This document shows positions 1 to 64,000 of a stretch of DNA of 64,000 bases, one piece after another. Both the position numbers and the translations under genes were made by a program. Source of the DNA: a virus (Duplodnaviria > Heunggongvirae > Uroviricota > Caudoviricetes); the IMG/VR virus record IMGVR_UViG_3300043009_000101. One strand, given 5' to 3'. A model generated the notes under the pieces. That model worked only from the letters and a program-made list of their open reading frames with translations, ran no database searches and had not been told where the DNA came from. How positions within the stretch are numbered: the stretch's first letter is position 1; each line of letters begins with the position of its first letter.

Positions 1-717
1 GTATATTGCTACCAAAAGCAGACTGTCCGAAAGTACTTTCACCGTGCAGATTTGGGAACATACCGCCTTCATGTTGTGAAAATGCTGAATTCGTACCGAA
101 ATCGTGGTGGTCAAAAGCTGAACCAAATGGTCTATGAATAGATGTTCTGCGAATAGAAGATGTAGGTGTAATAGTATCCTCATCATCTTCATTATCCTCG
201 GCTGCATATCTTGCTCTATCATAAGGACTTGGATATATACAATCTGGCTCCGTACCGAAGTGATGTGGTGGTGTTGGTGCACCAAAATCAGATTCGTGGT
301 GGTAATCGTGGGCTTCTGTTTCGTAAGCATCTTTGGAAAGATTTACAACTGGACCAGAATGTGCATCCTCATTTTTATTTCTGTCAAGCCAAGCGTCATT
401 AAAAAAATCTACGAGAGAATCGAAAGAAATGTGTGTGTCTGGGTGCATAAAATCTCTTTCAAGCACAACTTCTGCTGATGTTCCTTTATCTTTGTAGCTG
501 CTTACAGGCAAATTTAAGGAATCGCTTAGATTGATACAGAAAGCTGCTAATCGTTTAGCAGATGTGCGGTAGTTAGCTGGTTTTACACATAAAATTTGTG
601 CTGGTAAACCTACACAATATAATTGATTCATGTGTTCATCTACAAATACTTTATCTAAATGTAAAGTTGTTTTAAATGGTGTTGGGTGTAATGTAATGCA
701 ATAGCCATAATGTTTCA
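1..717 (-). CDS. Hypothetical acidic/His-containing protein, 5' part only (runs off window start)
   Basis: Manual minus-strand translation from ATG at 717 (MKHYGYCITLHPTPFK...) reads open to position 1; the + strand ORFs here (134..478) look like antisense artefacts. AAAGGA about 14 nt upstream. Confidence 0.4.
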
Positions 718-854
718 TACTGGAATACCCTATCCTTTCTATGTACAAATTATACGATTTTCTAGAGCAAAAAGCAAGGTACATTGAGGATTAGTTGCAC
801 GGAAAAGAGGAATGGCATATAATAAGTATAGTATTAGTGGAGGTTTTACAAGGA

Positions 855-2024
855 ATGGACTGGGTTGATAAACGGGTTTCGGTAGAGTTATCGAAAGAGA
901 GAAGCAAATGGGTTGAAAAGCGACTGCACGAGGAAGGTGCTATTGTGGTAAAAGAAGATATACAGCAAGATAGTATAGATTTGCATGTAGTACCTATGGG
1001 AAAAGGTGTGGGCATCATATCTTATGCGGAGGCTGTTGTCGATTTACTTGATACCGATTTCAATCCAGCTTGGGTTTCTACGGGAAATCTGAAACCGTCT
1101 GTTTTTACATATATTATCTTACCTGAGTATTGCAAAGAAGCAAATAAATGCACTGCAACGGATATAAGCTGGGCAGAAATGCAAGAAATTGCAGACTGTA
1201 CTGGCATACCCGTGGGCGAAGGTGAAGAAGGCAAAAAGGGAAACTTGCTGGTTGTATTACCAAACAAAGTGCATGTAAATAATATGCAATATGTGCGACA
1301 TTGGTTTCAACATCGGGCGGAGCATAATAATATTTCCTACATTACTATGCGAGATTTACAAGTTGCTTTTCGGGAATGGAAATTACTTCACGGTGAAAAA
1401 GTACAAAAGAAAGTTGTAGATGTTTCTAGACAAAAACGATTTATGGAATCGAAATGGCTGGAATGTAAGAAGCATATACAAACTCCTTACAGAAACTTTT
1501 CTGAGGGAAAAGGAAAGCCTGAGAAATATGTGGTCATTGATACAGAATACAAACCAATTTCCCCGCAGCTTACCTATCCTGTACTTACAGAGATTGGTAT
1601 GGTAAAAGTAGAAAATGGTAAAATTGTAGATAAGTACCATAAATATGTGCGGAATGATATGTTTTTAGTGTCGCACATGAAGAAATATAAAAAGGTAACA
1701 ATGACTGGTGCAAATGTCATTACCGTAGATAGACTACTGAAAGAACTCTTAGAGTTTGTAGGAGATTATCAAGTTGTAGGACATCAAATTGGTACAGATA
1801 TGCTCGTATTGTCGATGAATTTGTGCCAGATGTTCGATTGGAAATGCTGGGATACATTGACTTTATGCCTGTCGGAGCTGGATGAAGATTATGGTACGGT
1901 AGCTTTGCCGAAATTGGCTGATATTCTTGGATTACATAAAAATCCGCATTGTGCATTGGACGATGCTATTACAACTTATGAACTGTTCGAGTATATCGGA
2001 CAAAAAGCAAAAGAAAGAAAATAA
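855..2024 (+). CDS. Protein with C-terminal DnaQ-like (DEDDh) 3'-5' exonuclease domain and an unassigned N-terminal domain
   Basis: C-terminal half has VVIDTEY (Exo I), YQVVGHQIGTD (Exo II) and HCALDDAITTYELF (Exo III, DEDDh) motifs. GTGGAGG RBS 12 nt before ATG at 855 (the track ORF starts at 795). Confidence 0.6.
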   Translation: MDWVDKRVSVELSKERSKWVEKRLHEEGAIVVKEDIQQDSIDLHVVPMGKGVGIISYAEAVVDLLDTDFNPAWVSTGNLKPSVFTYIILPEYCKEANKCTATDISWAEMQEIADCTGIPVGEGEEGKKGNLLVVLPNKVHVNNMQYVRHWFQHRAEHNNISYITMRDLQVAFREWKLLHGEKVQKKVVDVSRQKRFMESKWLECKKHIQTPYRNFSEGKGKPEKYVVIDTEYKPISPQLTYPVLTEIGMVKVENGKIVDKYHKYVRNDMFLVSHMKKYKKVTMTGANVITVDRLLKELLEFVGDYQVVGHQIGTDMLVLSMNLCQMFDWKCWDTLTLCLSELDEDYGTVALPKLADILGLHKNPHCALDDAITTYELFEYIGQKAKERK

Positions 2025-2054
2025 GGCAAGCACATGTGCTTGCCTTTTGTTTTT
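2025..2054 (+). terminator. Rho-independent terminator
   Basis: ggcaagcacatgtgcttgcc perfect hairpin followed by TTTTGTTTTT. Confidence 0.65.
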
Positions 2055-2138
2055 AAGAGTGAAAAAGAGTAAAGATGATATAATTATAGAATAATTGGAA
2101 TATTAAAAAAAAACAAACAAAGGAGCAAAATAATAACT

Positions 2139-2786
2139 ATGCAATACAACTTTGATAAAGATAAATACAACAGATTACTCGCAAGATACAGCAAAATGAA
2201 TGGCGAAAATTCCTCGATTTTGCGAGTTGTGAACTGGTTAAAAATAGGTTTAAATGTTTTTCTTATACTATGTGGCTGTATGTACCTGTTACTAGGCTTT
2301 ATGCTGCCTGAACTCATACCTCAAATCGTAATCGCTTGCCTCTGCTTGCTTATTATCTATGATTTAGGCATATATAAAATCATACCCACTATTTCCGATG
2401 GTGTATGCAAAATGTTTGGTGGCTCGAAAAAAGGTTTCTCGGCAGTAGAGTTAGAAATTTCTGATAGATATATTCGCATAGAATTTAAAACGGAAAATGG
2501 TGAAGAATACACTTACAGAATTCAGGCGGAAGATTTGTCTAAATTTAGCTTTGATGCAGTTAGTGAATGTCTGACCTTAGAAGCTGAGCCTGTAACAATC
2601 TGGCAGCAGAATGAGGACGGTAGTACAGATAGCATAAACTGGTATACCGTAGCCGTATTCTTACCTATACAATATACGGAAAAGCTGGATATACTGGAAG
2701 AGCTTGCTAGAATAATTAAAGCAAATGGTGGCTCACTGTTAATAGATAAAACTCGAATGACAGGTGAAGCAGTGCAGACAAAATAA
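2139..2786 (+). CDS. Hypothetical membrane protein (2 TM helices plus soluble C-terminal domain)
   Basis: AAGGAG RBS at 2121-2126; two hydrophobic helices, then an 'IEFKTENGEEYTYRIQAEDL' domain. Confidence 0.55.
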   Translation: MQYNFDKDKYNRLLARYSKMNGENSSILRVVNWLKIGLNVFLILCGCMYLLLGFMLPELIPQIVIACLCLLIIYDLGIYKIIPTISDGVCKMFGGSKKGFSAVELEISDRYIRIEFKTENGEEYTYRIQAEDLSKFSFDAVSECLTLEAEPVTIWQQNEDGSTDSINWYTVAVFLPIQYTEKLDILEELARIIKANGGSLLIDKTRMTGEAVQTK

Positions 2787-2881
2787 GAAGCAGAAAGGCA
2801 GCCGAAAGGCCGCCTTTTATTTACAAAGCATAAAGCTAGATTTACTTGTGGCGGATATAGCAAAAGTCCCCGTGCTTTAGC

Positions 2882-3205
2882 CTAATCCAGTATAGTATCC
2901 AGCAGTTGATTGAATGATAACTCTACAACCTGACCGCCCCGACTTTGAAAGATATATGTAACTAAACCGTCTGCCGTAATAAGATTTTCCCCTAAAAATC
3001 TGAGTTGCATATCTGCATATCTGCATGGGTATAGTTTTCCTTCTTTTAAACCTTTAACGGATGGTGTATCTTCGCCAAGTGCTATGGTGTTACCAGTTGA
3101 AACTTGACGGCATAAAGTTAAATCTTCCTCGCCGGGTGGTGTTTCTACAGTTTGTATTGGCTCTACTGTGCCGTAGGGGGTTGTGTAATTTTTTATTTTT
3201 CGCAT
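2882..3205 (-). CDS. Hypothetical protein
   Basis: ORF with AAGGTGAG RBS upstream of the ATG. Confidence 0.5.
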   Translation of the reverse strand: MRKIKNYTTPYGTVEPIQTVETPPGEEDLTLCRQVSTGNTIALGEDTPSVKGLKEGKLYPCRYADMQLRFLGENLITADGLVTYIFQSRGGQVVELSFNQLLDTILD

Positions 3206-3319
3206 TATCTCACCTTTTTCTAGCCTATATCTTTTATAGCTATTTTACAAAGTTTTTGGTAACGATTACAAAAGATATAGCTTTATAGAAAAATATGCAG
3301 AAAATAGGTGAGAAAAGAG

Positions 3320-3901
3320 TTAGAAATTTACGGTTTGTATTGAAGCCAGTATCATCTCTTGCAAGCTATACAGCTTATCATAGGTTGTTTGATAAGTTTT
3401 GAGCAAAGAAGCATACCCACTAAGCGGTGTGGCTTTATCTTCTTGATAGAGCTTAAATTTCTGCTCTGCATCTCGCAGATTGCTTTCTAAAACTCTAAGG
3501 TGCGATACAAAAACTGGCAATTCTGCTGGTACATCTATCTGGGCGACTTGCTGAACGAGTTGGTCTTCTAAATAGATATTTGGGACATCGGAATCACTTA
3601 CAACGGAATCGCTGTCATCCAATGCAGACATACGATACATCGCATTGGTGTCTAATCGTTTTACGATGAAAAATCCTTCACCTAAATGCAGATAATGAGT
3701 ATTTGTCTGAGCTACGTCTTCTAATACCGTACCCACGGGAAGATGGCGGAAGAAATCGTTGGATTTATCCTTAGTCTGCTTTTTGCTCAACTCAGATGTG
3801 ATAAAATTGGAAATCTGTTCTAAAGCATCTGTATCATATACAGCATAGTCTTCATAGAACTCTAAAAACTTGTGCATAATGGCTCCATCGTAGGCTCGCA
3901 T
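3320..3901 (-). CDS. Hypothetical protein
   Basis: 193-aa ORF; AAGGAG RBS 8 nt upstream. Confidence 0.55.
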   Translation of the reverse strand: MRAYDGAIMHKFLEFYEDYAVYDTDALEQISNFITSELSKKQTKDKSNDFFRHLPVGTVLEDVAQTNTHYLHLGEGFFIVKRLDTNAMYRMSALDDSDSVVSDSDVPNIYLEDQLVQQVAQIDVPAELPVFVSHLRVLESNLRDAEQKFKLYQEDKATPLSGYASLLKTYQTTYDKLYSLQEMILASIQTVNF

Positions 3902-3960
3902 GTGGTACTCCTTTGCTTAATTAAGTATATTGTACCGAATAATAGGTAGAAAAACAAGAA

Positions 3961-3994
3961 AAGGGAATTGCTTGCAATTTCCTTTTCTTGTTTG
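3961..3994. terminator. Hairpin followed by a T-run (possible bidirectional terminator or insulator)
   Basis: aagggaatt-gcttgc-aattccctt followed by ttcttgtttg. Confidence 0.3.
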
Positions 3995-4300
3995 TAGCCG
4001 GCAGCTGCATAATACAAATGAAACTGAAAATAGAACAGGCATGGAAAAGAAAAAAATAAAAAATTTTCGTTTTTTCCTTTTCAATTACACAGTTTATGTA
4101 AGTCTAAATGCTACTATACAGATGTAAAGAGATAAAGGAAATCTTCTTTCCTAGAAAGGATACAAAAATATGAAATACCTTAGGAAATCACCCACCTAAA
4201 CAGTTAACTAAAAAACTTAAATTAACCGATAGGTAAAGGAAAAATCAACATAAAAATATTTGAAAAAATTGAAATTCAGGCTATACATTCTAAGCTGTAT

Positions 4301-4310
4301 TTGCTATAAT
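4301..4310 (+). promoter_or_regulatory. Extended -10 promoter (TGcTATAAT)
   Basis: tttgctataat about 50 nt upstream of the small ORF at 4360. Confidence 0.35.
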
Positions 4311-4359
4311 GAAGTAGCCAAAGGAAGCAACACTTCCTACATAGAAAGGACAAAAACTT

Positions 4360-4560
4360 ATGAAAAACTCTACTGAAACAAATTCTACACTGCTGAAATC
4401 CTTGGAACGCTTTAATGGACTTGCCATTGATGACACAAATGATTTACATCAATTTGAACAGGATTGCATGACATTCGGAAATGAAAATCTCCCTGAAGAT
4501 TTTCATTTCCTTCAATCCCCGATACTTACCTATGAGGAACCGAGAACCTTATACCATTAG
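4360..4560 (+). CDS. Small hypothetical protein (66 aa)
   Basis: AAAGGA RBS; strong hairpin immediately downstream. Confidence 0.4.
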   Translation: MKNSTETNSTLLKSLERFNGLAIDDTNDLHQFEQDCMTFGNENLPEDFHFLQSPILTYEEPRTLYH

Positions 4561-4571
4561 TAAAAATTAAA

Positions 4572-4612
4572 TCTTCAAGCTTGCCTATATGCAAGTCAGG
4601 CAAGCTTGAAGA
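4572..4612 (+). terminator. Long perfect hairpin (15-bp stem) downstream of the small ORF
   Basis: tcttcaagcttgcct...aggcaagcttgaaga; weak T-tail, so could be an attenuator rather than a terminator. Confidence 0.4.
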
Positions 4613-4697
4613 AATTGTGTAATTTACTAAATTTGCCCTTGAACTATGTAGAAAGTTGTGCTAGTATTTAGACAGATAAACAAAGGAGGACTTATAA

Positions 4698-5435
4698 ATG
4701 TCTACATCAAAAAACCCCGAAATTCATTACACTGTAACTCTTGAACAGGCTATGCCTACTTATGAAGAAACTACCCGAAACATTCGCAAAGAAATCGAAA
4801 CAATGCGAGCAAATGGAAGCAAAAACATTCAGAAATTCTTTGAATACCCTATGCATGCTCGCTTTGAAAATCGTGAATTTGTCGCTTCTTGCAATGAAAT
4901 CAAATGGACTGTGGACGAAATTGAAGAAGAACTCGTTCCATTTGTAAAAGAAGTTTCCCGTAAATACCCTGTTGAATTCATGCTTCGCTGCTTGGCTGTA
5001 TGGAACTCAAAACCTGAGCAAATGAACTCATTCGTCTATTACTTCAAAGGTGAAGAAGTTGTAAAAGTATCTGAAACAATGAGCAACTTGAAAGATATTA
5101 TGTATCATGAGCCTTATGCCTTACAGCATGTTGACCCAGCACATTACTGGATGACTCTGGATGCAGATAAAGCAACTGCCTTTGAAAAATTGGAAACCCC
5201 GCTTCATCGAGAAGGTGAAGAAAATGGAAAAGTACGATTTGCTACAGATATTCGAAAATTCAACACATGGCAAGATAGAGATAAAGTACTGGCTGCCTTT
5301 TCCAAGGATTACCCTGATGACATCTTCAAACTGGAAATGGCTTCATATCTGCCAACTTCTTATGAAAACAACTATTACAAAAATGGCTTAGTTGGTACAA
5401 CAAGTACAAACTTCCCTGAGCCTGCATGGAACTAA
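4698..5435 (+). CDS. Hypothetical protein (245 aa)
   Basis: AAGGAGG RBS; clean terminator follows. Confidence 0.65.
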   Translation: MSTSKNPEIHYTVTLEQAMPTYEETTRNIRKEIETMRANGSKNIQKFFEYPMHARFENREFVASCNEIKWTVDEIEEELVPFVKEVSRKYPVEFMLRCLAVWNSKPEQMNSFVYYFKGEEVVKVSETMSNLKDIMYHEPYALQHVDPAHYWMTLDADKATAFEKLETPLHREGEENGKVRFATDIRKFNTWQDRDKVLAAFSKDYPDDIFKLEMASYLPTSYENNYYKNGLVGTTSTNFPEPAWN

Positions 5436-5457
5436 AAAACACAATTTCAGTAGAGAA

Positions 5458-5489
5458 AAAGGCAACTCTTGCGAGTTGCCTTTTTATTG
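5458..5489. terminator. Rho-independent terminator (bidirectional)
   Basis: A-run, ggcaactc-ttgc-gagttgcc, then TTTTTATT. Confidence 0.6.
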
Positions 5490-5559
5490 CTAGGGAGAAG
5501 AGGAATAGAAAAAAGAAGCCATTCCCTTGGGCATGGCTTCCTTTGTGTTTGGTTAGTAG

Positions 5560-6126
5560 CTAAGCTAATTCAAGCAAATCTTGTGCTGAATACAATCTGG
5601 CTGAACCTTTTAATTTATACCGTGCTTTCAATCTGGCTGCTTCACAGCACTCTTTGAAAAGCTCCACTGCTTCGGGTGTTTCCTCTAACTTCTTTAAGCA
5701 TCCGTTCAAAGTCTGCACTGGCTGGACTTTAATACCGTTTGCATGTATATTTGGTGTTGTACGATTCAGAATAATCGTCTTGGGTGCTCGCTGAATGGCA
5801 TTATTGGTGAAATCTTCTTCCAAAAAGTAATGTTCAATACCCGAGTAATCTGCAAAGATATAAACTACTTCGCCTGCAATCAATGCCTGTAATGCTTGCA
5901 GATTGCCTTCCTCCACAATTCGCTTCGCTAATGGTGTCGGCTTGTGTACTACATCCGCTGCATCGTATGGCTGCCAGTCATCTGTAATGGCTCTGTCCAA
6001 AAAGTTAGGCTTGTCCGATAGTTTCACCTTGCACCGATATGTAACAAGTCCAATCGGTGTCATCACCGTGGTTACTGGTTTTAAATCGGCTGGTGTGATT
6101 GTTCTGTCTGTTTTGTTATATTGCAT
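5560..6126 (-). CDS. Hypothetical protein (188 aa)
   Basis: AGAGGAA RBS upstream of the ATG. Confidence 0.55.
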   Translation of the reverse strand: MQYNKTDRTITPADLKPVTTVMTPIGLVTYRCKVKLSDKPNFLDRAITDDWQPYDAADVVHKPTPLAKRIVEEGNLQALQALIAGEVVYIFADYSGIEHYFLEEDFTNNAIQRAPKTIILNRTTPNIHANGIKVQPVQTLNGCLKKLEETPEAVELFKECCEAARLKARYKLKGSARLYSAQDLLELA

Positions 6127-6417
6127 GAAATTCCTCTTTCTTAAAAAAACTTTCTGATTGTATAGAATGGCTCTGCTAGGCTCATAATGAAGTTTAGAGA
6201 GCGATTTGTAGGAAGGTAGGGTAAATACTAGGGCGGAATGAAATCCGGCTTATATTTACTTTATGAAGCTATAATCTTCCCTTGGTTGTATTATATGCTT
6301 GCATGTGCTAATTGTCAAGTCGTAAGATAGAAAAACTTGTAAAAAAATTTTGTTTGTATAAAATGTTATTAGGAAAGATAGCAAACTAGGGCAAGAAAGA
6401 GATAGAGAAAGAAAAAA

Positions 6418-6456
6418 GAAAAGGAACAGCGAAAGCTGTTCCTTTTCTTTCATTTT
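6418..6456. terminator. Bidirectional terminator
   Basis: aaaaaagaaaa-ggaacagc-gaaa-gctgttcc-ttttctttcatttt. Confidence 0.5.
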
Positions 6457-6651
6457 GTTCGTTGCTAGATGCTAAAGGAGAATTAAGTAATCTAGCGACA
6501 ACTCTATTGGGTTGCACAGATAGGATACCATAGGCTAGGATAAAATGCAAGCAAAAATTTACTGGGTGAAGAAAGAAAAAGGGACAAGATACCTATTGGT
6601 GCTAAAGAACAGGCATACCGCATATGTGCGGTATGCCTGTTTGTTCTCGGA

Positions 6652-6948
6652 CTAATTGCAAGCTGCGACAATGATAAATACTATGATGAACAAAAGAATT
6701 AAAGCAAGTATTTGCTCAACAAACCATTTGAGCGAATACCCAAATATTCCTCGTAAACCATAAGGCCGATAGCCATACCCGTACCCGTAATGCCTGTACC
6801 TTCTAGGATGATAATGTGGCTCTGGATGGTGGTAATGATGTGGTGGCTCATGAGGATACCCTCCACCAAATCCATGTGGCTCTGGTTGGTGATGATGGAA
6901 ATCTCCGCCTCTGCCTCCGCCTCCGTGCGGGCCGCCGTGTTCGTGCAT
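6652..6948 (-). CDS. His/Gly/Pro/Tyr-rich low-complexity protein with a C-terminal TM anchor
   Basis: N-terminus HGGPHGGGGRGGDFHHHQPEPH...YGYGYGYRPYG; C-terminus ILALILLFIIVFIIVAACN; AAAGGAG RBS. Confidence 0.6.
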   Translation of the reverse strand: MHEHGGPHGGGGRGGDFHHHQPEPHGFGGGYPHEPPHHYHHPEPHYHPRRYRHYGYGYGYRPYGLRGIFGYSLKWFVEQILALILLFIIVFIIVAACN

Positions 6949-7026
6949 TGTTCTCGCTCCTTTCTTTGCTTTGTAATTCTATATTATACTATTCTATATA
7001 AAAGGCAATAGCTATCGTATATTGTA

Positions 7027-7410
7027 TTAGGAAATAGAACGAATATACACAGCTACAACGATAACTATTATCAAAATGATGATAACCGCAAAAATATAAC
7101 TAATTACTTCGTGAATCGCATAAGCAATAAATTCATTCAATGTTCTAGGCACATAATAATCATCATACCCGTAGCCATATCTGCGATTATATCTCCCATA
7201 TCTTCCATATCGGTTGTTGTGATGATGGTGTGGCGGCTCTTGATGGTGATGGTGCTGTGGCTCAAACCCGCCGTGCATGCCTGACCCGCCTGGACCACCT
7301 TGCCCGCCAAATCCGCCTGGTCGCCCTTGCATATTCCCGCCTTGATTACCTCGATTTCCTTGGTTTCCACCAAAATTTCCTCCGCTGCCGGAACCTCCAT
7401 GTTGTGGCAT
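7027..7410 (-). CDS. Paralogue: Gly/His/Tyr-rich low-complexity protein with a C-terminal TM anchor
   Basis: GGSGSGGNFGGNQGNRGNQGG...HHHHQEPPHHHH...RYGRYGRYNRRYGYGYDDYY plus a C-terminal hydrophobic helix; AAAGGAG RBS. Confidence 0.6.
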   Translation of the reverse strand: MPQHGGSGSGGNFGGNQGNRGNQGGNMQGRPGGFGGQGGPGGSGMHGGFEPQHHHHQEPPHHHHNNRYGRYGRYNRRYGYGYDDYYVPRTLNEFIAYAIHEVISYIFAVIIILIIVIVVAVYIRSIS

Positions 7411-7439
7411 TTTTCTTTACTCCTTTCAATGCTTTTCGA

Positions 7440-9250
7440 TTATAATACTGTTTTGGTTTAAATTATGCCTGTGCTAAATTGTTTGGAAGAAAAAATTTGC
7501 CTGAGATTAGCTATGCAAAGCAAAACAAGTTTGCTTTGCATAGCTAGAACTTGCCTTAGACAAAAACTTGCCTGAGATTAAAGCTCGACTTAGACAGAAA
7601 CTACAACAAGACAAGGAAGCGAGGTCAGGCATACGAACGGAGTGAGTATGACTAGGTTTCGCTTCCTTGTCTTTTATAAGAATATGGCTGACAAATACCC
7701 TGCTTGTGTATGCAAGATAAAAGAAAATTATCTGACTTTTCTAAGAAAAATGTGGCTTAACACACCACTTGAAAGCAAAGCTTTCAGGTGGTGTACTAAG
7801 GGTGCTGTAAAGTAGCACCCTTAGTGCTGCCACAAAGAGATAAAGTTGTTTCCTACCTAAAAGCTCAAATAGTGTATTTTCCGATTGCCCCTTATGTATG
7901 AGTAATACCAAAGGTATTACTCATACATAAGGTAAAGGCACATGCCTTTACCTTATGGCTGGGCAGCTTCTGCAAGCTCGGAAAATTAGCTAAATGAAGT
8001 TTTACGAAATAAAGCCCGCCAGTATAGGTGCTAGACAAAAATCAAGACAATTACCAATAAGTGCCCAGAAAAGAATAGGTATCCTTTTGGATACCTATTC
8101 TGTACGGTAAATACCATATGTATTTACCGTACCATATGGGGCAATGCTCAGAAATCGCTCTGGTGTGAAATATGGAAAGAAGATGCTTTATATAAAGCAT
8201 ATTTTGATACAAAGAGATGGTGCTTCGTGGCTTAACAGACCACTTGAAAGCTATGCTTTCAGGTGGTCTACTAAGGGTACTGCCTAGCCAGTACCCTTAG
8301 TAGTGCCACGCTAGTGCCAGCTTTTGTCTAGTACCTAGAAACTGGCTTGTGCAAAATACACTAGCTGCCTAAGAAAATCGCAGCAAGATAAAGCGAGCAC
8401 AAGATGAAACTCGTACAGGCAAGAAGCTAGCACCAGAAAAATATGCAACTAGACACTACCACCAAGATACCCAGCTTATGCCTGCAAGATAGAACTATTC
8501 CTTACAAAATGCTACGGCAAGGCAAAAGCTGGTGAAAACAGAAACTAAGACAAGATAAGAATTACAACAAGATAAGGGAGCGAGGTCAGGCATACGAACA
8601 TAGTGAGTATGGCTAGGTTTCGCTTCCTTATCTTGTATCAGGCACAATACGGACAATACCCAGTGTTCATGCATGCAAGATAGAAGAAAAATTATCTGAC
8701 TTGTCTAAGAAAAAATTAGATAAAATTGTTTTCAATCTAAAAGCTCAAATAGGCCACTTTCCGAGCTTGCAGAAGCTCGGAAAGTGTGCTAAATGAAGTT
8801 TTAGAAAATAAAGCCCGTCAGTATATGTGGAAAGGAAAAATCAAGACAATTACCCATAAGTATGTCTAGAAATCGTTCTAGTCCAAAATATTGAAAGAAG
8901 ATGCTTTACATAAAGCAGATTTCTGCATAAAGAGATGGTGCTAGTGCCAGCCTTTGTCTAGTACAGAGAACTAGCTTGTGCAAAATACACTAGCTGCCTA
9001 TAATATTGCAGCAAGAAAAAACTGGCACAAAATAAAAACTTGTACCAATAAAGAGCTAGCACCAGAAGAGAGCAAGGCTAGACAAGAACTACGACAAGGC
9101 AAGGAAGCGAAGTCCGATACGAAGTAGCGAGGTCTCGCTTCCTTGATTGCAGAAGAAAGCAAGGCTAGACAAAAATACCCAAGAAGATAAACTAATATAC
9201 TATATTCATAGTTGCAAAATATGATTAGAAAGAGTAAAATATACATAGCA
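7440..9250. repeat. 1.8-kb gene-free region of mosaic, segmentally duplicated non-coding modules and hairpins
   Basis: Modules ('gaaaattatctgacttttctaagaaaaa', 'ctaaaagctcaaatag', 'ctaaatgaagttttacgaaataaagcccgccagtatag', 'gtgccagcttttgtctagtac', hairpin caaggaagcgagg...cgcttccttg) recur at about 7600-8340, 8560-9150 and again at 13930-14480. Confidence 0.6.
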
Positions 9251-9300
9251 AATATAAAACAGTCAGGCAAATGCCTGACTGCTAGAAAAGGAGAGATATA

Positions 9301-9843
9301 ATGGCTGAAACAAACATTATCAACACAAAAGGTTTCCGCATGTCCTTCGATGTGCAGATTTCCGACAAACTTATTCAGGCATACCGTGAGAAAGGCTATG
9401 AGCTAAGACTGACAAGAGTGGTCGAGGCGGAGAGTTGTGCGGAGAGTGGGACGGAAGATGAAAATCAACTCATCTTTATGCTCAGCCTGACTGGTGATGG
9501 GTTTACTGCTGGCGGCTGCCTGTACTTCTCTGTGGACTATGTGCATGGATTGCTGCTTTGTAAATACAGCCTGAGTGAGCTGGAACCGTTCCTGTACTGC
9601 CGACTGGCTGAACTTGATGATTGCGGTGGCTGTGTGGATTTAATGGCTGGAAAGGGCATTCTGGTTTTGACAGAGGACTTGGCGGAACACATGCTGGAAC
9701 TGGCAATCTGGGATAAAAAGCCTGTTTCAGAAGATGCAGATATGTATGCAGACTTGGCTGCGAAAGCTATGGAAGTGCAAATAGAGTTGGAGCAGAATGT
9801 ATACCCGGAATTAGTCGGAAGAGTGCATTGGACGGATGATTAG
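9301..9843 (+). CDS. Hypothetical protein (GC-rich, about 48% GC)
   Basis: AAGGAG RBS; 180 aa; GC clearly above surroundings. Confidence 0.55.
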   Translation: MAETNIINTKGFRMSFDVQISDKLIQAYREKGYELRLTRVVEAESCAESGTEDENQLIFMLSLTGDGFTAGGCLYFSVDYVHGLLLCKYSLSELEPFLYCRLAELDDCGGCVDLMAGKGILVLTEDLAEHMLELAIWDKKPVSEDADMYADLAAKAMEVQIELEQNVYPELVGRVHWTDD

Positions 9844-9845
9844 CT

Positions 9846-10169
9846 ATGGCGATAACAGATAAATTGGATTTTACGGATATTTGCGAGTATCTGGAACAAT
9901 ACTACTATCACTTGGATATAGAGCAGAAATTTGTTGACGGTGAACTTCGTGCGGGCATTAAACTGCAAGTAAATGTTCACATGAACGATGGCTCAGAGCA
10001 AGTCGTTTCTTTACTAGACAGTGCTGAAAAAGACTGCATGGTTTCTTTAAAAGGAAAAAGAATGGAAAGCTGGGCTGGTGCAAAACCTGAGGCAAAACAT
10101 TATGCCCGCCTGAAAAGAAATGTAAACTACCCCTCTGCTAAAGCAAGGGTGCTTTCGGAACTGTTCTAG
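9846..10169 (+). CDS. Hypothetical protein, translationally coupled to the upstream gene
   Basis: Start 3 nt after the upstream stop; 107 aa. Confidence 0.5.
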   Translation: MAITDKLDFTDICEYLEQYYYHLDIEQKFVDGELRAGIKLQVNVHMNDGSEQVVSLLDSAEKDCMVSLKGKRMESWAGAKPEAKHYARLKRNVNYPSAKARVLSELF

Positions 10170-10174
10170 CAACA

Positions 10175-10480
10175 GTTTTGTAAGTTCTTCTGTTTTAACA
10201 AGGGACTCTTTCAATTCACAAATTTACCAGACTCAGTTATTAGAAATAGTAACTACGATAGCTAGGATGTAGACACCCTTGGTTGACACATCAGACCATT
10301 GCTCTGTCGTATACATTTAAGTTGGTAGAGGTAAGAAGAAGCCTGTGATGTATACATGTAAGCCTATCTTATCATTGTCGAGATGTAGTCAGGATGTTTT
10401 AATGGTAACAGTTAAAGCGGAATGCAGGACAACATTCAATATGCTTCGGCATATTGAATGTTGAATTACATGATTTAGTT
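10175..10480 (+). ncRNA. Candidate omega-RNA (OMEGA guide RNA) of the IscB
   Basis: About 300-nt ORF-free, structure-rich region directly 5' of iscB. It includes a perfect 14-bp hairpin with cUUCGg loop (caacattcaatatg-cttcgg-catattgaatgttg, 10430-10463). Position matches the known IscB-omegaRNA arrangement. Confidence 0.5.
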
Positions 10481-10499
10481 CATGAGAAAGGAAGCCTAT

Positions 10500-11834
10500 A
10501 TGGTTTATGTTTTAAATAAAGATGGTAAACCTTTAATGCCTACAAAACGGCATGGCAAAGTTAGACATCTTTTAAACAGCAAAAAAGCAAAAGTTGTAAG
10601 AAGAGAACCTTTTACAATTCAGTTGCTTTATGAGTCTACAAATTATACCCAAGAACTCACATTGGGTATTGACACAGGCAGTGGTACATTAGGTTCTGCT
10701 GTTTCAGATACAAATGGTAATATTGTTTATGCTGCACAAGTGCAAGTTAGAAACGATATTACTAGAAAAATGACAAGAAGAAGAAAATATCGAAGAACGA
10801 GAAGAAATAGAAAAACAAGATACCGTAAACCAAGATTTCTAAATAGAAAGAATAGTATTAAAACAGATAGATTCAGTCCAACAATGGTTAGTAAAATTCA
10901 TAGCCATACAAAAGAGATTGAATTTGTAAAAACAATACTCCCTATCAAAAATCTTGTATTAGAAACAGGTCAATTTGATACAGCTTTAATGAAAAACCCT
11001 GATTTAGCAGACCCGTCTGTAAAACCTTGGGGTTATCAGCAAGGACCAAATTATGGATATCAAAATACAAGAGCTCGTATTTTAGATAGAGATGAGCATA
11101 CTTGTCAGCATTGTCTTGGTAAATCTAAGGATACAAGCCTTGAAGTACACCATATTATTTTCAGAGCAGAAGGTGGTAGTGATGATGATGAGAATCTGAT
11201 TACATTATGCCATACTTGTCATACCCAATTACACAATGGAGAAATTGAACTTAAGCTCAAAGGTACTAAAAAAGGTAATTTAAGCTATGCTACTCAAATG
11301 AATAGTATTAGAAAACAATTACTTAGACAATACCCGGAAGCTAAGGAAACATTTGGCTATATTACAAAAGCAAATCGTTTCAACTTGAACATTGGTAAAG
11401 ACCATTACTTAGATGCTTGTGTAATAGCAAGTGGTGGTAAAGCCATTACTTTTAAAGCAGAAACACTGTACCTTAAAAAAGATGTTGCTAAAGGAGATTA
11501 TCAAAGAACAAATGGCAAAAGAAGTGAAAAGAAACTACCAAAAGGAAAAGTTCTAGGTTTTATAAAATTTGATAAGGTCAAATATAGAAACACAATTTAC
11601 TTTATTAAAGGAGTTCGTACACAAGGTACTTGTGAGTTAATGGATATTACAGGAAAAAAGATGAATTTTAGCTATTTGCCTTATGGCCTGAAAACTCCAA
11701 AGTTGCTTAACTGTACTAGAATACAACCTAGAAAGACAAGATTATGCATAGAAAGGAGGTTAGCTGCGATTCCCCCGCATCTAAAGATACGGTGGTTTCC
11801 TTGCGGCGATTCTCATGAAAATAATGAAATATAA
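10500..11834 (+). CDS. iscB: IscB, IS200/IS605-family RNA-guided nuclease (Cas9 ancestor)
   Basis: PLMP N-terminus (KPLMPT); RuvC-I IDTGSG; Arg-rich bridge helix RRRKYRRTRRNRKTRYRKPR; RuvC-II LVLETGQFD; HNH CQHC...LEVHHI...ENLITLCHTCH; RuvC-III DHYLDACVIA. AAAGGAAG RBS before ATG at 10500. Confidence 0.9.
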   Translation: MVYVLNKDGKPLMPTKRHGKVRHLLNSKKAKVVRREPFTIQLLYESTNYTQELTLGIDTGSGTLGSAVSDTNGNIVYAAQVQVRNDITRKMTRRRKYRRTRRNRKTRYRKPRFLNRKNSIKTDRFSPTMVSKIHSHTKEIEFVKTILPIKNLVLETGQFDTALMKNPDLADPSVKPWGYQQGPNYGYQNTRARILDRDEHTCQHCLGKSKDTSLEVHHIIFRAEGGSDDDENLITLCHTCHTQLHNGEIELKLKGTKKGNLSYATQMNSIRKQLLRQYPEAKETFGYITKANRFNLNIGKDHYLDACVIASGGKAITFKAETLYLKKDVAKGDYQRTNGKRSEKKLPKGKVLGFIKFDKVKYRNTIYFIKGVRTQGTCELMDITGKKMNFSYLPYGLKTPKLLNCTRIQPRKTRLCIERRLAAIPPHLKIRWFPCGDSHENNEI

Positions 11835-11874
11835 CTAAGCAGCCGCTCCGAAGGAGCGGCTGCTTTTGGCTGGT

Positions 11875-12650
11875 GCTAGATATTGTCTTGTGCTAGATAT
11901 TGTCTTGTGCATAATAGATACTGGTGCAAGATATAAACTCGTGCAAAACTAAAAACTTCGCCTGTATATTGCTAGGGCTGAAAAATACCCGATGAATGTG
12001 GCGGGAATAGAATTATTACCTATACAAAACAATAAAATTGCTCTGTGAAGATGGAAAGTTGGGCGAAGCAAAGTATAGTGCCAGCTAAGAACTACGGCAA
12101 ACAAGCAGTAAGGCAAGGCAGAAACTAATGCAGGCGGAAATTATGGTAAGATAAAAACTAATACAAGCAAGGGTGCGAGGTAACGAAATAAATTTCGTGC
12201 CTACGAAATTTATTATCTAGTGAAAGCTCTGCTTTCACTAGATAGAAAAGTTACCGAGGTCAGGCGAACGGAGTGAAGCCTAGGTTTCGCACCCTTGTAT
12301 TGTATAAAAAATACTAGTCTGATTCGTTGCGAATAAACATCTTGCCTGATTCCTTGCTAGTAGAGGAAATACAGACATCACAGAGTATAGATAATACGGA
12401 CACTGGCACACAGTAAGTGCTTGCACAAAAAGTAAAGGGCACAAGATTGTTTCTTGCACAAAGTAATGGAAAGCACAAGAAAATATCTTGCACAATACAA
12501 AGGGCGAATACTAGTGGCAATACCCGAATTTAGTGCTGAATTATACACTAATTATATAAATACTGATTTACATTTGTATATTGTTGTGCTAAAATAATGG
12601 CAGAAAGATATCTAGTAAAGATAAGAAAGAAAAACAAGAAAGATAAGGAG
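11875..12650. repeat. Non-coding repeat-rich region
   Basis: Tandem 'tgctagatattgtcttg' x2, composite hairpin caagggtgcgagg...(about 110 nt)...cctaggtttcgcacccttg (12166-12297), and reiterated 'ttgcacaa' motifs. Confidence 0.5.
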
Positions 12651-12658
12651 TAAAAAGT

Positions 12659-13786
12659 ATGGCAACTACAAATTTAAATCTGGAACCGTTCAGCAGCTAT
12701 CTGGAATATTATGGCTTTTATTTGCATACCCGAGAAGTAAAGGTTGATGACACAACAAAAACATATATCCAGTTCGTTGAGAAAATGGTGGATGATTCAG
12801 GTAAAGAATGGTACAAAATCATAGCTGGCATGTTCTTTGTGCTTGTGCAGAAGCCTAATTATGCGGCTCTCTATGTAATGTCAGAGGGAAAAGCAGAGAA
12901 AATTGTTGAAAGAAATGTATCTCAGGTGCATATTTCACATATATTTGAGGTGTTCTTCGGAACTATAAGGTTAATCGTAGCACAATTACGAGAAAATGAT
13001 GCATCAGAAGAAAGACTGGCTTCCTATGAAAAACTATCCTCTGTATTATACCATTACCGCCGTCATTTTGAGGAGGAGAACTGGGTTGTTCCTGTTTGTA
13101 CGATGCCATTGCACTCTATGGACAAACCTATGCACCAATATGTAATGAAGTCTATTTTGCAAAAAGAAGAACAATCTAGGAAAGAACTTTGCTTTGATAG
13201 TTTCTTGGCCTGCTTTGAGGATACCCAGCTTGGTATGCATATTCAACAAGAACAAACAGATAATGGCTTTGTCGTTTCTATTCAACCGTATGTTGAAGAT
13301 AATGGCGAAAAGCATACGCTTGGAAATGCTGGCTTTGTTGTAATGAATGGTACAGAATTTACTTGCCACTTCAATCTGCAAGAGGAGTTCCTTGTAAAAT
13401 TTACTACAAAAGAATCGAAATATGGTGCTTTGGACTTAGAGTATTATTCCACTCCTTTTGAAAAAGATGCAGGAATGTATGCTGCGGCTAACATCACTGC
13501 TGTATGCCTGATTGTGTGTATGACTAAAAAACATCTGCGGGAGAAAGCAGAACAAAAAGAAATCTATGAAATTATGCTGGAAAAAGCAGAACAATTTCTA
13601 AGAGATACACCACTACATTACTGGAATAATCTGAATTCAATAGACTTTCCAACTGGCACAAAGAAAGAAACTAAGCCTGTGGCATGCAATACTCAAGAAA
13701 TGCAGACTGGTTGGAAACAGAAATGGAAGAATGGGCTAGGCGGAAAATATGGCAAGAAAAATACCCAACTCATTCTAAATGAATAA
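12659..13786 (+). CDS. Hypothetical protein (375 aa)
   Basis: AAGGAG RBS; long clean ORF. Confidence 0.6.
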   Translation: MATTNLNLEPFSSYLEYYGFYLHTREVKVDDTTKTYIQFVEKMVDDSGKEWYKIIAGMFFVLVQKPNYAALYVMSEGKAEKIVERNVSQVHISHIFEVFFGTIRLIVAQLRENDASEERLASYEKLSSVLYHYRRHFEEENWVVPVCTMPLHSMDKPMHQYVMKSILQKEEQSRKELCFDSFLACFEDTQLGMHIQQEQTDNGFVVSIQPYVEDNGEKHTLGNAGFVVMNGTEFTCHFNLQEEFLVKFTTKESKYGALDLEYYSTPFEKDAGMYAAANITAVCLIVCMTKKHLREKAEQKEIYEIMLEKAEQFLRDTPLHYWNNLNSIDFPTGTKKETKPVACNTQEMQTGWKQKWKNGLGGKYGKKNTQLILNE

Positions 13787-13799
13787 GAAAGGCTGACTG

Positions 13800-14600
13800 A
13801 TTTGTGGGCAAGCAAAAAGATTATATGTGCCTGAGTGAAAATGGTGCTAGATAATGGCTGGTGCTAGAAAGAAACTGGTGCAAGGAAGAAACTGGTACAG
13901 GCAGAAGCCAGTACAAGCAGAAATGCCCCGAAAAGAATAGGTATCCTTTTGGATTTGTCCCTCATACTAGGTAAATTGGGACAATTTACCTAGTATGAAA
14001 GCAAACCACGGGGTTTGCTTTCATCATAGGGGCAACCTATTCTGTACGGTAAATCCCTACTGGATTTACCGTACCATATGGGGCACTGGTACAAGCGGAA
14101 ACTGGTACAGGCAGAAACTGGTACAAGCAGAAACTGGTACAGGCAGAAACCAGTACAAGCAAAAACTTGTACAAGCAAGGAAGCGAAGTCCGTTGAGGGT
14201 GTATACCCGAAAACGAGGTCTCGCTTCCTTTTCTTGTTTAGAATAATATGAAAAATAAAAGAAAATTATACGACTTTTCTAAGAAAAAAGTAGATAAAGT
14301 TGTTCTTGTTCTAAAAGCTCAGAAAGTGAAGTTTCTGGACTTGCAGAAACTCGGAAAATGCGGTTTCTGAGCTTTTACGAAATAAAGCTCACCAGTATAT
14401 GTGCTGGGTGAAAAAATGAACAATTACCAATAACTATGCCTAGAAATCGCTCTAGTGTGAAATATTCGAAACAAGTGCTTTATATAAAGGTGATTTTGGC
14501 ACAAGATAGATACAGGCACAAGATAGATACAGGCACAAGATAGATACAGGCAAAGAAAGGCAGCCGTGCTATGCACGGCTGCCTTTTATTACAAATATAT
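13800..14600. repeat. Non-coding repeat region (copy of the 7.4-9.2 kb modules plus 16-bp and 18-bp tandem repeats)
   Basis: actggtacaRgcagaa x~5 (14086-14178); hairpin caaggaagcgaagtccg...cgaggtctcgcttcctt (14175-14232); gcacaagatagatacag x3 (14499-14552). Confidence 0.6.
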
Positions 14601-14615
14601 GGGCTAGAAAGAAAA

Positions 14616-15548
14616 CTAGTGCGAGTTTCGGTCTGCCTGATGCAAGAGCAACAAGTCATTGTAAATACCCTCGCCTAGCAATTGGGTGTACTTCGCCTGC
14701 ATTTTTTGTTGGTTGCGGGTGTTCCAATTGTATGGGTGCATATGATAGCAGACGAGTGTGCTGACGAGAAGCTTATCGGCGGGATAATCATAAAATAAAG
14801 AAAGATACCCACCAACATTCGCATGCTGATAGTAATGCGAGATGCCGTTGGGGTCTGTGGTTTTCGTTCTGGGTTTGCCTATATCATGCAAGCTGGCTGC
14901 TATGGCAAGGGGAGAAGATGCGGGTGAGGAGAGAGCTACGGTGTTGGCAACTTCGCTTAGATGCTCGCCTAGGGTTCTGGTGTGATACGGGTTGTTCTGG
15001 TTGTAGTCTTGATACAGCTGCATTGGTGCAAGATAATCGCCATAATAGGTTGGGTAAGTTGAGGAGGGATAGTAAAGCTGTATATTATTCCACCCCTCGC
15101 CATAGCTCGGTGTGGTCCAGAGCCTGAGCATACGGTTGATAACTTTCTTGCCGGCATGTCTGCTTGGGCGAGATTTGTCTTGCTCGATGCATATCTCTGG
15201 CGGAGTGGCTACAATTATACAAGTACACTGCGGGAAAGGTGTGCTGGCTTTAGTACATGCTTCCCGTATCAGAGCAAGAGTGGGAATACGGTGCTTCGCC
15301 TGTAAATTCGTTGCATCATATATGACAGATTGCCCGTGAGTTATCGCTTCGGCTAGTCGCTGGTGCAATACCCGATAGAGTTCCTCATTCTTGCACTGCT
15401 CGTTCACATTGTGGAATAGTTCCTTGCGAAGTTCATCTGTGCTGAGCAAAATGGTTGGGTTTGAGGTGGAGCTGGCTGCGAGCAGCTGCTGTGCTAAGGT
15501 GCTCTTGCCACTTCCAGGCAAACCTACCAGCATCGTGAATTCTAACAT
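14616..15548 (-). CDS. Polynucleotide 5'-kinase (T4 Pnk-like P-loop) fused to an HD-domain phosphohydrolase
   Basis: GLPGSGKST Walker A, STDELR and VIYDATNL (compare T4 Pnk GCPGSGKST / VIISDTNL); C-terminal HD signature (SLHDIGK ... HQADRNSH). GC about 52%. Confidence 0.75.
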   Translation of the reverse strand: MLEFTMLVGLPGSGKSTLAQQLLAASSTSNPTILLSTDELRKELFHNVNEQCKNEELYRVLHQRLAEAITHGQSVIYDATNLQAKHRIPTLALIREACTKASTPFPQCTCIIVATPPEICIEQDKSRPSRHAGKKVINRMLRLWTTPSYGEGWNNIQLYYPSSTYPTYYGDYLAPMQLYQDYNQNNPYHTRTLGEHLSEVANTVALSSPASSPLAIAASLHDIGKPRTKTTDPNGISHYYQHANVGGYLSLFYDYPADKLLVSTLVCYHMHPYNWNTRNQQKMQAKYTQLLGEGIYNDLLLLHQADRNSH

Positions 15549-16852
15549 GGGCGGGAAACTCCTTGCACGGGGGAGGGCTGGTCGGAGAGTGTATTAAGAA
15601 AAGATTCTATCTCGTGCAATTTAAGGTATCTGCCTGCTCTTGTCTTGATGTAGTTGTTCTCTTTGCCGAGATACTCGTTCCGTACATACCCTCGATATGC
15701 TTTCGGTACATGCTGGTCTATCCACTGCATGTCGCTCTTGCGGTCTGGGTTGGTGCGGGCGGAGGAGAGCTGCATAATGTAGGAATGAGTGATGCTCTGC
15801 TTGGCTTGGATGTACTGGAACACGAGGGTGGCTTTGGCGAGGGCTTCTGGCTGATAGGCTGCGGGCAGCTTTGCATATAAGTCATCCCATGTGCCTTGGT
15901 CTATCGCTTGGATTATCGTGTTGGCTGAGGTGAGGGTGGCGAGAATCTTGTGCATGCCTACATAATCGTTGTACTTTATCTTGACTTTGTATCCGTCTAT
16001 GTCTAACACGAAGCCTTCGGCTTCGCTGCATTGCTTGCTGTCTAGGGCTTGGAGAACTTCGTCTAAGGTTGTTGTGTAAAGAGTTGTGGTAAGCAAATTG
16101 TAAGAGGCGGCGATGGTTGTAAGGAGGGAATAAGACAATTCCTCGCCTGTGGAAATGCTTCGCATTCCCACAAGGTATAAGCCTTGCTGCTCTTCGGTGT
16201 ATTGCACAATATGCTTATCGTTAAGGCTGATATACTCGAATATGGCTGTGTAATCCGAATAGGCTTGGAGGAATTGGAGATAGTTGGGATGCGACTGTAG
16301 GTAATGCATACCGCCAGCTAGACGATAACTAGATGCGGGGTCGAGGGACTGACTGCCTGACATGACAAGGTGGTTGTGAAACCACCTTGCACTTTGCATG
16401 GAACCGTCCAGCTTGTTCGTGAATTCTACACGATTGGCTGACTGTATGAGCTGCCGAATTCGTGCTTCGCTGTTCGCTTCGCACTCATTCAGATTCTGGA
16501 ACTTGCGGAATGGTGTGAGTATCAGCTCGCCTGTGTGAATGTCTAACACTAGACTGCGGCACTCTTTGTAGAATTCGTTGTGAACTTGCCAGAAATCTGG
16601 ATAGGATAAGGACTGGCTAATCGGCTTGAAGAGCTGATGAAAATTGCCGTATCGTATCAGCAGCATGCCTTCATATTCGTGGAAGATAAGCGGTGCTAAG
16701 AGTTCCGTGTAAGCGGGGTTGTCGAGTTGGGTGACCCAGTATTCTAGGCACGATGAAGATTCTGGATACTCCCAGAGTGCTTCTTCGCCAAATCGCTCGA
16801 TGTAGGCTGACTTGATTTCTTTGAACTTTGCTTGTACTGGATTCCAATTCAT
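15542..16852 (-). CDS. ATP-dependent RNA ligase (Rnl-type nucleotidyltransferase)
   Basis: Motif I KLDGSM, motif IV EGFVL, motif V KVKIK; overlaps the kinase gene by 7 nt (operon); GC-rich. Confidence 0.7.
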   Translation of the reverse strand: MNWNPVQAKFKEIKSAYIERFGEEALWEYPESSSCLEYWVTQLDNPAYTELLAPLIFHEYEGMLLIRYGNFHQLFKPISQSLSYPDFWQVHNEFYKECRSLVLDIHTGELILTPFRKFQNLNECEANSEARIRQLIQSANRVEFTNKLDGSMQSARWFHNHLVMSGSQSLDPASSYRLAGGMHYLQSHPNYLQFLQAYSDYTAIFEYISLNDKHIVQYTEEQQGLYLVGMRSISTGEELSYSLLTTIAASYNLLTTTLYTTTLDEVLQALDSKQCSEAEGFVLDIDGYKVKIKYNDYVGMHKILATLTSANTIIQAIDQGTWDDLYAKLPAAYQPEALAKATLVFQYIQAKQSITHSYIMQLSSARTNPDRKSDMQWIDQHVPKAYRGYVRNEYLGKENNYIKTRAGRYLKLHEIESFLNTLSDQPSPVQGVSRPC

Positions 16853-17259
16853 AGGGTGCTTTCCTTTCTAGTGTTGTTATATGTATATTATACTAAAGTA
16901 TAATGGAATTAGCAATAAAACTAGTGTTAGGGGGTTTAGTATCCACACGAAGCAATTCTATTGCTTTGTGTGGATAAAGAGGTCTAACAAGAAGCTACAT
17001 CAAGATGAATACGGGTGCAGATGAAAGGCTTCATCGAAAATACGGCGAAGAAAGAAGCTTCATCGAAAGACTAGGCGAATATAAAAGCTAGGAGAAAATA
17101 AAAAGCTTCATCAATATATCTGTATGGCAAGGCAGAATAATCAGCTATGCATAGCTGGGAATTTGGGGGGGCGGATAGAAAACTGCATCGGAATAGAAAA
17201 GCTTCGGTTAGATGGGTATTGGGGCAAGAAAAACGGGTGCAGCAGATAGGCAAACTTTT

Positions 17260-17399
17260 GCTATGCCAAGGTTAGCTATGCCAAGGTTAGCTATGCCAAG
17301 GTTAGCTATGCCAAGGTTAGCTATGCCAAGGTTAGCTATGCCAAGGTTAGCTATGCCAAGGTTAGCTATGCCAAGGTTAGCTATGCCAAGGTTAGCTAA
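17260..17399. repeat. Perfect tandem repeat, 15 bp x about 9.3 (gctatgccaaggtta)
   Basis: Directly visible; the + and - ORFs spanning it are repeat artefacts. Confidence 0.95.
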
Positions 17400-17405
17400 T
17401 ACAAA

Positions 17406-17455
17406 TGCAAGCACGAAGTCCGGTGAATGTAATGAACCGAGGTCTCGTGCTTGCT
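17406..17455. terminator. Composite hairpin element (family A) followed by a T-run
   Basis: caagcacgaagtccggtgaatgtaatgaaccgaggtctcgtgcttg, then ttttattaattttttttt. Identical core at 53719-53769. Confidence 0.5.
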
Positions 17456-17494
17456 TTTATTAATTTTTTTTTGGGGGGTTGGAATGGGCAAGGA

Positions 17495-17590
17495 CAAGAG
17501 CAAGAGCAAGAGCAAGAGCAAGAGCAAGAGCAAGAGCAAGAGCAAGAGCAAGAGCAAGAGCAAGAGCAAGAGCAAGAGCAAGAGCAAGAG
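17495..17590. repeat. Hexanucleotide microsatellite (CAAGAG)16, preceded by T9 G6
   Basis: Directly visible; T9 at 17464-17472, G6 at 17473-17478; a G7 tract at 17165-17171. Confidence 0.95.
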
Positions 17591-17926
17591 CGTATTAGAT
17601 GTGAATTCTCTGCAAGATATCTTCATAGAAAGTAAAAAAAAATCGGAAATTTACTTTTCCGATTTAGAAAGGTGGTGGCTCAACAAGGCAGAAAGTGAGC
17701 TTAACGGGTTTTAACTACCTAAAACTTAGCATAGTTATTCCTTCTTTTAGGCCTTCTGAACATCTTTTATACAGTTTTTCCTTTCAAAAATGTGCTGTTA
17801 GCAGAAAATCTATCAAAAGCAAATCTAATATTAGTATATCTAATATTATATAAGAAACCCCAAGATACACAATATGCTATTAAAACAAAAGGAATGTTCT
17901 AAAACATTCCTTTCATTCTAAGTAAA

Positions 17927-20900
17927 CTACTTTATTTGTTTTTTCCTCTTTCTCTTATCTAATACGAGAATACCCCCTGCACTAGTACCAAGTACTAAAG
18001 GTGTTAGTGATTTAAATACGCCTGTTCCCTTTTTACTTTGTGCAGCTAACACTGGTGCTAGTGGTATTTCCTGTATTGCGTCCATACAAATTACCTCTAC
18101 TTGCATATTATCTTGTATATTAGTAATCGTAATTTGATTGTCTATTGGTGTGATATCTTGCTCTACTCCATCATAATATACAGCTTGAAACAAATACCCA
18201 TTGTCTGGTTGAATAGTTAAGGTTATATTCTCCCCTGCTTGTATATTATTCAATTTAGTAGCTTCCACTGAGCAATTTTGTGTATAAAGGTCTATTGCTA
18301 AATATTTTGCAAGTTCTATTTGAATTGTATGTGAAGTTTCTAAATTTTTAAATGTATAGGAAACCTCATACCCATTTACAGGGTATTTTTTACCATCAAT
18401 AATGATATTTGATACATAATACCCACCAGCTTCGTAATACACCGTAAAATCATCACCTTTATGCAATTTATTGTTGGTAGGTGTAATTGTACCTGTATTA
18501 ACAGACGTTTCAACTGTAATATAAGGCAGATACTCAACTGTAATGGTATGATTTTCTGTAATATTATCAAAAGTATACATGGAATTATTTGCTAAACAGG
18601 AATCCACGGAATCTACCGTATCCGACATATCTTCCATACTCTCTGAAACCAAACTAGTTTCTAGTTGAACAGTAGTATCTTCAACTTCTGTGAATTCCGT
18701 AACAGAACTACTAGTGTTATCTTGTGCAAGTAATTCTGAATCTGGCACAATATCTATATAGGAGGAATCCACTAATACACTATTTAAATAGCTATTTTCA
18801 TTAGGACTATATTCTATTTTTACGCTATCGCCTTTGCGTATATTAGTTACAGTTTTAGTAATATTACCATTCAGTACTTTGGTAGTAATCGTTTTAAAAG
18901 GCTCATATACAACTTCCAATGTATGATTAGTTTCATTTATTGGCACTAATACTGTATTCTCCTCCGTATCTTTTAAGGTAGACGTAATATCTTCACCATC
19001 TAAAACAGCGGTTAACAAATATGCATTTGTATTTGGTGAAAATACTACCGTATACGTATCCTGACCTTTACATTCAGAAAAAGAACTTGTAATGATACCA
19101 TTGGTAACTTTTGTAGAAACAGAATAGTAAGGTAAACACGTAACAGTTATCGCTTGGTCTGCTTCTATATTTTCAAAAGTATATTCTTGTGAAAAATCTG
19201 TCACAGAAACATACTTATTGTTAACAAGAATAGTATCAATATAATACCCTTCATTTGCCTTATAAGTAATCTTTTGACTTGTTCCTTGTTTCTGTTGGTA
19301 TATTGCAGGCGTAATTTCACCATTTGAAATACTGGTAATAATAGATACATACTTTTTGTAGACAACTTTAATATCATGAGAATCCGTAATATTCTTAAAA
19401 GTATAAGATGTTTGATTTTCAGTATGATTAATCAGCTCTCCATCCACAAGTATTGTGTCTAAATAATAATTTTCATCAGGCTGAAACTCAACTACAAACT
19501 CAGAATTCAGAGGTAAATTGACAGCAGATGGTGTAATTGTACCATTAGTTACTGAAGTTGTGATACCTTGGTACGCAGCATATTCAACCTTAATAGTATG
19601 GTCTTTATCTATATCATTAAAAGTATATGAATTAGTATTCTCCGTTGTAATAGCTACCTCAGTATCGTCCACAAGCAGCCTTTTTAAATAATAATTTTCA
19701 TAACCTTTATACTGCACTGTAAAGTTAGTATTTTGCTGTATTGTAGAACTTGATTCTGTAATTTCACCATTTATTACTGTTGTTTTTATAAAATTATATT
19801 TTTTACAAACTAATTGAATTGTATGGTCCGTGTTAATATTACTGAACGTATATGTATCAGGATTCTTCACAATATCTATGGATTTACCGTCTATAAGCAC
19901 TTCATATAAATAATAGCCGTCCTCCGGTTTATAGGTTACTGTCCTATTTTCTCCCGCTTTAATTGTACTGCTCCCACCTGTAATTGTTCCATGTGTGGAA
20001 TTCGTTTTGATACTTAAATATTTCTTATAATTAACTTCTATGTTTTGAGTTTCAGTAATATTCTTAAAAGCATATTCTTGTTCATACTTTGTAATATCTA
20101 GCTCATTACCATTCAACACAATAGAACTTAAATAATAGCCATTTACTGGTGCATATTGCACACTTGCAGAATAAGGCTGTTGCTGATTATATATAGATTC
20201 TGTTATTGTTCCATTTACAGCAGAAGTCAATATAGAAACATATTGCTTATAAACAACAGTAATAGTGTGTGCTTCAGTTACGTTGTTAAAAGTATATTCA
20301 TTCTTATAGACAGTAACATCTTGTGCAATACCGTCTACATCAACAGACGCTAGGTAATAATTCTCATCTTTTGGTGCATACTCTATGGTAACAGAGGAAC
20401 CTTGTGTAATACTGCTTATAGTTGGCGTTATTGTACCATTTGTTACAGTTGTATGTATGCCAGAATAAGGCTTATATTCTACTTCAATACTTTGCTCCGC
20501 ATTGATATTGGTAAAAGTATAAGCGGATGCATAACTTTTTGTAGAAACTTCTGCACCATTTACCTTAACAGATGCTAAATAATACGAATCGTCCGTAGCA
20601 TTATATGTAATTGTTTTATCAGTATTCTTTTTTATCTTAGAATCTGTACTTGTAATAGTGCCATTCTTTACAGATGTTGTTATTGAAAGGTATTTTTCGC
20701 AAGTTATATTTATAGTATGATTTTCTGTAATAGATGTAAAAGTATAAGAACTTTCATAAATATCTAAATCCTGTTCCTCATTATCAACCTGTACAGATGC
20801 TACATAATAACCGTCATTAGCCTCATAAGTAACAGTAGGTGTATCACCTTTCTTTAACTTATTTGATGCACCTGTTATTTTACCATTCGTAATACTTGCG

Positions 20901-23900
20901 TCAATAGAATAGTACGGTACGTAAATCACATCTATTGTTTGGTCTGACGTAATGGATGCAAATTTATATGAGGATTCATAAGTTTCAGAAGAAACTGAGG
21001 AATCATTTACTTTTACAGATTCCAAATAATAACCATCTTTTGCAGAATAAGTTATTGTTTTTGTTAAAGGTTGTTTCTGATTTATAACAGAAGCTGTTAT
21101 TATTCCATTTTCAACAGATGTTTTTATAGAAACATACTTCTTATATACTACGGCAATAGTATGACTGCCTGTTACATTAGAAAATGTGTAGGAATCAGCA
21201 TAAGTTGTACTTGAAACGGAAGAACCGTCTACTATAACAGAATCTAAATAATAACTATCATCTGTTGGTTCATACTCTATCGTCACAGAACTACCAGAAG
21301 TAACTGAGTCTAAGGATGGCGTAATTGTACCCCCCTGTTACAGAAGTCTGTATGCCGGAATATGGTGCATAGGTAACTTCTATTGTCTGGTTAGACGTTA
21401 TATTTGAAAAAGTATAAGAACTAGCATACGTAGATGTAGATACCGCTGCACCATTTACTTGCACAGACAACAAATAATAAGAAGAATTTTTTGGTGAATA
21501 AGTTACAGTTTTAGAACTACCTGATTTAATTGCACTATCCGTATCTGTAATTATACCATTTGAAACATTAGTATTAACAGATAAATATTTTGTACATACC
21601 ACTTCTATAGTATGATTTGCAGACACAGAAGAAAATGTATATGCACTAGCATAAGTTGTTAATGATACAACAGAACCATCTACTTTAATGGATGAAATAT
21701 AATAACCTTCATCCGCAGAATAAGTTATCTTAGCAGTATCCCCTGCTTTTAATGTAGTTGATGAACCCGAAATCGTACCATGTGTAATGCTCGCTGCCAC
21801 AGTATAATAAGGAGCATACTCTACTTCTATTGACTGGTCTGATGTTACAGCAGAAAACTTATAAGTGGAAGCATAAGTTGTTGTAGACACCGCTGAACCA
21901 TTCACCTTAACTGATGCTAAATAATAAGCCGCAGTATTCTGTGGTGTATAAGTAATTGTTGTTGTTAATGGTTGCTTCTGCTTTGTCAGAGAAGAAGTAA
22001 TTGTTCCATTTGTTGCAGCCGTAGTTATAGAAACATACTTTTTATACACAACAGAAATAGTCTGATTTGAAGTAATATTAGAAAAAGTATAGGAATCAGC
22101 ATAACTCGTTGTAGAAACGGAAGAACCATTTACAGTTACGGAATCAAGATAATAACTACTGTCAGTTGGTGCATACGTTACAGTCTGTGAACCCCCAGAT
22201 TTAACAGTAGAAGAAGTAGGTGTAATTGTTCCGCCTGTAACAGTAGCTGCTACAGTTAAATATTTTGTAAATACAACAACAACTGTGTGGTTAGCTGTTA
22301 TATTTGAGAAAGTATATGAATCCGGGTAATTTGTTAGGTTAATTGTGGTTCCGTCTACTTTTACAGAGGACACGTAATAACCTGTAGATGGCTCATATGT
22401 AATTGTTTTTGATGCACCTGATTTTAGTTGTGTATCTGATACTGTTACTGTACCTGAACCTGTTTTAGATGTAGTTACAGAATAATATTTACTACATGTT
22501 ACCACAACAGTATGATTAGCAGCAACATTGGGAAAGGCAACAGAATTATTGATTATATTACCAATCTGTTCTACATCATCTACTTTTACAGAAGATACGT
22601 AATAACCTGAATTCGGTGTGAAAGTTACTGTTTGTGTGCTACCAGCTGCAACTGTACCTGTTGTAGGCGTAATTGTTCCGTTTGTAATAGATGTGGTTAA
22701 AGTATACTCCGTTGGTGCAGCTACAATATCGTCCTCAATAATTTCAACGGTAGCTTCATTAGTAGATACGCCTGTAACAGAACTAGTTACAGTTGGATTC
22801 CAATCAACAAATCCAGTGGCATACGTATATTTTCCTGATGGCTCACTAGGAGACGTCATATTAATCAAAGCATATACCGTACTATCAGCAGGTACTGTTG
22901 CTGCAGAACCACTTGCTGTATTCAACTTAATAGCGATACCTTTTATGTTTTCTTTAGATACAGAATTTGAATAGGTCAGCCAACTATTTGTTGTATCAGT
23001 TAATAAGTTTGGAGCAGAACTTGTAGTATAATAAATTTTTGGTGTATAACCACCACTTATTAATGCGGAGGTATCTATACCTGTACATACACCGTTCCAA
23101 TTGTTTTTAGCAGCAGTATTAAAGTATGCATAAAGAACAACATCTGTCATAGCAGTACCACTTGTTGTACCCATAACTTTATACGTATAATTAGAATCTT
23201 TGTTTGTTGTTGCTTTGGAAGCATAGCCTAATGTTTGAGTACCTGTTGCTAATAAGGTTGCACCTAATTGACTTGAATAAGAATAAGTTATTGTTTTAGT
23301 TGTTGTAAGACAGTAAGAATCTTTATCAAAAACACCATTTGAATCTAAATCTAATGGCTCTGTTGTAATAGGTGCTATTTTATACGTAGAATTATCATCA
23401 TTTATATATGGTTCTGTATATGTTCCTTTTACACTACTGTATGTAGTCAAGGTGGTTGTTAATTTATTACTTACAAGCATACTTTTTAAAACATCTTTTT
23501 CAACAGTAACAGGCACATATATATATCTGGATAATAAGTTGCTTTCCCAATAGATTTTGTATTTAAAGGATTATCTGTAAAATCCAAATAAGCAACTACA
23601 TAATTTTTACCGTCTTTAGTTTGCAACTCTTTTTTAAAATAATTAGGCAATTCAGCGTATGTCAAAGATGTACCATCTTTTAAAACATATCTGGTAGAAC
23701 TCGTAGTAGTAGGTTTCTTCATGTAAACATCAGAAATATTTACGGAATACCCGTCTGGTATTTCAAAACAAACATAAATTCTATCTATATAATCATTTTT
23801 AGCTTGCTTAAAATGTATAATTGGATAAGATATAAAATTAAAAGTACACTCACCCGTCTCACTATTGGAAGTAGCATTAGAAATAGAATTGTAAGATTGA

Positions 23901-25780
23901 ATAAATAATAGACTACTTAAAAACCTAACAGAACCTATACTCCTATAGATTGTACTACCATAAAGAGAAGTATCCCTTGCATTAACCAAACTTAACACAG
24001 AAGAATCCCCATCACTGGTTTTGTACATAGTAGTAGGCATAGCTGTAGTTGTATTTGCTTTATACGCACTCATACCCCAGCAGAAATAGACTTTGGAATC
24101 AGCAGCATAAGAATTTGCAAGTAAAATATCAAAACTCATAACCTGTCTGCCAGAACTTGTTATCGTGCTATTTAAACCATAATACTTATACTTAATAGCT
24201 ACAACTTTCTTACTACTCAAATCAATACAATAACCTTGTACTCTGCTTAGACCCTCCTGTGTTTGTGAAGTCAAATCAGTGTCTGGCAAAAACAGAGTGT
24301 ATTCAGATGCACCTGCATATCTCACATATAACTCCATATTATAGTCACTTGTAGTCTGCTTTGTATGAAAAACTGTTTCTCTAACGCCGTTTGTTGTAGG
24401 CATACTTTCGGAAATATATGCGGCTGTGATAGTGTAATCGCTATCTGTCAAAATATGCTGCGTGGTATCCGTAGCATAAACAGTGTCCATATAAGTTTCC
24501 ACATCAATACTCGTACCAGTATAACTAAATAAAAGAGATGTCTTATTAACTGCGGAAGCTTCATTTTGCTGCACAGCAACATTTGCTTCTACATTCACAG
24601 CATTTGCATCTTGTGCTAAAGTCAAAGTTTTATTTGCAGACAAAATATGGCTACTTGCTGTTACTGTAAAGGTATTACTGCATATATCCTCCATTGTATA
24701 TGTATCATATCCCCAATAAGCACCTCGAATTTTACCAGTAAACGTTATTGTACCACTTGTTGTGGTAGTGACTGCAAAAATACCTCTAAATAAATCACCA
24801 GAATTGTTACAACTATTAATTTTTATTGTAACAGAACCATTTGTCGGCGTATACTTTACTTTATTGTAATAATAAACAATATTACTATCACTGCTTGTCA
24901 AAGTAACTTCCGTAGCATAATTTTCATAGGCACTAGCATCTGTTATACCCCGAACCCAACCAGAAGAGCAACTACCGTTCACTATTACATTAGATTGTCT
25001 TGGCGTTGTCATATATGCATAATTTAAAACACCATGTGTACCGTTTAAATTTGTAGATATAGCATTCTCATGTTGTATAATCTGAAAAACACTTTTTCCT
25101 ATATAATCTCCTTCTGGTAAATAATCTGTGGTGGAAACACTTTCCGTAGTAATCTTTCCTGTGTAGCTGCGTTTAGAACGAGATACTACTAAATCCACAC
25201 TTTGAGTGACAATTACTTTATCATTTACAAGCATATCTACTTTATAAGTGTAAGTTTTGTCTTTTAAATACTGCACATAATTTTGCATCTGACTAGACGC
25301 AAAATTTAAAGATAAAGCAATTGTACCCTCTGCTGCACTGCCGGATGAATACGACTTTTTAGATGCCTCTAAACAATATCTGTCTGTTGTTCCAACTAAA
25401 CTTCCTTTAAAATTCGTATCTGTTAAAGGTGTAACATCAAAGAAAGCGGTATCGCCATAATCTGTAAGATTCATACCTGTGTATGTTTCCGATGCGGAAT
25501 ATACTCTAAAGGCTAATTTTCCAGCGGATAGGCTACTGCTTAAACTAGAATTGCTATAGTCTACCACTAGGGAGTATGCATCAGATGTATTTACAGATGT
25601 TGTTACGCTACTGGTATAAGTGGAGTTCTGATACCAGTTTACTTTCATCTGCCAACCATTGCTGCCACTCACATAGCTATTTGCTGTGCTTGCTTCTGCT
25701 GTTGCGGAACTGCCTGAATGCAACGAACCTAGCAAAAGTGGTATGCCTACAAGCAAAATCTTTTTTAATTGCTTTCGCAT
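17927..25780 (-). pseudogene. Giant (about 2620 aa) repeat-containing surface protein gene split into 3 ORFs by two frameshifts at simple-sequence tracts
   Basis: ORFs 23486..25780 (signal peptide plus N-terminal domain), 21291..23516 and 17927..21286 align collinearly with the intact paralogue 25941..31103. Breaks fall at (AT)5 23507-23516 and G6 21330-21335. Confidence 0.7.
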
Positions 25781-25940
25781 AACTATTCCTCCTATTCATA
25801 CAATATACAAAATTATTCTGTTTTAAGTATATTGTCATATCATTTCATTCATTTGGCAAATATTACGGAAAAAATATACTATAAAACATCAAACTAAAAC
25901 AAAAGGAATGCTATAAAGCATTCCTTTCTTCTTTAACAAA

Positions 25941-28900
25941 TTACTTTGTTTGTTTCTTCTTCTTTCGCTTTTCTAATGCAAGAATACCCGCTGCACTAGC
26001 ACTAAGAACTAAAGGAGTAATGGATTCAGATACGCCTGTGCCCTTTTTGCTTTGGGAAGCTAACACAGGTGCTAATGGTTCCAATGTTTCTTTTGTTACA
26101 ATGTCTTTGTAAATAATCTCAACTTGCATATCTGCTTGCATATTATCTATTACTATTTGATTATTTGTAGGTGTAATATCTTGTTCCATACCATCATAAT
26201 ACACAGATTGGAATACAAAACCATCTTTCGGTGTGATAGTAAGTGTTACATATTCACCACGCTTAATAGTATTAGTATTAGAAGCTTCTACATCACAATT
26301 TTGTGTTAAAACATTCAAATGTAAATACTGAATATAATCAGCAGTAATTGTATGTGAGGCATCAAGATTCTGGAATGTATACCCGTTTGTATATGAGTCT
26401 ACGGATACATCTTCACCATCTATCTGCAAGCTATCTAAATAATAATCTTCATTTGGCTCATATGTTACAGTATAATCATCTCCAAAATGTAATTTGGTAT
26501 TTGTATCTGTTATCTGTCCATTTGTAGAAGCTGTATCTACGGTTAAATACGGGAGATATTCAACATTTATCGTATGATTTTCTGTAATATTCTCAAATGT
26601 ATAAGAAGAATTATACGTTGCAGTCATAGCTTGTGTATCCTCAGCAGCATTTACTTCAAGTATATTTTCGGAAAGTATGCCACTTGCAGTATTATCAGTT
26701 AAATCTGATGCAATTTCTACGGGTTTACCGTCTACAACAACACTATTTAGATAAGAATCCGTATTAGGAGCATAAGTTACTTGCACAGTATCCCCTTTGC
26801 GAACTTTTGTTACAGTATCTGTAATTGTTCCATTCTTTACTTTTGTTGTAATTGTCTTAAAAGGCTCATATATCACTTTTAATTGATGATTACTATTCTC
26901 AATAGAAATGGCTACGGTATCTTGCTCTGTATCTTTTAAAGTTGCTGTTATATCTGTACCATCTAATGTTGCAGAAAGCAAATAACAATTCTCGTCTGGC
27001 TCTATCATTACAGTATAAATACCTGTACCTTCACACTGAGAAGAAGATTCTGTAATTTTACCATTTGTGGCTTCTGTGTTTACTGCATAATAAGGCAGAC
27101 ATTCAACAGTAATAGTCTGGTCTTCCGTAATATTTGTAAAAGTATACGTATTAGAATCTTCATTAATCGGAATATCTTTTGTATTTACTTTAATTGAGGC
27201 AATATAATATCCTTCGTCTGCTGAATAAGTAATATCATGATTTGTTCCTTGCTTTTGATTATAAATAGAAGGAGTTATCTGCCCGTTTTTAACATCGGTA
27301 ATAATAGAAACATATTTCTTATATACAATATCTATTGTATGACCTTCTGTTATATTTGTAAAAGTATATGCATTTGCATAAGTATTCTTATCTACGGCTG
27401 CACCATCTACGGTAACGGAATCCAAATAATAATTTTCGTCTTGCGGTATATATTCTACGGTAGCGGAAGAACCTGACGTAATATTAGATGTATTAGATGT
27501 TATTGTACCACCTGTGATTGTAGCTTGTATACCTAAATATTCTGTAAATACAATATCTACTGTGTGATTCTCTGTAATATTATCTAACTTATAAGAATTA
27601 GGGTATTTTGATAAATCAACTAACACACCATCAACTTTTACAGAAGATACATAATACCCGCTGGCTGGTGTATATTCAATCGTTTTAGAATCACCACTTT
27701 TTAATTCTGCATCAGATTCTGTTACAGTACCTGAGCCTGTTTTAGCTGTAATTACTGAAAAATAAGGCTCGCATGTAACGTCTACAGTATGATTTGCATC
27801 AATATTCGTAAATGCCAAAGTATTATTTGTGATAGTTGCAATCTGCTCTACATTATCTACTTTTACAGAAGATACATAATACCCTGACTTTGGTGTAAAT
27901 GTTACAGTTTTAGTATCGCCTGCTTGCACTACACATGTTGTTGGTGTAATTGTTCCATTTGTAATAGATGTTGTTAATGTATATTCCTTTTCTATATCAT
28001 CAGCAAACATTTCAACGGCAGCCTCATTGGTAGATAAGCCTTTGATATCACTAGCTACGGTTGGCTTCCAGTCAATGAATCCTGTTGCATAGGTGTACTG
28101 CCCTTTAGGTTTACTAGGTGAAGTCATATTTATTAATGCATAAAAAGAATTCCCTGCTGCTACATTTGCGGATGTACCACTGGAATTATTCAATTTTATT
28201 GCTATTCCTTTGATTTCAGATTTTGTAACTGATTCAGAATATGTATCCCATTTATTAGAGGAATCAGACAATAAACCTGGCGAATCACTTGTTGTATAAT
28301 ATATCTTTGGCGAGTATCCCGCACTTTTCAATGCAGATGTGTCTACGGAAGAGAATGTACCTGTCCAATCATTTTTGGAGGAAGTATTAAAGTAAGTATA
28401 GAGAGCTACGTCTGTCATCTCTACTCCGCTTGTTTCACCAATGATTTTAAATGTGTAATTAGAATCTTTATTTGTAGTACTTTGTGTTGCATAACCTAAT
28501 GTCTGTGTTCCTGTTGATAATAAAAGGCTGTTAATTTGAGTGGAATAAGAATATGATATAGATGTATTATATGTTTTTTTGGCAGCTATATAATTTGTTA
28601 GACCATCCCCGGCTACGTCAAAAGGTTCTTCTACAAAATTCCCCTCCGCACCTAAGGTACTGTATTTTGTATCTGGAATATCCTCCACCAAACTCAGATA
28701 GGTATCTATATTGATATTCACTTTATTATCTTGAACAATATCTTTCAAAACTTGAGAATCAGCAGACAAAGTGAAACTAATATCACCTATTGCTATTACT
28801 TCAGTACATTTTGCAGTATCAATAGGATTCTCAGAGAAATCAAAATCTACTATTAAATAATTAAAAGAATCTTGGTTATACACCTTATACGTTATATAAT

Positions 28901-31103
28901 TACTTATTGTATCCTTATTAACTATGGTACCGTCCCTTAGATATATTTTATCATTGTTTCCTGCATACATATAACTAATACCACTATTTAAAAACTCTAT
29001 GCCTGCCATATTTACCGAGAAATCTTCGGGTATAGCATAATACAAGTATAAATGCTTAATGTAATTACTTTTTGATTTACGCAAATCCAACGAAAAAGCT
29101 GTACTTACTGGTACATTTAAAGAACCAGTAGCTGTATCAATATAACTAATAGATTCAAATGGGTCATAATAATCTGCATGAAGTATACCATACAACCCTA
29201 CGGATAGAGATGCATCTAATATATTTGTAACATACGTAGTATCTGCTAGACTTCTAAATCTATATTTACCATAAGTTGTCATATCGTATTGCATTACTAA
29301 CTTTGTTAACTCTGTATTCTCAAAATTAAGGGACGTTATATTCGCCAGTAAAGAATCATCTGTACCAGTTTTGTACATATCCGCATAATAACTAAAATAC
29401 ACCTTGGAATCCTCTAACAATTCCTTTTTCAACTGTGCATCTACCCCAACACCAAAAGAACTAGATAAACTTTTAGACAATCCAATAAGTTTAAATTTAA
29501 CTGCAACAATATCTTCACTACTACTTAAAGCAATATATTTTAGACCAGTATGCTCCGTAGAAGTATTCCAGTTTTCGTCTAACCATAGAATATAATTAGA
29601 TGAGTCAGCATACTTTACATATATTTCAAAATTATAATCACTTGTATTATTTGTATGCAACTTAATAGCAGTCCTTTTTGCATCTGTTACGATATAAGCG
29701 TCCGCAAAATAAACACCTTTTATGGCATACTCTGTATTATTCAATTGTACCTGCGTACCATCTTGGTCTAGGCCATACATAGAATCCATACCTATCTCAA
29801 CGTCATAAGGCACACCTGTATAAGTTGTTGTAATACCTTTCTGGTTAGCATAGCCTATGCTATTTGTATTAATAGCCCTAGTTGAAGATGAATAATTCCA
29901 AAATTGTATACTACCTTCACCCGTAAAAACATACTTACTTGTATCCACAGTCAGAGTTTTATCATAAAGTGTGCTACGAGATGACATAGTATCATAGCCT
30001 AAGTAGCAGCCTGTAACTTTTACACCTAATTTCAAGGAACTACTAACTGTACTTGAACAAATATATAAATTAGGTACTAAATATTTAAAGGTTGAGTTAC
30101 TATTTGAAACTAGTTTAACAGTTATAATACCATTATTTACTGTATATTTTGTATCATTATAATAAATAAAATCATCCCCATCAAGACCAGTTATTGTTAC
30201 TTCGGGAGCATATTGTTCATATAAACTCACATCATTTAGACCGTATATCGCACCATAGCCTAGGGTATTACCCGTGCTGGCAGCCCCTTTGTTCTTGTAA
30301 AGTAAACTGTAATTCAAAGCACCATGTACACTGCTAGAATCCTCACCAAGTAATCCGTATAAATAAAAAATTGTTTTATTTGTATAATCACCCTCTGGTA
30401 AAGAATCTATGGATGCCTTATGTGTATAAAATGCTCTTGTACTATAATCAACATTCTCTCTATCTACTTGAAAGGAAACATCTTGTGTTGCATATACACT
30501 ATCTCCAATAAGTAATTGTACTGTGAAACTATATGTTCTATCTTTCATATAATTCGCCATTCTAAGAAACTTCATATCCCTAGTAATACCACTGGCTGGT
30601 TCAAACGAAAAAGACAATGTACCTATGGCAGCGTTACCACTAGTATATGATGTATTAGATGCCTCCAATGTATAACTATAATCATCTGCATATGTTCCCG
30701 TAAAATTATTATCTGTCAAAGTATTTACAGGATAATATACATTATCACCAAATACAGAACCTGTATAAGTATCATAAGGTGCCAATACTTTAATCTTAAA
30801 ATCTCCGGCTTTTATAGAACTACTTAATTTACTATTATTATAATCTACCACCAATGAGTATATGTCCGAACTTTCCAGTGAACTTGTTACGCTACTGGTA
30901 TACGAAGAATTTACATACCAATTCGCCTTAAGCTTCCAACCATCTGTGCCTGACACATAATCATTTGCGGATGTTGCATCTACAACCAATGAATCGGAAT
31001 TAGTACTAATATCTGCGTTAGTTGCTTTTCCCGTAGCAGCTAATGCCAGTAATACAGATACTATTGGTATGTACAGTTTGAATTTTTTTAATTTTCCCAA
31101 CAT
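25941..31103 (-). CDS. Giant cell-surface protein (1720 aa): signal peptide, ~950-aa N-terminal region, ~9 tandem ~80-aa beta-repeats, C-terminal hydrophobic anchor plus KR tail
   Basis: AAAGGAG RBS; N-terminus MLGKLKKFKLYIPIVSVLLALAATGKA; repeat consensus TITYxAxDGYYLxSVKVNGxxVSxxxYxxxYTFxNITxxHTIxVxY; C-terminus ...QSKKGTGVSESITPLVLSASAAGILALEKRKKKKQTK. Confidence 0.85.
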   Translation of the reverse strand: MLGKLKKFKLYIPIVSVLLALAATGKATNADISTNSDSLVVDATSANDYVSGTDGWKLKANWYVNSSYTSSVTSSLESSDIYSLVVDYNNSKLSSSIKAGDFKIKVLAPYDTYTGSVFGDNVYYPVNTLTDNNFTGTYADDYSYTLEASNTSYTSGNAAIGTLSFSFEPASGITRDMKFLRMANYMKDRTYSFTVQLLIGDSVYATQDVSFQVDRENVDYSTRAFYTHKASIDSLPEGDYTNKTIFYLYGLLGEDSSSVHGALNYSLLYKNKGAASTGNTLGYGAIYGLNDVSLYEQYAPEVTITGLDGDDFIYYNDTKYTVNNGIITVKLVSNSNSTFKYLVPNLYICSSTVSSSLKLGVKVTGCYLGYDTMSSRSTLYDKTLTVDTSKYVFTGEGSIQFWNYSSSTRAINTNSIGYANQKGITTTYTGVPYDVEIGMDSMYGLDQDGTQVQLNNTEYAIKGVYFADAYIVTDAKRTAIKLHTNNTSDYNFEIYVKYADSSNYILWLDENWNTSTEHTGLKYIALSSSEDIVAVKFKLIGLSKSLSSSFGVGVDAQLKKELLEDSKVYFSYYADMYKTGTDDSLLANITSLNFENTELTKLVMQYDMTTYGKYRFRSLADTTYVTNILDASLSVGLYGILHADYYDPFESISYIDTATGSLNVPVSTAFSLDLRKSKSNYIKHLYLYYAIPEDFSVNMAGIEFLNSGISYMYAGNNDKIYLRDGTIVNKDTISNYITYKVYNQDSFNYLIVDFDFSENPIDTAKCTEVIAIGDISFTLSADSQVLKDIVQDNKVNINIDTYLSLVEDIPDTKYSTLGAEGNFVEEPFDVAGDGLTNYIAAKKTYNTSISYSYSTQINSLLLSTGTQTLGYATQSTTNKDSNYTFKIIGETSGVEMTDVALYTYFNTSSKNDWTGTFSSVDTSALKSAGYSPKIYYTTSDSPGLLSDSSNKWDTYSESVTKSEIKGIAIKLNNSSGTSANVAAGNSFYALINMTSPSKPKGQYTYATGFIDWKPTVASDIKGLSTNEAAVEMFADDIEKEYTLTTSITNGTITPTTCVVQAGDTKTVTFTPKSGYYVSSVKVDNVEQIATITNNTLAFTNIDANHTVDVTCEPYFSVITAKTGSGTVTESDAELKSGDSKTIEYTPASGYYVSSVKVDGVLVDLSKYPNSYKLDNITENHTVDIVFTEYLGIQATITGGTITSNTSNITSGSSATVEYIPQDENYYLDSVTVDGAAVDKNTYANAYTFTNITEGHTIDIVYKKYVSIITDVKNGQITPSIYNQKQGTNHDITYSADEGYYIASIKVNTKDIPINEDSNTYTFTNITEDQTITVECLPYYAVNTEATNGKITESSSQCEGTGIYTVMIEPDENCYLLSATLDGTDITATLKDTEQDTVAISIENSNHQLKVIYEPFKTITTKVKNGTITDTVTKVRKGDTVQVTYAPNTDSYLNSVVVDGKPVEIASDLTDNTASGILSENILEVNAAEDTQAMTATYNSSYTFENITENHTINVEYLPYLTVDTASTNGQITDTNTKLHFGDDYTVTYEPNEDYYLDSLQIDGEDVSVDSYTNGYTFQNLDASHTITADYIQYLHLNVLTQNCDVEASNTNTIKRGEYVTLTITPKDGFVFQSVYYDGMEQDITPTNNQIVIDNMQADMQVEIIYKDIVTKETLEPLAPVLASQSKKGTGVSESITPLVLSASAAGILALEKRKKKKQTK

Positions 31104-31283
31104 TTTAGAATGTACTCCTTTCTTACAACTAAAATATTAGTTTCACTTAAGTAAATACAATTACTGTTTAATTTTAATCTCAAAAAATGCAAACTGCAAA
31201 CACACACAGGTCTAGCACTATACTTTATATAAAAATCATACTAGAAATAAAAAGGCAGCCTTTAGGCTTCCTTTTTATTTGTA

Positions 31284-31505
31284 TTAAGCAAAAATTGTAA
31301 TGTAAATAACTAAGGCAAAGAATGCAATAGCCAACAAATACGTGGTGATAACCATTACTTTCTCTGGCCCTCTATCTTTTGCAACTGCAAACAAGCTCAA
31401 ATCATTTGTTCCAGTAAATGCACCTGAGAATCCGTCTGATTCACCACTTTGCATCAACACAAGAACAATAATCAGTGCTGCTACAATCAGTAATACTGCT
31501 TCCAT
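31284..31505 (-). CDS. secG: Preprotein translocase subunit SecG
   Basis: 73 aa, two TM helices, LMQSGESDGFSGAFTG loop typical of SecG; AAGGAG RBS. Confidence 0.7.
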   Translation of the reverse strand: MEAVLLIVAALIIVLVLMQSGESDGFSGAFTGTNDLSLFAVAKDRGPEKVMVITTYLLAIAFFALVIYITIFA

Positions 31506-31519
31506 AATACCCTATCTCC

Positions 31520-32200
31520 TTATTCACTAAATAATTTATTATTAATTTTCTCAGCTGTAAAATCCATATCTGACGTTACAATCTGGGTGAATGTTTTATC
31601 ATCGTTAGTCACTGTTAAATCCACCATGGCCGCACCATTATCGAATGCTTTCTTAATGCCTTCTACAACGTCATCAGAATCTGCTTTTGTATACAAATCA
31701 CCGGATACAACCACACGAAATTGTGCGGCTTCTTTGTATTCGTCAAATGTCATACTTGGTTTTAATTCAGCGTTTGTACCTGTAATTGTACTAACTTCTA
31801 CAGATTCTGGAAAATAAGACTGAAACTCATCACTTACTTGTACAAGATATATGCTGTCAAGGAAGTTATCCTTGCATGTATCTGTATTGTAATAGTAGTA
31901 AACCATAAAGGAAATCATACCGTCTGCTTCATCATAACGAGAAGCTTCAGCCGTGTAGTTGTGGTATTTAGCTTCACCAGTATCGTATTTTGTAATATCG
32001 CTTAATTCGTATTCATCTTCAAAATTGTCAGACAAATATTGTTCTAATTTTTCTTTTGCTTCTTCTTCTGTTACTTCTGTTTCTACAATAGCAATATCTT
32101 CTTCCTCTTCGCTTGAATCAGAAGAGAAGAAAGAACAGCCAGCCATTGAAGTCAGTAATGTAAAGGATAAGACAGAAGCTGCCACTTTTTTAAGGTGCAT
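31520..32200 (-). CDS. Probable lipoprotein, acidic
   Basis: Signal peptide ending in the lipobox-like LTSMAGC; poly-Glu stretch. Confidence 0.65.
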   Translation of the reverse strand: MHLKKVAASVLSFTLLTSMAGCSFFSSDSSEEEEDIAIVETEVTEEEAKEKLEQYLSDNFEDEYELSDITKYDTGEAKYHNYTAEASRYDEADGMISFMVYYYYNTDTCKDNFLDSIYLVQVSDEFQSYFPESVEVSTITGTNAELKPSMTFDEYKEAAQFRVVVSGDLYTKADSDDVVEGIKKAFDNGAAMVDLTVTNDDKTFTQIVTSDMDFTAEKINNKLFSE

Positions 32201-32206
32201 AGATTA

Positions 32207-32944
32207 TTAACTTCCTTTCCTTGTTTTGATTGGAATACCCAGTTGCTTGAAAATAGGCTTCACTGGGCGGTCAAGGTCAAAAATTGCAACATATTGTTCC
32301 GTATTAGAATCATAAATGCAGCCCATTGGTATGTGCATTTGTATCAAGTCATGCATTGTCAACATTGCTGTCGTTTTGAGCATATCAGATAATTCCAATA
32401 CCGTGTAATTCTCTGGTAATTTATAAACTACGGTGTAAGAAATGAATTCGTTGTAAACAGGGCTTGCATTACAATCGAATGGTGCATCGTTCCAGTCATC
32501 ACCGTAATAATTTGTCGTAGCTTTGTTTCCGATATAGAAACGGACAAGTGAAGCACAAGTCTCCACATAGAGAAGTTTGTCCCCTTGATTGCCAATAAAA
32601 TCTCGGATGGGCAGTTCCTCGTTATCAGGCAATAGAATATACGGTTTTGTATAAGCTATTTTAGAGAACAAGGATTCAAAAACTTCTTTTGTCATTAGTG
32701 AAAGCTTCTTGCAATATTCCACATAGGTGTTCAAGCTTTCATCATAATAATTGATATCTATATAATCATCTGCATAAGCTGTTGTTAAGGATTCACAATA
32801 TGGAAACCTTGCATAAGCATCTTTGAGATAAATTGTACTCGTCCAATTCAATGTGATAGTTTTAGACTTACCGTTAGCAAAAGTAAACAGATAAGTAACT
32901 TCATCTATCTTTTGCACGGAATGTATGTAGGCTTGTGTTGGCAT
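32207..32944 (-). CDS. Hypothetical protein (245 aa)
   Basis: AAGGAGG RBS. Confidence 0.6.
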   Translation of the reverse strand: MPTQAYIHSVQKIDEVTYLFTFANGKSKTITLNWTSTIYLKDAYARFPYCESLTTAYADDYIDINYYDESLNTYVEYCKKLSLMTKEVFESLFSKIAYTKPYILLPDNEELPIRDFIGNQGDKLLYVETCASLVRFYIGNKATTNYYGDDWNDAPFDCNASPVYNEFISYTVVYKLPENYTVLELSDMLKTTAMLTMHDLIQMHIPMGCIYDSNTEQYVAIFDLDRPVKPIFKQLGIPIKTRKGS

Positions 32945-32969
32945 AGCTGCTTACCTCCTTATTGTATTG

Positions 32970-34181
32970 TTATGATGCTTGCAGCATTATCAACATTGTA
33001 AGAAGTCGCTTATCTTGTGTTCCTAATGTTCGGAAACTTCCGTAATACCGATTTTCACTGGCTGATGCTAATGCTAAATCAGAAAAATTATCCAGCACAT
33101 AATCGTAATCTTCGGAATTTGTAAATCTTACTTCAATGTAGGCATCATCTGAAATCATAGCATTAAAATTGTCATCAAGCAAGGTTTGAAACTCGTCTGT
33201 GCTAGATACCACCATGCCGTTACGAACAATATAGTTATCTTCCGTAGCAGTAGCAGTTGGTGAAGTTCCTCGCTCAGTTAGATTAATGCTATCGTCACGA
33301 GATTGTGCCATATCATCCGATGTCAAATTGAAGTATCTGTGGCTGATAAAGTCTGTTGTATTCTCTACTTCATCTTTATCAGTATTTGGGTCATCCCAAG
33401 AAACATCAACATAATACCAGTTATCATTGATATTCACGAAATTCCATTCATGCCCCATTGTTTCACCATCTGAATTTGTTGCATTTCCTACAACACTTCC
33501 GCATTGGATACCTAACTGATTCATCAAATAAGTGAATGTGCTGGCATACCCCATGCAGTTGGCTTTTCCCTCAATCAATGCTCCGTACATGGTGCGGAAG
33601 GAAGGCATAGAATTTTCTACATCTTCTTCATTGTCTGTGTAGTATTCAATATTGGAAACCATATAGTCGTGCACAAATAATTCTGCTTCATACTCGCTGG
33701 TTGTATTTGCTTTTACTTGGGTAACAATAGAATCTACAACAGCATTGACTTCGGCAAGTTTGGATTGGTATTCTTCCTTGGTCATAGTATAGACAGGTTT
33801 GTATTGAATCGCTTCTTCTGTGTTGTTTGACATGTAGTTATACTCATAAGATAAAGCACAATAGAAGATTTCAGGATGTTCCGACATCAAGATACCGTCA
33901 ATCTTTTTTAATGTATCTAATGGAACACTGTCAATATCAATCTCTTCGTCCCAATTTATAATACCCTCATAAATCAGATTGTAAGTATTCTTATCTTCTT
34001 CACTTAGATTGTCGTAATACCAATAACCTTCCAGCTGGTCTGGAATGGTTTTATCTTTTACTTCATATACAATAGGTTCTTCTTCCTCAACATGCTCCAA
34101 TTCTGGCACAAAGTCGCAGCCTGCCAAGGTGAAAGCAAGGCTGGTAGCAAGTCCTACCTTTAATAATCTATTAAAACTCAT
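32970..34181 (-). CDS. Lipoprotein with a transglutaminase-like cysteine-protease domain
   Basis: Lipobox FTLAGC; Cys-His-Asp core ANCMGYAS...GHEWNFV...YYVDVSWDDP. Confidence 0.7.
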   Translation of the reverse strand: MSFNRLLKVGLATSLAFTLAGCDFVPELEHVEEEEPIVYEVKDKTIPDQLEGYWYYDNLSEEDKNTYNLIYEGIINWDEEIDIDSVPLDTLKKIDGILMSEHPEIFYCALSYEYNYMSNNTEEAIQYKPVYTMTKEEYQSKLAEVNAVVDSIVTQVKANTTSEYEAELFVHDYMVSNIEYYTDNEEDVENSMPSFRTMYGALIEGKANCMGYASTFTYLMNQLGIQCGSVVGNATNSDGETMGHEWNFVNINDNWYYVDVSWDDPNTDKDEVENTTDFISHRYFNLTSDDMAQSRDDSINLTERGTSPTATATEDNYIVRNGMVVSSTDEFQTLLDDNFNAMISDDAYIEVRFTNSEDYDYVLDNFSDLALASASENRYYGSFRTLGTQDKRLLTMLIMLQAS

Positions 34182-34217
34182 AGCAGTTTAAACCTCCAAG
34201 TTTCTAGGTGGCTGGTA

Positions 34218-34385
34218 TCAGTCTCTTTCAGATTTTGTCAGCCTCGTTCTCAACCATTTCCAGAAATGTGTTTTCTGTTTTTCTGGTCTGTATTCGTCTA
34301 AGTCCTCGCCACACCACGGGCAATAGCTATCATCTTCACTCACAATAGTATTGCAAATTGGGCAAGCATGTAATTTCTCTACCAT
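34218..34385 (-). CDS. Small zinc-ribbon protein (55 aa), absent from the ORF track
   Basis: Manual translation: MVEKLHACPICNTIVSEDDSYCPWCGEDLDEY... (CPIC...CPWC); overlaps the stop of the upstream gene by 7 nt; weak RBS. Confidence 0.35.
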   Translation of the reverse strand: MVEKLHACPICNTIVSEDDSYCPWCGEDLDEYRPEKQKTHFWKWLRTRLTKSERD

Positions 34386-34933
34386 ATTGTAATAGTTAAG
34401 TTCCTTTCATTTTTGTAAGGTGGTGCTAATTTATCTGTTTTGCAGATAAAGAACACATACCCTAAATAAATATTAGGGAATAAACGAAACAATACTTCTT
34501 GTATCGCCTTTCGCCATGTGAATTGTTGTTTTGGGCCACAAAAATCAAATTTATGCTGTCTGCGAACAAATAAATAAACAGGAAGTGTAACTACATAGGC
34601 AGCAAACATATACAGCTCAATAATATTAGCATAAGTATATGCCGTCTGTGGCTGATTGCATTGCATATGCAAGGCATTGTTGAGCAGCTGCATACTGTAT
34701 TCTGTGCAGAAAGCAATCAGTACAGGCAGACATGTAAGCATGCCAAGTATAAGCACAACTATATCCCATTTTTTGAGCTTTTCTGCTGTGTAGGAATCGA
34801 GCAGTACTTTGTTTCGTTCGTATCTGCCTATGATTGGTATTAAAGCAAGATAGGGCTTATCTAAGCCCAATGCTATGTGCAATTTATACCTTATAAGACT
34901 AACATATAAAGCATAGAAAATTAGAAGAATCAT
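34379..34933 (-). CDS. Hypothetical membrane protein
   Basis: 184 aa, several hydrophobic helices. Confidence 0.5.
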   Translation of the reverse strand: MILLIFYALYVSLIRYKLHIALGLDKPYLALIPIIGRYERNKVLLDSYTAEKLKKWDIVVLILGMLTCLPVLIAFCTEYSMQLLNNALHMQCNQPQTAYTYANIIELYMFAAYVVTLPVYLFVRRQHKFDFCGPKQQFTWRKAIQEVLFRLFPNIYLGYVFFICKTDKLAPPYKNERNLTITIW

Positions 34934-34935
34934 TT

Positions 34936-35277
34936 CTAACCTTTCTCGTTAAAAATATTCAAAATCTGATTGTAGCGAACCTCTATTTCTGCGATACAGT
35001 GATATTCTGTCTGATTCATACAGAAATTCCATAATCTCTTCTTTTGCAAATCAGATAACTCAGTATCAATAGTTGGATGCAGATAAAGTTCTTGCATTAA
35101 AGCATCTTTACAGTATTCCAATTCTGCGGTTGCTCTATCTTTTTGAATATTCCATTCTTTTTCTGGCAGAGTGCCAGAATTCTTATACAACTCATTAAGC
35201 TGTTTCTGTTTAGTTATAATCGTTTTCTTCAAGTTTTGCACCGTAGCATCACATCTCAAGGTTGTTAAGTATTTCAT
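34936..35277 (-). CDS. Hypothetical protein (113 aa)
   Basis: Adjacent to the downstream gene (3-nt gap). Confidence 0.5.
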   Translation of the reverse strand: MKYLTTLRCDATVQNLKKTIITKQKQLNELYKNSGTLPEKEWNIQKDRATAELEYCKDALMQELYLHPTIDTELSDLQKKRLWNFCMNQTEYHCIAEIEVRYNQILNIFNEKG

Positions 35278-35382
35278 AAACCAAAAAATCCCCGCTTTCC
35301 TGCTTATCTACAATTAGTGTAACACAAACAAGTTTAAATACAAAAAAGCAAGATACTCGGTTCTTGCTCTTTTAATACAAAT

Positions 35383-35994
35383 TTAATAGCAAAACTCATC
35401 TATGGCTGTAACATAACAAGAATCTTTACAATACTTCAAAGCAAAAATTGCAAACTCTTTATCTTCTGACACCCAATGTGAAGAATTGCTCTTTTTTAAG
35501 CCACGAGTATCTATATCCCGCAAAAACTGATGGCAGCCATCTTTGGTGCAAATGCCGTAATATACACCTGTTGGGTCAGGTTCTACACTAAATATCAAAC
35601 GTCTTAAGGGTTTTTCACCTGCATAAGTAGGTTCAAATGTTTCTGTATAGCAAATGTTCATTTTAGTATCGTCTGTCATTGGTGCAGCTTCACTGATTGG
35701 ATTATCTACGTTATAATAATCACTCGTCTTCTTGGCATAAAGAATACCCTTGCGGTAATCATGCCCAAAATAAATGATAAACTGATGCAACTTGCCCTTT
35801 AACTGACGTGCTCGTTCTATCATTAAAGTTTCCAAAGGCGTTGAATTTACAGCATGTGTATCAATAGCAACGCTATACGGGTCAAATGTGTAAGCAACAT
35901 TTCCAATATTATCTACGGTTACGGTTATCTGCCACCAAATATCCCCTATGGTAAACAACAGTATATTTCTATCTTCATTTACGTATATTCTCAC
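35383..35994 (-). CDS. Hypothetical protein (203 aa)
   Basis: ORF only. Confidence 0.5.
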   Translation of the reverse strand: MRIYVNEDRNILLFTIGDIWWQITVTVDNIGNVAYTFDPYSVAIDTHAVNSTPLETLMIERARQLKGKLHQFIIYFGHDYRKGILYAKKTSDYYNVDNPISEAAPMTDDTKMNICYTETFEPTYAGEKPLRRLIFSVEPDPTGVYYGICTKDGCHQFLRDIDTRGLKKSNSSHWVSEDKEFAIFALKYCKDSCYVTAIDEFCY

Positions 35995-36025
35995 TTTACC
36001 ACCTCTTATTGTGCAAACAAAATAC

Positions 36026-36400
36026 TCATTCTATGGAAGCAAAATGAAGAACATATTGCTTCTGCTTATTTCGTACAAGAACAACATCTTGCCCGGCTGT
36101 TCTGTAAATATATTGAAATTTATTGGAACACAGCATTTGCTTTAGCATATTAGATGATATTGAAGGACTGGCTGTAAATACTTTGCTTTGAAATAATTCG
36201 AGCAAATGCTGCTTGTTTTCCTCGAAGATATAGGAAAGAACTTGCAGTTTTACATCATCGGTTTGGTCGAAATACCCATAGAATGTTGCTGCAAGTTCTA
36301 ATTCCTCTGGTGTTGCTTTATCTAAATTGTACCAAAGTAGCGTACAATTTGACTCGAGAATATTACTAAGCAATGTCAAACTGTCCTCTTCGCCAACCAA
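36026..36400 (-). CDS. Hypothetical protein (124 aa)
   Basis: ORF only; 5' end overlaps the upstream gene. Confidence 0.45.
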   Translation of the reverse strand: MVGEEDSLTLLSNILESNCTLLWYNLDKATPEELELAATFYGYFDQTDDVKLQVLSYIFEENKQHLLELFQSKVFTASPSISSNMLKQMLCSNKFQYIYRTAGQDVVLVRNKQKQYVLHFASIE

Positions 36401-37223
36401 CTGCTAACAATGCGGGTTTGATACGTGCTTCATAGCAGCGGTCATTCTCAATAGCATAGCACATACAATTACTGAGTACAGATAAATCTTCATCATTACT
36501 ATAACATTTTACAACCTCTTGTTCCACTAATAAGCGAATTACATCATTACGATGGTTGTTGCGATAATCTCGAACAAAATTCTCAAAATAATCTTTTGTT
36601 ACCGTCATACCAAACATAGAAAAAATAGGTTTTACATACCCACTGAAGCGGTACATATGGCCAGCGTCAAGCATTTCATATGGTAAAAAGTTTTCTGTTG
36701 CTTTTGTCCACAATTCGTTATTTAAGAAATCCCCCATAATTGCTGAACGTTTGTGTTCTGCAACCCAAGTTTTATGAAGCTCTCGTAAGCAGAAAAAAGC
36801 CGCTTTTCCGACATTATCTACACGAAATTGTTTCAGCCACTCTGCCATCTGAGTGTCATTCTTTACACCAAAAGGATAGTGTTTATCCTCGCTTTTTCCA
36901 ATGCAATATGCGTAAATACCTTTTATATTAGCCCAATAAAGTTGAGAATCGCCAATATAACGATTTCCACGCATAAGTTCCAGATAGTTTCCATATGCAA
37001 CAAGTACTTCTTTCATATATCGCTTTGCATGCACAACTGCCTCAACTTCTTTAAATGTATGCGTATTTAGGAAGATATCTGCTTCCGTTGGTTTTTTATT
37101 TCGTTTTCCTTTTTCATTTACAAGCACATAATGGGCAATACGATAATACGGACGATAAATCTTACTGTCAATCGTAGCATCTCTTTTATCTTCGCCATAG
37201 TAAATATATTCTCTTTCTTGCAT
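36366..37223 (-). CDS. Hypothetical protein (285 aa; start moved to the RBS-supported ATG)
   Basis: AAAGGAG RBS before MQEREYIYYG; the track ORF extended to 37304. Confidence 0.5.
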   Translation of the reverse strand: MQEREYIYYGEDKRDATIDSKIYRPYYRIAHYVLVNEKGKRNKKPTEADIFLNTHTFKEVEAVVHAKRYMKEVLVAYGNYLELMRGNRYIGDSQLYWANIKGIYAYCIGKSEDKHYPFGVKNDTQMAEWLKQFRVDNVGKAAFFCLRELHKTWVAEHKRSAIMGDFLNNELWTKATENFLPYEMLDAGHMYRFSGYVKPIFSMFGMTVTKDYFENFVRDYRNNHRNDVIRLLVEQEVVKCYSNDEDLSVLSNCMCYAIENDRCYEARIKPALLAVGWRRGQFDIA

Positions 37224-37328
37224 TTCAAGCAATCTCCTTTCGATAATACTTCTACTAAATATATGAAATTTCATAAGAATGAAAAAAAAAACAAAGGGCA
37301 GCAATATAGCCGTCCCTTTGTATGTATC

Positions 37329-38138
37329 TTATTTTTTCTTTCTTAATAAGCAGAACAATTTAATAATTAACCCAAGTAAGATAAGTGGTGAAGCATAAAC
37401 TAATACTACGAGTAAAGCTTTTATGATATTAATACAACCTGCATAGACCTTAGCCAAATGATACATTAAATACCCACCAAAATCCGTCACAAAAGCATCA
37501 CTGTAAATATCTACGGCCTCTAGGTAAATAGTATATTCATGATATTTCGTTGAAGCACCTTCAGGCGTATTTTCACTAAAATTCGTAATATGCAAAGATT
37601 CCAATGCTTCTAAATCATCTTCAAACTGTGTATAATTGCCTGTCGGAATATCTAATGTATAGTAAATTGTTGTATCATACGAATTTCTACTTACAACTTT
37701 TCCGTTGTACTTTGTTACCAAATCGCTAATGTCTGCTTTTGCTTTGGAATAATTTGTAGATTCTAAACTGTAATCTTTGCCTGCATAGTAAATATCATCA
37801 TCTGCTGTTACAGTTTCTACGGTTTCTGTAACTTTATTCAATGCATCATTTACTGTGCCAGTTGCTTCGTCTACGGTATCTTTGAACAAATTAGAAAACC
37901 ATGTAGAAGCAGAACCCGATACATCATCACCGTCCTCGGAAGCATCTTCGTCATCTACAAGGACATCATCGGATGTAGTTTCTGTATCATCATCGCCGAC
38001 AGTTTCCCAGTCATCACTGGCAGTTTTGGTAGTTTCTTTTGTTTTTTCAAGAGTAATAGTATCTTTGGCAAACACAGAAACTGGTGTTAATGCCATCACT
38101 GCAGCAAGGCCAAGTGAGGCAAAATGGTTTAATTTCAT
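37329..38138 (-). CDS. Secreted acidic protein with a C-terminal TM anchor
   Basis: Signal peptide MKLNHFASLGLAAVMALTPVSVFA, D/E-rich region, C-terminal hydrophobic helix plus RKKK. Confidence 0.6.
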   Translation of the reverse strand: MKLNHFASLGLAAVMALTPVSVFAKDTITLEKTKETTKTASDDWETVGDDDTETTSDDVLVDDEDASEDGDDVSGSASTWFSNLFKDTVDEATGTVNDALNKVTETVETVTADDDIYYAGKDYSLESTNYSKAKADISDLVTKYNGKVVSRNSYDTTIYYTLDIPTGNYTQFEDDLEALESLHITNFSENTPEGASTKYHEYTIYLEAVDIYSDAFVTDFGGYLMYHLAKVYAGCINIIKALLVVLVYASPLILLGLIIKLFCLLRKKK

Positions 38139-38251
38139 ATTTTAATAGCCTTCTTTCTAAACTCAATTGTATGAGTTCCTTTCAATATCTAATGTATATA
38201 GAAAAATCCCATTCTTTTGAATGGGATTTAAGAAAATACATAGAAATACGA

Positions 38252-39160
38252 CTATTCTTTTACAATCTCTTTAATGTTTGTCAGATTTGCTGTCATATCT
38301 TGCAGATTGCTAGGCACAACAATCTTGGTTGCTTTTCCGTCTGCAAGTTTTTCGTATGTTTTTAAACCTTCCAGAGCAAGATATTCTTGGCTTGGGTTTG
38401 CTTCTTTGATTTTACGAATACCCTCAGCCTGTGCTTCATATAGCTGCAAAATCGCTTGTGCCTGTCCTTCTGCTTCTTTAATTCGAGCTTCTTTGTTTGC
38501 TTCGGCAGCAAGAATTGTCGCTTGTTTATCTGCTTCTGCACGAAGAACTTTTGCTTCTTTTTCACCTTCTGCGGTTAAAATAGCTGCTTTCTTTGCACCT
38601 TCTGCTTGCAGAATTTTCTCACGGCGTTCACGTTCTGCTCGCATCTGTTTTTCCATGGCTTCTTGAATGTCTCGTGGTGGAATAATGTTTTTTACTTCTA
38701 CACGGTTGACTTTAATTCCCCAAGGGTCAGTTGCTTGGTCAATGACTTGACGGATTTGACTATTAATTTGGTCACGAGCAGTTAAGGTTGCATCTAAATC
38801 CATTTCACCAATTACATTACGAAGTGTTGTGGCTGTAAGGTTTTCAACGGCAGACATTGGGTTCTGAACTCCGTATGTGTAAAGTTTTGGGTCTGTGATT
38901 GTCATGTAAACAACGGTATCAATTTCCATTGTTACATTATCTTTTGTGATTACTCGCTGCGGTGGGTAATCTTGAATAAACTCTTTGAGTGTTACTTTCT
39001 TCACAACATTATCTAAAATTGGAAGTTTGAAGTTTACGCCTGTTCGCATAGTTGTTTTGTATGCACCAAGTCTTTCCACAACATATGCTTCTGCTTGCGG
39101 AACAATTACGATACAGGAAATACCGATGATTGCAACGAGTACGATTAAAATTAAGAGCAT
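38252..39160 (-). CDS. SPFH/Band-7 (stomatin/flotillin-like) protein
   Basis: N-terminal TM helix, SPFH core, C-terminal coiled coil (EAMEKQMRAERERREKILQAEG...). Confidence 0.85.
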   Translation of the reverse strand: MLLILIVLVAIIGISCIVIVPQAEAYVVERLGAYKTTMRTGVNFKLPILDNVVKKVTLKEFIQDYPPQRVITKDNVTMEIDTVVYMTITDPKLYTYGVQNPMSAVENLTATTLRNVIGEMDLDATLTARDQINSQIRQVIDQATDPWGIKVNRVEVKNIIPPRDIQEAMEKQMRAERERREKILQAEGAKKAAILTAEGEKEAKVLRAEADKQATILAAEANKEARIKEAEGQAQAILQLYEAQAEGIRKIKEANPSQEYLALEGLKTYEKLADGKATKIVVPSNLQDMTANLTNIKEIVKE

Positions 39161-39166
39161 GAATTT

Positions 39167-39634
39167 TTACCTTTCTTCTTTCTCTTGTGCGGGATTGTTT
39201 CTTTTTACTACGAGCTTGACACCTTCGATAGCTTCGACTGTTACAGTTTTCCCGATTGCAACTTCTTCGTCACATACTGCTGCCCAGTCTGTTCCGTCTA
39301 CGAGGACTCTGCCGCCAACTTGTTTATTGGCTGGTATTTTTTCAGCAACAATTGCTTCTCTACCAATTACACGGTCTGTATTAGTTGGTACGGGTTTGAC
39401 AGCAATTTTGCTAAGTGCAAGTTTGCGAAGCAAAAAGAGAGATAGAAAACTTACAATTACAAATACCCAGATTTGTACTTGCAGAGGAACATTGAATAAT
39501 GCAAGAATCATGGAAACCAAACATCCAAAGCAGAACCAAATAGATACAGCAGTTCCGGGTGTGATAATTTCAATGATGAACAAAATAAATGCTCCTATAA
39601 ACCATAATTCCCATTGTAGCATGGTTTTTTGCAC
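39167..39634 (-). CDS. NfeD-family membrane protein (partner of the SPFH gene)
   Basis: Three TM helices plus a C-terminal OB-like soluble domain; immediately upstream of the SPFH gene, the usual nfeD-spfh operon order. Confidence 0.7.
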   Translation of the reverse strand: MQKTMLQWELWFIGAFILFIIEIITPGTAVSIWFCFGCLVSMILALFNVPLQVQIWVFVIVSFLSLFLLRKLALSKIAVKPVPTNTDRVIGREAIVAEKIPANKQVGGRVLVDGTDWAAVCDEEVAIGKTVTVEAIEGVKLVVKRNNPAQEKEER

Positions 39635-39775
39635 CTCTTTCTCAGCTTTCTTAAGCTAGTAAAATTATAGCATACTGTATAGTGATTTTTAGAAAATGGC
39701 GGAGTAAGTAGGTATAAAAAAGGTTCTATACCTTTGAGGTGTAGAACCGAAATTGCGTCTAAAATAAAACAAATA

Positions 39776-39991
39776 TTATTTATCAGATTCGTATACTACG
39801 GTAGCAAGCATACGGTCTCCGCCAAGTACACCTTTGCTGCCTGCAACATCAAAATCAATTGTGTGTACATGATAGCCTTCTGTAGTTTTAGCATTGATTT
39901 TATCTTCTACTGCTTTTAAAGTTGCATCTGTCATTTTAATACCTTTCAGAGCTTCTTTCAGTTCATACTGTTCAATTACATAGTGTCGCAT
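39776..39991 (-). CDS. Small hypothetical protein (71 aa)
   Basis: AAAGGAG RBS supports the start at MRHYVIEQYE (the track ORF is longer). Confidence 0.45.
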   Translation of the reverse strand: MRHYVIEQYELKEALKGIKMTDATLKAVEDKINAKTTEGYHVHTIDFDVAGSKGVLGGDRMLATVVYESDK

Positions 39992-40134
39992 TAATATTTC
40001 TCCTTTTGTGCTTTGGTAGGCACAGTTATTTGCCACAAGACGTGGTTTCTGATAGATATACTCGTTTCCTTTAAATTTAAATGTGCGAAAGAAAAATTAG
40101 GTGTTAGAAAAGAAAACAAAAACCTTGCTTAGAA

Positions 40135-41343
40135 TTAAGCAAGGTTTCTTTGCATTAAATCGTATAAATAAGGTTCAAGCTGAGCAATAACATCACAAAC
40201 TAATGCATTACCCATAAGATAATATCTGGATTTCTCCGATACAGACGGAACATTTGTCCAATTATCTGGGAAAGTCATAATTCGCTCGGCTTCAATTGGT
40301 GTAATTCTGCGGATACCATTCTCATCTTCGACAAAATGAGATTCTCTGCGAACAGCGGATTCCGATGTTATCATTGTACGAGCTGGCTTTTTTAAATCAT
40401 CTGGGAAAGACATTGCCCCTTGTGTGAACACATATGGTCTGCCGTCATGCTTGCTGATGCGGTTTACTCGTTTGCCAGCTTTGGTTGTTGCAGCTTTTGT
40501 TTTTTCTTCGGGTGTTAGATACATATGTGATGGAATGTTATCGGCTGATTCAAGCACATCACCTAAAGTTACAGGCTTTGGTGTAATCGTATTTAATGGC
40601 TGCACCTTTTCCGTAGTAATGATACCCGATTCCATTAAGCCATTGGCATCAAAATCGAAACCAAACTGCATAATATCCCGCTCTGCTCGAATGTCTGTTG
40701 TTTGTACAAATCGTGTTTCTTGTAATGGCTGATATGGAAAAGCAAGTGTGAAAATATTCTCACCTTTGTATTTTCGATTCCATGCGAGAATATACACACG
40801 ATTTCTTTTTGTAGGAAAACCATAATCTGCAGCATTGATTACCCGCCAAGCTACATCGTATCCACAGTCATCAAATGCTTTTAGAATAATGCCAAAATCT
40901 CTTCCTCGCTGGTGCTTTGGTATTCGCAGCAAGTTCTCTACATTTTCTAATAAAACAAATGGTGTTTGCTTTGCTTTGAGAATATCTATAATTTCCCAGA
41001 AAAGTGTACCTCGTTTGCCTTTCAGACCTTTTCCTCCGCCAGCTACGGCTACGGAATAATCTTGACATGGAAAACCACCCACAAGCAAATCATGTTCTGG
41101 CAGAGTTGTTTTATCTATTAAAGTGATATCCTCGTTACTTACTTCGCCTCCGAAACGAGCTTTGTAACATTCGTATGCTGGCTGCATTTTTGTTTTAGGT
41201 TCGTACTGGTCTGCCCAGACAAAATCCCAATGTCCGTCATTTTCAATCGCTTTACCAGATTCATCGAAGGATTTGATATGATTTAAGCCAACACGGAAAC
41301 CGCCTACGCCAGCAAAAAGTTCACAAACTCTAAATTTTCTCAT
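40135..41343 (-). CDS. DNA (cytosine-5)-methyltransferase with no adjacent endonuclease (orphan)
   Basis: Motif I FAGVGGF, motif IV GGFPCQ, motif VI ENV; no endonuclease-like neighbour. Confidence 0.9.
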   Translation of the reverse strand: MRKFRVCELFAGVGGFRVGLNHIKSFDESGKAIENDGHWDFVWADQYEPKTKMQPAYECYKARFGGEVSNEDITLIDKTTLPEHDLLVGGFPCQDYSVAVAGGGKGLKGKRGTLFWEIIDILKAKQTPFVLLENVENLLRIPKHQRGRDFGIILKAFDDCGYDVAWRVINAADYGFPTKRNRVYILAWNRKYKGENIFTLAFPYQPLQETRFVQTTDIRAERDIMQFGFDFDANGLMESGIITTEKVQPLNTITPKPVTLGDVLESADNIPSHMYLTPEEKTKAATTKAGKRVNRISKHDGRPYVFTQGAMSFPDDLKKPARTMITSESAVRRESHFVEDENGIRRITPIEAERIMTFPDNWTNVPSVSEKSRYYLMGNALVCDVIAQLEPYLYDLMQRNLA

Positions 41344-41547
41344 TCTCTTTCTATTCTCTCTTTCACGGGTCTCTGACCTTACTTTATTTCTTCTTTAATT
41401 TTCATTTTAGCAAAAAATATTTAGGTATACAAAAAAAGTAATGGTTTGTGTAATAATTTGGTGCATTTGGTAAGAAATTGTGAAAGTGAAAGCGGTTGTA
41501 TGTTAGAAAAGGTTGGGGGGTGTAAAAAAAGGTATTTAGGCTGTTGC

Positions 41548-43527
41548 CTAAATACCCGCTAGATGCAATAAATCTTCTTCACTTAGAATTGGCACACCGA
41601 GTTGCTGTGCTTTTTTATTCTTTCCGCTTGTGGATGTTACATCATTATTAATAAGATAGTTTGTTTTACCAGTTACACTGCCTGTTACAGTTCCGCCTAA
41701 GGATTCAATCCATTCGGAAGCTTCGTTTCGATTCTTGAATTTGAATACTTTACCTGTGATACAGAAAGTCAAACCACTAAACGGCTGAGAAGAAGCCAAA
41801 GTATTGGCAGAAACACCCGCTGGTTCAATCGTACCCGAAGGCATAACGAAGTTCAAATTGCTGCAAGTTCTTACATACATGCCAAGATTATCACCTTGAC
41901 AGAAGAAATCGTAAATGGCTTCATTCATTTGTGTGCCAATACCCTCGATAGTGGCAAAGTTGAATCCTTGATACAGAGCATTGTAGAAATTGTTGTAATC
42001 ATAATTCATTGCTTTGGCAATATCTTTGGCAACTTTCTTACCAACATTTGGTATACCCATCGCATAAATTACTCTGTCTAAGGTTGTTGTTCTTGCCGTT
42101 TCGATAGCTTGCTGTAAAGCTTCATATGATTTCTCGCCAAAGCCTTCAATATCAGGCACAACAGGTATATCCAAAATCTCGAAAATACTGTCTGGTGTTG
42201 TAATGTAATGAGCCTGAACCAGTTTCTCTAAGGTGCTTTCAGATAAACCCACGATATTCAAAGCATTTCTTGAAACATAATGAGAAAGCTGTTTTAGTTT
42301 TCTGGCTGCACAATCTGGATTGGTGCAATACAGAACTTGGCTGCCGTCTGCTCCTTGACGAATCGTTGTAGGTGCTCCACAAACTGGGCATTGTGCTGGA
42401 ATTTCTGGGCGAGCTGGATTGGCTACAACTTTATCTATGGTAGGAATAATCATATTGGCTTTGTAAACTTCAACAACGGAATTTGGTGCAATTCCTTTTT
42501 CGTTCAAGAAAGAAATATTGTTGCCCGTTGCTCGGCTGACTTGTGTATTATCAATTTCTACGGTATCAAAAATAACAACTGGATTGATTCTGCCTGTACG
42601 GGAAGTCTGCCAGTCAATTTTACGAACTGTTGTCTGATATGTTTCATCTTGCCATTTAAATGCCATACCCCAGTTTGGATATTTATCGGTTGTTCCTCTT
42701 GCTCGTGCTTTCTGCAAGTCATCAATCATAAATACCAAGCCATCGACTGGATAGCCGTAGCGGGAAACAGCATTTGTGAATGATGCAATACCCTCAGGGA
42801 TGGATTCAGCGGGAATGGAAGCATATGGAACTGTGTCAAAATGCATAGTGGACAAGAAAGCAAGGTCTTGTGTAAATGTTTTGGACTTTGGCTGAACGAG
42901 TTCAAATGCTTTGAACTCGATATTACGGCTGGCTGCCTCTCTGCTGTCAAGTTTTCGTACACTGCCACTGGCTAAGGAACGAGCCGTAGTGTACTTCTGC
43001 ACACCATCTTTGAGAGAAGCATTGATACGATTTAATGTATCATAGGAAATCAGAGCTTCACCACGGACAACAAGATAGTCTGTATAAGGAATGGTCATAG
43101 GCAAGCCGTGAACATACGGTGCATTGTGAGTAACATTTTCACCAATCGTTCCGTTTCCACGGGTAACAAGTTTGGTGAGTTTTCCGTTGTCATATGTGGC
43201 TACTAATGTCAAACCGTCAAGTTTCCAAGACAGGACTACATTTTCATTTCTCGCCCAAGCTACGATTTGTGCGGGGTCTTTTGTTTTGTTTAAGGATAAA
43301 GCTCGTTTTTCATGTTCCTCTTTTTTCAGTTTGCTGACTACTTCATACCCTACTTGATGAATAATGCTATTTGGTACGATGTCATTTGTTGCTTTTTCAT
43401 AGGCTTCAAGCTGATTGTAAAGAGCATCATATTCTTTATCGGACATAACAGGCTGACCAAGAGAGTAATAAGACTTAGATGCCTGTTGTAATTTCTCGTT
43501 TAAGGCTACTGCTTCATTATGGTTCAT
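41548..43527 (-). CDS. ligA: NAD+-dependent DNA ligase LigA
   Basis: KLDG adenylation motif, Cys4 zinc finger CPVCGAP...CTNPDC, HhH and a C-terminal BRCT-like region; 659 aa. Confidence 0.9.
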   Translation of the reverse strand: MNHNEAVALNEKLQQASKSYYSLGQPVMSDKEYDALYNQLEAYEKATNDIVPNSIIHQVGYEVVSKLKKEEHEKRALSLNKTKDPAQIVAWARNENVVLSWKLDGLTLVATYDNGKLTKLVTRGNGTIGENVTHNAPYVHGLPMTIPYTDYLVVRGEALISYDTLNRINASLKDGVQKYTTARSLASGSVRKLDSREAASRNIEFKAFELVQPKSKTFTQDLAFLSTMHFDTVPYASIPAESIPEGIASFTNAVSRYGYPVDGLVFMIDDLQKARARGTTDKYPNWGMAFKWQDETYQTTVRKIDWQTSRTGRINPVVIFDTVEIDNTQVSRATGNNISFLNEKGIAPNSVVEVYKANMIIPTIDKVVANPARPEIPAQCPVCGAPTTIRQGADGSQVLYCTNPDCAARKLKQLSHYVSRNALNIVGLSESTLEKLVQAHYITTPDSIFEILDIPVVPDIEGFGEKSYEALQQAIETARTTTLDRVIYAMGIPNVGKKVAKDIAKAMNYDYNNFYNALYQGFNFATIEGIGTQMNEAIYDFFCQGDNLGMYVRTCSNLNFVMPSGTIEPAGVSANTLASSQPFSGLTFCITGKVFKFKNRNEASEWIESLGGTVTGSVTGKTNYLINNDVTSTSGKNKKAQQLGVPILSEEDLLHLAGI

Positions 43528-43529
43528 AT

Positions 43530-43781
43530 TTATGAGGATAACTCCTTTCTGAGTTGATTATATAGAATGCGATTATCGGGCTGCAACAATGTCGTACTAG
43601 GTGTATTCGTTTTGGTATCAATTGACTGAATTGTAATCGTTTGGCTGGCATCATCAAATTCTGTGCTGGTTATATACTGCTTGGGAATCCAAGTCTCGTT
43701 GCAGCCTACTTTATCTATAATGATAAGTGTAGGTGTGATTGTATATATCACACCATTTTTACGGTCTGTGAGTACGGACAC
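43530..43781 (-). CDS. Hypothetical protein (83 aa), abuts ligA
   Basis: ORF only. Confidence 0.45.
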   Translation of the reverse strand: MSVLTDRKNGVIYTITPTLIIIDKVGCNETWIPKQYITSTEFDDASQTITIQSIDTKTNTPSTTLLQPDNRILYNQLRKELSS

Positions 43782-43836
43782 GGGCGAACCTACTTTCTAT
43801 TTGAAAAGAGGAAGTCTAGTTAGGGCTTCCTCTATA

Positions 43837-44322
43837 TTATATAGAATTGGTGGGCTTTTGGGCAAAAATTTCAGAAGATTGGGCAAGAAAGACTTGCTGT
43901 AAAAGATTGATGATATGTGTGTAATCTTCTTGCGGGTCGATAATCATTGGTAAAGATTTAAACTGGGTTGTTTCATCGTCTACTCGCACAGATACGGGTG
44001 CATAGATGGTGAAGATGTGAGTTGTATTATCTATGACTATATTTGTGATATCAGCATAAGAGATTGTTGCAATACATTGGTCTTTTATGTCTACGATAAG
44101 TTCCGCTTCATTAAAAGTAAAACTTACGGGGATAGGTGTTGCGGCAACATGCCATTTGTAAAGAATACAGGCAAGCATAATAAGAAGAAAAAGAACAGAA
44201 TATTGCCAGCCCCAGCTTAGAAAAGCAGAGCAGATGAGAAAGAGCAAGGCAAAGGTAAAAATGTATTTGTCTAATTCTGTTCGCTTATACCAGAAGCCTG
44301 TGCTTGTTGTAGAAATAATCAT
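43837..44322 (-). CDS. Hypothetical membrane protein (2 TM helices plus soluble domain)
   Basis: ORF with hydrophobic helices. Confidence 0.5.
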   Translation of the reverse strand: MIISTTSTGFWYKRTELDKYIFTFALLFLICSAFLSWGWQYSVLFLLIMLACILYKWHVAATPIPVSFTFNEAELIVDIKDQCIATISYADITNIVIDNTTHIFTIYAPVSVRVDDETTQFKSLPMIIDPQEDYTHIINLLQQVFLAQSSEIFAQKPTNSI

Positions 44323-44394
44323 AAGAAAACCTCCGATATAATTATAGAAGATTTATGAAGAAAATTAGGGGGGATTAAAGAAAAAGAGAAAAGC

Positions 44395-44721
44395 TTAGCT
44401 TTTCTCTTTTAGAATGAGTTTGTATTTTGTATTGGTGACGGAATCGGTGAAGTTCCATTCTCCGAGCAGATAATCTTCTGGGTAGGACATGGTGATAAAT
44501 TCGCCTTGGGCATCGTACAGCTTTACGGTTGTATAGGGATACCCACGAGCTTTGGCAATGTAATCATCTGTAATCACATCAATATATGCTTCTGTTCCGT
44601 TGGAAAATGTTGTGATGTAGCTGATATCTTCACCAAGAATCTCGTAATCGGTGCGATTGCCTGAAAGAAAGTCCTCGATGATGTAGGCTTCTTCTTTTGG
44701 AATATAATAGGTTTTCTGCAT
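44395..44721 (-). CDS. Family-X single-domain protein (MQKTYYIP...YKLILKEKS)
   Basis: Conserved N-terminal MQKT-IYIP and C-terminal W.L.DP(Y/F)TK..YTLIVK-type motifs shared with at least 18 other domains in the window. Confidence 0.7.
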   Translation of the reverse strand: MQKTYYIPKEEAYIIEDFLSGNRTDYEILGEDISYITTFSNGTEAYIDVITDDYIAKARGYPYTTVKLYDAQGEFITMSYPEDYLLGEWNFTDSVTNTKYKLILKEKS

Positions 44722-44733
44722 GGCGGTATGGTA

Positions 44734-45054
44734 TTATTTAATGATAAGAATATGTTCTACATCGTTGAAGTCTTTACCAAGATTCCATCTTCCCTCAAAC
44801 TCCCGGCATGGCTCTGTTAGTTCTTCGCACCAGCCTTGGTCATCGACAAGAAGAAACTGGCAGTATGGTTTTGCTACTCCATCGTTGATTTCAACAACGA
44901 GGTAGCAAACAAAGCCGTCATCAAATTCAATCTTTTCCCAAATGTTGTCATCTGTTGTTAATCCATATTCTTCGGCAATTTCGTTGCCTGTCATACTCAG
45001 CAATTTGTGTAAGTAATCGCTGTATCCTTTTTCAAAATGTACTGTTTTCTGCAT
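44734..45054 (-). CDS. Family-X single-domain protein (start at MQKTVHF)
   Basis: Start placed at the family-consensus MQKT, 1 nt after the upstream stop. Confidence 0.65.
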   Translation of the reverse strand: MQKTVHFEKGYSDYLHKLLSMTGNEIAEEYGLTTDDNIWEKIEFDDGFVCYLVVEINDGVAKPYCQFLLVDDQGWCEELTEPCREFEGRWNLGKDFNDVEHILIIK

Positions 45055-45055
45055 A

Positions 45056-45724
45056 TTATTTTCTCTCACTTTCTGCTTTTACAATTAATGTGTATTTTGC
45101 CTTATTATATGGGTCTTGTACTGTTCTACTTCCAAGAATAGAGGAGGAACGGCGGGATACACCTATGATTAGGCCATCTACATCATACAGCAACACAATA
45201 GCAAACGGATATTTTACTGTACTGGAGTTCTCTTCCTCGGTGTCGTACCAATCTATAATAGATGTCCATACTTGAAGAGACATTTCCAAACCGTAATCAA
45301 ACTTCTTAGTGTAATATTCAGCCAGCCTCTCACCCGTAGGAAAATTACCCTTGACTGGTGTATGAAGAATACCCTCTAACTTATTTAATTCCTCGTCTGG
45401 AATATAAATCGTAAATTTTGTGGGTTCTTTCTTTGAAAGCAAGGTATAGTTGGCCTTAGTGAACGGGTCTTGTAAAGTCCACTTACCTAAGGCAGAAGAT
45501 ATAGGCTCTGTTTCGGCAATTATAGCACCGTTTGCATTTCTTAGATATACCGTGGCATAATCAGGGTCTCCTTGCCAAGTAGATAAACTCATCTCATACC
45601 CATTATCGAATACAGCTGTATGCTCATCTAAAAATTTAGCACAACTTCTTGCTTTTTGACTGATTGTTGACGATAGGTGCAAATCATACAATTCAGTTGC
45701 TCCTAGATATATTGTTTTTTGCAT
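45056..45724 (-). CDS. Family-X tandem two-domain protein
   Basis: MQKTIYLG...ANYTLLSKKE, then a second copy TIYIPDEELNKLEGILHTP...AKYTLIVKAESERK. Confidence 0.7.
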   Translation of the reverse strand: MQKTIYLGATELYDLHLSSTISQKARSCAKFLDEHTAVFDNGYEMSLSTWQGDPDYATVYLRNANGAIIAETEPISSALGKWTLQDPFTKANYTLLSKKEPTKFTIYIPDEELNKLEGILHTPVKGNFPTGERLAEYYTKKFDYGLEMSLQVWTSIIDWYDTEEENSSTVKYPFAIVLLYDVDGLIIGVSRRSSSILGSRTVQDPYNKAKYTLIVKAESERK

Positions 45725-45743
45725 TGATGTTGCCATATTCGTA

Positions 45744-46088
45744 TTATCTCTCACTTTCTGCTTTTACTATCATGTGGTAATCTTCTTTTGTATAGGGGTC
45801 TTGCAATTTCCAGTCGCAGCGAATAAAAGACAAACATTCCGTTTCTGCAAGCACATTGACATCCTCATTGTACAGAGTTGCTTTTGAATACGGATAGTCT
45901 GTGTCGCCTTCCATATTTAGAGTGGATACCCAAATGTCAAGGTACATGGTATATCCGTTGCTAAATTCTACAAAATAATAGGTATATGGCTCGAAATTAC
46001 TTACTTTACTGCTATCTGTAATTGGTGTATTTAAAAGCTTTTCTAAGCTATTTAATTCTACATCTGGAATGTATATGGTTCGTTGCAT
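45744..46088 (-). CDS. Family-X single-domain protein (MQRTIYIPDVELNSLEKLLNTP...HMIVKAESER)
   Basis: Family motifs as above. Confidence 0.7.
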   Translation of the reverse strand: MQRTIYIPDVELNSLEKLLNTPITDSSKVSNFEPYTYYFVEFSNGYTMYLDIWVSTLNMEGDTDYPYSKATLYNEDVNVLAETECLSFIRCDWKLQDPYTKEDYHMIVKAESER

Positions 46089-46187
46089 GGGTAAACCTCC
46101 TTGGTTTTTGTACCATTAGTTATACACAATTTAGAGGGAATGAAGTGCAAAAAATAATATAGATTAGGAAAGAAAGAGGTGCAGACT

Positions 46188-46808
46188 ATGAGTTGGTTAG
46201 TAAGAGAAACTTGGTATCCAGAAAAAACATCGGCAACAGAAATTTATTCCTATTTCTATGAATCTGCTTTAAATGAGTGCTGTGGCGGAAGAGAGCCGAT
46301 TATAGATAAATTACAGACATTTAAAGGCATTTGCAACAGCTATGAGGAAGCAAAAAACTATGTGCAAAGCCATATAGCTGATGATGGCTGCGGAAGAATA
46401 CAATACTATGCTCCTGTTGGTACAAATAAAAAGGCAGAAGACCTTATGCGAAGAATCAGAAAGGAACAAGAAAGTCTTCTAGCATATACCAGAGAGCATT
46501 CCGTGACAGGACAAAAAGCGGCTTATGTTTCTTGTCCGAAATGTGGCAGCAAGCTGGCTCGTGAGTATTTGGAAAGTCGAGAGACTGGCGGTTATATCAA
46601 GCTGGAAGGAGATAATGTGCTGAGCAGAAAATATGTTGCAACTTTCTGTCCAGTATGTGGTGAAGAACTTATCAGCAATACAGGGCGAGATGTAGTTGCA
46701 AGAAAGAGACAGAAAATCAAAGACTTGCGGGATGAATATGTGCAAGCAAAAAGTAAATGCAAGAAAGAAATCCGCTGGTATGTTTATATGCAAGCATACT
46801 TGGGATAG
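46188..46808 (+). CDS. Hypothetical protein with two CxxC zinc-ribbon motifs
   Basis: AAGAGGTG RBS before ATG at 46188; CPKCGSKL...CPVCGEEL; the only plus-strand gene in this island. Confidence 0.55.
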   Translation: MSWLVRETWYPEKTSATEIYSYFYESALNECCGGREPIIDKLQTFKGICNSYEEAKNYVQSHIADDGCGRIQYYAPVGTNKKAEDLMRRIRKEQESLLAYTREHSVTGQKAAYVSCPKCGSKLAREYLESRETGGYIKLEGDNVLSRKYVATFCPVCGEELISNTGRDVVARKRQKIKDLRDEYVQAKSKCKKEIRWYVYMQAYLG

Positions 46809-46883
46809 ATGTGAAAGAAGAAAAGAAGAAAAATGACAGGCTTACAGCCTGTCCTTTTTCTAGTTGGGGGTGGTGTGGCAGAG

Positions 46884-47612
46884 CTAGACAGTTTCTACGG
46901 TTAAAGTAAACTGTCCTCTGTTTTTGGTTTGCAATTCATAGAAGCCAAGAATGGTTTTTGTTTTCTCAACTGTGGCTGCTAGAATAGAATGTTCTGTGAG
47001 CAAGTCGATATGAAGCAGCGGATATTCCTCGCTGGCATGGTACTGGATATAGAAATGTGCATCTACATCCTCACCCATTTCAATTCCCTTTTCCCATAGA
47101 ATATCTCCGTCTTGGATACCCATGCTCGCAAGCATAGGAGAAGAACGAAGAAAAATTCCATCTACAAGCTTGGCTTCTTTCTTTTCAAAGCCTACTTTGA
47201 CTTCATTGCCGTATCGACTGTATTTGTAATGCTTGCTGCGAATGCCCATATACTCCATGCCTGATACTTCTTGGTCTTGCACGATGACACGGTAGTTGTT
47301 GCCAGTAATTGGTTCTTTAATGGTATATGTGCCTAGAATCGTAGATGGCTTTGGTTTTTTGGTTTTTGCAAGCAGCTGTGCAGAGGAATCGAATAGATAA
47401 GCAACAACGGAAGGCTGGTTGAAGCCTTCACTAGAACCTAAAACAATAATCTGCATGAATGTTCCGTCTGGAAATGGTACTTGATAGCTGGCTAAACCGT
47501 GAAAAGTGTCTAAGCCTACTGCTTCGAGTATTCCTGTACCGCAAGACATATATAGTGCTATATTTTCTATATCTTCCTTGGGAAGTCGAATGATTTTCTG
47601 AAAAGACTGCAT
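46884..47612 (-). CDS. Family-X related protein (242 aa; N-terminal family domain plus C-terminal extension)
   Basis: MQSFQKIIRLPKEDIENI..., VVAYLFDSSAQLLAKT..., NNYRVIVQDQE match family positions. Confidence 0.55.
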   Translation of the reverse strand: MQSFQKIIRLPKEDIENIALYMSCGTGILEAVGLDTFHGLASYQVPFPDGTFMQIIVLGSSEGFNQPSVVAYLFDSSAQLLAKTKKPKPSTILGTYTIKEPITGNNYRVIVQDQEVSGMEYMGIRSKHYKYSRYGNEVKVGFEKKEAKLVDGIFLRSSPMLASMGIQDGDILWEKGIEMGEDVDAHFYIQYHASEEYPLLHIDLLTEHSILAATVEKTKTILGFYELQTKNRGQFTLTVETV

Positions 47613-47697
47613 GAGAAAAAGCCCTCCTAAAATTTCTGTGTAATACTATATATAATAGGAAATTTGGAGAGCTTGCTTGTGTGTTGGAATATAAAAA

Positions 47698-48552
47698 TTA
47701 TTTCAATTTGTTAAGAATACCCGCTTGCAAATCATGCAGATTATACAAATGCGGAATGGAATTGAAAACATCTTGCAGAGTTTTCTTGGAGCTGAGCCAG
47801 CCGTTGCCGTCTGTGAACCAAACGAATACGGGCTGCGGATTGTCAGAAGCTGGCGGATTGGAAGTGATTTGCTGAGAAATCAGCTTGTAGCTTCTCGCTG
47901 TTTCAGAAATCTTCGAGCCGTGGGTGGCATAGAAATTGGTTTCGATTAGGTAGATATGCTTGTTGCGAACTAGTGCAAAATCGAATTTCTTTGTTGTGAG
48001 GTAAGATAAATCTAAACCAAACTGTTTCTTTAAGAATGGAAGGGTTGGTTCTTTGAAATAATCTTTATTTGGAAGAAGGTGGGAAGATGTGAAATAGGAT
48101 TCGACAATTTCTTCCATCTTGTTTCCACTTCGGTTCTTACGGGCATTGGTATCTAATCCAACTTCGATACCCAGTGCATAATCGTAAAGATTGTGAATGT
48201 TGTGGTTTTGCAGCATGTCAAACAAACCAGTTTCTTTCATGAACTCTATGTAATCTTCGGTGGTATTTACTGTATTGATATTGTCGAAGTCGAACTGCTT
48301 TGCCTGAACGGAAAGCTGGCTGGTGCGAATTGCAAGAAGATACGGTATCACTTTGAGTGATTGCGGATAGGTTTCGCAGATATATCGGAAATCTTGCTCG
48401 ATGTTGGAACTGCCAATTAGGGAGTTTAGAAGATTGAGTTCCACTTTGTACTGAGCAAGATGCTCGTAAACTTTGTTGAAATCGACAAAATAATCATAGG
48501 TGGCTAAGTTTGGTGTGAATGTTGCTAACCATTCGTTGAAATCCCTTTCCAT
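47698..48552 (-). CDS. Type II restriction endonuclease, DpnII/MboI family
   Basis: FNEWL...KVY...LNSLIGSSNIEQDF...IYLIETNFY..GSKISETARSYKLI...HLYNLHDLQAGILNKLK matches my recollection of R.DpnII end to end; AAGGAGG RBS. Confidence 0.7.
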   Translation of the reverse strand: MERDFNEWLATFTPNLATYDYFVDFNKVYEHLAQYKVELNLLNSLIGSSNIEQDFRYICETYPQSLKVIPYLLAIRTSQLSVQAKQFDFDNINTVNTTEDYIEFMKETGLFDMLQNHNIHNLYDYALGIEVGLDTNARKNRSGNKMEEIVESYFTSSHLLPNKDYFKEPTLPFLKKQFGLDLSYLTTKKFDFALVRNKHIYLIETNFYATHGSKISETARSYKLISQQITSNPPASDNPQPVFVWFTDGNGWLSSKKTLQDVFNSIPHLYNLHDLQAGILNKLK

Positions 48553-48649
48553 AGAAATCCTCCTTAAAAAACTTTCTAGGTATATTGTAGCAAGGAGGAG
48601 GGTTGAGTGATGTTGGAACGGGTGGCTAGTGGCTAGTGGTTAGACTGAG

Positions 48650-49639
48650 CTAGATGAGATTCTCGTCTAGAAACTGCATCAATTCTTTTGCTACTGCATA
48701 CACAACATCTACAGTAACAGCATTGCCAAACTGCTTATATGCCTGAGTGTCGGATACAACTTGCTGCCAATCACTTGGGAAACCTTGCAGCTTTCTCGCT
48801 TCATTTGGTGTCAGTCTGCGAATATTCGTTTTAGTTTCATCACAATACCGTTCATAATTCACATTATCCGTATAATAATTGTCTTGGCTTGCTCTGTGCA
48901 TTTTGTGCATAGTTGCAACTAAGGTGTTGCAAATCTTATTATCTATTGTTGGCTCAGCCTTAAAGTTTTTCGTTCCCTCGCTCATAAGTGCTTTGATAAG
49001 TACTTTGCTGACAAAATACTTGGCAGGAACATCTTCATCAAGCAAATCTTGTGCAGTCAACTGCAATGGCTGGGTCTGTGGCTGTGGGAAAGCAAACTGT
49101 GTATCTTTAAAAGCATCTTTTCGCAAAGCTACAATAAATACCCGCTTCCTTCTTTGTGGAATGCCAAAATCTGCTGTATTCAGAACTTGATAATTTACTG
49201 CATACCCGCATTCTTCGAGTTCGTCTTTGATTCTTTGGAATGTCTTGCCTTTGTCGTGTGTAACAAGGTTCTTTACATTTTCCAAAACAACTGCTTTGGG
49301 ATGATGCTTGAGTATAATGCTCTTAATAATAAAGAACAATGCCCCTCTGCCTTTTTCATCCTCAAAACCTTGCCTTTTGCCAATACTAGAAAATGGCTGG
49401 CATGGAAATCCGCCAACTAAAATGTCGTGAGGCGGAATTTCATCTAAATGCTCTGTAATATCTCCTTCTACAATGTCTGTGCGAATGTTGGCTCGAAATG
49501 TCTGGCATGCATATTTGTCTATGTCATTGGACCAAACCATATCAAAGCCTGCATTGGAAAAGGCTAAATCAAATCCGCCAATGCCTGCAAAAAGGCTCAC
49601 TGTTTTGTATTTGTAAGTTGTATGTGTAATTCTTTCCAT
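48650..49639 (-). CDS. DNA (cytosine-5)-methyltransferase (M subunit of the adjacent DpnII-like endonuclease)
   Basis: FAGIGGF, GGFPCQPFS, ENV motifs; immediately upstream of the endonuclease on the same strand. Confidence 0.9.
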   Translation of the reverse strand: MERITHTTYKYKTVSLFAGIGGFDLAFSNAGFDMVWSNDIDKYACQTFRANIRTDIVEGDITEHLDEIPPHDILVGGFPCQPFSSIGKRQGFEDEKGRGALFFIIKSIILKHHPKAVVLENVKNLVTHDKGKTFQRIKDELEECGYAVNYQVLNTADFGIPQRRKRVFIVALRKDAFKDTQFAFPQPQTQPLQLTAQDLLDEDVPAKYFVSKVLIKALMSEGTKNFKAEPTIDNKICNTLVATMHKMHRASQDNYYTDNVNYERYCDETKTNIRRLTPNEARKLQGFPSDWQQVVSDTQAYKQFGNAVTVDVVYAVAKELMQFLDENLI

Positions 49640-49757
49640 TGAAAAACCTCCTGTATATTGTAGATTTTTTCTGTTGGACGGAATGATGCAGGGTTTCGTT
49701 TGGTGCTATGAAATATGCAAAAAAAAGATACCCTTGGGTATCTTGCTGAGGTGAAAA

Positions 49758-50096
49758 TTAGGTTCTTACTTTTACATTTACGGTATAATGCTCACCTTCG
49801 ATGCCTTCCAAAGTCCAAGACTTGAAGAAATCTTCTTCCCAATTGCTTTCATCTACAAGCTGGTCATCTGCATCGAGATTGTACAGCACGGCTCTTGCCC
49901 ATTGTTTCAGGCCGCCGGGTGCAACGATAAGTTCTATGTCCATAATGTAAGTATGTGGGAATTCCACGGATTCGGTATAGGCAACTCCGTCTTGCAAACC
50001 GTATTTGGTGAAAACTTCTTCACTGGTAGAATCTAAAATATCATTAATTTTTCTGGCTGTTTGCTTTGGTACATATACTGTCTTTTCTGGCATGGC
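49758..50096 (-). CDS. Family-X single-domain protein (start at MPEKTVYVPKQ, AAGGAGG RBS)
   Basis: The track ORF is longer (192 aa), but the RBS and family N-terminus put the start at 50096; C-terminus YTVNVKVRT. Confidence 0.65.
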   Translation of the reverse strand, partial: AMPEKTVYVPKQTARKINDILDSTSEEVFTKYGLQDGVAYTESVEFPHTYIMDIELIVAPGGLKQWARAVLYNLDADDQLVDESNWEEDFFKSWTLEGIEGEHYTVNVKVRT

Positions 50097-50419
50097 TTGT
50101 TCCTCCTTGTGCTTATTAAAGCTACAACTATTATAGAAAAATTGAACGGGCGAAAACGAGAAACAGATGAAGATGCGGGTGCGACAAATCGGGGAATATG
50201 GAACGGGTATAGAGAGTTGGAACAAGATAATTGTGGGCGGAAATAGGTTGAGGGAAGATTTAGCTAAAACAAAAAGGCGAAATGTAGCTATCCGTAGGAT
50301 AGGTCGCATTTCGCCTGTAATATTATATTGAAACAAATTCTGCTGAGTGCAGTGAATACTAGTATAAGACTACTAGTGCTAGTGAAATACCCAAGCTGGC
50401 TATATGGCTGGTGAGGGGC

Positions 50420-50863
50420 TTACAGAGTGATTTGCAGCAACACTTTCTTGCGATTGGGTGTGATAAAATGCTGGGTTATCGTAAAGCCAAAGTACTCGCT
50501 GAAAAAATCATATGCATCGCCTTTGGGCAATGGTTCAAACGGTATTGGTTCAAAGGTCAAAGTATCATAGTCGAAAGTGTATGCTCCATCTGTCAGATGC
50601 TCCGCCAATTCCTGTGCTTCTGCTAGTGTGAGAGATATGTATTGTCGCATCGGCATCTGGTGGCAGCGATTGGAGTAACAGCCGGGGTTGATTTGCAAGG
50701 CGGCTGGGTGTAGGGAAAAGTTTTCTATGGTAAAATCATAGAAATCTTTTAGATAAACTATCTTTGCTTTCTTCGTGCGGGCTTTGGTTTTGGATAAGAT
50801 GTAGGCAAAAGATTCTGGGTTTGGAAAAATGACGGAAACAACCTCGTAGCCGTATCGTTTCAT
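50420..50863 (-). CDS. Hypothetical protein (147 aa)
   Basis: AAAGGAG RBS before MKRYGYEVVSV; no motif recognised. Confidence 0.5.
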   Translation of the reverse strand: MKRYGYEVVSVIFPNPESFAYILSKTKARTKKAKIVYLKDFYDFTIENFSLHPAALQINPGCYSNRCHQMPMRQYISLTLAEAQELAEHLTDGAYTFDYDTLTFEPIPFEPLPKGDAYDFFSEYFGFTITQHFITPNRKKVLLQITL

Positions 50864-50953
50864 ATGAGGGAACTCCTTTCGTTGCATATTCTATACATAG
50901 TATAGGAGTTTTAAAAGAATATTGCTAGAGAAGAGTTCTGTTGGAGCATTGTA

Positions 50954-51316
50954 TTATTGCAGCTGCTTGCGGTATTGGGTATATGAAACAATCCAGAGGA
51001 ATACGAGCAATAAGGCTTCCAGCTGGTAGAACATATAATATAGAGTAAAGAAATCATAGGATGTGGCTAGTGTGGTGATAAGGCAAAGTGCGAGTAATAC
51101 CGTAAGGCAATCTGTAGTGAGATGACGAAGCTGATGCTTGTAGGAGGAATTACTCTTGTACATACAGAACAGCAAAATACCAATATCTGCAAGTAAAGTG
51201 AAAATGGTGAATGCACTGCTTCTGCTGGAAATAGAAAGCCATGGGCAGCTGATGAATGCAATAGATATGGCTGTGATTAGAAAGATGCGGCTGAAGATAA
51301 TGTTGCATTTAGACAT
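50954..51316 (-). CDS. Hypothetical small membrane protein (about 4 TM helices)
   Basis: AAAGGAG RBS before MSKCNIIF; the upstream part of the track ORF is translated repeat DNA. Confidence 0.4.
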   Translation of the reverse strand: MSKCNIIFSRIFLITAISIAFISCPWLSISSRSSAFTIFTLLADIGILLFCMYKSNSSYKHQLRHLTTDCLTVLLALCLITTLATSYDFFTLYYMFYQLEALLLVFLWIVSYTQYRKQLQ

Positions 51317-51472
51317 GGTTTGGGTTAGTTCTCCTTTGCTTAGATAATATAGATATAGTTTATCACGAGCAATAGGAAATCTGGGACGGAACGGAGAGTT
51401 TGGTGCAGATAGGTTTGGGGCAAGATAGGGTTGGGTGCAGATAGAACTAGGGCAAGATAGAGCTGAAACAAG

Positions 51473-51582
51473 AAAAGGCACGAGGCTTGGTCGGACGGGA
51501 TAAATCCCTTGAACAAGGGATTTATCAAAATAGGGAAGCATATGCTTCCCTATTTTAGTCAGTCCGAGGTTTCGTGCCTTTA
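51473..51582. repeat. Composite hairpin element (family A) with two nested inner hairpins
   Basis: aaaaggcacgagg...gggataaatccctt-gaac-aagggatttatc...tagggaagca-tatgcttcccta...ccgaggtttcgtgccttt. Confidence 0.55.
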
Positions 51583-51584
51583 AT

Positions 51585-52313
51585 CTATTTTTCTTTCTTA
51601 AAATTCTTAGATATTACTGCATTAAATTGCTGCGGGTCGAACCAATAGCAGCCATTACAAACCTTGGTGTGTTCATCACCAAAAATATAGCTCTCGGAGT
51701 ACCCTAGCTGCTTAGCATCATATCGTATGCCTGATTCTCTGCATTCTTTACAATGTTGTCGCTTAGCTATATTTACTGCTTTGCTAAGTACTTGGAAATC
51801 TTCCAATTTTTGTTCGTTTGGATTCTCGTTTTCTCTATCATCATATCTACCGTTCTTATGGTCTATTTCCATACCGTTACTGGATATTATATCTAATACT
51901 GCACAGTGCTTGCCTTTAAGTGCTTTCTGCACATCTGTAGAAATGGTACGGGCAGATTTTGTTCGATTCTTATTGAAGCCATCTAATTTTACAGAAGCTA
52001 CTCTTGGGCCTTTCTTCGTTCTTGTAATTAAATATCGTTTACCTAGATAAGAAACAGAATCTCTAGCCCAAGTACAACCATTGGTTGTTTCAAAACTAGA
52101 ATGTATTGTTTTGAGATATTCTATACTGAGCTTCTTGCCAATACCATACTCCACATCAGATAATATTTCAAAAATCTGGCCAAGATATGCAGAAGTTAGG
52201 TGTATATCTTGCAAATTTGTCTGCACATAGGTAATTAGAGCTTGTTTATCTTGTTGCTGAAAAAGAAGTTCAAGTTGTGCAATCTGTGTTTCGTTTAAGT
52301 CCTTCATATGCAA
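51585..52313 (-). CDS. HNH-family endonuclease (candidate type II restriction endonuclease)
   Basis: EIDHKNGRYDD...NPNEQ...HCKEC (HNH/His-Me core) plus CxxC pairs; 6 nt downstream of the C5-methyltransferase gene. Confidence 0.65.
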   Translation of the reverse strand: MHMKDLNETQIAQLELLFQQQDKQALITYVQTNLQDIHLTSAYLGQIFEILSDVEYGIGKKLSIEYLKTIHSSFETTNGCTWARDSVSYLGKRYLITRTKKGPRVASVKLDGFNKNRTKSARTISTDVQKALKGKHCAVLDIISSNGMEIDHKNGRYDDRENENPNEQKLEDFQVLSKAVNIAKRQHCKECRESGIRYDAKQLGYSESYIFGDEHTKVCNGCYWFDPQQFNAVISKNFKKEK

Positions 52314-52319
52314 ATTTCC

Positions 52320-53516
52320 CTATCCCACATATTCGAAAGTAAACAATTTCTCAAAAATACGAACCATTACAGGCACAACAATAGAATTACCAAACTGTTT
52401 GCGGGCTTTGGAATCAGATTGCACAGATAAAATCTTCGTAATATTTTCCTCTGAAACACCCATTAGTCTGCCGAATTCTTTTACAGATAATTTACGGACA
52501 TTGCCTGTGGCATCAATTACAGCAGTTACAGTATTGTGGTTCTCTTTAATCGTAGGAACAATACCGTTGATGCTCACTATCTTGCTGGAATCGAACTTAC
52601 TCTTCATATAATTGCCTAAGGAAACAATACTATTAAACCGTTCTAGTTGGTTTATGAAATCTGTATCTTTATACTTTTCTGCACAGCTTTTAGCATACTC
52701 GTTGTGAATATATAATCTGGATTCAGGCTGAATGTCTGTATCTAAATAATCCCGCAAATATTTTGTAAGCGAAATCGGTTCAGGAAAAGTGTACGGAGTT
52801 GGATGATTTAGAATACTCACCATATAGCACCGTTCCCTATTCTGTGGTATATTTCCATATTCTGCTGCATTCAGAACCTGATACGAATTTGTATACCCGA
52901 TTGATTCCAAATAAGCACACCAATCATCAAAATCTGCTTTGTTTCGCTTGGAAATGATTTGCTTTACATTTTCCATAAACAGAATCTGCGGAAGTTCTTT
53001 CCGTGAAGCAATCAATTCGTTGAACAACCTTTCAATTTCCCAAAGCAAACCGCTCCTCGTACCACTGCCTTTTTTCATGCCTCGCAAATTCCCACTCATA
53101 GACAAATCTACACAAGGAAAACTGTATGTGAGCATGTAAGTATAAGTTTCTGTGTTGGTGATACCCAGTTCTTCTGCCTGTATTCTTGTGATACTGCCAA
53201 GGTTGTGTGTGGCTGCAAATTCGTTGTAAACTTTTCTGCACCAAGGTTCTTTTTTCTTCAACAATGCTTCTTTGCTTAATGCCTGTTTGTCGTCTATGGT
53301 GATTTGCAAGTTGGCAAGATAGTTCACCACTTCTTCGAAACTGAGATTGGCAGATGCATCTGGTATGACTTCGGTATGCACGGCTGCATACGATGTGTTG
53401 GCTGCTACATTCCATTCAGATATGCGGTAATGCTCGTAATCTATATCTAATTGGTCTAGTGCCATTGCTTGGCTGCCATAGCCTGCAAATAGTTCTATTA
53501 ATCTTACTTTCTTCAT
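52320..53516 (-). CDS. DNA (cytosine-5)-methyltransferase with variant motif I
   Basis: LFAGYGS (motif I), SFPCVDLS (PC), FMENV; 398 aa. Confidence 0.85.
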   Translation of the reverse strand: MKKVRLIELFAGYGSQAMALDQLDIDYEHYRISEWNVAANTSYAAVHTEVIPDASANLSFEEVVNYLANLQITIDDKQALSKEALLKKKEPWCRKVYNEFAATHNLGSITRIQAEELGITNTETYTYMLTYSFPCVDLSMSGNLRGMKKGSGTRSGLLWEIERLFNELIASRKELPQILFMENVKQIISKRNKADFDDWCAYLESIGYTNSYQVLNAAEYGNIPQNRERCYMVSILNHPTPYTFPEPISLTKYLRDYLDTDIQPESRLYIHNEYAKSCAEKYKDTDFINQLERFNSIVSLGNYMKSKFDSSKIVSINGIVPTIKENHNTVTAVIDATGNVRKLSVKEFGRLMGVSEENITKILSVQSDSKARKQFGNSIVVPVMVRIFEKLFTFEYVG

Positions 53517-53584
53517 GCATATTCCCTTTCTCTATGTTTAGATTAACATAGTGGAAATGGAAAACTGGTTGGAACAGATGGTTG

Positions 53585-53715
53585 GGTGCAGATAGTACTG
53601 ACACAAGATAGTACTGCCACAAGATAGTACTGCCACAAGATAGTACTGCCACAAGATAGTACTGCCACAAGATAGTACTGCCACAAGATAGTACTGCCAC
53701 AAGATAGTACTGCCA
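53585..53715. repeat. Tandem repeat, 18 bp x about 7 (ccacaagatagtactg...)
   Basis: Directly visible; translated artefact ORFs cover it. Confidence 0.95.
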
Positions 53716-53718
53716 CAA

Positions 53719-53769
53719 GAAAAGGCACGAAGTCCGGTGAATGTAATGAACCGAGGTCTCGTGCCTTTT
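53719..53769 (-). terminator. Family-A hairpin acting as a terminator for the upstream 3-gene array
   Basis: aaaaggcacgaagtccggtgaatgtaatgaaccgaggtctcgtgcctttt; on the minus strand the stem is followed by TTTTCTTG. Confidence 0.55.
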
Positions 53770-53781
53770 ACTTACTGAATA

Positions 53782-54159
53782 TTATTTTGTTGTTTTTACC
53801 TTTACGGTATAGGAATTCAGAACAGTATTTCCAAACTCGTCTGTGGATACATCTTCGAACTGGTACTCATCGAAAAAATCTAAATCGGATTGGTAAGATA
53901 ATTCCACGGAATCGTCTTCTGTACGATAGAATACCGCAAGAATATCTGGATAGGCGGAAGCATCATCTGGCACAATAATTTTAATCTGGGCATAATGTCC
54001 GTCAGCAAATTTTGCTTCGTAAAGTTCTTCCTCATACCGATGCATGCCGTATTTATTATAGATTTGCTCGCCTGTGCTGTTGAGTAAGTTCTTTACTGAC
54101 TTAGTTTCGGCGGGTGTGAGTTTGATTGTTGATGTGTATTTATGTGCATATTTAGGCAT
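53782..54159 (-). CDS. Family-X (subfamily 2) protein, MPKYAHKYTSTIKLT...NSYTVKVKTTK
   Basis: First of three tandem paralogues. Confidence 0.65.
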   Translation of the reverse strand: MPKYAHKYTSTIKLTPAETKSVKNLLNSTGEQIYNKYGMHRYEEELYEAKFADGHYAQIKIIVPDDASAYPDILAVFYRTEDDSVELSYQSDLDFFDEYQFEDVSTDEFGNTVLNSYTVKVKTTK

Positions 54160-54168
54160 TGGGACGGT

Positions 54169-54582
54169 TTACTTCTCCTTTTCTGTATATGGCTTTATTC
54201 TGACTGTATATAGATTGCGAGCGGGATTGCCCGTGGATTCCGTGGTATCTAGCTCAAATACCCAGTTCCCAAAGAAATAGGATTCTTCACCCGTTAGAGA
54301 CTGATAGTCCAGCGGGCTGTCTGTATCTGTGGGAAGATAAAATTCTGCTTCTGTATATGGTGCATACATGTCTAAGCTGGGTGAATTCAGAGAAATGACA
54401 GCAATATGCCCGTCTGTGAATGTGGCTTGGCATTGATACAATACGGTACGATATGTGCCGTTGTAGAGGGTATCTATCTGCTCGTCTGTGAGATTTTCCC
54501 AGTCTAGTATTTCTTGGACTAGGTTCGTATCTTCTTTGCTTAACTTGATTGTTGCTTGATATTTGTGAAGATATCTTGACAT
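54169..54582 (-). CDS. Family-X (subfamily 2) protein, MSRYLHKYQATIKLS...LYTVRIKPY
   Basis: Tandem paralogue. Confidence 0.65.
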   Translation of the reverse strand: MSRYLHKYQATIKLSKEDTNLVQEILDWENLTDEQIDTLYNGTYRTVLYQCQATFTDGHIAVISLNSPSLDMYAPYTEAEFYLPTDTDSPLDYQSLTGEESYFFGNWVFELDTTESTGNPARNLYTVRIKPYTEKEK

Positions 54583-54587
54583 AGTTT

Positions 54588-54989
54588 TTATTCGTCTCCG
54601 AAAGGCTTTACAATAGCCGTATACAGATTTACAACAGGTTCGCCGTTGGCATCGGTTGTTTCTACTTCAAACTTCCAATCTTGAATTATATAAGGATATG
54701 GACTTGTTGCAATTTTGGAATCCGTGACAATACCATTTCTTATTGCATAAAAATGTGCTTCACCATAGATTACAGAACCAAACTGTGTGGCACAAAGGGA
54801 AACATCTGCAATATGCCCATCACGAAACTTCAATCTGCAAGAATACAATACTAATTTATCTGTTGCCTGCTGCATAGGTGCAAGCTGCTCTGCTGTTAAA
54901 TTCTCGGGCTTATTCACAAAAAGCATATAGTTAGAATCTGCTTCACTCAGCTTGATTGTAGATTGATATTTATGAAGATATTTTGGCAT
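54588..54989 (-). CDS. Family-X (subfamily 2) protein, MPKYLHKYQSTIKLS...LYTAIVKPF
   Basis: Tandem paralogue. Confidence 0.65.
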   Translation of the reverse strand: MPKYLHKYQSTIKLSEADSNYMLFVNKPENLTAEQLAPMQQATDKLVLYSCRLKFRDGHIADVSLCATQFGSVIYGEAHFYAIRNGIVTDSKIATSPYPYIIQDWKFEVETTDANGEPVVNLYTAIVKPFGDE

Positions 54990-55061
54990 GGTAAGAATCG
55001 CCTCGCTTTCACTTTATACAATAGATATAGAAAATTTGGGTGAGTGGGAGTGAAAAAAAAA

Positions 55062-55502
55062 TCAGAGCTTGTATGCATCTTGATTTCTATGCGGGATACC
55101 CAGATGAAGCTGATGCATCAAATGTTCTCTGTGGGCATGCAGCCGCTGCTCGTAAATCTGTCTGTGGGTGTCTATCTCGGACGGAATGATATGCTGGTCT
55201 GCATTGAGTGCTACCTTTGTACTGGAACTGGAGAGGGCGGTTTCTAAGGTATAAATCGCTGCTGCTGTAATGGTGATGTCCACTCTGGCTTGCATAGAAT
55301 ATCGCATGGCTGTTTCCAGCTTGCATGTAATCTTGCCAAATCGAAACAAGCCTGTGGTTAGATTAATATCGAAATCTGTGCAAGCTATCAGTCTGTTATG
55401 GCTGAGTATATAGGCTGTGCCACCTTGCTTGCCGAGATAGACAAGGGATGGTCCGTATTCGAATATGTCTGGTTTGATGATGTCTCCTACTTGCAGTCGC
55501 AT
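55062..55502 (-). CDS. Hypothetical protein (146 aa, GC-rich) sitting between two paralogue arrays
   Basis: AAAGGAG RBS; about 50% GC against about 36% for its neighbours. Confidence 0.5.
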   Translation of the reverse strand: MRLQVGDIIKPDIFEYGPSLVYLGKQGGTAYILSHNRLIACTDFDINLTTGLFRFGKITCKLETAMRYSMQARVDITITAAAIYTLETALSSSSTKVALNADQHIIPSEIDTHRQIYEQRLHAHREHLMHQLHLGIPHRNQDAYKL

Positions 55503-55639
55503 GATGGCTCCTTTCTGGGTTGTATGTAATTATATTGGTTTCTTGATTGTAAAGAAAGTATAGCACGAAAAGAGAGGTGTGGTAAAGGTGGAAAAGGAAA
55601 CAAAAAAGGAACAGCTGTTGGCTGTTCCTTTTTTTGTAA

Positions 55640-56419
55640 TTATTCTGCTATTCCAATCTGGAAATGGAAAGGTTCCTTAGAATCCTCTTTTACTTTTGTA
55701 AATTCATAATCACCCAAGATATTTGCAGAAGGATAGTCCTCGGAAGCCATATGATATGCAACCTGTTCCACTGCGTCCACATTGTCGTCTACATAGTATA
55801 GCAACTGTATTTGTACATAAGGATAATATTCAGCACGATTTGCTTCAATAGAAATTCTTAAATACCGATAGCCAGTAGAATCTATTACTATATTTTCTTG
55901 CCACAATGTTTTTGTTTCTTCTGTATTATCTGAATTACCTGAGAAACAAATACTTGTAGGTGTTTTAAGTAATAAATTTAGCTTTTGTACAACAGTTTTT
56001 GGCATACAAAATTTATTATCTCCAGAATAGTAGAAAGCATAGAAAACAGGCAAGTTGAAAGTGTTGCAAACATAACCCTTTGTATTTGGACTAATCCATC
56101 CTTTACAATTATCATCTAAGATTAAAGTATAGGTGTCTTGTGTATAAGGGTCTTTTACTACATATTTTCCAAGAAAATCTTCATGGGGTGTACTCATATC
56201 CAACATATTGGAATTTTCGTCATACAATACGGCTGCATAAGCAACATATTCATCTTCACCCGGGTCATAAGGTGTTACAACTACTGTAAAACCCGTTGGG
56301 AATTGCCAGCTTTTAGCCACAAGAGGTGCATATTTAGTGAAATCACAGGCTTCCATCCATTCTATATGCAGCCTGTGCATTCTTGGATTTAAATGTAATG
56401 TTTTTTGGTAATTTTGCAT
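55640..56419 (-). CDS. Family-X (subfamily 3) two-domain protein, MQNYQKTLHLNP...
   Basis: N-terminal domain ...LGKYVVKDPYTQDTYTLILDDN; second domain begins ...MPKTVVQKLNLLLKTP. Confidence 0.7.
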   Translation of the reverse strand: MQNYQKTLHLNPRMHRLHIEWMEACDFTKYAPLVAKSWQFPTGFTVVVTPYDPGEDEYVAYAAVLYDENSNMLDMSTPHEDFLGKYVVKDPYTQDTYTLILDDNCKGWISPNTKGYVCNTFNLPVFYAFYYSGDNKFCMPKTVVQKLNLLLKTPTSICFSGNSDNTEETKTLWQENIVIDSTGYRYLRISIEANRAEYYPYVQIQLLYYVDDNVDAVEQVAYHMASEDYPSANILGDYEFTKVKEDSKEPFHFQIGIAE

Positions 56420-56442
56420 AGTGTATTTTCTCCTTTATTTAA

Positions 56443-57195
56443 TTAGTCTGTTGTTCCGATATAGAAATTATAGAAATCTGGTAAGCAATAGCCTTGCTCA
56501 TTTGCAAGTTCATATGCCCCAAGTATATTTGCAGGTTTATTTTCTGTGGTTTTATGTGCTGTAGCTTTATGTGTACCAAATTGGCCTTTATCACCATCTG
56601 GGCCATCTGGTGTCAACAACTGAAGTAATACATAGGGATAATTCTCGTTACGGTCTGCTTCAATAGTCATTCTCAGATACCAATACCCGTCAGCATCAAC
56701 GGTTACATTCTTTTCCCACAAAATTTTATTTTTACTAGTTAGTTTACCGTGGGCTTCAACTGGTGTTTGCAGTAGGATATTCAACTTGTTTACTTCACTC
56801 TTTGGCATATACAGCTGCTCAAACAAACCAGTAGTGTCCCCTTTCAAAGCATAACCTTCGGTGTTGAATGTAATCCAATCCTTACAATTATTATCAAGAA
56901 TTAAGGTATAAACATCTTGTGTATACGGATTTGTAACTGTATATTTACCAAGATAATCTGTATGTGTTTCACTCATATTGATGAGATTGGAATTAGCATC
57001 CCAAAGATATGCGACAAAACCTACATTATTATCATTTGTTCCAAAAACACTTACTTGCATTATCAGACCTGTTGGAAACTGGTAACTTTGTACAAAATAA
57101 GAGGCTACATATTCTACATAATCTTGGCTTAGTGCATATAAAGCAGAAAGCACATCTGTTGGTTTTAAATGTAATGTTTTTTGATATTTTTGCAT
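56443..57195 (-). CDS. Family-X (subfamily 3) two-domain protein, MQKYQKTLHLKP...
   Basis: AAAGGAG RBS; LYMPKSEVNKLNILLQTPVEAHGKL second domain. Confidence 0.7.
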   Translation of the reverse strand: MQKYQKTLHLKPTDVLSALYALSQDYVEYVASYFVQSYQFPTGLIMQVSVFGTNDNNVGFVAYLWDANSNLINMSETHTDYLGKYTVTNPYTQDVYTLILDNNCKDWITFNTEGYALKGDTTGLFEQLYMPKSEVNKLNILLQTPVEAHGKLTSKNKILWEKNVTVDADGYWYLRMTIEADRNENYPYVLLQLLTPDGPDGDKGQFGTHKATAHKTTENKPANILGAYELANEQGYCLPDFYNFYIGTTD

Positions 57196-57217
57196 AAAAA
57201 GTTTCTCCTTTATTTAA

Positions 57218-57937
57218 TTATTCTGTTGTTCCGATATAGAAATCTGTAGGTAAATCCACATCAGATATATTCATAAGTTCATATGCACCAAGAATATTTG
57301 CGGGTTTATTCTCGGTTGCTTTATTTGTACCAACTTGGTACTCATCGCCATCGAGTGTCAGCACCTGAAGTTGTACATAAGGATAATACTCTGTACTGTC
57401 TGCTTCAATAGAGATTCTCATATACCAATATCCTTCATTGTCAACAGTTACATTTCTTTTCCACAAAGTTTTAGATTTACTCATTAGTTTTCCGTGAGCT
57501 TCAACTGGTGTTTGCAACAAGATATTTAGTTTCTGTACTTCACTCTTTGGCATATACAGATGCTTGCACCAATCTTTGTTCCATTTTAAAACATATCCCG
57601 TTGTGTTTGGAGTAATCCAACCCTTACAATTATCATCAAGAATCAAGGTATAAACATCTTGTGTATAAGGATTTGTAACTGTATATTTACCGAGATAATC
57701 TGTATGTGCATCGCTCATATTGATGAGATTTGAATTAGCATCCCAAAGATATGCCACAAAGCCTACATTATTATCATCAGCACTAAACACACTTACCTGC
57801 ATTATGAGACCTGTGGGAAACTGATAGCTTTGTGCTAAGTCAGGAGCTGCCGTTAAAGTAGATTCCCTTATGTCTTTATTCAAATCGTATAGCACATTGA
57901 GTGGGCTTAAATGCAATGTCTTTTGATATTTTTGCAT
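57218..57937 (-). CDS. Family-X (subfamily 3) two-domain protein, MQKYQKTLHLSP...
   Basis: Same architecture, about 80% identical to its neighbours. Confidence 0.7.
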   Translation of the reverse strand: MQKYQKTLHLSPLNVLYDLNKDIRESTLTAAPDLAQSYQFPTGLIMQVSVFSADDNNVGFVAYLWDANSNLINMSDAHTDYLGKYTVTNPYTQDVYTLILDDNCKGWITPNTTGYVLKWNKDWCKHLYMPKSEVQKLNILLQTPVEAHGKLMSKSKTLWKRNVTVDNEGYWYMRISIEADSTEYYPYVQLQVLTLDGDEYQVGTNKATENKPANILGAYELMNISDVDLPTDFYIGTTE

Positions 57938-57954
57938 AAAAAGTTTATTCTTTC

Positions 57955-58686
57955 TTACTTTTCAGTTGTTCCGATATAGAAATCTGTTAGTAAATCAGAC
58001 TCATAGTTTTCACTAAATTCATATACACCAAGAATATTTGCAGGTTTATTCTCAGTTGCTTTATGTACACCAACTTGAGCTAATAAATCATCCGCACATA
58101 GCACTTGAAGTTGTACATAAGGATAATCCTCTGTAATATCTGCTTCAATAGACATAATCATATAATAAAATCCTTCCATATCAATAGGTACATACCTTTC
58201 CCACAAAGTTTTATTTGTATGAGTTAGTTTACCATGAGCTTCAACTGGTGTTTGTAGCAATATGTTCAGTCTGTGTACTTCACTCTTGGGCATATATAGC
58301 TGTGTACACATAGTTGCATGGAAAGCATTATAGTTCACAACATACCCTTCTGTGTTTGTAGTAATCCACCCCTTGCAATTATCATCAAGAATCAAGGTAT
58401 AAACATCTTGTGTATAAGGATTTGTAACTGTATATTTACCAAGATACTCTGTATGAACATCACTCATATTGATGAGATTGGAATTAGCATCCCAAAGATA
58501 TGCTACGAAACCCAAGGTAGTGTTATCAGAACTACACACACTTACTTGCAATATAAGACCTGTTGGAAACTGATAACTTTGTACTAAATGTCTTGCTGCA
58601 TCCGCAGCATTATCAATTTGGCCATTATTTAAAACAAAGAGTACTCCGCGGGGATTTAAATGTAATGTTTTTTGGTAAGTTTGCAT
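57955..58686 (-). CDS. Family-X (subfamily 3) two-domain protein (start at MQTYQKTLHLNP)
   Basis: GGAGAAAGGAA RBS before ATG at 58686 (the track ORF starts 24 codons earlier). Confidence 0.7.
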   Translation of the reverse strand: MQTYQKTLHLNPRGVLFVLNNGQIDNAADAARHLVQSYQFPTGLILQVSVCSSDNTTLGFVAYLWDANSNLINMSDVHTEYLGKYTVTNPYTQDVYTLILDDNCKGWITTNTEGYVVNYNAFHATMCTQLYMPKSEVHRLNILLQTPVEAHGKLTHTNKTLWERYVPIDMEGFYYMIMSIEADITEDYPYVQLQVLCADDLLAQVGVHKATENKPANILGVYEFSENYESDLLTDFYIGTTEK

Positions 58687-58949
58687 ATTATATTCCTTTC
58701 TCCATTTATTATCATTTATTATATTGAGGAATGCTTGTACCATTAGATACTGATACACACCTCTTAAATTATAAGAAATTCCTACTAAGATAATTGAAAA
58801 AATATCTAAGTGCTGTATTCATAATACTAGATAAAAACTGTTGCAAGCAAATTGGCTGCAAGTACAGGCTGCACAATTTCGGAATACCCGTTGCATTCAT
58901 GCTTACATATTCTTTTGGTGTGCCTACACTCATTTCTAGAAATAGGTCA

Positions 58950-59445
58950 GACAGCTACATGAAGTGAATCTGAGGGCAAATTCTAAGCGATGTGAATAAA
59001 TACTTGGTGCGGAAATGTTGTTCGTTAGAGAGCGATTATGAGGGCGATAGGGCAAGGTGAAAATATAGCAGCTAGACTGAGAAAATACCCTCGGAAATTA
59101 GAGGGAAAAGTTAGGCATACCTAGGGCTGGTGGCTGCATAAAGTGAATCTGAGAGCGAAGTATGATGTGGGTGAATAAATACTAATGCAAGAAAATTTAT
59201 TCATTAGAATGCGATTGTGTGGGTGATAGAGTGATGTGCTATGAAAGAAAATCAGTCTTTGACTGGGAAGTTACCTGTGAAATAAGAGGGAAAATATAGG
59301 TGGACATAGGGCTGTCGGCTCCATAAAGTGATTGTGCGGGCAAAGTATGAGGTAGGTGAACAAATACTAATGCAAGAAAAGTTCTTCGTTAGAATGCGAT
59401 TGTGTGGCTGATAGGGTGGACTGAAAATTCACTATCACAAGATGA
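58950..59445. repeat. Tandem repeat, about 180 bp x 3 (about 80% identity), upstream of the subfamily-3 array
   Basis: Units begin at about 58956, 59138 and 59316 (cataaagtga.t.tg.g.gc.aagtatgatgtgggtgaataaatactaatgcaagaaaa.tt.ttc.ttagaatgcgattgtgtgg.tgatag.gtg). Confidence 0.8.
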
Positions 59446-59451
59446 AAACTA

Positions 59452-59484
59452 TACAAAGAAAAGGCACGAGATACCGTGCCTTTA
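59452..59484 (-). terminator. Rho-independent terminator for the gene at 59488..59850
   Basis: aaggcacg-agatac-cgtgcctt, with a TTTTCTTTG tail on the minus strand. Confidence 0.6.
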
Positions 59485-59487
59485 TGC

Positions 59488-59850
59488 TTATGCATACTTA
59501 TTAATGATTTCCAGAATACCCGCTGTGGCTTGCTGAGTTGCCTGACATTCTGCATCCGTCTGTACTCGGAATGTAGGGGCTTGGTTCTTTACAATTACTT
59601 GCACAAGCTCTTTGATTTCTTTCTTGTGCTGGTCGGAATATCTTCCGGGTTGAATAGTATATGTTGCAGCTCGAAAATATGTCGTCTTTCCGTCTGTTGT
59701 AGTTGGCACCGTTTTGTTGTACTGAAGTGTGTTCGCTTCATCAAAATAGTACCCGTTGCCAAGGTAGAGAATGGAGGGGGAGGCTGCTGTTGTCAGCTTG
59801 CTTCCAATTCCTACATTCTTTGCCTGTACTTTGACTTTTTTCTTGCTCAT
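59488..59850 (-). CDS. Hypothetical protein (120 aa)
   Basis: AGGAGG RBS. Confidence 0.6.
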   Translation of the reverse strand: MSKKKVKVQAKNVGIGSKLTTAASPSILYLGNGYYFDEANTLQYNKTVPTTTDGKTTYFRAATYTIQPGRYSDQHKKEIKELVQVIVKNQAPTFRVQTDAECQATQQATAGILEIINKYA

Positions 59851-59923
59851 ATTTGTTCCTCCTAAATGCTATGAATCTTACTTGTGTTGAAATGTGTGCG
59901 ATGGTTCGTTGTGGGTATATGTC

Positions 59924-60439
59924 CTATTTCCCTTTTACTACAAACTGCTTGCCATGACTGTGAAAGGATAAATGTGCTTTATGCTCGGTGTCTTTCAACC
60001 AACCATCTACCATCGTCCACAATTCTTCCCTTTCATTCAACATCTTTTCGCAAAGCTTCGCATACTCAGCTTTGCCTGCTTTGTACTCGCTCAGCTGCTC
60101 CGCTGTCAACTCCGGCTTCGCACCATCTTCTTCTGGTGCAGTCAATATTCTTTCTGTCGGCAGCAAGTCTTCTCGCAAACTTTCCAGGTCTTCTGCAATA
60201 CCCAGACATTCCATCGCTTTATCCGTTACTTCATCAGGCAAGTCCTTGTGCCCTACTTTCTCATATACTTTGTCCCCAAATCGTACATGACATCCTTCTT
60301 CGTCTGCCTCGCTCTTGCCTGTCAGCTCCCGCAAATCGTACATGTTCGTTAAATAAATGCTATCCCCTAGATATAACAGGCGGTCTGTGATGCCGCTGTC
60401 TTTGTCTTCGTAAAGATAAATATCACCAAGTTCTATCAT
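59924..60439 (-). CDS. Hypothetical acidic protein (171 aa, GC-rich)
   Basis: AAAGGAA RBS before ATG (MIELGDIY...). Confidence 0.5.
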   Translation of the reverse strand: MIELGDIYLYEDKDSGITDRLLYLGDSIYLTNMYDLRELTGKSEADEEGCHVRFGDKVYEKVGHKDLPDEVTDKAMECLGIAEDLESLREDLLPTERILTAPEEDGAKPELTAEQLSEYKAGKAEYAKLCEKMLNEREELWTMVDGWLKDTEHKAHLSFHSHGKQFVVKGK

Positions 60440-61185
60440 ATAACTCACCGTTCCTTTCTGTGTTCCTTTGCTTCTATTATACTATGTGCCTTTTTGTGGA
60501 ACAAAAACGGTGGCAAACAGTTCTCACCAATACAAAAACCCCTTGTGGGGTTTTGTGTTGGTAAATACTGAATGAAGCTGAATTCAGAAAAAGGTATCTA
60601 TGCATATGCTTCGCCCTGCGGCCAGATTCCCTCTGCAAGAATACAGTATCTGTGCCTGATAATACCCTGTTGCCAGAATGCAACTAACTCCGCTTCGCAC
60701 AATATGTTGCTGCTTGCATATGCTTTCTAGCCGCAAGATATACATACCGCCAAGTCAGGCGGAACAGAAAATACCCAACAACAGTAGAAAAGAAGAGGTA
60801 TCTTTCAGCTAACCTGAATACGGTGGAAATAATATCTTCGCCTAAAAAATGTATTGCATGCAATACATTTCTGTGCCTAGTTGCAACTAATACCCTCGTC
60901 TTGTCGAATACACCGCATCTGCTTATGCATGTGTTCTTGCTGCTAGTCTGTATCTGGCGAAATAGTATCTTGCAACTAAACAAATCTTAGGCGGGCTTGC
61001 ACTCGTTGGAAACAAGTGCAACTTAATCCACCATTACTGCATGCAACTGCAACTGTGGCGGAGATACTTGCTTTCACATAAACCGTATCTGCTGCAATTA
61101 CCCTCATTGCCACAATGCATATAATTCTGTCTGCTCCTAATCGAATAATTGCTTTCAAATAATCTGTGTCTGAGAGGAGGAATAT

Positions 61186-61330
61186 CTTTCGGCTGGATAA
61201 AACACAGGCGTGCAGCGAGGCACGCCTGGGTTTTTATGGTTCAAGGAGAAAACATATGCAAATAAGGAATCGTTCTTGGAAAGAACTGAAATAGCTTGCA
61301 TATAGAATAGGAATAGGAACTTATTCAGGC
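61186..61330 (+). repeat. Copy 1 of a duplicated about 145-bp element: hairpin (ggcgtgcagcgaggcacgcc) + T-run + SD + tiny ORF + second hairpin
   Basis: ggctggataaaacacaggcg-[hairpin]-tgggtttttatggttcaaggagaaaacatATGcaaataaggaatcgttcttggaaagaac...aatagcttgcatatagaatagg. Confidence 0.5.
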
Positions 61331-61654
61331 ACACCGCAAGCTTGCGGTGTGCCTGCTCTGGCCGAAGACAAAAAATAGAACGAATATCTGCGGTTAGCTT
61401 ACTTCGTGCAATAGCATATACCCGCATAAACCTGTCTGATTGTACTTGTATCTTTCCGCTAAATCGCTGTCTGCCAAATAATATTCTCTGTCTGCCAAAT
61501 AATATTCTCTGTCTGCAAAATAAAATGCAAGAATGAAATCGTATGCAACTTGCTGCAAAAAAAATACCCTCGACTAATCGAATCCTGTCTGCCACCCACT
61601 GCATGGGGAATATTTCTGATGCCTAACCTGGGCTAAGAGGTATAGCGGCTTGCG

Positions 61655-61795
61655 GCTGGATAAAACATAGGCGGGCTTTAGCCCGCCTGTGTTCCCTCGT
61701 TCGAGGAGGAATGTATGCAAGGTGGCAATCGTTCTTGCAAAGAACAGGTAATAGCTTGCATATAGAATAGGGCTAGGAACTTAATATGCCTACAA
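61655..61795 (+). repeat. Copy 2 of the same element, with a different but still complementary hairpin (ggcgggctttagcccgcc)
   Basis: ggctggataaaacataggcg-[hairpin]-tgtgttccctcgttcgaggaggaatgtATGcaaggtggcaatcgttcttgcaaagaac...aatagcttgcatatagaatagg. Confidence 0.5.
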
Positions 61796-62452
61796 GTGAA
61801 CTGGCAGAAAACAACCTTTGTGGCAAAAATACCCGCACTTGTTCCCATGATTTCCATGATTTCCCTAATCGCCTGACCGCCTGACCGCCTAACCTGTGCG
61901 GTGCATTATATTCTCTTTCGCCTCACATTATAAATGGAAGTATTTGCGATATGCCTGATTAGATGATATGCCTGAATATATCTATGCCTGAATACACAGG
62001 CGGAGGCGAGACGGAGCAGTGCGGAGTACTCGGTCTACCGCCTGTGCTATCTAGCAACTTGATATTAAGTGCATCGAAATGTAGATTGCATCGAAATGTC
62101 CATTTCGCCTGATAGATATAGGGAATTGCAGACAGTACTGGAAATAGTCAGGCTAGGTGCAGACAGTACTGGGAATAGTTAGGCTGGGCAGACATACAGG
62201 GCAAGCGGAATGAAAGCAAGGTATTCAGAAACTAGATACCCTCGCTGTGTTGGTGTGCAGTGAAGTAGTATGCAGAGAATGCAAAGTATAGTATTAGAAT
62301 AAAGATAGTACAGGCTAGGGAAAGATAAATGGGGAGAAAAGGCGGAAGAAAGATAAGGCGGGAATAGAAAGATGAAGAGAATACGGATGAAAACAGTGAT
62401 GGTTGAAGATAAGACAAAGCACCCGCCTTGGCGGGTGCTTTGGCTTTGCTGA

Positions 62453-63187
62453 TTAGAATTGGGGCAGATATGCTGGCGAGATGATGCCTTGCATAGCGAG
62501 TATATAATAGATTGCTGTGAACAGCATTATGCAGAGTACAAATACCCACAGAAAATGTAAGATAGGGTGGTAGGCTGTGGGGCGAGCAGGATAGGCTGCC
62601 GCTGATTCCTCGCTCTGCACTATCTTCCCAGTCTGTCCGTTCATAAACCATAACCCTCGGTTCGTCTTGAATGCATACGTTGGTACGATTATCAGACTGT
62701 AATGCGTGTTCTCCGTTCGCTCATTTATCGTCTTTAACTTGCCTGAAGGGTAGCCCTCGGGCAAACCAGAACACGTCAGGGCTGTCGTCTTTAACGTTAA
62801 ATGCACTTTCTTGTTCACTAGCTTTACTAAAAACTTGTCCTGCGGCCTGTACTCTACTTGCAGTATCGTACAGGCTCTCGTGTACTGGTTGTCAAACGGC
62901 TTCGCCTGATAAAATGTGTATGGCTCGAGGCGGTCAAGTATTCCCGCCTCAAGCTCGTATGTAGCACAAATCGGTATGTTCTCCATCATCGCCTTTACTT
63001 GCAACTTCTCGCCTTCGGCGGTTTCATATATGCCATATCCATCTGTGTCATATGCCCATATGGGTATGTATAATGGCTGCTGGGCTTCTACCTCTAAACC
63101 ATATCTCTCGATGAGATGCTGCCTTGCCTGCATCTCATCTAACAGATACGGGATTACATAACGGGGCTCTTCTTGTACCTTGCTCAC
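62453..63187 (-). CDS. Hypothetical protein with a C-terminal TM helix (244 aa, GC-rich)
   Basis: Long ORF at about 50% GC; no motif recognised. Confidence 0.5.
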   Translation of the reverse strand: MSKVQEEPRYVIPYLLDEMQARQHLIERYGLEVEAQQPLYIPIWAYDTDGYGIYETAEGEKLQVKAMMENIPICATYELEAGILDRLEPYTFYQAKPFDNQYTRACTILQVEYRPQDKFLVKLVNKKVHLTLKTTALTCSGLPEGYPSGKLKTINERTENTHYSLIIVPTYAFKTNRGLWFMNGQTGKIVQSEESAAAYPARPTAYHPILHFLWVFVLCIMLFTAIYYILAMQGIISPAYLPQF

Positions 63188-63369
63188 GGCTTCGCCTCCT
63201 CTTCAAATTTGGCTTGCCGCCTGTATGCATAATTCGGCAACTCATAGCCTTCCACTTCTGCTCCTTTCGGGGCAGAAGTGTATTTCTTCTTGTGGTATCG
63301 CCATGTGTCTGCTACTGCTATTGCTAAGGATAACAGTATGATTACGGTTAAAATGATTTCTGCTTTCAT
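63184..63369 (-). CDS. Possible small membrane protein (61 aa)
   Basis: MKAEIILTVIILLSLAIAVA...; 4-nt overlap with the downstream gene; no clear RBS. Confidence 0.3.
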   Translation of the reverse strand: MKAEIILTVIILLSLAIAVADTWRYHKKKYTSAPKGAEVEGYELPNYAYRRQAKFEEEAKP

Positions 63370-63579
63370 ATCTTCTATATTGGTTTTCACCTCGTGGCGA
63401 AACACACCACTAAACACAAGGTGCTTCGTGGCTGCGGCAAAGTTCTCTTTTCTTCCATGAGAGGTTGTTGGGTGCAGACAATCTGTCAGCTTGCATGCTA
63501 GGAAACGAATAATTTGCTTGCAGAGTTCCCTAGGTTGGCAGCATACAGGCACTAGGTCGCTCGGCTGCTTGTATTATTA

Positions 63580-64000
63580 AGAACAGTAGGGCTTCGATTC
63601 TATAAGCCAAGGCAGTAGGGCTTCATTTAGATAAGCCAAGGCGGTAGGGCTTCATTTAGATAAGCCAAAGTAAAACTAAGCCAAGAGCAGACGAGCAGTC
63701 TTTAGGTCGCTCGTCTGCCTGTATTATTAAAAGCAGTCAGGCTTTAAGCAGATAGGCCAAGGCGGTTGGGCTTCATTTAGATATGCCAAGGCAGTAGGGC
63801 TTCATTTAGATATGCCAAGGCAGTAGGGCTTCATTTAGATATGCCAAGGCAGTAGGGCTTCATTTAGATATGCCAAGGCAGTAGGGCTTCATTTAGATAT
63901 GCCAAGGTAAAACTAAGCCAAGAGCAGACGAGCAGTCTTTAGGTCGCTCGTCTGCCTGTATTATTAAAAGCAGTCAGGCTTTAAGCAGATAGGCCAAGGC
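63580..64000. repeat. Higher-order tandem repeat: 28-bp units (gccaaggcagtagggcttcatttagata) in about 230-bp super-units bounded by hairpins
   Basis: At least 10 copies of the 28-mer; boundary element 'taaaactaagccaagagcagacgagcagtctttaggtcgctcgtctgcctgtattattaa' occurs twice; runs to the window edge. Confidence 0.9.

Follow-up and report, generated by a model that had tools for sequence, protein, structure and literature searches.

Several kinds of described system resemble the locus reported here. Anti-restriction and DNA-mimic proteins (Ocr, ArdA, Arn, Ugi and similar) are small, strongly acidic, non-enzymatic and cytoplasmic, and are encoded with methylases in the accessory regions of mobile elements. 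Phage anti-defence clusters, i.e., anti-CRISPR loci and Thoeris/CBASS sponge genes, hold small unannotated genes on one strand in variable regions, and show cassette-like movement between unrelated phages. Polymorphic-toxin immunity arrays consist of tandem divergent paralogues of a compact α+β domain. In the lineage-specific multigene families of large viruses, one fast-diverging small-protein family lies in tandem under purifying selection.

The locus lies in a 64-kb stretch of viral DNA, which is called the window below. Its likeness to the large-virus families extends to the very large size of the element, and is one of analogy only, without homology. Anti-defence clusters described so far place different families side by side, whereas a single family has been amplified here (PMC7648647 and general knowledge). 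Also unlike those clusters, the arrays have no identified Aca-type regulator next to them, and no named family was matched.

The window contains 19 copies of one ~105-130-aa domain in 13 minus-strand genes spanning 44395-58686 (ORF listing, all-against-all BLASTP, MAFFT and HMM scan), and HMM scans of all six-frame ORFs found no 20th copy in the rest of the window. JGI gene calls for an identical contig give the same gene set. The family genes are as follows.

44395-44721, 44734-45054, 45744-46088, 49758-50093, 53782-54159, 54169-54582 and 54588-54989, minus strand: the seven single-domain genes
45056-45724, 46884-47612, 55640-56419, 56443-57195, 57218-57937 and 57955-58686, minus strand: the six two-domain genes
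55640-58686, minus strand: array A, four tandem paralogues (57955-58686, 57218-57937, 56443-57195, 55640-56419) by BLASTP, with two domains each by HMM
53782-54989, minus strand: array B, in which three paralogues of one domain each (54588-54989, 54169-54582, 53782-54159) share the N-terminus MPKYLHKYQSTIKL, by ORF listing, BLASTP and HMM
49758-50093, minus strand: single-domain gene closing the run with the IceA-family pair (BLASTP; profile A2, E 1.1e-20)
46884-47612, minus strand: two-domain gene, 86 nt 3' of the DpnII-family gene (BLASTP, HMM)
44395-46088, minus strand: array D, 45744-46088 (one domain), 45056-45724 (two), 44734-45054 (one) and 44395-44721 (one), by ORF listing, BLASTP, MAFFT and HMM

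Pairwise BLASTP identity is 43-69% among the array A paralogues and 32-41% within array B, whose members match profile A1 at E about 1e-24 to 5e-28 and profile A2 at E 6e-5 to 5e-18. The gene at 46884-47612 resembles array A genes over its full length (BLASTP, E 3e-14). The gene has been amplified by tandem duplication in this element, and fusion into two-domain genes has happened at least twice. A first-pass annotation had recognised one shared architecture and tight packing on one strand, and the counts above and the intra-array gaps (short overlaps up to 23 nt) agree with it. It had started the island at 43837; that start is too early, since 43837-44322 is an unrelated gene, and the arrays run from 44395. 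The ending KAESER(K), which it ascribed to many genes, occurs in two only (45744 and 45056), and its motifs F.NGY.M.L.IW and DPYTK..YTLIVK describe the 44395-46088 subgroup; the signature of the family as a whole, given below, is weaker.

The 13 diverged genes fall in four gene runs, each with a terminator-like hairpin at its end, and the Type II restriction-modification pairs of the element itself are found in two of these runs. Upstream of the array ATGs are conserved Shine-Dalgarno-like sequences; in array A, the ribosome-binding site and its spacing are kept as repeats D2-D10. The hairpins, repeats and other genes are listed here.

55602-55634, minus strand: intrinsic-terminator-like hairpin directly 3' of array A (14-15 bp stem, then T run)
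49725-49744: terminator-like hairpin after 49758-50093
46835-46853: terminator-like hairpin after 46884-47612
44382-44410: terminator-like hairpin overlapping the last stop codon of array D
53590-53720, no strand: 8.2 copies of a 16-nt unit repeated in tandem (99% identity), in the gap separating array B from the methylase gene
51398-51470: degenerate relative of the 16-nt tandem repeat
58900-59448, no strand: three direct repeats of ~185 nt in non-coding DNA that precedes array A (no Rfam match, no consensus fold)
47698-48552, minus strand: DpnII-family restriction endonuclease (Pfam PF04556, E 3.9e-92, full-length)
48650-49639, minus strand: C5 cytosine DNA methyltransferase, paired with the DpnII-family nuclease (Pfam PF00145, E 5.2e-93)
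51585-52313, minus strand: IceA/NlaIII-family restriction endonuclease (Pfam PF05315, E 4.7e-31)
52320-53516, minus strand: C5 cytosine DNA methyltransferase, paired with the IceA-family nuclease (Pfam PF00145, E 4e-50)
40135-41343, minus strand: third C5 methyltransferase, without an adjacent nuclease (Pfam PF00145, E 2.4e-65)
41548-43527, minus strand: NAD-dependent DNA ligase LigA, flanking the island
46179-46808, plus strand: Zn-ribbon protein, divergent from array D (zinc-ribbon Pfam matches)

The DpnII-family nuclease and its methylase are adjacent full-length family matches, 97 nt apart on the same strand, and the IceA/NlaIII-family genes are adjacent at 6 nt. As predicted from sequence, two complete Type II restriction-modification pairs therefore lie between family genes. 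The DpnII-like pair is as first annotated; the other nuclease had been called HNH and is IceA-family by Pfam, its pairing with a methylase being correct. The orphan methyltransferase and ligA, which had been placed between the arrays, are both present and both fall outside 43837-58686.

The family extends beyond the window. A profile search of 1.84 billion representatives returned 393 matches at E<=1e-3 (31 at E<=1e-10), mostly ~105-115-aa single-domain proteins. Profile A2, built from 38 homologues that all come from outside the window, matches all 13 window genes (E 6e-5 to 1e-20), and because recognition is reciprocal, we consider the family real and beyond chance. About a dozen of the best 150 matches are SdrD_B/CarboxypepD_reg repeat proteins that align only to profile positions 60-108, so the true family is somewhat smaller than 393. 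These giant surface proteins score about 10 bits per repeat, and share with the C-terminal half of the domain a pattern of roughly L-Y-D-x-x-G ... G-x-W-x-L ... Y-T-L-x-V. We rejected a prealbumin-like β-sandwich identity for the family, as no match is full-length and the modelled topology is β-α-β6. The multi-copy homologues P0010 and P0012 consist of this domain and unannotated sequence only.

As the first-pass annotation suspected, the family has no name: Pfam, PHROGs, NCBIfam and PADLOC gave no match to the domain (Pfam hmmscan cut-offs: E<=1 for window proteins, E<=0.01 for homologues), nor does any solved structure match it by sequence. Profile searches matched no housekeeping domain, and no LPD Pfam model (large-polyvalent-protein domains, Iyer et al. 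2017) matched.

Its predicted fold is well defined and has no significant match among characterised proteins. Two independent AlphaFold models (pLDDT 90.9 and 97.5) agree on a small α/β topology, β1-α1-β2...β7, and significant fold matches are limited to three phage proteins in BFVD, all uncharacterised. The family-wide signature (45744 numbering) is F42, G45, Y65-P66, L72, L90-G91-W/Y93 and Y104. No column is invariant, conserved positions are mostly hydrophobic or aromatic, Gly or Pro, and majority polar positions are limited to Q2, K3, T4, K9, T100 and T105; the domain therefore looks non-enzymatic. Residues of the hydrophobic core and of a few turns are kept; variation lies in helix α1, the loop that follows it and other loops. 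The domains are acidic (pI 4.3-5.6 in the window, mean 4.4 outside it) and cytoplasmic.

Among the youngest paralogues (array A), dN/dS is 0.29-0.37, so the genes are functional. Local maxima of 0.7-1.06 fall in helix α1 and its loop and in the C-terminal loop, and since no dN/dS window is clearly above 1, diversifying selection is not demonstrated. The family had been called expanding; tandem expansion is evident, under purifying selection overall, and close copies of the locus are all 100% identical, giving no population-level sign of turnover.

The element that carries the locus is very large and phage-like and belongs to gut-type bacteria, with contigs up to 577 kb. It has affinities with phages because LigA is closest to human-faecal phage contigs and Clostridium phage c-st, and its RNA ligase shares 36% identity with the enzyme of a 217-kb Bacillus phage. 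The 64-kb window has no capsid, portal or terminase gene, none of ten further window ORFs matched Pfam, and the element's large proteins gave no phage match. Its identity as a phage, rather than a phage-plasmid or another kind of element, is putative.

Our preferred reading of the domain, at a probability of roughly 40%, is a binding scaffold without enzymatic activity, whose copies multiplied to serve in host takeover or counter-defence; that they interfere with host defences is our best guess, not a result. A conserved core would carry a variable α1 and loops, and the paralogues would inhibit host proteins or serve as decoys for them, nucleases of host defence or other immune factors being the likeliest targets, with expansion giving a repertoire of differing specificities. 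The methylases, restriction enzymes, RNA ligase/kinase pair and LigA may be further parts of the same conflict toolkit. An anti-restriction or decoy family, as the first-pass annotation suggested among other options, is compatible with all findings and is the option we prefer. More speculative is the specific form of this idea, in which the domain would be an inhibitor scaffold of new structure, so far overlooked, with which gut Firmicutes phages counter host immunity. Each of the 19 repertoire members would then have its own target among host nucleases and immune sensors, and gene amplification, not a diversity-generating retroelement, would have produced this viral "binder library".

Known anti-restriction families (ArdA, ArdB/KlcA, ArdC, Ocr) gave no Pfam or NCBIfam model match and no fold similarity to a solved member, and no characterised anti-restriction, anti-CRISPR or sponge protein is similar by sequence or fold. 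Many phage proteins of unrelated role are likewise acidic, small and encoded in accessory regions, which counts against the counter-defence reading.

Homologues are almost confined to metagenomic, phage-like contigs, largely of gut-type Clostridia phages. In every context examined the surroundings are phage-like, and the family gene is single-copy among runs of small unannotated genes. Its neighbours include Bro-N/ANT, GP88, LPD29, DUF3846, YopX, DUF4314, dNK, Thy1, RNR and a GH108 lysin, as well as N6 methylase, R.HinP1I, GmrSD_N, NADAR and LigA. LPD29, found near the family gene in locus L008, belongs to a set of domains known from conflict proteins of phages and plasmids (PMC5512222). In phage contig MT835533, a homologue of the Zn-ribbon protein is encoded 1.2 kb away from the family gene (pairwise E 9e-8). 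Between MT835533 and a Eubacterium MAG contig, the family gene is the sole shared segment (833 bp, 87.5% identity), and its position differs among the related phages L032, L036 and L037; on these comparisons it behaves like a mobile cassette.

Variable position and cassette-like transfer are typical of dispensable accessory genes, not core functions, which makes it rather unlikely that the paralogues have some other phage-internal role (packaged internal protein, scaffold, or replication/transcription regulator) with an expansion unlinked to host immunity. No structural-gene neighbour was seen in any homologue context. Large phages commonly carry lineage-specific paralogue families, which we count for such a role, as we do the repeat arrays inside the island, which are candidate protein-binding sites. 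LigA is also nearby in four contexts (the window; L010 and L032/33, within about 10 kb; and MT835533, on the same contig), but its co-occurrence may just reflect phage relatedness.

It is improbable that the paralogues modulate the element's own restriction-modification, holding nucleases or methylases in check (e.g., so that cutting is delayed until element DNA is methylated), or belong to an island for superinfection exclusion or defence that the element carries. Nineteen copies far exceed the need of two nucleases, and arrays A and D, with 13-14 of the 19 domains, have no restriction-modification gene, although family genes do share gene runs with both pairs: no terminator is predicted in the 86 nt between the DpnII-family gene and 46884-47612, and 49758-50093 closes the IceA-family run. 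The first-pass annotation's module co-localising with restriction-modification did not hold up elsewhere: methylases or nucleases are near the single-copy gene only in some loci (L010, L032/33, L036, L037), whereas L008 has no restriction-modification gene called within 10 kb and L031 only a weak Methyltransf_32 match. Counting for modulation, an N6 methylase lies directly downstream of the gene in L037, and R.HinP1I is 4 kb away in L010. The association with defence-type genes is thus loose. PADLOC defence models matched none of four family proteins and none of four of the five other unnamed island proteins, the fifth (the Zn-ribbon protein) having marginal matches only (E about 2e-3).

Immunity against polymorphic toxins (T7SS/LXG, Rhs or CDI type) as a stockpiled orphan array, an analogy drawn by the first-pass annotation from the one-strand tandem layout of divergent small paralogues, which does fit, is largely refuted and very improbable, since homologues are single-copy in phage-like contigs, no LXG, WXG100, Rhs, CdiA-type or other toxin/trafficking domain was found by Pfam in the island or beside eight homologue loci, and no Pfam Imm or SUKH immunity family matched (window proteins E<=1, homologues E<=0.01).

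What is new is a protein family absent from Pfam, PHROGs and NCBIfam, with no solved structural relative, in a very large mobile element that has two predicted complete restriction-modification systems inside the same gene runs. If its role proves to be an ordinary phage-internal one, this would be a lineage-specific paralogue expansion of modest interest. If the counter-defence reading is true, the locus would offer for screening 19 natural variants of one confidently modelled scaffold, together with about 380 relatives, nearly all metagenomic, and thus material in which to look for new inhibitors of bacterial immune systems, restriction enzymes included. It would also be a model for how a virus may broaden specificity by gene amplification.

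In the window, a domain of about 105–130 residues is present 19 times, spread over thirteen genes that all lie on the minus strand (44395–58686; ORF listing). All-against-all BLASTP joins all 13 into one family, E values ranging from 1e-119 (youngest pairs) to about 1e-4 (most distant pairs), and a MAFFT alignment shows the 19 domain pieces to be colinear along their whole length. A family HMM searched against every six-frame ORF finds exactly 19 domains in the window and none beyond, and JGI gene calls on an identical contig concur with this gene set. The first-pass annotation had claimed at least 19 copies of one ~110-aa domain, and all three methods bear out that count. Two-domain architecture occurs in six of the genes. 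Four of these (array A, 55640–58686) align over their full length with a fifth, 46884–47612 (E 3e-14), which shows a two-domain ancestor common to all five. In the sixth, 45056–45724, each half is nearest to the neighbouring single-domain gene 45744–46088 (36% identity each), so domain fusion took place at least twice. The two-domain genes suggest a dimeric unit.

The domain had also been described as unrecognised, and this holds: the window proteins and ten distant homologues have no credible match in Pfam, PHROGs, NCBIfam or PADLOC. Profiles built from the window domains and from 38 homologues outside the window give only chance-level matches to PDB sequences. AlphaFold2 predicts a confident fold from either alignment (window: pLDDT 90.9, pTM 0.83; outside: pLDDT 97.5, pTM 0.87). 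The order of elements is alike in both models, i.e., β1, α1 and then a six-stranded antiparallel run, and the outside-member model has an extra short second helix after α1. Foldseek, proposed earlier as a check, finds no PDB match at E ≤ 1e-3, and its only significant matches in BFVD are to three uncharacterised phage proteins.

No column of the alignment is invariant, and neither the window alignment nor the outside one contains a conserved stretch of 7–10 residues. Of the positions kept in at least half of the 19 copies, most hold core hydrophobic or aromatic residues, Gly or Pro; the exceptions are Q2, K3, T4, K9, T100 and T105. Variability is highest in the loop following α1, in the loop joining β3 to β4 and across β4–β6. 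Every window copy is acidic (pI 4.3–5.6); outside members have a mean pI of 4.4 and a mean net charge of −13. Translations of the window family genes show no apparent signal peptide or membrane segment. Among the three youngest paralogues (56443–58686), dN/dS is 0.29–0.37, so the family genes are maintained by selection, and local maxima of 0.7–1.06 fall on the α1 helix with its loop and on the last loop. This pattern fits a scaffold with variable surfaces; it does not demonstrate positive selection. In the first domain of the same three genes, synonymous divergence drops from about 0.55 to 0.14–0.26 over alignment columns 61–100 (β4–β7), which suggests gene conversion between neighbouring copies.

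Only a profile search run exhaustively over 1.84 billion cluster representatives reached relatives; it returned 393 proteins at E ≤ 1e-3, of which 31 reach E ≤ 1e-10. Given the window alignment, a word-indexed protein search recovered solely the element itself, on contigs of up to 576,898 bp. The profile of the 38 outside members recognises every window gene, so the relationship is reciprocal. Most homologues are single-domain proteins of 100–120 residues, and some (P0010, P0012, P0015 and P0017) have two to four domain copies. A few carry added sequence, in which the only recognisable partners are the uninformative Phage_ProQ_C_like (P0027) and DUF5983 (P0057). About a dozen of the top 150 hits are giant surface proteins of SdrD_B/CarboxypepD_reg repeats, which we rejected as members: their match is confined to the C-terminal half of the profile and scores about 10 bits for each repeat, so we treat the resemblance as motif-level. 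Curated collections contain hardly any family members. With a central family member, tblastn finds one match in INPHARED, an unannotated human-faecal phage record, and no plasmid match in PLSDB; with one window domain, it finds no match in phage and plasmid collections. GTDB species representatives hold one matching contig, from an uncultured Eubacterium MAG of the human gut. No phage record matches the 39 kb of window sequence searched by Megablast, and 19 IMG/VR loci retrieved via LigA contain no family copy.

A terminator-like hairpin lies behind each array, so the island reads as four gene runs, which we infer to be transcription units. The hairpins, all on the coding strand, are:

55634–55602, coding strand: terminator-like hairpin after array A
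49744–49725, coding strand: terminator-like hairpin
46853–46835, coding strand: terminator-like hairpin
44410–44382, coding strand: terminator-like hairpin after array D (44395–46088)

Sigma-70-type promoters are not enriched in a scan (42 sites versus 52 expected). The first-pass annotation had interleaved several enzymes with the arrays. Pfam supports the two nuclease/C5 methylase pairs, one DpnII-family and one IceA/NlaIII-family, within the island; the third C5 methylase and the NAD-dependent LigA lie just outside the island as it had been drawn. Two of the four gene runs hold family genes plus a restriction-modification pair; the family genes are physically interleaved with two restriction-modification systems. 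In the pair at 47698–49639, the DpnII-family nuclease is partnered by a C5-cytosine methylase. The characterised DpnII/MboI systems known to us use N6-adenine methylases, so the window system may differ in its specificity or methylated base.

Several non-coding repeats accompany these genes. Just upstream of the methylase gene 52320–53516, 53590–53720 holds 8.2 tandem copies of the 16-nt unit AGATAGTACTGCCACA (99% identity), and a degenerate relative lies at 51398–51470, upstream of the membrane-protein ORF at 50954. The motif AAGAAAAGGCACGA adjoins both sites, which are possible operator or iteron arrays, and also occurs within the terminator hairpin 59456–59478. Three direct repeats of about 185 nt (58900–59448; mean column identity 79%) fill 700 nt of non-coding DNA upstream of array A with its four genes. 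Tested as RNA, the repeats match no Rfam family and show no conserved secondary structure, and the window has no further occurrence of their core motifs; a candidate fourth copy at 43563 was not confirmed. Divergent from the adjacent array D is a Zn-ribbon gene (46179–46808, +), with a homologue at 6297–6785 of the phage record MT835533 (pairwise E 9e-8), 1.2 kb from the family gene there, and none in the remaining homologue contexts. The other island genes without an assigned family have no homologue in these contexts, nor among solved-structure sequences. Where the locus recurs in several JGI and SRA samples, its copies agree at 100% identity over stretches of up to 20 kb, except for one 98-bp deletion variant; this sole variant copy, the metagenome contig L005, misses 46336–46433, inside the Zn-ribbon gene.

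Most genes of the window belong to no recognised family, and no tRNA or virion genes are seen in it. Its other recognisable features include:

In the window: RNase T/polymerase-exonuclease-like protein
In the window: NfeD/Band_7 protein
In the window: transglutaminase-like protein
10122–10392: HEARO RNA, full-length match upstream of the IscB-type gene (82.3 bits, 0.7 below the Rfam gathering score; E 2.6e-16)
10482–11834, plus strand: IscB-type gene (RRXRR + HNH, 450 aa)
14616–16852, minus strand: Rnl1-type RNA ligase (PF09511) and 310-aa polynucleotide-kinase-type kinase, overlapping by 7 nt
17927–31103, minus strand: four consecutive very large ORFs (1119, 741, 764 and 1720 aa)

The stretch 10122–11834 (+) looks like a complete IscB/omega-RNA unit. 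RNA ligase/kinase pairing is typical of phage tRNA-repair genes, which counter anticodon nucleases. Three of the four very large proteins match divergent InlB-type B repeats. The large window ORFs have no phage match; for the 1720-aa ORF, the phage collection offers no relative. At 17257–17398, downstream of neither gene's coding region but in the space separating the RNA-ligase gene from that of the first giant surface protein, staggered self-matches reveal a 15-nt tandem repeat. LigA is nearest to human-faecal phage contigs (~43%) and Clostridium phage c-st (38%), and the RNA ligase to a 217-kb Bacillus phage (36%). These affinities favour a phage of very large size, or a phage-plasmid, from gut-type Firmicutes; with no virion gene seen and no phage match for the large ORFs, this assignment is provisional and its evidence indirect. 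Candidate hosts are Eubacterium and other Clostridia represented by MAGs from the same samples.

We surveyed eight homologue loci on contigs of 25–99 kb. In all eight, the family gene sits among co-directional runs of small genes, mostly without assigned function, and those neighbours that can be recognised are of phage or mobile-element type: Bro-N/ANT, GP88, LPD29, DUF3846, YopX, DUF4314, dNK, Thy1, ribonucleotide reductases, GH108 lysin, N6 methylase, R.HinP1I, GmrSD_N, NADAR, Rep3 and LigA. The context of the four-copy protein P0012 has no gene with a recognisable function. LigA is within about 10 kb of the family gene in the window, L010 and L032/33; in MT835533 the two genes share a contig. 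This co-occurrence may reflect phage relatedness only. The position of the family gene varies among four related phages (80–95% DNA identity). MT835533 and a Eubacterium sp. UMGS1550 contig have no DNA in common except a family gene encoding 276 aa (833 bp, 87.5% identity), which implies recent horizontal transfer of this single gene. The varying position and this isolated sharing show that the family gene behaves as a mobile accessory cassette. The 19-fold local expansion in the window is unique among the loci sampled.

The family is therefore real and phage-associated, and no solved structure is related to its confidently predicted fold. Our preferred reading, at a probability of roughly 0.4, is that the domain is non-enzymatic and would work through binding, most likely interfering with host proteins, probably defence factors, and that the paralogues would cover different targets. 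We prefer it because of the family's acidic nature, cassette-like mobility, location in accessory regions and conflict-related surroundings. Large phages commonly have lineage-specific paralogue families and clustered small accessory genes, and this locus resembles them; what is unusual here is the degree to which one unnamed, structurally unmatched domain is amplified, and that it shares gene runs with restriction-modification systems. Some other phage-internal role is unlikely. A role in controlling the nucleases that the element itself encodes, or in defence or exclusion, is more doubtful still; the suggestion that the family co-localises with restriction-modification genes was not borne out consistently beyond the window, as methylases or nucleases are close to some of the eight homologue loci and not all. 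Toxin immunity, put forward by analogy with polymorphic-toxin loci, is highly improbable, since toxin and secretion-system genes are absent from all eight loci, where the family gene is single-copy. The probability left over is assigned to no named reading. Returning to binding-based interference with host proteins, the locus is not yet evidence for a new kind of system, and it is well suited to anti-defence screening and to a description of the family.

Follow-up and report, generated by a model that had tools for sequence, protein, structure and literature searches.

The locus described here is a lineage-specific expansion of a protein domain that is absent from named families. In the window, by which we mean the whole 64,000-nucleotide stretch of Caudoviricetes DNA that was analysed, an acidic domain of ~105 residues occurs in 19 copies distributed over 13 genes, all of them co-directional on the minus strand between 44.4 and 58.7 kb, so that the 19 copies lie within 14 kb. 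The array belongs to the genome of a very large phage, whose contig measures up to 577 kb. Family membership was defined with a profile built exclusively from relatives outside the window. This external-only HMM detects 14 domains in the 13 genes (E 4e-27 to 2.6e-5), and hhalign matches the 14 domains to the same profile with probabilities of 98.7–99.8%. The subfamilies are homologous to one another with hhalign probabilities of 96.7–99.8%, and the window paralogues show a gradient of identity between 25 and 75%. When every open reading frame in the window was scanned with a profile, 13 genes with 19 domains were found and no others, all of them within 44395–58686, in agreement with the count of 19 domains in a preliminary description of this DNA.

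The domain is predicted to have an alpha+beta architecture of one strand, one helix and six strands. An AlphaFold model of the protein encoded at 45744–46088 has this same order of strand, helix and six strands with a pLDDT of 91.4. An exhaustive profile search (E ≤ 1e-3) recovered at least 640 cluster representatives among metagenomic relatives, and 19 of 249 outside relatives contain 2–4 domain copies per protein, so tandem repeats of the domain recur elsewhere. The family has no match in Pfam, NCBIfam, PHROGs or PADLOC, and PDB sequence searches were likewise empty; for the PADLOC defence models, the queries were seven members from the window and three from outside, with no match at E ≤ 0.01. 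We regard the domain family itself as the new element, being compact, confidently foldable and represented by hundreds of metagenomic relatives while lacking a database entry.

The simplest members of the array, all on the minus strand, carry a single domain. Three of them, which belong to the group called subfamily 1, are located at 44395–44721 (108 residues, pI 4.3; external-only profile E 1.9e-18), 44734–45054 (106 residues from ATG 45054 or 111 residues from GTG 45069; E 6e-20) and 49758–50093 (111 residues from ATG 50093, with a good Shine-Dalgarno sequence; E 5e-23). The first scores 52 bits against its best external match and 40 bits against its best window match, the third 57 and 28 bits, respectively, and the second is 39% identical to the external protein P0032 versus 29% to its best window paralogue. 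Since the three are nearer to proteins of other metagenomic elements, they are not products of recent local duplication. A terminator-like hairpin is found at the first of these genes, at 44382–44410. Subfamily 2 is a trio of single-domain genes at 53782–54159 (125 residues), 54169–54582 (137 residues) and 54588–54989 (133 residues), which are 32–41% identical to one another, have an N-terminal extension with a YxHKY motif and an insert ahead of the last strand, and align by hhalign to subfamily 1 at 96.7% and to the external profile at 99.1%. A further single-domain gene, 45744–46088 (114 residues), is the nearest relative of both halves of its neighbour at 45056–45736.

That neighbour, also on the minus strand, encodes 222 residues from ATG 45724 or 226 residues from ATG 45736, the latter start being better suited to an upstream Shine-Dalgarno-like motif. 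It had previously been described as an internal duplication of the domain at 45056–45724, and indeed we found two complete copies, a (45422–45724) and b (45059–45421), that are 33% identical over 114 residues (E 1e-15). The two are joined end to end without a linker, LLSKKEP of copy a being directly followed by TKFTIYIP of copy b. The protein of 45744–46088 is 36–38% identical to each half, making copy a, copy b and this gene roughly equidistant, and the 3′ ends of 45744 and 45056 have in common the 21-nt string GTAAAAGCAGAAAGTGAGAGA (VKAESER). We propose that 45056–45736 was formed by the joining of two complete gene units. The most likely route is a read-through fusion between adjacent genes, in an array with spacers of 1 to −11 nt; the sequences fit an internal tandem duplication as well, and the gene may have arisen in that way instead.

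Subfamily 3 is an array of four two-domain genes arranged head to tail at 55640–58686 on the minus strand, 17–23 nt apart: 55640–56419 (259 residues), 56443–57195 (250 residues), 57218–57937 (239 residues) and 57955–58686 (243 residues). Each consists of domain 1 (~103 residues), a linker of 21–30 residues (NCKGWI..NT.GY) and domain 2 (115–125 residues). Shine-Dalgarno sequences were identified for these genes, and a bidirectional terminator-like hairpin, with a stem of 15 pairs and then a T run, is located just downstream of the array at 55602–55634. A fifth two-domain gene, 46884–47612 (minus strand, 242 residues), was missing from the earlier list of fusions. It is a distant member of the subfamily-3 architecture, with domain 1 at 47271–47612, the linker at 47202–47270 and domain 2 at 46887–47201, and is 25–29% identical to the subfamily-3 genes across both domains; its alignment with 56443–57195 covers both domains at 27.6% identity over 250 residues (E 1e-14). 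In a related strain this gene is split by an IS605/TnpB element at 47202/47201.

Domain 1 of the four genes at 55640–58686 is a clear family member, with hhalign probabilities of 98.4–98.7%. The C-terminal domain begins LYMPKSEVNKLNILLQTPV and matches IYIPDEELNKLEGILHTPV at 10 of 22 residues (E 5e-5). We considered whether the C-terminal halves of the five long proteins could be an unrelated module, their N-terminal match (LYMPKSEV.KLN.LLQTPV) being a short convergent or chance motif. Such a reading would account for the lack of direct similarity between domain 1 and domain 2 (BLASTP E 1.1; hhalign 1.6%), for the HMMER scores of domain 2, which at 7–10 bits are not significant, for the BLASTP likeness to single-domain genes being mostly limited to the first 22–75 residues, and for domain 2 not being recognisable in any outside protein. 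We nevertheless judge it improbable, because hhalign aligns domain 2 to the external-only profile in register over 91 columns, with all four family motifs aligned (probability 81%, E 1.2e-5, score 34.2; profile-profile probabilities range from 81 to 85%). This score is ~10 SD above those of 150 column shuffles (11.0 ± 2.2, maximum 20.7), and the reversed alignment scores 11.6. Furthermore, the secondary-structure elements predicted for domain 2 follow the family order of strand, helix and six strands, and both halves have this order in an AlphaFold model of the two-domain protein, which is of moderate quality (pLDDT 77; one good model of five). The profile-profile comparison and the predicted structure together indicate that domain 2 is probably a very diverged copy of the family domain. 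The proposal that the four subfamily-3 genes are fusions of two copies, with both halves homologous to the single-domain proteins, is thereby upheld.

Across the five two-domain genes, the first domains cluster together and so do the second domains. The subfamily-3 fusion was one old event, as it is common to 46884–47612 at 25–29% identity, and whole genes were duplicated afterwards. Three of the subfamily-3 paralogues are close, with 64–71% protein and 74–78% DNA identity; the fourth gene, 55640–56419, is 44–49% identical to the other three, its neighbour included. The figure of about 80% given earlier for neighbouring subfamily-3 paralogues is therefore too high, since identities of 69–80% are reached in domain 1 only. 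For the youngest pairs dS is about 0.5–0.7, with values of 0.6–0.67 gene-wide and a low of 0.50 within domain 2, and thus no duplication is recent. We found neither near-identical copies (dS close to 0) nor copy-number differences between strains: five metagenomic contigs that include the locus match the window's gene content at 100%, no copy-number variation occurs among the contigs recovered, and the IS insertion in the related strain is the sole structural variant seen. The family has grown by repeated duplication and domain fusion, as the preliminary description stated; the description of this process as ongoing does not agree with the dS values, the 33% identity of the 45056 halves or the single old fusion in subfamily 3.

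Nor did the diversifying selection suggested earlier find support in the substitution data. Among three to four subfamily-3 sequences dN/dS is 0.29–0.37 gene-wide and 0.15–0.44 per domain, no value above 1 was found between paralogues or orthologues, and the only available orthologue pair, from the related strain, has, over 137 codons, 9 synonymous differences and no non-synonymous one. In 27 sliding 20-codon windows, raw pN equals or exceeds pS only at columns 180–200 and 250–280, in some pairs and with few sites, and in the first helix region the uncorrected pN/pS is 0.6–0.9, again with few sites. The copies are maintained by purifying selection that acts on the beta-sheet core, whereas constraint is looser in the first helix region, in the linker and at the C-terminal tail. 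An arms race in which duplication and fusion are still continuing and positive selection drives the copies apart would fit the many paralogues in one place with their wide span of identity, and the three youngest copies do vary mainly in the first helix region, linker and tail, where raw pN nears pS and exceeds it in the two windows above. The IS element that interrupts one member also indicates that the genes do turn over. We consider such an arms race unlikely, however, in view of a dN/dS of at most 0.44 in any domain, a dS of at least 0.5 between the youngest pairs, the silent changes of the orthologue pair, the age of both fusions and the invariant gene content of the five contigs.

A check for gene conversion gave a modest positive result. 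A 132-nt (44-codon) block at the end of domain 1, at 56890–57021 in 56443–57195 and at 57632–57763 and 58381–58512 in the other two close paralogues (minus strand), has 91–93% DNA identity versus 74–78% gene-wide, and contains an identical run of 65 nt versus ~21 nt expected. Its pS is 0.18–0.25 versus ~0.45–0.50 in the rest of the gene (0.53–0.59 in the N-terminal part), a synonymous depletion with Fisher p values of 0.057, 0.003 and 0.034. The block is a possible gene-conversion tract, by which the three youngest copies may have become somewhat homogenised, although constraint at the nucleotide level fits the low synonymous difference too and could have produced it.

These observations suggest a history in which the gene set goes back to at least three older lineages, also present in other mobile elements, and to local tandem gene duplications that would have produced the 45056a/45056b/45744 group, the subfamily-2 trio and the subfamily-3 quartet. 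The two-domain proteins would stem from two separate duplication-fusion events. The subfamily-3 fusion appears much older than that of 45056–45736 and would precede the split of 46884–47612 from subfamily 3; its second domain would since have diverged almost past sequence recognition, and the whole two-domain genes would have been duplicated three times after the fusion. A joint explanation by old duplications and two fusions, purifying selection and a cytoplasmic, protein-binding role in host takeover or counter-defence, the role being suggested by context, is the one we favour as fairly probable.

Large viruses and phages are known to form tandem multigene families by local duplication followed by divergence, as in the poxvirus 'genomic accordion'. 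The phage array resembles such families in its head-to-tail arrangement, its place in an accessory region, its graded identity of 25–75% and the possibly homogenised block among its youngest members. It differs from the genomic-accordion type in that near-identical copies are absent and the recovered contigs do not vary in copy number, in being under purifying selection, and in that part of its diversity predates this genome. An evolutionary pattern of tandem duplication and two fusions, under purifying selection and perhaps with some gene conversion, is an ordinary one for large viral genomes. The array does offer a clean natural series on how domains diverge after fusion, as single, more freshly fused and anciently fused forms are found together.

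Among structures, three gut-phage proteins with predicted models in BFVD (A0A8D9UHQ4, A0A8S5NGK2 and A0A1B1IUK8) match the domain by Foldseek with E values of 4e-7 to 7e-5 and TM-scores of 0.61–0.75 over the whole domain at 16–20% identity. They are true relatives of the domain. They differ in being uncharacterised single genes in no expanded array, one of them labelled only 'cysteine-rich protein'. Also among the nearest known counterparts are cystatin-like and NTF2-like alpha+beta rolls, one of them PDB 7jta_B ('NTF2-like nuclease/anti-CRISPR'), as well as the Pur-alpha/Whirly fold (PDB 3k44).

All of the domains are acidic, with a pI of 4.3–5.7 in the window and a median pI of 4.26 and net charge of −13 among external members. 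Inspection by eye of the start-codon contexts and domain sequences revealed no hydrophobic N-terminal leader or membrane segment. The invariant residues belong to the core only, and the domain contains no catalytic motif. Interleaved with the family genes in the window are genes for three DNA methyltransferases, for nucleases of the DpnII and IceA types and for an NAD ligase. In nine contexts elsewhere, phages or plasmid-like elements carry the gene in an array of small genes that all point the same way, with a DNA methylase within ~5 kb in four of the nine; further neighbours there are DUF932, DUF4314, PcfJ, PemK and ParM-like genes. The acidity and the neighbourhood are weak and non-specific indicators of function. 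The family resembles the Ocr and ArdA DNA mimics in being small, strongly acidic (pI about 4.3), apparently cytoplasmic, sometimes multi-copy and encoded in accessory regions of phages or plasmids, beside DNA methyltransferases; no sequence or fold match was found between the domain and ArdA- or Ocr-type anti-restriction proteins.

From this context we infer that the domains may be cytoplasmic protein-binding modules for host takeover or counter-defence, and the two-domain forms may act as single-chain versions of a dimer. They might instead be virion components (decoration, internal or ejected proteins) with structural repeats. The array shares its strand with a block at 17.9–34.2 kb, possibly of tail or fibre genes, that encodes very large proteins with InlB-B repeats and a transglutaminase-like protein, and virion decoration often uses repeated small beta-rich domains. 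We think a virion role very unlikely, as the genes have DNA methyltransferase and restriction nuclease genes and a DNA ligase gene around them rather than structural genes, occur elsewhere in small-gene arrays that include plasmid-like contigs with ParM-like and PemK genes, and show no similarity to Ig-like or known structural proteins.

More speculatively, and with considerable doubt on our part, the domain could be a new and widespread scaffold, represented by at least 640 clusters, for inhibitors of host defence or housekeeping proteins that gut phages and plasmid-like elements use. If so, this giant phage would retain 13 diverged paralogues, each neutralising a different target, and its two-domain genes would encode single-chain pseudo-dimers whose halves are free to specialise. 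The array, next to methyltransferases and restriction enzymes, is a reasonable place to seek new host-takeover or counter-defence proteins.

The window holds 644 ORF segments of 40 aa or longer, and a profile built solely from relatives outside the window selects exactly 13 genes from them, every one on the minus strand between 44395 and 58686, with no further match. These genes carry 19 copies of a domain of about 105 aa, the same total as in the preliminary description. Five belong to the single-domain group (44395–44721, 44734–45054, 45744–46088, 49758–50093, and 45056–45736, which holds two copies), three form subfamily 2 (53782–54159, 54169–54582, and 54588–54989), and five have two domains (46884–47612, 55640–56419, 56443–57195, 57218–57937, and 57955–58686), the last four constituting subfamily 3. 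Profile–profile comparison gave 96.7% between subfamilies 1 and 2, 98.4% between subfamily 1 and the N-terminal half (domain 1) of subfamily 3, and 93.6% between subfamily 2 and the same domain 1. Spurious ORFs are ruled out by a dN/dS below 1 and by hundreds of homologues. The local clades are the two halves of 45056 (a and b) with 45744, the three subfamily-2 genes, and the four of subfamily 3. Subfamily 1 as a whole is ruled out as a single local clade, since three of its members (44395, 44734, and 49758) are nearer to outside sequences, which they match clearly better than any window gene. Hence, part of the array's diversity is older than the phage genome or was acquired.

Word-indexed protein searches with the window proteins returned the window's own genes alone. 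When aligned outside members served as the query, 147 proteins matched, and no name among them is informative (entries are blank or read "hypothetical protein"). Among 1.84 billion cluster representatives, searched exhaustively with a profile, 640 match at E ≤ 1e-3, and 69 of these reach E ≤ 1e-10. The domain has no match in Pfam, NCBIfam, PHROGs, or PADLOC, for window members and outside relatives alike, multi-domain ones included, the sole annotation match being a DUF5983 domain in one outside fusion protein. The family profile has no match in a PDB sequence search, and Foldseek matched three uncharacterised gut-phage proteins. No similar sequenced phage turned up when the locus was compared with GenBank phages by megablast. 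With an outside member as query, tblastn matched a single human-gut phage, which is unannotated, and no plasmid; no relevant paper came up in literature searches. The domain is repeated in tandem, with two to four copies, in 19 of 249 outside relatives, indicating that tandem repetition is a habit of the family. Three outside proteins, P0012, P0015, and P0018 (677, 804, and 428 aa), have two to four tandem copies followed by a common C-terminal region of about 170–280 aa that matches nothing in Pfam or PHROGs. Nine other genomic contexts have one copy per 12–16 kb (two in one phage), and 13 family genes in 14 kb is unusual.

The gene at 45056–45736 (222 aa if read from the ATG at 45724) does consist of two domain copies, as had been proposed: its halves align over their full length with 33% identity (E 1e-15). 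Each half is 36–38% identical to the adjoining gene 45744–46088, and 45056a, 45056b, and 45744 are roughly equidistant. At the junction the halves meet end to end, the usual C-terminus (...YTLLSKKEP) running straight into the usual N-terminus TKFTIYIPDEEL (compare MQKTIYIP). The gene may have arisen by internal duplication, or by loss of the stop codon between two adjacent paralogues. In this array, neighbouring genes lie 1 nt apart or share 11 nt, and the last 21 nucleotides of 45744 and 45056 are identical, which makes stop-codon loss at least as likely as internal duplication. By either route, the event is old.

In the two-domain genes, domain 1 (about 103 aa) is unambiguously a family member. 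Domain 2, the C-terminal half of 105–125 aa, showed no similarity to domain 1 in direct comparison and scores only 7–10 bits with HMMER. Its start does resemble the single-domain N-terminus, as first noted (45% identity over the first 22 residues, E 5e-5). When domain 2 was aligned to the external-only profile with hhalign, 91 columns matched in register and the four family motifs all coincided (probability 81%, score 34.2); column-shuffled controls scored 11.0 ± 2.2 (maximum 20.7 in 150 trials) and the reversed alignment 11.6. The AlphaFold model of a single-domain protein (pLDDT 91) has the order strand, helix, six strands, and the same order is predicted in both halves of the two-domain model (pLDDT 77). 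Based on the profile alignment and the predicted element order, domain 2 is probably, though not provenly, a strongly diverged copy of the family domain. Gene 46884–47612 shares the architecture of the subfamily-3 genes and aligns to 56443–57195 across both domains (27.6% identity, E 1e-14), so the fusion took place once, ahead of the divergence of the five two-domain genes.

Repeated duplication and fusion in the family is real, though old. The earlier sequence observations were largely right except in their percentages: neighbouring subfamily-3 paralogues had been put at about 80% identity; the three closest are 64–71% identical in protein and 74–78% in DNA, and 55640–56419 is 44–49% identical in protein to the other three subfamily-3 genes. 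With dS at 0.61–0.67 among the three closest paralogues, we saw no sign of recent duplication, and the events described as ongoing are old. Nor was there any sign of the diversifying selection that had been suggested; dN/dS is 0.29–0.37 for these paralogues and 0.15–0.44 per domain. In sliding windows pN is near zero in the β-sheet core and raw pN/pS reaches 0.6–0.9 around the first helix, where sites are few; pN equals or exceeds pS only at columns 180–200 and 250–280, in some pairs and again over few sites. A related-strain contig, L020, has 97.5% DNA identity to 46884–47612 from the promoter through domain 1 and the linker, with nine synonymous and no non-synonymous differences in 137 codons. 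Purifying selection acts on the family genes. Among the three close paralogues, a 132-nt block closing domain 1 is 91–93% identical, with synonymous divergence about half that of the remaining gene (Fisher p 0.057, 0.003, and 0.034), which suggests that the block is an old gene-conversion tract or is constrained at the nucleotide level.

The L020 contig (1751 bp, JGI 3300035517) matches the window at 47202–47679. Its similarity ends precisely where the linker of 46884–47612 gives way to domain 2; a hairpin follows, along with an OrfB_IS605 (TnpB-type) gene on the opposite strand, within which the contig ends. The break at this element indicates that IS insertion shortened the orthologue to 145 aa, comprising domain 1 and the linker. 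Five contigs from an exact protein look-up, checked for copy-number variation, are 100% identical to the window, and protein scans and exact DNA patterns gave no match to this phage in the viral and metagenome collections. Source samples for related giant phages are JGI 3300035506, 3300035517, 3300049150, and 3300049152, and SRR11793928. The metagenomic contig L005 is identical to the window except that 98 bp (46336–46433) are missing within 46179–46808, the array's only plus-strand gene, which encodes a 209-aa zinc-ribbon protein; the deletion is a population variant that would disrupt this gene.

The window derives from a very large phage genome, and metagenomic contigs that encode the 114-aa protein of 45744–46088 reach 576,898 bp in length. 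Window genes include those for an NAD-dependent DNA ligase and three DNA methyltransferases of the cytosine type, together with several for very large proteins that contain InlB B-repeats. Two apparently complete restriction-modification pairs (47698–49639 and 51585–53516), one with a DpnII-type and one with an IceA-type nuclease, each with a cytosine methyltransferase, are interleaved with family genes, as is the solitary third methyltransferase (40135–41343). Upstream of the IceA-type pair, an intergenic near-perfect 16-bp tandem repeat, AGATAGTACTGCCACA, is present in 8.2 copies (53590–53720), with a related 40-nt copy at 17411–17450. The region 61467–63907 has higher GC content and many repeats, including 21-bp (61467–61523), 31-bp (62127–62194), and 29-bp arrays (63584–63668 and 63750–63907). 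Elsewhere, a 450-aa protein with RRXRR and HNH domains (10482–11834) recalls IscB-type nucleases in architecture; an Rfam scan of the whole window gave no RNA family at threshold. At 14616–16852, a T4-type RNA ligase gene adjoins one for a kinase (AAA_33) and HD-domain protein, and looks like an RNA repair pair.

All domain copies are acidic (pI 4.3–5.7 in the window, external median 4.26), the conserved residues are core ones only, and inspection of the family sequences by eye shows neither an N-terminal leader nor a membrane segment. In the window, genes for methyltransferases, restriction nucleases, and a ligase lie among the family genes. Phages of 30–291 kb and plasmid-like contigs also carry the family gene, within long runs of small genes that share one direction, often with a DNA methylase and also near DUF932, DUF4314, PcfJ, PemK, and ParM-like genes. 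As a tentative working reading, which we regard as possible but not probable, the family would be a cytoplasmic module that binds proteins in host takeover or counter-defence, with the fused forms acting as single-chain dimers; the main alternative is a structural role in the virion. The evolutionary process is ordinary, and the modest interest of the locus lies in a family that is unannotated and unusually expanded in this phage.
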